A DNA stretch of 24,620 nt, taken from Patescibacteria group bacterium (lineage in GTDB: Bacteria > Patescibacteriota > Minisyncoccia > UBA6257). The stretch lies in NCBI GenBank assembly GCA_022705545.1, contig JAKJEG010000001.1, positions 1-24,620 of the forward strand, in the 5' to 3' direction. The position numbers were made by a program, and so were the translations under genes. Below the pieces are notes generated by a model. It saw only the letters and a list, made by a program, of their open reading frames with translations, did not search any database and was not told the origin of the DNA. Every line of letters begins with the position of its first letter. Position 1 is the first letter of the stretch. Shown here one piece after another: positions 1 through 24,620 of the stretch.

Positions 1-243
1 TCTGAAGCCAAAGGGGTAATTCTTTTAGCTTCTCAAAAGAATAAAATTGAAACCATTGAATTAACGCCTTTGGAAATTAAACAATATGTTGTCGGCTATG
101 GCCGGGCCGATAAAAAAGACATTCAAAAAACTATTCAATTTTTCTTTTCTTTAGAAACTTTACCAAAACCTGATGATACCAGCGATGCTATTGCTGTTGC
201 TTTAGCCGGGTTGAATAAACTACAAAAGGAAAAAACAAAGTAA
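1..243 (+). CDS. ruvC: Holliday junction resolvase RuvC, C-terminal part (5' truncated by window)
   Basis: Frame 1 reads SEAKGVILLA...TPLEIKQYVVGYGRADKKDIQ...PKPDDTSDAIAVA, ending in TAA at 241-243; matches RuvC 'P..vK..v.GyG.A.K' and 'DxxDAxAiA' motifs. Confidence 0.9.
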   Translation, partial: SEAKGVILLASQKNKIETIELTPLEIKQYVVGYGRADKKDIQKTIQFFFSLETLPKPDDTSDAIAVALAGLNKLQKEKTK

Positions 244-287
244 ATTTTCAATCAATTTTGAAATGTTTAAATTCTCAATGAAAAGAT

Positions 288-335
288 TTGAGATTTAAGA
301 TGTAGTTTTGAGGTTTGATTTTTGAGATTTGAGAT
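288..335 (+). repeat. Degenerate heptamer tandem repeat (TTGAGAT-like, about 7 units)
   Basis: ttgagat ttaagat gtagtt ttgaggt ttgattt ttgagat ttgagat; complementary tctcaa at 273-278. Confidence 0.6.
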
Positions 336-345
336 ATTAACTTCT

Positions 346-2736
346 ATGTCCAAAAAAATTAAAAAAATTCTATTAATCATTTTTGGTCTCATCATCGCTG
401 CTGGGGCTGTTTTGGGCATTTTAATTTTAGTCTATTCAAAAGATTTACCCGATCCGGCTAGTTTAGATTCTCGAATTGTTTCCCAATCCACAAAAATTTA
501 TGATCGGAAAGGTACAACCCTGTTATACGAAATCTATGAAGGGGAAAAAAGAACTTTGGTCAAGTTAGAAGATATTTCTCCTTATGTTATTAAATCTGCT
601 TTGGCAGCTGAAGACCATCGTTTTTATGAACACCATGGTTTTGTTCTTCAAAGTATGATTCGGGCCTTTTTCAAAACACTCCAAAACCCCCAAAATCCCC
701 AAGGTGGCTCAACTATTACTCAGCAATTAGCTCGAAATGCTTTTTTAACTTTGGATCAAACTATTCCTCGAAAAATCAAAGAAGCAATTTTAACTTTCCA
801 GATAGAAAGAAACTATTCCAAGGACCAAATTATGGAAATGTATTTAAACCAAATTAATTTTGGTTATAATGTTTATGGTATCGAAAGTGCCAGCCAATTT
901 TATTTTAATAAATCTGCTAAGGATTTATCCTTAGCAGAAGCTGCTTATTTAATGGCCATTGTTAATGCTCCTGGATATTTTTCTCCTTTTGGTTCGCATC
1001 GCGATGAATTAGAAGATAGAAAAAATTGGATCTTAGACAGAATGGTTCAATTAAATTATTTTTCTCAAGAAGAAATCGAAGCAGCAAAACAAGACTTAGT
1101 TGTTTTTGCTCCTTTAAAAAGTCAATTCCCTGCTCCCCATTTTGTTATGTACGTGAAAGAATTGCTTTCAGAGCAATTTTCTGACGAAGAATTAGCCAAA
1201 GGCGGTTATACCATTATTACGACTTTGGATGTAGATTTACAGAAAATTGCCGAGGAAACAGTCCAAGAATACGGCGATTATAATGAAAAACACGTTGGTG
1301 CCAGAAATATGGCTCTTTTGGCTGAAGATCCAAAAACTGGTCAAATTTTAGCCATGGTTGGTTCTCGGGACTACTGGAATATTGATCAAGAAGGTAATGT
1401 TAATGCGACTCTATCAATTCGTCAACCCGGTTCTTCTTTTAAGCCAATTGTTTATTCGGCTGCTTTTGAAAAAGGATTTTATCCGGAAAGCGTTGTCTTT
1501 GATACGGCTCTTGATGGCCGAGTAGCTAATTTTTCTACTAATCCCAGTAATCCTTATTATGTTAGAAATTATGACGAAAAAACCAGAGGACCAGTCACTT
1601 TACGACAGGCCTTAGCCCAATCTTTAAATATTCCATCAGTTAAAGTCCTCTATTTGGTTGGTGTTGATAACGCTATTCAAATGGCTCAGAGATTTGGTAT
1701 TACTACTTTAATAGAACCGGCTTCTCATTATGGTCTCAGTTTAGTTCTTGGCGGCGGAGGGGTTAAATTAATCGAGATGGTCAATGCCTATTCTGTTTTT
1801 GCTAACGACGGTGTTTCCAAACCTCAATCAGCAATTTTGGAAATTAGAGATGCCCAAGGAAAAGTTATCTCCAGTTATCAAAAAGAAGAAAAACAAATTA
1901 TTAGTTCGCAAATCGCTAGAATGATTACTGACATTTTAAAAGACAATACTTCCCGAGCACCAGCTTTTGGCTGGCAATCTCAATTATATTTTCCTGATTA
2001 TGAAGTAGCAGTCAAAACCGGAACTGATTCTGAGTACCGAGATGCTTGGACTTTAGGCTATACTACTTCTTTGGCTGCCGGAGTTTGGGCCGGCAATAAT
2101 GATCGCTCACCAGTTGCTCCAACTGGCGCTCCGGCTTCCATGGTTGCTGCTCCGGCTTTTCATAAGTTTATGGAAAAAAGTTTTCAACTTTATCCTCCTT
2201 CTTCTTTTGAAAAACCTCTTCCCTATTCCTTAGAAAGCGTTAAAACACCAATGGTCAACGGTCAATATATAGTTGAAAAGCAATACAAAAATAAAAACAC
2301 TAACGAAATTAAAACCGTTAAAGAAGTTCATAATATCCTTTATTATCTTAATCCCCAAGACCCACAATTTTTAAATTGGGAAATCCCCGTTCTTTTGTGG
2401 GCTCAGCTTAATCTTCCTAATTTTTATCAAGAATACAATCAATCTTTGTCACCGGAGTACGAATTAATCCAAGATGAAAATGCTCTTCCAGAATATATTT
2501 ATTTTCCAATCACCATCGAAATTCCTGAGGATCCTCAAAATCCTATTAAACAAGTGAATTTGTATTGCAATAATATTTGGCTTTCTGAAATACAAAAAAT
2601 TAGTCCGAACACGTTTTTTTATCTTTTAAATTCCGATCTTTTAAAAAATAATGAACCTAATGAAATAAAAGTCGAGGTTATTGATAACCTCGACCAAAAA
2701 ACAGAAGCAAAAATAACTATTTTCAAAGCCCTTTAA
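346..2736 (+). CDS. ponA: Class A penicillin-binding protein (GT51 transglycosylase + transpeptidase, C-terminal Ig-like domain)
   Basis: N-terminal TM; EDHRFYEHHG, GGSTITQQLARN, RKIKE, MYLN (GT51); SSFK (SxxK), SLN (SxN), KTGT. ATG at 346 preferred over TTG 322, which lies inside the heptamer repeat. Confidence 0.93.
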   Translation: MSKKIKKILLIIFGLIIAAGAVLGILILVYSKDLPDPASLDSRIVSQSTKIYDRKGTTLLYEIYEGEKRTLVKLEDISPYVIKSALAAEDHRFYEHHGFVLQSMIRAFFKTLQNPQNPQGGSTITQQLARNAFLTLDQTIPRKIKEAILTFQIERNYSKDQIMEMYLNQINFGYNVYGIESASQFYFNKSAKDLSLAEAAYLMAIVNAPGYFSPFGSHRDELEDRKNWILDRMVQLNYFSQEEIEAAKQDLVVFAPLKSQFPAPHFVMYVKELLSEQFSDEELAKGGYTIITTLDVDLQKIAEETVQEYGDYNEKHVGARNMALLAEDPKTGQILAMVGSRDYWNIDQEGNVNATLSIRQPGSSFKPIVYSAAFEKGFYPESVVFDTALDGRVANFSTNPSNPYYVRNYDEKTRGPVTLRQALAQSLNIPSVKVLYLVGVDNAIQMAQRFGITTLIEPASHYGLSLVLGGGGVKLIEMVNAYSVFANDGVSKPQSAILEIRDAQGKVISSYQKEEKQIISSQIARMITDILKDNTSRAPAFGWQSQLYFPDYEVAVKTGTDSEYRDAWTLGYTTSLAAGVWAGNNDRSPVAPTGAPASMVAAPAFHKFMEKSFQLYPPSSFEKPLPYSLESVKTPMVNGQYIVEKQYKNKNTNEIKTVKEVHNILYYLNPQDPQFLNWEIPVLLWAQLNLPNFYQEYNQSLSPEYELIQDENALPEYIYFPITIEIPEDPQNPIKQVNLYCNNIWLSEIQKISPNTFFYLLNSDLLKNNEPNEIKVEVIDNLDQKTEAKITIFKAL

Positions 2737-3014
2737 AGCTGGTAAAAAATCTTTTTAATTTCTAAGCCAAAATTCTTTTTAATTTCGTCTTTGATCTTTT
2801 TTTCCTCAGTTTTAATTTTGGAAGCGATAACTGATTTTTCGCATTTAATTTTTAATTGACTATTTTTAAAATTAACAATCTTGACCTCCCCGTTAAATTG
2901 ATCTTGGAAATATTGATTAAGATTTTTTAAGGCCTTCTGTTGGGAAAAAGCAGCATTTAATCCTTTTTTCCTTAGCCATTTTTCAAGAATTTCATCCAGT
3001 GGTTGAAAACCCAT
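2733..3014 (-). CDS. dciA: DciA/DUF721-like helicase loader (putative)
   Basis: 93 aa basic protein directly downstream of dnaN; KH-like pattern 'LKIKCEKSVIASKIK..EKKIKDEI' resembles DUF721. Shares TTAA stop overlap with the PBP gene. Confidence 0.6.
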   Translation of the reverse strand: MGFQPLDEILEKWLRKKGLNAAFSQQKALKNLNQYFQDQFNGEVKIVNFKNSQLKIKCEKSVIASKIKTEEKKIKDEIKKNFGLEIKKIFYQL

Positions 3015-3028
3015 AAATAAGATTCTTC

Positions 3029-4159
3029 TTAAATTTTAATAGGCATTAAAACATAAAGAAAGTCCTTTTCTTCTTCTCCTCTGATTAAAGCGGGGTTATT
3101 GTCTTTATTAAAACCCAAGAAGACAAAATCACCTTCCGCGACGCTAATTCCATCTAAAAGATAACGATAATCAAAACTAATTGACAAATGATTACCTTGG
3201 ATTGTTTTTGTTTTAAGGGAAGTTTGACCTTTGCCAAAAGTTTGATCTTGGGCAACGAGGTTAATTTCTTTTTTATCGGGATTAAGCGTCAGAAAAATAT
3301 CATTCACCCGAGAAGCAAATAAACCAACTATTTTAATTGATTCTAATAATTCCTTTTTACCAACAACGACTTCGTTTTCGAATTCTTTCGGAATAATGGC
3401 TTCGTATTGAGGATATTCACCATTAATTAATTGAGAAATTAATCGAGTATTACCTAAATTAAATTGAATCTGATTTGATTCCGGATAAATTATTAAATTC
3501 TGGTGATCTAATTCTTCTTCAATATTATCAGCAATCATTCGACTGACTTCAATAGCAGTGCGAAAAGGAATTATAAAGTTAGTTTTTTCAGAAAAATCAT
3601 TAGTTAATTTAATGGTTTTTTCTGCCAATCGATAACTATCAGTGCCAACAATTTTTAAAGTTTTTCCGTTAAGGTCAAAATAAACCCCAGTTAATTCTGA
3701 ACGCGAAGCATTAGGGCTAATTGCTGGAATAACTCTTTCTAAGGATTGCTTAATTTCTTCTTTGTTGACTTCAATATTTTTTATTGTTTTAACTTTGGGA
3801 ATAATCGGAAAATCTTCCGGATTTAAAGTTAAAAATTCGGCTTGATATTTTCCACTGCGAATAATTAAATTTTGATTTTTGGTTTCTAAAAGAACTTTTT
3901 CTTCTGACAAATGGTTAACAAAATTAGCTAAAATTTTAGCCGGAACAACTATTTTTTCATTTTCTTTTTCTTCTTCCATTTGACCAGTTAACAAAATTTC
4001 TACTCCAATTTCCAAATCAGTAGCGGAAACACAAATTTTATTTTTTTTAGATTCAATTAATAAATTGCTTAAAATTGGTAAAGTAAAATTTTTTCCGCTA
4101 ATTCTTTCTCCTAAATTAATGGCTTTTTTAAAATTTTCTAAAAGAGTAACAAATTTCAT
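3029..4159 (-). CDS. dnaN: DNA polymerase III beta sliding clamp
   Basis: 376 aa; PILSNLL, SATDLEIG, GTDSYRLA, LINGEYPQY, C-terminal YVLMPIKI; downstream of dnaA. Confidence 0.97.
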   Translation of the reverse strand: MKFVTLLENFKKAINLGERISGKNFTLPILSNLLIESKKNKICVSATDLEIGVEILLTGQMEEEKENEKIVVPAKILANFVNHLSEEKVLLETKNQNLIIRSGKYQAEFLTLNPEDFPIIPKVKTIKNIEVNKEEIKQSLERVIPAISPNASRSELTGVYFDLNGKTLKIVGTDSYRLAEKTIKLTNDFSEKTNFIIPFRTAIEVSRMIADNIEEELDHQNLIIYPESNQIQFNLGNTRLISQLINGEYPQYEAIIPKEFENEVVVGKKELLESIKIVGLFASRVNDIFLTLNPDKKEINLVAQDQTFGKGQTSLKTKTIQGNHLSISFDYRYLLDGISVAEGDFVFLGFNKDNNPALIRGEEEKDFLYVLMPIKI

Positions 4160-4413
4160 AATAATTATAATTATATATTAATTTAAATTTATTGTTATTA
4201 TTAAGGATTCGACTTTTGGGGAAAACTTTATTTTTTCTTTTAAAGATTTAACTTTTTTCTTTTTTTCTCGTTGAAAATAGGTGGATAACTCGGGAAAAAT
4301 TATTCTCATTAAGTGAATAATTAGAATAAAAATTATTTTCTTCTAAATTTTCCCCAATTTTTGAACTTATTTTCCCTTAATTTTTCCCGAGTTATCCACC
4401 TTGATTTCTACCT
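4160..4413. other. oriC part 2 (dnaA-dnaN intergenic): AT-rich unwinding region plus DnaA boxes
   Basis: 4160-4204 almost pure A/T; boxes or variants at 4217-4225, 4280-4288, 4290-4298, 4312-4320, 4348-4356, 4370-4378, 4382-4390, 4392-4400 (TTATCCACC, TTTTCCCCA, TTTTCCCGA types). Confidence 0.75.
4279..4401. repeat. Perfect 24-bp inverted repeat (arms 4279-4302 and 4378-4401, 75-nt spacer)
   Basis: AGGTGGATAACTCGGGAAAAATTA and its exact reverse complement. Confidence 0.95.
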
Positions 4414-5769
4414 TTATTTATTATAAAGCAAATCCTTGATTAAAGTAATTTCTTGAGAAAAAACAGGATCTTGCCCAACTTCTTCACTAACTTTTTGACA
4501 GGCATAAATAACGGTCGTATGATCCCGATGACCTAATTTCTCCGCAATATTAGTAAAAGAATATTTAAATTCCTCTCGCAATAAATACATAACTACTTGT
4601 CTTGGTTTTACTAATTCTTTTTTGCGTGAATGAGAAAGAATTAATTTTTCATCTAAATCATAAAAAGAAGCTACTTTTTTAATCACTTCTTGGGCAGAAA
4701 TATAGCGATTATTTTTGGTTAGTAACGAACTGAGGACTTTTTTCGTTTCTTCTAACGATAAAGGCGCTTGTTTAAGATGAGTTTCAGCAATAATTCGATT
4801 TAAGGCTCCTTCTAATTCCCGAACGTTTTTAGGAATGTTTTCGGCAATATACCTTAGAATGTCTTCATTAATATCTTGACCGGCAATTTGGGTTTTTGTT
4901 TTTAAGATGGCTAATCGAGTTTCAAAATCCGGATAGCTGATATCAGCTATCATTCCCCCTTCAAAACGAGATCTCAGCCTTTCTTCAATGGAAGAAATGG
5001 CTTTTGGCGGCCGATCGGAAGTAAAAACAATCTGTTTATTTTTTTCGTATAAATTATTAAAAGTATGAAAAAGTTCTTCCTGACTTTTTTCTTTGCCGGC
5101 TAAAAACTGGACATCGTCAATAAGCAAAAGATCTAATTGCCTGAATTTCTTTTTAAAACTGCTCATTGTTTGATTTCTAATGGCTTCGACTAACTCTTCA
5201 GTAAATTTTTCGCAGGAAGCATAGCGAATAACTGCTTTTGGGTTTTCTTTATTAACTTTATTGCCAATGGCCTGCAATAAATGAGTTTTGCCTAAACCAA
5301 CTCCTCCATAAATAAACAAGGGGTTATATTTTTTACCTAAATTTTCCGTTACTGCCAAAGCAGCCGCATGAGCTAATTCATTATTAGAGCCAACCACAAA
5401 ATTTTCAAAAGTATATTTAAGATTAAGATTAGTTTCTGGATTAATGGTTGTTTGAATTAGCATTTGATCATTTGAAGGAAGAAAGGTTTTAACTTTTTGA
5501 GCTGTTTTTAATAAAGGTTTTTTCGAACTAGAAATAACGTATTGGACATTTTTAATTTCTGGGGAAAGTTTATTTAAAAGATTAAGGATGGTTTTGTGAT
5601 ATTTTTTCTCTAACCATTCTTTCACAAAATTTGAAGGAACAGAAATAATCGCCACTTCATCTTTTACTTCCAATAAAGTAGTATCCTTAAACCAAGTTAA
5701 GAAATTGGCCTTCGAAAGATTAAGTTTTATCTCGGCTAAAACAGCTTCCCAAATTTCTTGAGAGTTCAT
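4414..5769 (-). CDS. dnaA: Chromosomal replication initiator DnaA
   Basis: NPLFIYGGVGLGKTHLL (Walker A), LLIDDVQF (Walker B), RLRSRF, NVRELEGAL, RDHTTV domain IV. Confidence 0.98.
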   Translation of the reverse strand: MNSQEIWEAVLAEIKLNLSKANFLTWFKDTTLLEVKDEVAIISVPSNFVKEWLEKKYHKTILNLLNKLSPEIKNVQYVISSSKKPLLKTAQKVKTFLPSNDQMLIQTTINPETNLNLKYTFENFVVGSNNELAHAAALAVTENLGKKYNPLFIYGGVGLGKTHLLQAIGNKVNKENPKAVIRYASCEKFTEELVEAIRNQTMSSFKKKFRQLDLLLIDDVQFLAGKEKSQEELFHTFNNLYEKNKQIVFTSDRPPKAISSIEERLRSRFEGGMIADISYPDFETRLAILKTKTQIAGQDINEDILRYIAENIPKNVRELEGALNRIIAETHLKQAPLSLEETKKVLSSLLTKNNRYISAQEVIKKVASFYDLDEKLILSHSRKKELVKPRQVVMYLLREEFKYSFTNIAEKLGHRDHTTVIYACQKVSEEVGQDPVFSQEITLIKDLLYNK

Positions 5770-5787
5770 AATGTTGAAGTTAAATAG

Positions 5788-5816
5788 ATTATAATGAAAA
5801 GATTATTTTTTCGCAA
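5788..5816 (-). promoter_or_regulatory. sigma70-like promoter for dnaA
   Basis: TTGCGA-17 bp-TATAAT, 18 nt upstream of the ATG. Confidence 0.6.
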
Positions 5817-5844
5817 ATTAATTTTCTAAAAGCAGGAAATAATC

Positions 5845-5895
5845 TGTGGATAAAAAGTAATAATTTGTGGATAACTTGTGAAAATCTGTGGAAAA
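5845..5895. promoter_or_regulatory. oriC part 1: four co-oriented DnaA boxes upstream of dnaA
   Basis: TGTGGATAA at 5845 and 5866, TGTGAAAAT at 5877, TGTGGAAAA at 5887 (spacings 21, 11, 10 bp). Confidence 0.85.
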
Positions 5896-5905
5896 GGAAT
5901 TTTTA

Positions 5906-5934
5906 TTGCTTTTTGCCAGAAGAATTGTTATAAT
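5906..5934 (+). promoter_or_regulatory. sigma70-like promoter for the rpmH operon
   Basis: TTGCTT-17 bp-TATAAT with extended -10 TG. Confidence 0.65.
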
Positions 5935-5998
5935 AAATTTTAGAATAAAATCTAATCGCTTTCAAGCCGAAAATAATTTTAATAATTTTTTTAAAAAA

Positions 5999-6133
5999 AT
6001 GTCAACCACTTATCAACCCAAAAAAAGAAAGAGACAAAAAACTCATGGTTTTTTAGTGAGGAGTAAAACCAAAGGTGGTCGACGAACTATTAACCGACGG
6101 AGAAAGAATGGCAGGAAAAGAATTACTCCCTAA
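5999..6133 (+). CDS. rpmH: 50S ribosomal protein L34
   Basis: [42 protein letters not shown]; ATG 5999 (the ORF-track upstream extension is spurious). Confidence 0.97.
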
Positions 6134-6482
6134 AAACCAAAAGGATTTTCGTCTCAAAAGTCAAGAAATAAAAGAACTTATTTTATTCGGAGAAAAAATA
6201 GTTTCTCCGAATTTTATAATCTATTATAAACAAAATAATTTAGACAACAGCCGTCTAGTTGTTTCTCTTAATAAAAAAATTTGCCCCAAGGCCACCAAAA
6301 GAAATTATTGTCGGCGAGTAATCAAAAGTCTTTTTAACGAGTTTAAACAAAGCCATCAAAATGATTTTTCATTTCTCAAAGGATATGATATAGTAGTGAT
6401 ACTAAAACAATGTTTTGTGAAACAAGATTTTCCTTTAATCAAAAAAGAATTTTTCAATGTTTTAGAAAAATTGAGAAAGTAA
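6108..6482 (+). CDS. rnpA: Ribonuclease P protein component
   Basis: LPK..RL start, [20 protein letters not shown] (RNR-motif variant), GYDIVVI; follows rpmH, and ATG 6108 overlaps rpmH by 26 nt. Confidence 0.88.
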
Positions 6483-6494
6483 ATTTCCTTTGAG

Positions 6495-7220
6495 ATGACT
6501 ATTTTTAATTATCTTTTAAGCCAGCCTTTTGCCTTACTGATGCTCTTGTTTAATAATTACCTTTGGGTACCAGTTTTAATTTACGGTCTTTTAACCCGTT
6601 TATTTTTATGGCCGGTTTTTAATAAATTATTGGTTGAACAAGAAAAAATGAAAAAAATTCAACCTCAATTAACGGCTTTACAGCAAAAATATAAAAATGA
6701 CGCTTTTGGTTTTCAAAAAGAATTTTCAGAAATTTTGAAAACAGAAAAAATTAATCCCTATTTTACTTTCTTGTTTCTTTTTGGCCAAATTTTTATTTTA
6801 ATAATTTTTTTAGCGTTTTTTAATTCAATTATTTCTGCTCAATGGGTTAATTATCTTCTCCCGGCTTTGAAAAATAATTTTGCTCATAGTTTTTTACAAG
6901 AAGCCAATTACTTTTTCTTTGGTTTTGATCTCCGCCAACCAAATTTTCTCTTGACTTTATTTTTGGCCATTTTAAATTCTTTCGCCATTATTTTCCAAAT
7001 TAAAAAACAAAATGTCAAAAATAAAACAGAAAAGAAAATTGACCGGCAGCAATTAAATACTAATTACTTTTCTTTCTTTTTATCCTTCTTGATCTTAATT
7101 TTTTATCAAAGAATCCCTTTAATCTTAATTATTTATTGGTTAGGATTTTCTCTTGTAAGTTTATTGCAAGAAATGGTTAATTTTTTAAATTTTCAAAAAT
7201 CTTTATTAAATAATCATTAA
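6495..7220 (+). CDS. yidC: YidC/Oxa1 membrane protein insertase (short form)
   Basis: LLTRLFLWP (conserved Arg), MKKIQPQL..LQQKYKND coiled hairpin, KINP, several TMs; syntenic position. Confidence 0.85.
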   Translation: MTIFNYLLSQPFALLMLLFNNYLWVPVLIYGLLTRLFLWPVFNKLLVEQEKMKKIQPQLTALQQKYKNDAFGFQKEFSEILKTEKINPYFTFLFLFGQIFILIIFLAFFNSIISAQWVNYLLPALKNNFAHSFLQEANYFFFGFDLRQPNFLLTLFLAILNSFAIIFQIKKQNVKNKTEKKIDRQQLNTNYFSFFLSFLILIFYQRIPLILIIYWLGFSLVSLLQEMVNFLNFQKSLLNNH

Positions 7221-7225
7221 AAAAC

Positions 7226-7711
7226 ATGGAAGAAAACGAAGAAATTCAATTTTTAACTGATTTGATAAAAGATCTTTTTCAAAAAGCCGGTTTTGAGTTA
7301 TTAGCAGTTGAGGTAAAAAATTTTGATAATGAAAAAAGCATCAGAGTGAATGTCAACATTGATTCTTCTCAAGAAACAAGCGGATTATTAATTGGAAAAA
7401 ATGGCACTCATTTAGAATCTTTTAATTACTTAATGAATCTGCTTTATAAGAAAAAATATCCTCAAAAAACAAAATATATTCATTTTGATATTAATAACTA
7501 CCGCTTGGTTTATGAAGAAAAACTACGTAATTTAGCTGCGGAAACTGCTAAAAAAGTGGCTTTTTATAAACAGCCAATAGAACTTCCGCCAATGAAGCCT
7601 CAGGATAGAAGGATTATCCATTTAACTATTAGTTTGATGACTGAAGTAGAAAGTGAAAGCATTGGTCAAGGCAAAGAAAGACGGGTAGTGATTAAACCAA
7701 GAGAAGAGTAA
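7226..7711 (+). CDS. jag: Jag/EloR/KhpB-like RNA-binding protein (KH + R3H, lacks N-terminal Jag domain)
   Basis: LLIGKNGTHL (GxxG), DINNYR, LPPMKPQDRRIIH (R3H). Confidence 0.88.
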   Translation: MEENEEIQFLTDLIKDLFQKAGFELLAVEVKNFDNEKSIRVNVNIDSSQETSGLLIGKNGTHLESFNYLMNLLYKKKYPQKTKYIHFDINNYRLVYEEKLRNLAAETAKKVAFYKQPIELPPMKPQDRRIIHLTISLMTEVESESIGQGKERRVVIKPREE

Positions 7712-7718
7712 TCAGCAC

Positions 7719-7756
7719 AAGAGGTATATTTATATTTAAGAGGTATATTTATATTT
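7719..7756 (+). repeat. Perfect 19-bp tandem duplication
   Basis: AAGAGGTATATTTATATTT twice, between the convergent stops of jag and the pilin-like gene. Confidence 0.95.
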
Positions 7757-9242
7757 AACCGCCAGCGCAAGACCAGCAATAATTATTAGATGGGCAAGCA
7801 TATTGTGAAGCAGGTACAACGTGGAAACCAGAACCGTATTGAGGACATAGATATTCATCTAAAACATTTAATCCTACTTGGTTAGCTTTCTTTTTGAAAT
7901 TATTTCTTTTTGCTTCGCCGGGATCTCCGCCATATCCAATATCAACACAGGTACCATTAAGATGACATTCATCAAGGTGGTCTATAGTTGTTTTGCACTG
8001 ATTGGTGTTAATAATGCTTACACAAGCTTCGGTTACCTTCCAACCGTCATTAAGAATGATAGCTAATTGGGCTAATTTGTCGGCAGTATTTTTATCAATA
8101 TAAGCACCATTAGGAAATTCATCAGACATTGGAATTCCATTATAGGGCGGTTGAGCACCGTGACCAATTCGAATAAAATTGGCAATTTGTTGTGCTCCAG
8201 ATACAGGTAGTTGCGGACTGGTTGGTTGGCCAGTTGAAGGTTGCTGGCCAGTTGAAGGAGTTCCTCCTTCTCCTAACTTTGGGCTAGAACTCAAAATATC
8301 AGGATTAATCGTATTTAAAATAATGTAGAAACCAAATAGCAAGAAGAAACCAATCACTGCATCAATCATTCTTTGCTGGGCATCTTTTTGTTGTTTGGGA
8401 TTACCGCTGGAAGTGGCATAAAGAATGCCAGCATAAACAAAAGAAATAAACATTATTAACCCTGAAATTCTTAACATCCATTTAACAAAACCACCAACTA
8501 ATTGAGCCAAAACATCACTTCCCGGATAAAAAATAGTTGGTTCTTCTGCTTTAGCAAAGAATGGTAAACCTACTTCCCAAGTATAGGAACCAAAAGAAGG
8601 CTGGTCAATCTTAGTGTTAGGACTATATTGAGTTTGAGGATAAGAAAACGAAACAGGAGGTCCACCACAAACAGTATGATCAGTTGCTCTTTCATAAGGG
8701 TCTATGGGGAAGGCTAGACATTCTTCGTCATCTTGGCAAAGGAAGGGAAGAGGATAACACTTGCAGCGGCATTTTTGAATGAAACCAATAGGTTCATCAA
8801 CAGCGCTCCCGCCACTTTGAATTCTTTGATCCAATTCTTCTAAGGTTTCCATCTGACAGCAGCAAAATGGTTTTAAACATCCACCGGTTGAAGAATTAGA
8901 ATGGTCGTTTTTATTGCAGCAGAATGGTTTGCCTGCTTCTGGCTCACTAGTTGGCTGGGATTCTTCTGATGACCCCGAAGGTTTAGAGGGTTTTGAGGGC
9001 TTTGAGTCAGATTCTGATTCAGATTCTGACTCAGAATCTTCTGGTTGTTGATAAGGACACGCTCCTCCTGAACATCCAGAAGAAGGTTCTGCTTCGTTTG
9101 ATTCCTCGGGCTGTTGTTGATAAGGGCACGCTCCGCCGGGACAATCACTAAATACTTTTTTAACCCCAAAGAAATTTATTGTTGCCAAACTGACAATAAA
9201 AACAATTATTAAAAGGACTAAATTTTTATTGTTAAATTTCAT
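7755..9242 (-). CDS. Secreted Cys-rich protein with TrbC/VirB2-like pilin hairpin and C-terminal M15-like (HxxGxxxD...H) domain
   Basis: Signal peptide; 24 Cys; 'ISGLIMFISFVYAGILYATSSGNPKQQKDAQQRMIDAVIGFFLLFGFYIILNTINPDIL' fits the CPR VirB2-like pilin pattern; C-terminal VTEA...CHLNGTCVD...FHV. Confidence 0.7.
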   Translation of the reverse strand: MKFNNKNLVLLIIVFIVSLATINFFGVKKVFSDCPGGACPYQQQPEESNEAEPSSGCSGGACPYQQPEDSESESESESDSKPSKPSKPSGSSEESQPTSEPEAGKPFCCNKNDHSNSSTGGCLKPFCCCQMETLEELDQRIQSGGSAVDEPIGFIQKCRCKCYPLPFLCQDDEECLAFPIDPYERATDHTVCGGPPVSFSYPQTQYSPNTKIDQPSFGSYTWEVGLPFFAKAEEPTIFYPGSDVLAQLVGGFVKWMLRISGLIMFISFVYAGILYATSSGNPKQQKDAQQRMIDAVIGFFLLFGFYIILNTINPDILSSSPKLGEGGTPSTGQQPSTGQPTSPQLPVSGAQQIANFIRIGHGAQPPYNGIPMSDEFPNGAYIDKNTADKLAQLAIILNDGWKVTEACVSIINTNQCKTTIDHLDECHLNGTCVDIGYGGDPGEAKRNNFKKKANQVGLNVLDEYLCPQYGSGFHVVPASQYACPSNNYCWSCAGG

Positions 9243-9248
9243 ACCATT

Positions 9249-11051
9249 CTAAGTGTTTTCTAATTTTGCCTTTTCTTCTTTAATAGCCATCAATTGAGCT
9301 GGATTAGAGGTAATTATTTGATCTTCTGCATAAGAAGCAATAATTTGAATAGCCGCGTGCTGGTTTTGGGCTAGAAAAAGACCAGTGCCAACACTTGTTT
9401 GCAGCAATAAAGCTTTTTCTTGGTCAGTCAAATTAAAGGCCTGACCTAAATTTTCAATATTGGCTGGGGATTGCCTTAAAAGGAGTCCTAAAGAAGAATT
9501 AGTAATAATTGGTTTACCATAAGGAGAACTTAAAGCGTCTTCCACATCTTGGCTGATAAAAGTAATTCCTAAATAATATTTTCTGGCTCTTTTTACCAAA
9601 CTAAAAAGGAAAGAAGCACTTTCTTCATGGGCTAATAACCACCAACCTTCATCAATAGTCACTATTCTTTTTTTAATATCTTTTTTTATCGCTGTCCAAA
9701 TATAATTTAAAATAACATACATCGCAATCGGTCTTAAGGCTTCTTCTAACTCTCTAATGCCAAAAACTACTAATCGATTAGAAAGGTCAATATTTGACGG
9801 TTGATTAAGAAAACCGGCAAAGCTCCCTTTGGTATATTGATATAATTTAGCTGCTAAATCCTCACCTCCTTCAATATTTTTTAAAATACTCTCTAAATCT
9901 TCCATCAAAGGCGGTTTATGAGGTTCATTTAAATTATGAGGAAAAATGTCTCTTAAGGCATAGGTTTCAGTTAATGCTCTATCTAAAATTATTTCTTCTC
10001 GGGGGTTTAATCCTCCAACTAATAATTTAATTAAACTAATAAGGGTGAGAATATGAGAACGAAAAACTTCTTCGGGAGATTCATCTTCCCCTACTTTGGG
10101 AAAATCAAAAGGATTGATATTGTCTTCTGAGGCAACAGCAATTTTATAAAAACTGCCTCCCAATGATTCAGCAAAATACTGATATTCGTTTTCCGGGTCA
10201 ATGATAATGACATCTGTGCCAAATAGCAAAGAGCGAAGAATTTCTAACTTTACAGCATAACTTTTTCCGGCTCCGGTTTGGGCAAAAACAACCATATTAG
10301 CATTAGGCAGGGAAAAGCGATCAAAAATAACCAAACTATTATTATGCTGATTAATTCCATAAAGAATGCCTTTGTTTTGAGAAAGGTCTAAGGAAGAAAA
10401 AGGAAAAATGGTAGAAGCCGGTTGAGAGTTCAAAGGAGTGGTTAAAAGTAATCTATCTAGCCCCAAAGGAAGAGTTGATTCCAGCCCTTCAAATTGACGG
10501 AAAATAGCCGTTTTAGAATAAATTAATTGTTGTTCCAAAATGCTTTTTATTTTTTTCTCTACTTCTTTTAATTCTTCTTGGGAATCAGCAAGAAAGGTAA
10601 TATAAACCCCAACATCAAACATTTTTTCTGCTCCCTGCTGAATTAAATTTCTCAATTCTTCAACATTTTTTAAACCGATTTCTAATAATGGGTTTCTCAC
10701 TAAATTTCTTTCTTGCTCTAAACTAATTTGGGCTTGAATTTCCGCTGATTTTTTTCTTAAATCCCTTAAAACTTTGGTACTATCAACTGGGTGATAGAAA
10801 ACAGAAACGTCAAAGGCTTCATCAATATTAACAACTGATGAAAACCAGTTAATAGCTAAATAATTAGGATAAGTCAAAATAAAAATAGTAGAACAATATT
10901 TACTGCCTAATTTAATAAAAGAAGGATTAATTTGAAGCCCGGCTGGCGCAATAAAGTCCTCGAGGGTGGTAACTGCCTGCTCTCGGGAAATGACTGGCTG
11001 GGAAACATTAATTTTTGATTCTTTTTTAGAGAAAAAAGGAATATTTATCAT
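9249..11051 (-). CDS. virB4: VirB4/TraE-like T4SS ATPase (C-terminal/main part)
   Basis: IFDRFSLPNANMVVFAQTGAGKS (Walker A), IIDPENEY, INPFD, IDEGWWLL (Walker B), RARKY, SQDVED. Confidence 0.9.
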   Translation of the reverse strand: MINIPFFSKKESKINVSQPVISREQAVTTLEDFIAPAGLQINPSFIKLGSKYCSTIFILTYPNYLAINWFSSVVNIDEAFDVSVFYHPVDSTKVLRDLRKKSAEIQAQISLEQERNLVRNPLLEIGLKNVEELRNLIQQGAEKMFDVGVYITFLADSQEELKEVEKKIKSILEQQLIYSKTAIFRQFEGLESTLPLGLDRLLLTTPLNSQPASTIFPFSSLDLSQNKGILYGINQHNNSLVIFDRFSLPNANMVVFAQTGAGKSYAVKLEILRSLLFGTDVIIIDPENEYQYFAESLGGSFYKIAVASEDNINPFDFPKVGEDESPEEVFRSHILTLISLIKLLVGGLNPREEIILDRALTETYALRDIFPHNLNEPHKPPLMEDLESILKNIEGGEDLAAKLYQYTKGSFAGFLNQPSNIDLSNRLVVFGIRELEEALRPIAMYVILNYIWTAIKKDIKKRIVTIDEGWWLLAHEESASFLFSLVKRARKYYLGITFISQDVEDALSSPYGKPIITNSSLGLLLRQSPANIENLGQAFNLTDQEKALLLQTSVGTGLFLAQNQHAAIQIIASYAEDQIITSNPAQLMAIKEEKAKLENT

Positions 11052-11084
11052 TGAGTTTAAAATATATTTTTATTTGATTTCTGA

Positions 11085-11756
11085 TTAAAACGAAAGATCG
11101 GTTTTAAATTCTCGTTCAAATGTTTCTGGGTTGTAAAGATTATAAAGGAGTTCAATAACTTCTTTTGTTGATAAAGCTCTTACTTCTACCCCTATCCTTG
11201 TTAAAGTATTAATAATTATCCCCTGTCTGATTAATAATTGTTGGTAATATTGATTAAACTCTTCGTCAGAAAGAGGTTTAGTGGCGCTAAAGGCCGTAGT
11301 TTTAATTTGAAACATTTCTTTAAAACTTTGAAGCAAATCAGAAAGAAAACTTTTAACCTCGATTTTTACTGGATCATAAGGAACAACCAAAAAGAATTTT
11401 TTAGTCATTATTTTATTCTCGGAAACTAATCCATTAATAAAAGAATAATAATCTTCACCCTGAATTTTTAAGAGTTCGTTAGTTTCTTTTTTAATTCTTT
11501 CTGCTAAAAAGGTTAAATAACTTTCAATATTAACTCTTCGGGAATGGCAGATAACTTCTAAAGGAAAATCAAGGTTATTCAATAAGGTTCTCCAGCCGGT
11601 AAGAATAATATTTTGCTCTTCTAAGGATTTTAAATCCATATTAATACCGGAAACCTGAAGGACCGATCTTAGAGAACCGTTTTTTAGAATAATTATTCCT
11701 CTTCTGATTTCTTTAACTGAAATTAAAGATTGAGTTGTTAAAAAATCTTTAGCCAT
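11085..11756 (-). CDS. TraC-like / VirB4 N-terminal-domain-like T4SS accessory protein
   Basis: TQSLISVKEIRRGIIILKNG..RSVLQVSGINMDLKSLEEQ...YNLYNPE; lies between prgI and virB4, as recalled for CPR T4SS loci. Confidence 0.65.
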   Translation of the reverse strand: MAKDFLTTQSLISVKEIRRGIIILKNGSLRSVLQVSGINMDLKSLEEQNIILTGWRTLLNNLDFPLEVICHSRRVNIESYLTFLAERIKKETNELLKIQGEDYYSFINGLVSENKIMTKKFFLVVPYDPVKIEVKSFLSDLLQSFKEMFQIKTTAFSATKPLSDEEFNQYYQQLLIRQGIIINTLTRIGVEVRALSTKEVIELLYNLYNPETFEREFKTDLSF

Positions 11757-12156
11757 TATTTTGATCTAAATATTGAGCAATTTTTTCTATTGCCTCTTCT
11801 GTTATTTCTTTTTTTATTTCAGGCTTCTCTTCTGGGGTAATTTTTTTTGGGGTTATTGCTTCTTTTTGAGAAACCGTTTTTTCTTTTGACCAGAGATACT
11901 CTTTAGGTACCCATAAATGCCTTAATAAATAAGGAAAAATTTGATACATCGGCATTCCCTCTATCTGGCCAAAAGCCAGTAAAAGAGTTAAAGGCAAACC
12001 GATCACCGCGATAATTACCCAAAAAGTGGGCTCCAAAACAAAGAATAAGCCAATAATAATTCCTCCGCCAACACAGATAATAGTTAACTGGGCAAAAGTT
12101 AAAATGCCCATTATTTTTGTTTCTTCTTTAATAAATTGAGGAACTGGGACTGGCAT
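11749..12156 (-). CDS. prgI: PrgI family (VirB3-like) membrane protein
   Basis: VPQFIKEETKIMGILTFAQL followed by two TMs; 8-nt overlap with the next gene. Confidence 0.8.
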   Translation of the reverse strand: MPVPVPQFIKEETKIMGILTFAQLTIICVGGGIIIGLFFVLEPTFWVIIAVIGLPLTLLLAFGQIEGMPMYQIFPYLLRHLWVPKEYLWSKEKTVSQKEAITPKKITPEEKPEIKKEITEEAIEKIAQYLDQNNG

Positions 12157-12167
12157 AAAATTATTAA

Positions 12168-13196
12168 TTAAGGTTTTTTATCTTTTTGAGGAAACTCTTT
12201 AACTTTGGCGCCAATGATTAAGGGAGGTTCCTCGTTATTCGATTTACTTTGAGGATTTGATTCTTCTTCTGGAATAAATTCTTCATTATTACCAATATTC
12301 AAAATAGCTTCTTCTTTCTTTTCCTCAAAATATTTATATTGAGGAGATATTTTGGTTTCTTTCTGATTGGAAGTTTGATTGACATTTTTTGGGCCCTCTT
12401 TAATTGCTTTTTCTAATTCTTCTTTTACTTTTTCTGAAACGTTCTCCTTTTTTTTACTCATTATTTCTAGAAGTTTTTCCTGAATGTGTTTTTGTTCTTC
12501 TTCAGAGACCGTTGGCGGTTTGGCTCGTTTTAAATCTTTTATTTTATTAAGGGGTTTTTCAAGGGTAATGTGTTGAGGTTCTTTAACAGCAGACACACTT
12601 ACTTCTTCTAAAATATCTGAGGAAGGGGTTAAATTTTTTTGGGATAACAATGGTGAATTCTCTTTCTTTAATGTTTGATTGTTTGGGGGCTGATTTTGAG
12701 GAATGGTTGGTGGAGGTATTGTTTCAGGTTTTTCTGGCTGAATTTCTTCTTTTTCTTTGTTAAGAAACTTTTCAAAAGGATTCGGAGCAACTGGTTGATT
12801 GATTTTTTGTTCAAAGGTTGAATTTTCTGGCTGTTGTTGCTGGAGGGCATCCATGAAAGATGCTGAGATATTATCAGGAGAGGTATATAAAGATAATTCT
12901 TGACTAACCGGAGCAAAAATTTTTTTTCTAATTAAATCCGCTACTATTTGCGCTTGATTTGAAGAGAGAGAAGTTTTATTCAAAATTTCCTTCTCTAGAG
13001 TTTTTTGATCTTTTATCAGCAATAAAATTTCTTCAACTGTTTCCATTATTGGTTCAAAATAATTTTCTATTGGTTCTATCTGGCAGATTTTTAAAATATC
13101 CTCTAAATCTTGACTTAATTGGTTAGAAGATAATAAATCCTGCAAGGAATTTGGCAGTTTATCAAATTTTTCTAAAAAAATTTTTGGATCAACCAT
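12168..13196 (-). CDS. Hypothetical protein, helical N-terminal domain plus long P/Q/E/K-rich disordered tail
   Basis: 342 aa ORF co-oriented inside the T4SS-like operon; low complexity after about residue 105. Confidence 0.7.
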   Translation of the reverse strand: MVDPKIFLEKFDKLPNSLQDLLSSNQLSQDLEDILKICQIEPIENYFEPIMETVEEILLLIKDQKTLEKEILNKTSLSSNQAQIVADLIRKKIFAPVSQELSLYTSPDNISASFMDALQQQQPENSTFEQKINQPVAPNPFEKFLNKEKEEIQPEKPETIPPPTIPQNQPPNNQTLKKENSPLLSQKNLTPSSDILEEVSVSAVKEPQHITLEKPLNKIKDLKRAKPPTVSEEEQKHIQEKLLEIMSKKKENVSEKVKEELEKAIKEGPKNVNQTSNQKETKISPQYKYFEEKKEEAILNIGNNEEFIPEEESNPQSKSNNEEPPLIIGAKVKEFPQKDKKP

Positions 13197-13245
13197 TATA
13201 AGATGATTAAAAATTATTAAATATAATTATTATTTTTAAGGTTTA

Positions 13246-15945
13246 TTAACTCGCTTGCTTCCCTTCTTTTGTTTCTCCTTCTTTTACCGTAAATAAACTA
13301 TTAAGGAACCTATTTCGCAGATATCCTAATCTTCCCATTTCGCTTTGCAATTCTTGCTCCGAAGTAAACCCTTTGGTCTCTATCATTGCCTGTTTAAAGG
13401 TTTGGAGCCATTCATTTCTTTCTTGGGCATTCATTTTTCTAAAAACATCAGCCAAACTTTCTGGATCCATTTTTCTTTGAAGAATCAATTCGTTAAGGGT
13501 TTGATTTAATTGGCCAATATTTTGAAGATTTTTCAAGATATTAGTAATATCCATCTTTTTGATATCTTCTGGAGAGGCCTTTAATAAAGCTTCTTGAGTA
13601 GCATTTCTAATGGCAATTTTACTGGCTTCATCAGCATTCACTTTTTGTTTTTGCATAATTTCTTGAATATCTTTGTTAAATTGATCTGTTTGGACATATT
13701 GACGATAAAGATCTGGTCTATGGTCTTTTAACTCTTTTTTGTTAAAAGCCGGATGATTGACTACTTTTTGAAAAACAGCCATTAGCTCTTCATTAGTAGA
13801 ATCAAGCTTGCCTTTTTCAATTAATTTAGAAAAACCAGCCGCAGCCAAAAACGGATTTTTTCTATTAGCCAAGATATCTCGTTCAATTTGTTCAGCCGTC
13901 ATTTTATCAAATCGGCCACTTAAGGCTTTTTCTCTTTCAGCAGCAACATTTTGGGTTGAGGTCTGCATTTTAAGACCGGTATTATGCAAGGGTCGGAAAC
14001 GAGATTTTTCTAATCTTTCAGCTATCGATTTCCAAGCTTGACCAGTTGTTCCTTGGCCGGCAACTACTCGGGAAGAAAATGCTCCGCCAATCACGCCAGC
14101 TAAACCGCCCATAGCCACAGTGACTACTCCAGAAAGACCAGAAATTATTTTTTCCGTTATTCCTCCTGATTGTTTAATAGAAATTACCAATCCAGCCACT
14201 AAGAACATACTAAAAAGAACTAATTGGATAATTGAAGCTAAGATACCCCCTTGGCTGATTTGACTGACATTTAAAATAGTAATGCCGGTATACAAAAGAA
14301 AGCTAAAGATCACTGGCACTAAACACCATTGAATAAAGAAACTCCACCATTTCCTAAAATAGGAAGCAGTAGCGGGAAATATCCAACTGGCAAAAGTTAA
14401 AGGAGCAACAACTAAAAGAATGCACATCAGAACTGCTCTTAAAATCATGACCAAAAAAGTGGCAAATAAAGTTAAAATGGCAAAAAAGCCGATTAAAATT
14501 AAAGCGATGGCAATTAATAAGAATTTGGCAACATAACCTTGTCGGGCGGCGTAATCAATCACTCCTTCGGTGGTTTCTGATCCGCCAGCTATTTGGGCTA
14601 TGCCTTGATCAAGAAAAGCTGGTGCTGTTGCTTGGTTGTTACTAATGGCAAAACCAAAAGATTTTAATATAGCGAGACCTAAATTAGCATTTTCTCCTTT
14701 GGCGGCGTTTAAGAAATAGAAAGAAAGAAAATTGCTCACGTCAATAACCATTCCCGGAATAATCAAAGAAAAATTAACTAATAAAGCAACCACCACTAAT
14801 TTCCATAAAGTATTTTTCCAGCCCCACTTTTCAATTCTTAACATTGTGGCAACCGCAATAATAATCATTCCGATAATCAAGACTAAATTAACTAAATCCC
14901 GCATAAACGTCCAAACTTCTCTGACTCCGGGATTAGTAGAAAATCCGCCATAGGTTTGAGGATTAATTGCCCACAAAATAGCATTCACTTCTAAATTCAT
15001 AATATAGGAAATAGCCGCGCCAATGCCATCAATTAAAGCATACATTATTTGACAGAAAACTTGAGTAATCCAAGATTCAATTCGGCATTTCCAAAGAGCT
15101 TCGCCGCTCTTACCGCATTCTTCATAATCCTGTTTAGCCATTGCTCGGCAAACAGTTTTTGATTGTGATTCTTGAGCAGTGGATTGAGTTGAAGCAACCG
15201 GTGATGGGGTAATATTTACATCCTCCCCCGAAGTTTCTAATTCTGTTTCTAGAGGATCACAACACGCGTTTAAATTTTTTTGTTGCTCAGAAGTAAGAGT
15301 GCTTAGATTTTTTTGAATTGCTGAAAATGGTTCACAACAAGTATTGTAATAAGAGATAGGGCCGCCGAGAGCTCTTATTTGAGTATTACAATCTCCCAAG
15401 CATTTGTTTATAAACGTTGAAATATCCTCCTTTTCTCCAATAAGATATTTCCCTTCCCCTTGCTCAAATAAATTTTCACTAATTGTATTTTTTAAAGTCC
15501 CACAATCTCCTACGAAACATAAATTGCCATCGATGTTATATGTTTCATCTGGATTTTCAAGACAATAGGCACAACATTGTTCGAATATTTGGTAAGCAAA
15601 AATTTTTGCCTCCTCACTTATAGTAAAACCCTCATAAGCGCTTTTTATTAGCTCTTGATCACATCCCCATTTATAATTAGGGTAATTCTCTGGTTGAGCT
15701 TGTTTGCATAATCTTTCAATTGCGGTCCTTTGATCTGTTGTTAAACCTTTACTGGGAATTGCTGTGCAGCAAACCTCATAATAAGTTTTCGGATATTTTT
15801 CAATTTCTGCCTCTATTCCTTGCCAAGCACATTTTCTATAAAACTCTTCGGCTGTTTCTGCTAAAGCACTTTTTCCAATAAAAAAACTCAAAAAAATTAA
15901 AACACTGATTGATAGAATATTTTTAAAATTTTTTGGGAGTTTCAT
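13246..15945 (-). CDS. virB6: VirB6/TrbL-like polytopic membrane protein with Cys-rich extracellular N-terminus
   Basis: Signal peptide (ALA cleavage); 20 Cys in the first ~300 aa; 'WTFMRDLVNL...LLVNFSL..PGMVIDVSN' and 'LRAVLMCILLVVAPL.F...IFP...YFRKWW' VirB6-type core; helical cytoplasmic C-terminus. Confidence 0.7.
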   Translation of the reverse strand: MKLPKNFKNILSISVLIFLSFFIGKSALAETAEEFYRKCAWQGIEAEIEKYPKTYYEVCCTAIPSKGLTTDQRTAIERLCKQAQPENYPNYKWGCDQELIKSAYEGFTISEEAKIFAYQIFEQCCAYCLENPDETYNIDGNLCFVGDCGTLKNTISENLFEQGEGKYLIGEKEDISTFINKCLGDCNTQIRALGGPISYYNTCCEPFSAIQKNLSTLTSEQQKNLNACCDPLETELETSGEDVNITPSPVASTQSTAQESQSKTVCRAMAKQDYEECGKSGEALWKCRIESWITQVFCQIMYALIDGIGAAISYIMNLEVNAILWAINPQTYGGFSTNPGVREVWTFMRDLVNLVLIIGMIIIAVATMLRIEKWGWKNTLWKLVVVALLVNFSLIIPGMVIDVSNFLSFYFLNAAKGENANLGLAILKSFGFAISNNQATAPAFLDQGIAQIAGGSETTEGVIDYAARQGYVAKFLLIAIALILIGFFAILTLFATFLVMILRAVLMCILLVVAPLTFASWIFPATASYFRKWWSFFIQWCLVPVIFSFLLYTGITILNVSQISQGGILASIIQLVLFSMFLVAGLVISIKQSGGITEKIISGLSGVVTVAMGGLAGVIGGAFSSRVVAGQGTTGQAWKSIAERLEKSRFRPLHNTGLKMQTSTQNVAAEREKALSGRFDKMTAEQIERDILANRKNPFLAAAGFSKLIEKGKLDSTNEELMAVFQKVVNHPAFNKKELKDHRPDLYRQYVQTDQFNKDIQEIMQKQKVNADEASKIAIRNATQEALLKASPEDIKKMDITNILKNLQNIGQLNQTLNELILQRKMDPESLADVFRKMNAQERNEWLQTFKQAMIETKGFTSEQELQSEMGRLGYLRNRFLNSLFTVKEGETKEGKQAS

Positions 15946-15963
15946 GATAGTTGTTATTTTAAT

Positions 15964-15992
15964 ATTATATAAAACTTATTATTAATAATCAA
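15964..15992 (-). promoter_or_regulatory. sigma70-like promoter for the T4SS-like operon
   Basis: TTGATT-17 bp-TATAAT, 18 nt upstream of the virB6 ATG. Confidence 0.6.
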
Positions 15993-16028
15993 TAGTCAAG
16001 GTTTGGGTATTATTATTTAGTTAACTCA

Positions 16029-16078
16029 ACTTGCGATGTCGTTAATTCGACTTCCGTTATCAATAATTCATTTTTCAA
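16029..16078 (+). repeat. Left copy of REP-like / inverted repeat element
   Basis: ACTTGCGATGTCGTTAATTCGACTTCCG...AATAATTCA; 26/28 identical to the reverse complement of 19743-19770, 36/42 over the longer alignment. Confidence 0.85.
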
Positions 16079-16884
16079 TTCATTACTAATTCCTGAAAAA
16101 TTTTTAACCAATCATCAAGAGACAGAGCCGCTGGTCTGATTGTCAATTGAAGGTTATTTTTTAAGAGATATTTCTCAATTTTCTCTTTGGGGATTATGGT
16201 CTTTAAATTATTAAGGAGAGTTTTTCTTGGTTGGGAAAAACCGGCTTTCACTAATTGAATAAATTTTTTCTCTAACTTAGGATTAGAAATATATTGATTT
16301 TTTAAAGGTATCAGCTTAATAATCGCTGAATCAACTTTTGGGGGAGGAGAAAAATTCCCTTTTTTAACAATTTGAATTATTTTTGGCTGAAAATAAAATT
16401 GGGTTAAAACCGCAAGAAGATTCATTTTTGGAGGCTGGGCAACAATTCTTTCCGCCACTTCTTTTTGAACCATTAAAACTACTAATTTTGGCTTATTTTG
16501 CTTATTTTGAAGATTCATTAATAACCGCAAAAGATAAGAAGTTAAATAATAAGGAATATTGCCGACAATTTTATAGCCTTTATTATAATCTTTGCTTTGA
16601 ATAATTTCTTGAATTTTCTCTTCCTTTAAAATTTCTCGGATATCTCCTTCTATAAGAATTAAATTTTTATTATTAGCAAATTTTTCTTTCAGATAGCCAA
16701 TTAATTTTGGATCTTTCTCAATGGCAATAATTTTTTCATTTGAGAGGATTAATTCCTGAGTTAAAAACCCTGTTCCCGGTCCGATTTCCACAATAATTTC
16801 TCCTTTTTTAATCTCTAATTCTTTAACTATTTTTTGAGCTATCTTTTGATTTTTTAAAAACACCTGGCCTAATTTTCTTGACAT
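16075..16884 (-). CDS. rsmA: 16S rRNA m6,2A dimethyltransferase RsmA/KsgA
   Basis: LGQVFL, VEIGPGTG, IEKD, GNIPYYLTS, MVQKEVAERI, FSPPPKVDSAII, QPRKTL. Confidence 0.96.
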   Translation of the reverse strand: MSRKLGQVFLKNQKIAQKIVKELEIKKGEIIVEIGPGTGFLTQELILSNEKIIAIEKDPKLIGYLKEKFANNKNLILIEGDIREILKEEKIQEIIQSKDYNKGYKIVGNIPYYLTSYLLRLLMNLQNKQNKPKLVVLMVQKEVAERIVAQPPKMNLLAVLTQFYFQPKIIQIVKKGNFSPPPKVDSAIIKLIPLKNQYISNPKLEKKFIQLVKAGFSQPRKTLLNNLKTIIPKEKIEKYLLKNNLQLTIRPAALSLDDWLKIFQELVMN

Positions 16885-16906
16885 TGAATAATTGATTTGT
16901 TAGAAT
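16878..16906 (+). promoter_or_regulatory. Near-consensus sigma70 promoter for the LysM-M23 gene, overlapping the rsmA start codon
   Basis: TTGACA-17 bp-TAGAAT with extended -10 TG. Confidence 0.7.
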
Positions 16907-18138
16907 TATCAAAGGGTTTTTTTAACCCTTTTTTAATTAAGATTCTTATTGAGAATACCATTTTTAAGCCCATAAAACAATTTTTTCTTTCTTTTCCCTT
17001 TGGGAAAAAGCAGCAAAAAGGGCAGCCGGCAATAGCCCCTTTGGTTTTATTGTTTATTTTATCCTTGTTGCTGGGAAATTACTATATTTTTTCTTCAGCT
17101 ACTATTGTTAAAGGAAAAGAAATGCCAATAGTTATTCAGGGCAATAAAGAAAATAATGGGGACGGAGATTTTCTAACTAAAAATGCTTTCGCCTATTATG
17201 ATTTGCCTAGAGGAGAGAATATTATTGAAGAAGATGTTCAATCTCAATATCCGGAAGCCGAATTCTTTTTGGTGGTTGATAATGGATTTTTAGCAAAAAA
17301 TGTGGCGGTTCAAGATTATTCTTCAATAACAGCAAGCAGAAAAAATATTATTACTTATATAGTTAAAGAAGGTGATTCTCCATCCAAAATTGCTGCTCAA
17401 TTTGGAGTTAGTTTAAATACAATTTTATGGGCTAATAATTTAAAAAGCGGTTCAGTAATTAAACCGGGTCAGGAATTGCTTATTTTGCCAATTACCGGGG
17501 TTTATCATACGGTTCAAAAAGGAGAAACTTTATCAGCAATTGCTAAAAAATATAGCGTTTCTGTTGGGGAAATCAAAGAATTTAATGAGATAGGCGATAT
17601 TTTAGCTGAAGGAACCCAATTAATTATTCCCAATGGGAAAATGCCAGCCACTCCTTCGACGAAAACTTCAATTAGTTCTAGCGCTTCCAAATCTTCGTCT
17701 GCTAGTACCTCTTTAGCGGCAAAAAATGGTTTAAAGCCAATGACTGAGGATGTTTCTGGTTGGCAAAAGCTAGATAGTTCGTTTTTGTATCCAACTAACG
17801 GTGGCTATAATAAAGGCATTTTACATTATTATAACGCTGTTGATATTATTAATTATTGCGGTTCTCCAATTTACGCTGCTGCTGATGGTTTAATTGTTGA
17901 AGTAAAATCTTCTGGTTATAATAATGGTTATGGTTCTTATGTAAAAATTCAGCATTTTGCTGATTTTAAAAACACGATTACTGTTTATGCCCATTTGGGT
18001 TCAGTTTTGGTGAGTGAAGGGCAAAAAGTTAGCCAAGGAGCATTAATTGGAAAAATGGGTGATACTGGTAATGCTAATGGTTGTCATCTTCATTTTGAAG
18101 TGAGGAATGCTCAGAACCCTTTTGTTTTAAAACAGTAA
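16897..18138 (+). CDS. LysM x2 + M23 peptidase-family cell-wall protein (start codon uncertain, probably downstream of 16913)
   Basis: N-terminal TM; YIVKEGDSPSKIAAQFGVS..TILWAN and HTVQKGETLSAIAKKYSVS (LysM); HYYNAVD, GYGSYVKIQH, YAHL, HLHFEVR (M23). Confidence 0.92.
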   Translation: MLELSKGFFNPFLIKILIENTIFKPIKQFFLSFPFGKKQQKGQPAIAPLVLLFILSLLLGNYYIFSSATIVKGKEMPIVIQGNKENNGDGDFLTKNAFAYYDLPRGENIIEEDVQSQYPEAEFFLVVDNGFLAKNVAVQDYSSITASRKNIITYIVKEGDSPSKIAAQFGVSLNTILWANNLKSGSVIKPGQELLILPITGVYHTVQKGETLSAIAKKYSVSVGEIKEFNEIGDILAEGTQLIIPNGKMPATPSTKTSISSSASKSSSASTSLAAKNGLKPMTEDVSGWQKLDSSFLYPTNGGYNKGILHYYNAVDIINYCGSPIYAAADGLIVEVKSSGYNNGYGSYVKIQHFADFKNTITVYAHLGSVLVSEGQKVSQGALIGKMGDTGNANGCHLHFEVRNAQNPFVLKQ

Positions 18139-19689
18139 TTAAAAATTAGCTAACAAATTTTCAGTTTTATATTGTAAGGCTTCTGAAAGATGCTCTTTTT
18201 TAATTTTCTCTTCTCCTTCTAAATCAGCAATTGTTCGGCTAACTTTTAAAAGACGATGACAAGCCCGGGGAGATAAATAATAATGGTCAATGGCTTTTTT
18301 GAAAGATAATTCAGTTTCTTGGTCCAAAGAACAATATTGGTTAATTTCTTTTAGGCTCATTTCTGAATTGGTAAAAATCTTGTTTGCTTGAAACCTTTGC
18401 TTTTGCCTTTCCCGGGATTCTTTAATTTGATTTTTAATTTTGAAAACAATTTCTTTTTGTTCTTCTTGAGACAAAAATTCTTCGGAGGTTAAACGAAAAA
18501 CATTAATAATAATATCAATTCTATCCAAGAAAGGACCGGAGATTTTCTTTCGGTATCTTAATACATCAATTGGTCGGCAAAGACATTCTTTTTCCGGGTC
18601 ATGAAAATAACCGCAAGGACAGGGATTCATGGCGGAAATAAGAATAAATTTGGCTGGGAATTGCATTCGGGCGTTAGCTCTGGCAATAGAGATCTTTCCT
18701 TCTTCTAGTGGCTGACGAAGTCCTTCTAAAACATCTCTTCTAAATTCTGGTAATTCATCAAGGAATAAAACTCCTCGGTGAGCTAAAGTTATTTCTCCGG
18801 GTTGGGGAATCACGCCGCCGCCAAGAAGAGCCACGCTGGAAGAGCTATGATGGGGTTGGCGAAAAGGAGGAGAAGTGATAATCGGATTATTATGATCTAA
18901 TAAACCGGCAATACTATAAATTTTAGTTACCTCTAGTGATTCTTCCTGATTTAAAGGCGGCAAAAGAGAATGGAAGGCTTTGGCTAATAAGGTTTTGCCT
19001 GAACCCGGTGGCCCAACCATCAAAACATTATGAGCGCCAGCAGCAGCAATAGTCAATGCTCTTTTGGCTTTCTCCTGACCCTTAATTAAAGAAAAATCTC
19101 CCAAAGAATTATCTTCTTGGAGATTTTTTAGATGAGGTAAAGAAGGAGCAATTCGAGTGTTGCCGTTTAAATAACTAGTTACTTCTTTTAAATTATTTAA
19201 ACCAATTAATTTTAAATGATAGTTATTTTTTAAAGCGGCGGTTGCTTCTTTTAAATTTCCTCTGGGAAGAAAAAGCTCTTGAAAATTATTTTCTTGGGCA
19301 AAAAGAGTAATTGGTAAAACTCCATTAACTGGTCGTAATTCACCATTCAAAGTTAATTCACCAATAAAAAGTTTTTTCTCCGTCACAAATGACTTTAGTT
19401 GACCGGAAGCAACAAGATAGCCAATAGCCATAGCGAGATCGTAATGAGAACCAGTTTTTTTAAAATCGGCTGGAGCTAAATTAATAGTAATTTTTTTATT
19501 AGCTCTTAAAGGAGATTTCGCCCCAATGTTTTTAATGGCAGCTGAAATTCTTTGTTTAGCTTCTTTAATGGCTAAATCTGGTAGACCAACAATATTAAAA
19601 GCATGAAGACCATTAGAAACATCAACTTCAACAGACACTAATAAATTATCTAAACCAAAAAAAGCGGCGGAATAAATTTTAGCAAACAT
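18139..19689 (-). CDS. comM: ComM/YifB Mg-chelatase-like AAA+ helicase
   Basis: VGLPDLAIKEA, GPPGSGKT, FRQPHHS, PGEITLAHRGVLFLDELPEF, MNPCPCG, ISGPFLDRID, KVSRTIADL. Confidence 0.95.
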   Translation of the reverse strand: MFAKIYSAAFFGLDNLLVSVEVDVSNGLHAFNIVGLPDLAIKEAKQRISAAIKNIGAKSPLRANKKITINLAPADFKKTGSHYDLAMAIGYLVASGQLKSFVTEKKLFIGELTLNGELRPVNGVLPITLFAQENNFQELFLPRGNLKEATAALKNNYHLKLIGLNNLKEVTSYLNGNTRIAPSLPHLKNLQEDNSLGDFSLIKGQEKAKRALTIAAAGAHNVLMVGPPGSGKTLLAKAFHSLLPPLNQEESLEVTKIYSIAGLLDHNNPIITSPPFRQPHHSSSSVALLGGGVIPQPGEITLAHRGVLFLDELPEFRRDVLEGLRQPLEEGKISIARANARMQFPAKFILISAMNPCPCGYFHDPEKECLCRPIDVLRYRKKISGPFLDRIDIIINVFRLTSEEFLSQEEQKEIVFKIKNQIKESRERQKQRFQANKIFTNSEMSLKEINQYCSLDQETELSFKKAIDHYYLSPRACHRLLKVSRTIADLEGEEKIKKEHLSEALQYKTENLLANF

Positions 19690-19720
19690 TTTATTATCCC
19701 GCCGTTTTTAATTTAAATAG

Positions 19721-19797
19721 TTTAAAATTGAATTATTAGCATCGGAAGTTTAATTAACGACATCGCAAGTCGTTACGAAGTAACGACTTGCGATGTC
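19721..19797. repeat. Right copy of REP-like element including a perfect 18-bp hairpin with GAA loop
   Basis: GACATCGCAAGTCGTTAC-GAA-GTAACGACTTGCGATGTC (19759-19797); 19721-19770 is the inverted partner of 16029-16078. Confidence 0.9.
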
Positions 19798-19833
19798 CAA
19801 ACATTGAAAATTGAAAAATTGTTCAATGCTATT

Positions 19834-20205
19834 TTAGGTCATTTTTTGGTTGGAACATTTCATGCAGAATCGAGCTGCTGGATTAGCTTTTAATCGGGCA
19901 ATTTCTATTTTTTGATGGCAATTTTCGCATTCGCCATACTGACCATTTTCTATTTTTTCTAAAGCATCATTAACGTCTTTTAAACGTAATTCTAATGAAT
20001 GCTCTAAAGCCAAAAGAGTCTCATATTGCTCTACTTCTTCAGCATCCTCGTCAGGAGCAGAAGACCTTTCTAAGTATGGAAAACGAGTATCATAATCGTC
20101 AGGAATTTTTTTGTCTTTATCAGCAAATTTTAAAAGATCCTTTTTTAAAAGGTCTTTTTCCTCGAGTAATTTCTTTTTAAGCTCTTGAATTAACTGTTTT
20201 TCCAT
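19834..20205 (-). CDS. dksA: TraR/DksA family C4 zinc-finger protein
   Basis: Coiled coil followed by YGECENCHQKIEIARLKANPAARFCMKC; acidic tip PDEDAEE is not the canonical DxxDxA. Confidence 0.85.
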   Translation of the reverse strand: MEKQLIQELKKKLLEEKDLLKKDLLKFADKDKKIPDDYDTRFPYLERSSAPDEDAEEVEQYETLLALEHSLELRLKDVNDALEKIENGQYGECENCHQKIEIARLKANPAARFCMKCSNQKMT

Positions 20206-20212
20206 TGCTACT

Positions 20213-20241
20213 ATCTTAGGGTTTTTTCTTTAAAAAGTCAA
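20213..20241 (-). promoter_or_regulatory. sigma70-like promoter for the dksA-like gene (leaderless spacing)
   Basis: TTGACT-17 bp-TAAGAT, 7 nt from the ATG. Confidence 0.5.
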
Positions 20242-20252
20242 GAAAATCCAAT

Positions 20253-20281
20253 TTGAATTTTTTTCTGAATAATGTTAAAAT
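20253..20281 (+). promoter_or_regulatory. sigma70-like promoter for tRNA-Gly
   Basis: TTGAAT-17 bp-TAAAAT with extended -10 TG. Confidence 0.6.
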
Positions 20282-20299
20282 TTCTAAAATAAAACATAG

Positions 20300-20371
20300 G
20301 CGGCAGTAGTTCAGTGGTAGAACGCTTCCTTGCCAAGGAAGAGGCCGCCGGTTCAAATCCGGTCTGCCGCT
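20300..20371 (+). tRNA. tRNA-Gly(GCC)
   Basis: Acceptor GCGGCAG/CTGCCGC, anticodon arm CTTCC-TTGCCAA-GGAAG, T-loop TTCAAAT; CCA not encoded. Confidence 0.96.
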
Positions 20372-20395
20372 CAAATTTTTACGAGATAATAAAAA

Positions 20396-20668
20396 TTAAA
20401 AATCTTCGTTTTCTAAACTTTTAATTTCGCTGATGATTTTTTTTGTCTCTTTCCAGAAGAGATTTTTAAAATCAGCAAAATATTTTTTTAAGAATTCTTC
20501 TTTTTCTTTTTCAGAACCTGAGTTTAAAATTCTGACAAAATCTCCTTTTATTTCTTCGTCAAGGTTATTATAAATTTGGAGAGTAGTTTTTTCTATCAAA
20601 CTGTTGTATAAATTTAATAAAAGTTTTTTTGTTTCCGGTGATAAAGAGTTTAATAAATTTTGTTCCAT
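20396..20668 (-). CDS. Small helical hypothetical protein (DUF5663-like, tentative)
   Basis: 90 aa; 'QIYNNLDEE.KGDF..IL..G...EKEEFLKK' resembles small CPR helical proteins, recalled from memory only. Confidence 0.55.
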   Translation of the reverse strand: MEQNLLNSLSPETKKLLLNLYNSLIEKTTLQIYNNLDEEIKGDFVRILNSGSEKEKEEFLKKYFADFKNLFWKETKKIISEIKSLENEDF

Positions 20669-20786
20669 AGGACAAAATTTTGAAAAATATTTTAATTTTT
20701 TTCGACCGATAAAGGCGTAAAATGATTATTAATTTTTATTGTTGATGAATAAAATGTTTTTAGTCCTTATTATTAATTGATTTTAA

Positions 20787-22241
20787 TCACAGTTTTATTT
20801 TTACTGAAGCTGCTTGTTTAGCGGTTTTGTTAGCCCATTCTATTCCCTGAATAATGATTATGGCGCAAAGCATTACCCAAGACAAACCGGTTAAAATTAA
20901 ACCCGATTTTAATAAGCTTTCTTTAGCTTTTTCAGTGGCTTTTTTCACTTCTTCTTTTTTTTCTGGCTCAGTTGATTCAGTAATTTTTTCAATATCTTTT
21001 TTAAAATTATTCAAAATCTCATTAAGTTTTTCCCGACTCTGGGGATTTTCTAAAATTTTTGTTATTTTTTTAATAAATTCCGGATCTGAGCCAATAGCTT
21101 GGTTAAACAATTCAAAAACTGTTTTGCTAGATATGCCTTCTAAAGCTGATTCTTCCGGAGTAATTTTTTCAATATCAACCCCAAAGTTTTTGATTATTTC
21201 TTGAGCTTTTTTGTCTTTGTCTTTTACATCAACAAAATTAATCAAATCTTTCTCGATATTATTTTTCAGCGCTTCATTTTGAATATTACTATCAATTAAT
21301 TCTTTTAAGTTTTGGTAGCTAACTCCTTTTAAAGAAAGAATATCAAAACAAGCCTGATAGCCATTTTCACTAAAAACCGGGGAGATATTTTTTTCTTTTA
21401 ATTGATTTAATAATTCTTGATCGTCTTTGATATTTTCAAAGGGATTTTTATCTTTTAGCCAACGATTAATAAACTTAACTACTATTTCTGTTTTTTCTTT
21501 TTCCGGAATTGGTCTTAAAGTTTCCTCGTCAAACCATTTATTTTCTACGCTGTTACTCATTAATAAAGCTGTTTTTATTGCCTGCTGGTTAAAATTAGCT
21601 AGATTCTTTAAATTATTGTCTTCGATAATTTTTATTTTTTTCTCTTCTTCGGTTTTTGGCTCTTTCTTTATCGTATTAAAATCTACTTCTTTTAATTCTT
21701 TTTGCCAAAGATTAAAACATTTATCAAAAAGACTGGTCCTTTCTTCTTTATCAGCGAAGAAAATCTGATCTTCTAAACAAACATTCACTAAGTTGGAAAG
21801 AATTGCTGTTTTTTTACTTTCTTCAACGATGATATCTTTAGTTAATTCTTTTTTTTCTTTAAAACCGGGTTCATCTTTTTCTAGTTCTTTGAAAACATTG
21901 TCAATAATTTCCTTGTTCTTTTTTTTGGCTTGTTTTTCTTCAAGGTTTTTTGATTCTTTTAATAAATCTAAATAAAAAGTTAGCCTTTCTTGAGGGTTTT
22001 TAATTTCTTTTACCAATAAATATTTATCCTCAAATTTTTTGAGGTTTTCTTTTTGTTGTTCTTTTTCCTGTTTTTCTTCCGGACTGATAATCTTTTCTTT
22101 TTTTGTTTTTTTGGCCTCTTTTCTTTCTGATTCCAATTGTTGTTCTGGATTTTGTTGTTCCTCTTGTTCTTCTGAAGTTTTTTGTTGTTCTGGCCATTCT
22201 CCTGGAGGATAATAGCCAAAATCTCCTTTAAACTGAATCAT
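20787..22241 (-). CDS. Hypothetical E/K-rich coiled-coil protein with a single C-terminal TM
   Basis: 484 aa, highly charged; hydrophobic segment GLILTGLSWVMLCAIIIIQGI near the C-terminus. Confidence 0.75.
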   Translation of the reverse strand: MIQFKGDFGYYPPGEWPEQQKTSEEQEEQQNPEQQLESERKEAKKTKKEKIISPEEKQEKEQQKENLKKFEDKYLLVKEIKNPQERLTFYLDLLKESKNLEEKQAKKKNKEIIDNVFKELEKDEPGFKEKKELTKDIIVEESKKTAILSNLVNVCLEDQIFFADKEERTSLFDKCFNLWQKELKEVDFNTIKKEPKTEEEKKIKIIEDNNLKNLANFNQQAIKTALLMSNSVENKWFDEETLRPIPEKEKTEIVVKFINRWLKDKNPFENIKDDQELLNQLKEKNISPVFSENGYQACFDILSLKGVSYQNLKELIDSNIQNEALKNNIEKDLINFVDVKDKDKKAQEIIKNFGVDIEKITPEESALEGISSKTVFELFNQAIGSDPEFIKKITKILENPQSREKLNEILNNFKKDIEKITESTEPEKKEEVKKATEKAKESLLKSGLILTGLSWVMLCAIIIIQGIEWANKTAKQAASVKIKL

Positions 22242-22272
22242 TAATAAAATAAAGATTAAGTTATTAATTTAA

Positions 22273-22303
22273 TAGCCCACAACTTTTTAAAAATTGTGGG
22301 CTA
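22273..22303 (-). terminator. Terminator-like hairpin after clpP
   Basis: TAGCCCACAA/TTGTGGGCTA 10-bp stem, 3 nt after the clpP stop; U-tract weak. Confidence 0.55.
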
Positions 22304-22306
22304 ATT

Positions 22307-22921
22307 TTATTTTTTAGTTTTAATGATTTCGTCAATAAGTCCGTATTTTTTTGCTTGTTCTGGTGTCAACCAAAAATCTCGATCAGTATCTTTTTCTATT
22401 GTCGACACTGGTTGATTGGTATGGCTAGAAAGAATCTGGTTTAACTGTTTTTTTACTTTAACGATTTGTTGAGCAGCAATTTCTACGTCTTTAGCTTGAC
22501 CTTCTGCTCCACCCATTACCTGATGCAATAAAATTTTTGAATTAGGCAAAGCCATTCTTTTGCCTTTTTTCCCTGCTGCTAAAAGGACGGCTGCTCCGGA
22601 AGCTGCCATTCCCATACAAAAAGTTGCTACATCTGGCTTGACATACTGCATTGTGTCATAAATAGCTAAAGTAGAAGTTACTGAACCACCGGGAGAATTA
22701 ATATAGAAAAGAATATCTTTTTTCGGGTCCTCATGCTCTAAGAAAAGCATTTGAGCAATAATAATATTAGCCACTGTATCATCAATTGGCGTTCCTAAAA
22801 AAATAATTCTTTCTTTCAATAGCCGGGAATAAATATCATAAGCTCTTTCCCCCATTGATGTTTTTTCAATGACAGTTGGCACAAGAACTGTTTCTGACAA
22901 AATAGATGGTAATTCTTTCAT
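22307..22921 (-). CDS. clpP: ATP-dependent Clp protease proteolytic subunit
   Basis: [32 protein letters not shown] (Ser), LHQVMGG (His), DTDRDFW (Asp). Confidence 0.98.
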
Positions 22922-22975
22922 TTTTATTTATTAGATTTAATTTTCTATTTAATTTTTCTTTATTAGGCAGTTGAA

Positions 22976-23004
22976 ATTATATCAAAAAATTTCCAAAAAA
23001 TCAA
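22976..23004 (-). promoter_or_regulatory. sigma70-like promoter for clpP
   Basis: TTGATT-17 bp-TATAAT with extended -10 TG. Confidence 0.6.
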
Positions 23005-23018
23005 TGAGAATTTTATTG

Positions 23019-23090
23019 TGCCCTCGGGAGGAATCGAACCTCCATCTCAGGCTTAGAAGGCCCGTGCTCTATCCGTTAAGCGACGAGGGC
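23019..23090 (-). tRNA. tRNA-Arg(TCT)
   Basis: GCCCTCG/CGAGGGC acceptor, CGGGC-CTTCTAA-GCCTG anticodon arm, GGAGG-TTCGATT-CCTCC T-arm. Confidence 0.95.
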
Positions 23091-23099
23091 TAATTATTT

Positions 23100-23147
23100 A
23101 GATTAACATTTTTTTTGGTTGAAATCAACCCGTTTTTATGTTATTCT
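23100..23147. promoter_or_regulatory. Back-to-back overlapping promoters for tRNA-Arg (-) and tRNA-His (+)
   Basis: Minus: TTGATT-17-TGtTAATCT (23128 to 23100); plus: TTGAAA-17-TGtTATTCT (23119-23147); the -35 elements overlap within GGTTGAAATCAACC. Confidence 0.6.
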
Positions 23148-23189
23148 AATTATTAATATTACTTTTTTCAAATTTAAGATGTTTAAGAT

Positions 23190-23262
23190 GGTGACCATGG
23201 TGTAATGGTCAGCACGGCAGTCTGTGGAACTGCCAGCGAGGGTTCGAATCCCTCTGGTCACC
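23190..23262 (+). tRNA. tRNA-His(GTG), genomically encoded G-1
   Basis: G-GTGACCA/TGGTCAC-C acceptor with G-1:C73, GCAGT-CTGTGGA-ACTGC anticodon arm, T-loop TTCGAAT. Confidence 0.96.
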
Positions 23263-23276
23263 CTTTGTTTATAGTT

Positions 23277-23312
23277 ATTAAAAAGAACGGATTTAAATCC
23301 GTTCTTTTTAAT
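23277..23312. terminator. Bidirectional intrinsic terminator (perfect 36-bp palindrome)
   Basis: ATTAAAAAGAACGGATTTAAATCCGTTCTTTTTAAT between convergent tRNA-His and the DUF11 gene. Confidence 0.8.
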
Positions 23313-23322
23313 TCCTTACCTT

Positions 23323-24620
23323 CTATTTCTTTAAGAACGCCTTTCTTGTTTTGCTAAGATGATAATCTCTTATTTTTGTTTCCAAATTAGCAAAAGCCAG
23401 TTTCCCCTTCGGGTTAAATTTCAGATAATACCAGAGACCAAGAGTCAAAGAAGAACTAGCTAATAAAGAGTAAAACAAACTATTATTCATTCCTGTTTTA
23501 ATGGTAGAAGCGTCAATAACCTTTGGATAAATAGTAATAGTCATTGAATCGCTTCTAGAATTAATTTCTAACCCTTGAATGTTAATGTTGTTAGTGAAAG
23601 TACCATAACCATTGTTAACTGAAACCTGAAAAGTAATCACTTTTGTTTCGCCAGCATTAAGACTAGGCAAATAGATTCCATTTTGGGTTATTCCATCTGG
23701 TTGGATGAGACCATTAATTTTTGTTGATCCATTCAGATAGCTGAAAACAGCTGGTAAGGTGTCTTTAACAAGAACGTTGGTTAAATTTCGAGAAGAAGGA
23801 TTAGTGATGGTTATGTAAAACTCTATTATTTCAGAAGGATTAGCAGAAATATTTTCTGAGTAAACTCTTTCTCCCCGGGAAAGATTTCTCCCTGTTTTGT
23901 TGATTGATAAATCTATTAGACTTGTAGGAATGGGTGAATTAACGTGAAGAATTAAATTTTGCGTGACTACTCCTCGTGGGCCAGAGCAAGTTAAGGAATA
24001 CTCAGTATCGTTTAAAGGAGTCACTAACTCTGAGCCGGCGATGCTTTTCCCGCCAGACCAGCCAAGAGTAGCATAGCAGTAATCAACCCGGCTTGCTGAC
24101 CAATGAAGATAAGTTGCTTCTCCCTGATTTAAATAATATTTGTCAGCCCAAAAGCTTAAAGCAGGTGGTTCAGTTGGATAAACAGGGTAAACAGGATAAA
24201 CTGGATAAACTGGACAATTAGGGCAAGTCGGCATAGTAGTCGTAGTAGTTGTAGTAGTGGTAGTAGCCGGTTTAGTTGTAGTAGTGGTAGCGGGTGGTTT
24301 AGTAGTATCTGTGGTTGGGTAAATAGGATAAGAGGTTGGATGAGGAGTACAACCCGTGGATGGACAGGTAGTAACAGTAGTAGGAGTATAAATAGGATAA
24401 GAGGTTGGATGAGGAGTACAAGAAGATGAAGTACAAGAAGAATGAGTAGTTGGATTACTGGTATTTGTGTGAGAACTAGAAGAAGGAACAGAAGAATGGG
24501 GCTCTGAGGTTGTTCCTGCGGAGTAAATAGGATAAGAAGTACTGTGAGAAGTGCAATGGCCAGAGGAGCAAGAAACAGCAAAAGTAGGGCTGGTTAAAGC
24601 CATTAAGCTAAGAGAAATAA
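23323..24620 (-). CDS. Surface protein: Thr/Ser/Pro-rich repeat stalk, Ig-like domain, DUF11-like domain, C-terminal TM (5' truncated)
   Basis: Frame stays open to the window edge (ISLSLMALTSPTFA, signal-peptide-like); DLSINKTG...IEFYITITN.....TNVLVKDTLP..FSYLNGST (DUF11); IKTG plus hydrophobic segment plus basic tail. Confidence 0.8.
   Translation of the reverse strand, partial: ISLSLMALTSPTFAVSCSSGHCTSHSTSYPIYSAGTTSEPHSSVPSSSSHTNTSNPTTHSSCTSSSCTPHPTSYPIYTPTTVTTCPSTGCTPHPTSYPIYPTTDTTKPPATTTTTKPATTTTTTTTTTMPTCPNCPVYPVYPVYPVYPTEPPALSFWADKYYLNQGEATYLHWSASRVDYCYATLGWSGGKSIAGSELVTPLNDTEYSLTCSGPRGVVTQNLILHVNSPIPTSLIDLSINKTGRNLSRGERVYSENISANPSEIIEFYITITNPSSRNLTNVLVKDTLPAVFSYLNGSTKINGLIQPDGITQNGIYLPSLNAGETKVITFQVSVNNGYGTFTNNINIQGLEINSRSDSMTITIYPKVIDASTIKTGMNNSLFYSLLASSSLTLGLWYYLKFNPKGKLAFANLETKIRDYHLSKTRKAFLKK
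24320..24556. repeat. Intragenic 33-bp repeats (two perfect, one diverged) encoding C(T)xHxTSYPIY
   Basis: TAAATAGGATAAGAGGTTGGATGAGGAGTACAA at 24320-24352 and 24389-24421; diverged copy at 24524-24556. Confidence 0.9.

Follow-up and report, generated by a model that had tools for sequence, protein, structure and literature searches.

A chromosomal type IV secretion system of reduced gene content, with a predicted peptidase-fold domain on its pilin, in a Patescibacteria genome

The six-gene cluster described here encodes a reduced type IV secretion system (T4SS) of the kind typical of tiny, host-dependent Patescibacteria. We give a probability of roughly 0.55 to the following reading: it is a chromosomal, vertically inherited machine of a Paceibacteria/Parcubacteria-type genome that descends from monoderm conjugation systems, has lost their DNA-processing half, and serves host contact and traffic in host material. 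The class of T4SS at this locus is not new. The Patescibacteria T4SSs described by Wang (2023; PMC10633639) and Quinonero-Coronel (2025; PMC12102498) are already in print, and these papers cover the monoderm-conjugative ancestry, TrsD, PrgI, VirB6, the PF18895 pilins, the missing relaxase, the site beside dnaA, dnaN, rnpA and ksgA, and an import hypothesis.

Gene content and setting

We refer to the whole stretch of DNA analyzed (24,620 nt) as the window. Its ORF listing contains six co-oriented genes on the minus strand (7755-15945), and their spacings, from the VirB6-like end to the pilin end (49, 11, -8, 33 and 6 nt), reproduce the gaps and overlap of the original prediction. The cluster is embedded among core genes, as had been claimed, with rpmH-rnpA-yidC-jag on one side and ksgA on the other, and GC3 reveals no compositional anomaly (0.22-0.28 in the six genes versus 0.18-0.28 in the flanks). 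A comM/YifB gene lies 2.2 kb from the cluster; 5 of the 80 related loci also have comM close to the cluster. The system had been described as a minimal VirB6-VirB3-VirB4-VirB2 set: those four components were identified, but the description left out a TrsD-like protein, a 342-residue protein and an enzyme-like domain on the pilin.

The gene farthest from the pilin (13246-15945, minus strand) encodes an 899-residue VirB6/TrbL-like membrane protein. Its own match to PF04610 (E = 8.1e-5, 22.9 bits) falls below the Pfam cut-off (GA 25.9), but 16 of its 33 aligned homologues match this family at E≤0.01 (best 5.5e-9), supporting its assignment as a probable VirB6-like channel protein. The protein has 22 Cys. 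Hydropathy marks a signal or TM segment at residues 6-29, followed by a Cys-rich outside domain up to about residue 340 and a TM-like region (about 344-625); the C-terminal tail (about 640-899) is hydrophilic. The TM core was found by single-sequence phmmer in at least 51 of the 80 related loci; such phmmer locus counts, here and below, are lower bounds because contig ends truncate many of the loci.

The next gene (12168-13196, minus strand) encodes the unnamed 342-residue protein, p342, which has no TM segment and matched no Pfam or NCBIfam family. It consists of an all-helical N-domain of about 90-110 residues and a low-complexity tail rich in E, K, P and Q. The N-domain is conserved upstream of prgI: an iterated HMM found it in 37 ORFs from 34 of the 80 loci, and 32 of these precede the VirB4 start by about 0.5-1.7 kb. 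The AF2 model is confident (pLDDT 90.9) and has no known-fold match (best Foldseek PDB hit E = 1.1, probability 0.09). We describe p342 as a conserved cytoplasmic helical-domain protein and neighbor of prgI.

The 135-residue PrgI/VirB3-like anchor (11749-12156, minus strand) matches PF12666 (E = 2.3e-9, 38.1 bits, GA 27), has a single long hydrophobic stretch at residues 15-67, and recurs in at least 64 of the 80 loci (single-sequence phmmer). Its gene overlaps by 8 nt the gene of a 223-residue protein (11085-11756, minus strand), which the original prediction had left nameless and which we identify as TrsD-like (NF041427 TrsD/TraD, E = 1.1e-9). On the CD1110 VirB4 model, which has 752 positions, this protein covers positions 2-145 and the following 600-residue protein positions 172-729; thus VirB4 is split. 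The TrsD-like protein also aligns to positions 103-255 of a mycoplasma VirB4 model, and in three monoderm plasmids it matches the ORF that directly precedes VirB4, while in two it matches the N-terminal part of an unsplit VirB4. TrsD was found in at least 79 of the 80 loci (single-sequence phmmer); in 77 of these 79 it is separate from VirB4, and in the other two (L004 and L017) a single ORF encodes both. The 600-residue VirB4 ATPase itself (9249-11051, minus strand) exceeds the cut-off of the CD1110-family model NF045971 (370.5 versus 325 bits) and also matches PF19044, PF12846, PF01935 and PF03135. Walker A residues G260, G262, K263 and S264, together with D467 and E468, are invariant across 27 aligned homologues, and both Walker motifs are intact.

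A family search of the window's 21 large ORFs found no match to VirD4/TcpA, VirB11, relaxase or integrase families (NCBIfam profiles were applied to 10 of the 21), and a repeat search of the window found no direct repeats bracketing the cluster, bearing out the predicted lack of all these components and of att repeats. Two further claims held in part. The single promoter proposed ahead of the cluster corresponds to a consensus match, TTGATT-17-TATAAT (15964-15992, minus strand), that ends 19 nt ahead of the VirB6-like start codon, but such promoter-like sites are no commoner between 7000 and 17000 (37 sites) than in shuffles (36.2±4.9). The cluster was also placed beside oriC. Three DnaA boxes spaced 21 bp apart (5845-5895) do lie in the dnaA-rpmH gap, two of them perfect copies of TTATCCACA and the third carrying one mismatch, and the T4SS operon, transcribed towards them, ends about 1.9 kb away; the whole window holds 12 DnaA-box matches versus 6.2 expected, a number reached in 3 of 100 shuffles. 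These boxes mark a likely origin region, the origin itself being predicted from them.

The pilin and its C-terminal domain

The last gene (7755-9242, minus strand) encodes a 495-residue pilin protein of three parts. The N-terminal part (8520-9242, minus strand) carries a signal peptide, a C(P/S)GGACPY motif repeated twice (repeat family D4), an acidic, Ser-rich linker, a Cys-rich region, and the sequence YTWEVGLP at residues 220-227. A phmmer search found no homologue of this part in the 80 related loci; two of them (L001 and L002) separately encode a secreted, Cys-rich protein about 300 residues long that ends in the same YTWEVGLP motif. The middle part (8301-8519, minus strand) is a VirB2-like hairpin that matches T4SS_pilin PF18895 at residues 242-311 (E = 8.4e-8, 32.6 bits, GA 26.6) and comprises two TM helices (about 242-314, with TM-like segments at 248-277 and 290-314). 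Of the window's ORFs that are 35 residues or longer, an HMM built from 125 pilin ORFs hits this one alone, and a plain pilin may be encoded elsewhere in the genome. Across the 80 related loci a pilin was found in at least 42 by single-sequence phmmer and in 45 by iterated HMM.

The C-terminal domain (residues ~355-495; 7758-8180, minus strand) is predicted to adopt the LAS (Hedgehog/DD-peptidase, M15-like) zinc-peptidase fold. It matched no Pfam family, peptidase HMM or PDB sequence, and it is rare: a set of 1.84 billion representatives yielded 17 relatives, of which 13 carry PF18895 upstream of the domain. Residues C426, H427, G430, C432 and D434 are conserved in 18 of 18 sequences and H474 is kept in 16 of 17, giving a motif Hx6D...H whose H427, D434 and H474 are putative metal ligands. 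The fold assignment comes from an AF2 model (pLDDT 88.6): the top matches in both structure libraries are of the LAS type only, and the best 49 PDB matches listed by Foldseek are all VanXY, VanY, LdcB or Hedgehog (best E = 0.012), although none of 216 PDB or 309 BFVD matches reaches E≤0.001. The Hx6D motif, the later His and the predicted fold are shared with known LAS zinc peptidases (VanX/VanY/LdcB of M15, and the Hedgehog N-domain); the conserved Cys pair C426/C432 and the attachment to a T4SS pilin hairpin set the domain apart from them. So does the residue two positions before the last ligand, which is His (HxH) in 11 of 17 relatives and Gly in 5 of 17, the subgroup to which the window belongs. 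The domain could serve binding rather than catalysis.

Long pilins also occur in related loci, where 24 of 125 pilin ORFs extend at least 80 residues beyond the hairpin. Among 23 long pilin ORFs scanned, Peptidase_M23 was found in two (E = 7e-11 and 2.4e-33), SLT in one (8.5e-6) and a sub-threshold Peptidase_M15 in one; further M15_4, SLT and VanY matches were all sub-threshold, and three more long ORFs carry the window-type domain. Ten of the 24 extensions neither match a hydrolase family nor cluster with one that does. With about 180 extra residues per subunit the pilin may not polymerize, and the fusion could be a membrane-anchored hydrolase.

Inheritance and relation to known systems

The gene order PBP1-dnaN-dnaA-rnpA-yidC-jag / pilin-VirB4-TrsD-PrgI-p342-VirB6 / ksgA recurs in seven loci (L003, L004, L009, L023, L058, L074 and L077) whose VirB4 identity is 47-75%. 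Among 31 taxa, pairwise VirB4 identity tracks that of DnaA (Pearson 0.61, Mantel 0/999) and DnaN (Pearson 0.855). The VirB4 tree separates the 80 patescibacterial rows, including the window, from 6 plasmid rows with a branch support of 98. Because synteny is shared and VirB4 diverges along with DnaA and DnaN, these comparisons support the original prediction of a domesticated apparatus rather than a conjugative element, in keeping with the matching base composition and the lack of a relaxase, coupling protein or integrase in the window. The cluster thus looks like a chromosomal, vertically kept, non-conjugative T4SS, in agreement with PMC12102498.

The locus most resembles that of Southlakia epibionticum (SEML1_0006-0019; PMC10633639) and the phylum-wide class described in PMC12102498, with which it shares a patescibacterial VirB4, adjacent TrsD, PrgI/VirB3, VirB6 and a PF18895 pilin, the surroundings (dnaA, dnaN, rnpA, rpmH and ksgA) and the lack of a nearby relaxase or coupling protein. 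It differs in having one long LAS-fused pilin, where Saccharimonadia-type loci have an array of 4-7 short pilins, and in lacking a separate hydrolase gene in the operon. The nearest relatives outside Patescibacteria are CD1110-family VirB4s of monoderm plasmids. Such MPF_FATA conjugative systems of monoderm plasmids and ICEs, of which pGO1 Trs and pCF10 Prg are examples named in PMC12102498, share the above-cut-off VirB4 family and PrgI, and a TrsD-like gene also precedes a short VirB4 in Pontibacillus, Miltoncostaea and Embleya plasmids. In both settings a wall-hydrolase function would come right after virB4, as a separate cell-wall hydrolase gene on the plasmids and as the hydrolase-like domain fused to the pilin here. 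VirB4 identity is just 29-32%, however; the plasmids bear MobC, a relaxase, and VirD4 or another T4CP, which the window lacks, and, according to published work, the plasmid systems have no VirB2-like pilin.

Membership in the Ced or ComB systems, to which the cluster had been likened, was rejected: the CedB and CedD models score 39.8 and 16.3 bits (cut-offs 700 and 600) and VirB4_CagE 113 bits (cut-off 643). Helicobacter ComB is a T4SS without VirD4 and VirB11 that is used for uptake; it is a diderm VirB-type system with VirB7-10, of which no homologues occur in the window. With archaeal Ced the locus shares a reduced T4SS, the lack of a relaxase and a proposed role in import, but gene set and ancestry differ and the likeness is one of analogy only.

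Possible functions

Epibiotic growth of S. epibionticum requires the T4SS and its pilin array (PMC10633639). One unlikely but not negligible reading is that such a T4SS manipulates or damages the host bacterium by delivering effector proteins into it or onto its surface, as a passage in PMC10633639 suggests. Protein exporters that work without a coupling protein exist (Ptl and Brucella VirB; PMC12102498), and the activity delivered could be that of the hydrolase-like domain on the pilin. However, the window holds no candidate effector, chaperone or coupling protein, and in a monoderm a Sec-exported substrate would already be outside the cell. Somewhat more doubtful still, and argued by analogy, is a DNA-import machine like Ced or ComB that would bring in host or environmental DNA for nucleotides or recombination. 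The window has no coupling protein or relaxase, which the known T4SS importers are likewise not known to have, and comM/YifB lies near, but comM is a widespread core gene. Import of DNA or another macromolecule is proposed in PMC12102498; against a Ced- or ComB-like importer stand the low CedB and VirB4_CagE scores and the missing VirB7-10. Moreover, DNA uptake in S. epibionticum needs comEC and type IV pili, and deletion of comEC ends competence with viability kept (PMC12857230), while the T4SS is essential; what makes the T4SS essential is therefore something other than ordinary transformation.

It is very improbable that the T4SS is still conjugative or mobilizing, with coupling protein, relaxase and oriT elsewhere in the genome. 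The absence of a coupling protein refers to the 24.6-kb window; one may be encoded elsewhere, and coupling proteins in Patescibacteria are common yet far from virB4 (5,713 VirD4 homologues in 2,918 genomes, only 148 near virB4; PMC12102498); the same paper counts 109 relaxases in 103 genomes, and the VirB4 here exceeds the cut-off of a conjugative-family model. But few genomes of the phylum encode a relaxase (103 of 3,035), and a distant t4cp homologue is non-essential in S. epibionticum, where the T4SS genes are essential (PMC12102498). The conserved chromosomal site, the co-divergence with DnaA and DnaN, and the lack of an integrase or bracketing repeats in the window also argue against conjugation.

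For the host-contact machine that we favor, we propose the following mechanism. PrgI and TrsD would hold a VirB4 hexamer at the VirB6 channel, and VirB4 would pull the hairpin of the pilin out of the membrane, to polymerize it or position it at the cell surface. The positive-inside rule predicts that both hairpin ends face outwards, which would place the fused domain outside the cell. There this predicted LAS-type zinc peptidase would cut, or at least bind, the peptide stems of peptidoglycan, taking the role of the separate VirB1/PrgK-type hydrolase that monoderm systems encode right after virB4, and it would open the cell's own wall and plausibly also that of the host cell underneath. Pilin-hydrolase fusions and the p342 N-domain are not mentioned in the searched text of PMC10633639 and PMC12102498; the pilin-LAS fusion and the p342 N-domain thus go beyond what that text describes. 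Because the window encodes no coupling protein or relaxase, the machine would most likely act not in conjugation but in contact with the host and in the traffic of material derived from it.

Gene content and chromosomal setting of the cluster

The six genes of the cluster are co-oriented on the minus strand and are spaced, in order, by 49, 11, −8, 33 and 6 nt, in agreement with the gaps of 6-49 nt or overlap reported in the original prediction. The leading gene (13246-15945) encodes an 899-aa VirB6/TrbL-like protein, whose match to PF04610 lies below the cut-off (22.9 bits versus GA 25.9) and which matched no NCBIfam model at E≤0.01; because 16 of its 33 aligned homologues match PF04610, the VirB6 assignment is credible at the family level. 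It is followed by p342 (12168-13196), a 342-aa protein without a family match; a 135-aa protein of the PrgI family (VirB3-like; 11749-12156), above the Pfam cut-off; a 223-aa TrsD-like protein (11085-11756; NF041427, E 1.1e-9); the 600-aa VirB4 ATPase (9249-11051), which scores 370.5 bits against NF045971 (CD1110 family; cut-off 325); and the 495-aa pilin protein (7755-9242), in which T4SS_pilin PF18895 covers residues 242-311 (32.6 bits versus GA 26.6). The two genes originally left unnamed are the TrsD-like gene and p342. The Walker A and B residues of VirB4 are invariant across 27 aligned homologues. The TrsD-like protein covers the first ∼145 positions of VirB4 models and the 600-aa protein aligns to positions 172-729 of the CD1110 VirB4 model: VirB4 is therefore split, with the TrsD-like gene 33 nt upstream of the ATPase gene and the pilin gene beginning 6 nt past its end. 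The single promoter predicted for these genes held up in part: a promoter-like motif is present at 15992-15964 (minus strand), but such motifs are no commoner here than in shuffled sequence.

The cluster is embedded among core genes, as had been noted: class A PBP, DciA, dnaN, dnaA, rpmH, rnpA, yidC and jag/KhpB on one flank, and ksgA, an M23-LysM peptidase, comM/YifB and dksA on the other. Between dnaA and rpmH lie three DnaA boxes, 21 bp apart, of which two are perfect and the third has one mismatch; this group (5845-5895) is ∼1.9 kb from the cluster end, and GC skew across the window is uninformative on the origin position. GC3 is equal within and beyond the cluster, and the only RNAs found in the window by Rfam are three tRNAs. 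None of the 21 large ORFs of the 24.6-kb window belongs to the VirD4/TcpA coupling protein, VirB11, relaxase or integrase families, and no direct (att-like) repeats were found bracketing the cluster; these absences, too, had been read correctly.

One gene off the secretion cluster and divergent from ksgA lies a membrane-anchored LysM-LysM-M23 peptidase (16897-18138, plus strand). Its role could be in cell division or as a VirB1-like helper, and 9 of the 80 best related loci carry a homologue no more than 10 kb from virB4. VirB1 homologues bearing M23 and LysM domains are mentioned by Quinonero-Coronel et al. 2025 (PMC12102498). Also just past the cluster are comM/YifB (18139-19689, minus strand; TIGR00368, 565 bits) and a DksA/TraR zinc-finger protein (19834-20205, minus strand), which recur near virB4 in 5/80 and 4/80 loci, respectively. 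Two further minus-strand genes, one for a 484-aa protein without a family and with a C-terminal membrane segment (20787-22241) and the other for a DUF11-repeat protein that extends off the window end (23323-24603), likely encode surface proteins. On the opposite flank, the DciA family gene (2733-3014, minus strand) comes after dnaN and has a 4-nt convergent overlap with the end of the PBP gene; the order PBP-DciA-dnaN is repeated in related loci L001 and L003.

Relatives, conservation and descent

The best 120 database relatives of VirB4 are 54-100% identical to it, and the organisms named among these matches are all Paceibacterota, Parcubacteria, Patescibacteria or Minisyncoccia. In a scan of one genome per species, 594 of 600 pattern matches encoded VirB4 relatives, and the best 80 loci were kept. 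Single-sequence phmmer searches found TrsD in 79/80 of these loci, PrgI in 64/80, the VirB6 membrane core in 51/80 and the pilin hairpin in 42/80; dnaA and dnaN were each found in 35/80, yidC in 25/80 and ksgA in 16/80. All of these counts are lower bounds, because many loci are cut by contig ends. The N-terminal regions of VirB6 and of the pilin protein had no phmmer match in the 80 loci. The complete arrangement, PBP1-dnaN-dnaA-rnpA-yidC-jag, then pilin-VirB4-TrsD-PrgI-p342-VirB6, then ksgA, recurs in L003, L004, L009, L023, L058, L074 and L077.

Two side observations concern these loci. The 8.2-kb operon (7755-15945) is transcribed towards the DnaA boxes at 5845-5895, while rpmH-rnpA-yidC-jag and dnaA-dnaN point away, so that it would run head-on to a fork leaving that origin; the relative orientation is identical in the seven loci just named, and the published gene-dosage idea leaves it unaddressed. 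In addition, the record titles of L025, L026, L029, L030, L033, L034, L041, L060 and others read Gammaproteobacteria, Nanoarchaeia or Clostridiales despite a patescibacterial-type VirB4 and synteny, and some Parcubacteria-type loci carry Saccharibacteria titles; these discordant titles are probably automatic labels or binning errors.

The subunit p342 is among the conserved parts. Iterated HMM searches with residues 1-115 (the N-domain) recovered 37 ORFs in 34/80 loci, and 32 of the 37 end ∼0.5-1.7 kb upstream of the VirB4 start, directly ahead of prgI. The N-domain is modeled as a helical bundle (pLDDT 90.9) that matched no solved structure in the PDB (best E 1.1), and no Pfam family was found in 33 members; p342 has no membrane segment. 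An Atlas search with the N-domain returned only unnamed Minisyncoccota clusters (0.86-0.87). Identity with DUF5663 was considered and ruled out (hhalign probability 0.8%). Our guess is that the N-domain sits at the cytoplasmic face of the motor.

To follow the descent of VirB4, we compared pairwise identities among the window and the 30 loci in which VirB4, DnaA and DnaN are all present. VirB4 identity is correlated with that of DnaA (Pearson 0.61; 0/999 permutations as high) and of DnaN (Pearson 0.855), both values being inflated by the shared ancestry of the rows. Relative to the window, VirB4 is conserved at least as well as DnaA in most comparisons. This co-divergence fits vertical descent, although it is not proof of it. 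Among 72,556 plasmids searched, the best VirB4 matches, from Actinomycetota and Bacillota, are 28.6-32.1% identical, and most carry a CD1110-family annotation. A midpoint-rooted FastTree of 86 VirB4 rows, with the six best tblastn matches as outgroups and without Ced, ComB or diderm sequences, split the 79 loci and the window from the six monoderm plasmid rows (support 98) and grouped the window with L001-L003 (support 100).

The split motor is also seen on plasmids. One plasmid relative (L081) encodes MobC, a relaxase, VirD4, PrgI and an unsplit VirB4, followed directly by an NlpC/P60 hydrolase; in three other plasmid relatives a TrsD-like gene precedes a short VirB4, so the split is not peculiar to Patescibacteria. 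TrsD is separate from VirB4 in 77/79 patescibacterial loci. The two occur in one ORF, measured stop to stop, in L004 (9353-11725; 791 aa) and in L017 (770 aa).

These data bear directly on the kind of system encoded here. The original prediction read the cluster as domesticated rather than conjugative, and this is supported by the conserved site, the lack of DNA-processing genes in the window, a GC3 equal to that of the flanks, and a VirB4 that tracks DnaA and DnaN. The VirB4 is of the monoderm CD1110 family (370.5 bits versus 325), which it shares with MPF_FATA systems; however, the coupling protein and relaxase that L081 carries are absent from the 21 ORFs of the window, and the window has a PF18895 pilin, while MPF_FATA systems are without a VirB2-type pilin according to the accessible text of PMC12102498 and PMC12857230. 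Since the window has neither a coupling protein nor a relaxase, this apparatus is unlikely to serve conjugation.

A Ced- or ComB-like identity, also proposed at the outset, fails as a family relationship. The CedB model NF041017 scores only 39.8 bits (cut-off 700) on the window VirB4. On the diderm side, VirB4_CagE (TIGR00929), the subfamily to which we take ComB4 to belong, scores 113 bits (cut-off 643), and no VirB7, VirB8, VirB9 or VirB10 family occurs in the window. With regard to the Ced membrane proteins CedA, CedA1 and CedA2, the NCBIfam models searched gave no hit at E≤0.01 for the VirB6-like protein and no Ced match for the pilin protein. DNA import would be an analogy.

The closest comparison is instead with the T4SS of the Patescibacteria themselves. 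According to the accessible text of Quinonero-Coronel et al. 2025 (PMC12102498), who searched 3,035 Patescibacteria genomes, the patescibacterial VirB4 clade is monophyletic and nested in MPF_FATA; genes for TrsD, PrgI/VirB3, VirB6 and VirB2-like (PF18895) proteins are widespread near virB4; relaxases occur in 103 genomes only, and most VirD4 homologues lie well away from virB4. The T4SS of Paceibacteria and Microgenomatia is near dnaA, dnaN, rnpA, ksgA and rpmH, which was read as a gene-dosage effect, and the closing proposal is import of host DNA or other macromolecules. The window shares with this clade its VirB4, the adjacent TrsD, PrgI, VirB6 and PF18895 pilin genes, the lack of a relaxase or coupling protein with the cluster (in 24.6 kb), and the site near dnaA, dnaN, rnpA, rpmH and ksgA. 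The cluster is real and well annotated, but it adds one more example of a system already published rather than a new kind of system, and every element of the original finding and inference is already in print.

The pilin protein and its C-terminal domain

Searched with an HMM built from the 125 pilin ORFs of 45 related loci, the window gives a single pilin domain. The protein consists of a signal peptide, a Cys-rich N-terminal region of ∼210 residues, a two-helix hairpin, a Pro/Ser/Thr/Gln linker and a C-terminal domain of ∼140 residues. To count domain architectures, the pilin core (residues 236-320) was run against a word index, but the two near-identical proteins that came back gave no basis for such a count. 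Near the N-terminus, a 31-nt repeat (87% identical, 69 nt apart; 9044-9143, minus strand) encodes a doubled C(P/S)GGACPY. In L001 (4587-5981) and L002 (4701-5966), two extra genes lie between virB4 and the pilin, one for a membrane protein of 117-150 aa and the other for a Cys-rich secreted protein of ∼300 aa ending in Y.WE.G.PGF. In the window the small membrane gene is absent, and the Cys-rich part with YTWEVGLP (residues 220-227) is fused ahead of the hairpin (8520-9242). In many relatives the motif likewise stands ahead of the hairpin; it may be a processing site.

The C-terminal domain has few relatives: a search of 1.84 billion representative proteins gave only 17 at E≤0.001. PF18895 lies just upstream of it in 13 of these, and the remaining four are short. 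It has no Pfam match at E≤10 except a chance-level one to GH97; a PDB sequence search gave no match, and the profile of its aligned relatives (A2) gave chance-level matches only. In the alignment C426, H427, G430, C432 and D434 are invariant, with H427 and D434 (Hx6D) in 18/18; a downstream His (H474) is present in 16/17, and E405 and E463 are conserved. H427, D434 and H474 match the metal-ligand motif of the LAS (M15-like) zinc peptidases, which we take to be Hx6D plus a later His; no curated profile matches the domain. Beside the last ligand, where a catalytic residue (HxH or ExxH) would be looked for, position 472 is His in 11/17 relatives and Gly in the window and four relatives, where E405 and E463 could substitute for the missing His.

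The AlphaFold model of the domain (pLDDT 88.6, pTM 0.83) has as its best PDB matches VanXYc (E 0.012, probability 0.94-0.97), Hedgehog N-domains (TM ∼0.5), LdcB, VanXYg and VanY, and as its best viral-library (BFVD) matches M15 peptidases, D-Ala-D-Ala carboxypeptidases and endolysins. These matches all fall in a single fold class, that of LAS zinc peptidases, but they are weak, none reaching E≤0.001. An Atlas search yielded no more than leads, among them a rank-14 cluster (score 0.89) in which 11% are Peptidase_M15_3. Given the weak fold scores and the Gly in place of His at 472, a domain of this predicted fold could bind peptidoglycan rather than cut it. A likeness to the C-domain of the L038 pilin, which has a weak M15 match, was rejected: hhalign against A2 aligned the pilin hairpin only.

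Domains at this position vary among the related loci. Of the 125 pilin ORFs, 97 have <40 residues past the hairpin. Extensions of 80 residues or more number 24 and come from 18 loci, none of them Saccharimonadia-type with short-pilin arrays. Thirty pilin ORFs reach 250 aa; we scanned 23 of them against Pfam, leaving out seven minus-strand ORFs that span several pilins. Past the hairpin, two of the 23 have Peptidase_M23 (E 7e-11 and 2.4e-33), one has SLT above cut-off (8.5e-6) and one a Peptidase_M15 match that falls below cut-off. When the extensions were scanned by themselves at relaxed thresholds, further sub-threshold matches to Peptidase_M15_4, SLT and VanY appeared; in one cluster of four, two extensions have the classical HY.G.AID motif, and the window-type domain is also found in L002, L003 and L077. 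The remaining extensions found no explanation in Pfam or in the relaxed scans. As separate observations, L010 (3650-9935) strings together four long pilin-domain ORFs of 383-491 aa, with M23 in one of them; the three in L031 (12295-18674) include one of 1,223 aa in which 68 Cys follow the hairpin. We found no mention of pilin-hydrolase fusions in the main texts of PMC12102498 and PMC10633639 or in a literature search.

Proposed mechanism and meaning

By comparison with VirB-type systems, PrgI and the TrsD-like domain would hold a VirB4 hexamer at the VirB6 channel, and VirB4 would drive the pilin from the membrane into a surface structure. Since the loop between the pilin helices is basic, both hairpin ends should face outwards, and the LAS-like domain would then lie outside the cell, on the side of the peptidoglycan. 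Monoderm conjugative relatives have a wall hydrolase gene after virB4, and in the window a pilin with a hydrolase-like domain stands there; the domain is therefore read as a wall-opening activity, which would open the organism's own wall and perhaps the host's too. Our best guess at function is contact, with traffic of host material.

A wider reading is that, in Paceibacteria-type Patescibacteria, the pilin is a wall-breaching tool, fused repeatedly and independently to at least three unrelated murein hydrolase families (M23, SLT and LAS/M15-like, the last with the rare domain found in the window), that the VirB4-driven surface structure presents these cutters to the host wall and opens a feeding or contact site, and that the N-domain of p342, as a conserved cytoplasmic protein specific to the phylum, replaces the missing coupling protein at the motor. 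Taken jointly these propositions are doubtful, and we put their chance of holding together at about one in four.

Much of the uncultivated bacterial world consists of Patescibacteria, which live on other cells. In the accessible text of Wang et al. 2023 (PMC10633639), the T4SS genes and pilin array of Southlakia epibionticum are essential for growth on the host by Tn-seq, and recognizable coupling and relaxase proteins are absent. A 2025 review (PMC12857230), as far as its text is accessible, repeats this essentiality and adds that comEC deletion abolishes competence while viability is kept. The requirement for growth on the host is known for S. epibionticum only (PMC10633639), and our literature search found no experimental T4SS study beyond Wang et al. 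The T4SS is one of the few conserved envelope machines of Patescibacteria, and essential in the one species tested. A handle on its mechanism is offered by a pilin with a predicted peptidoglycan peptidase and by the M23, SLT and M15-like domains at the same position in sister loci; this architecture and the unnamed conserved subunit p342 are modest leads.
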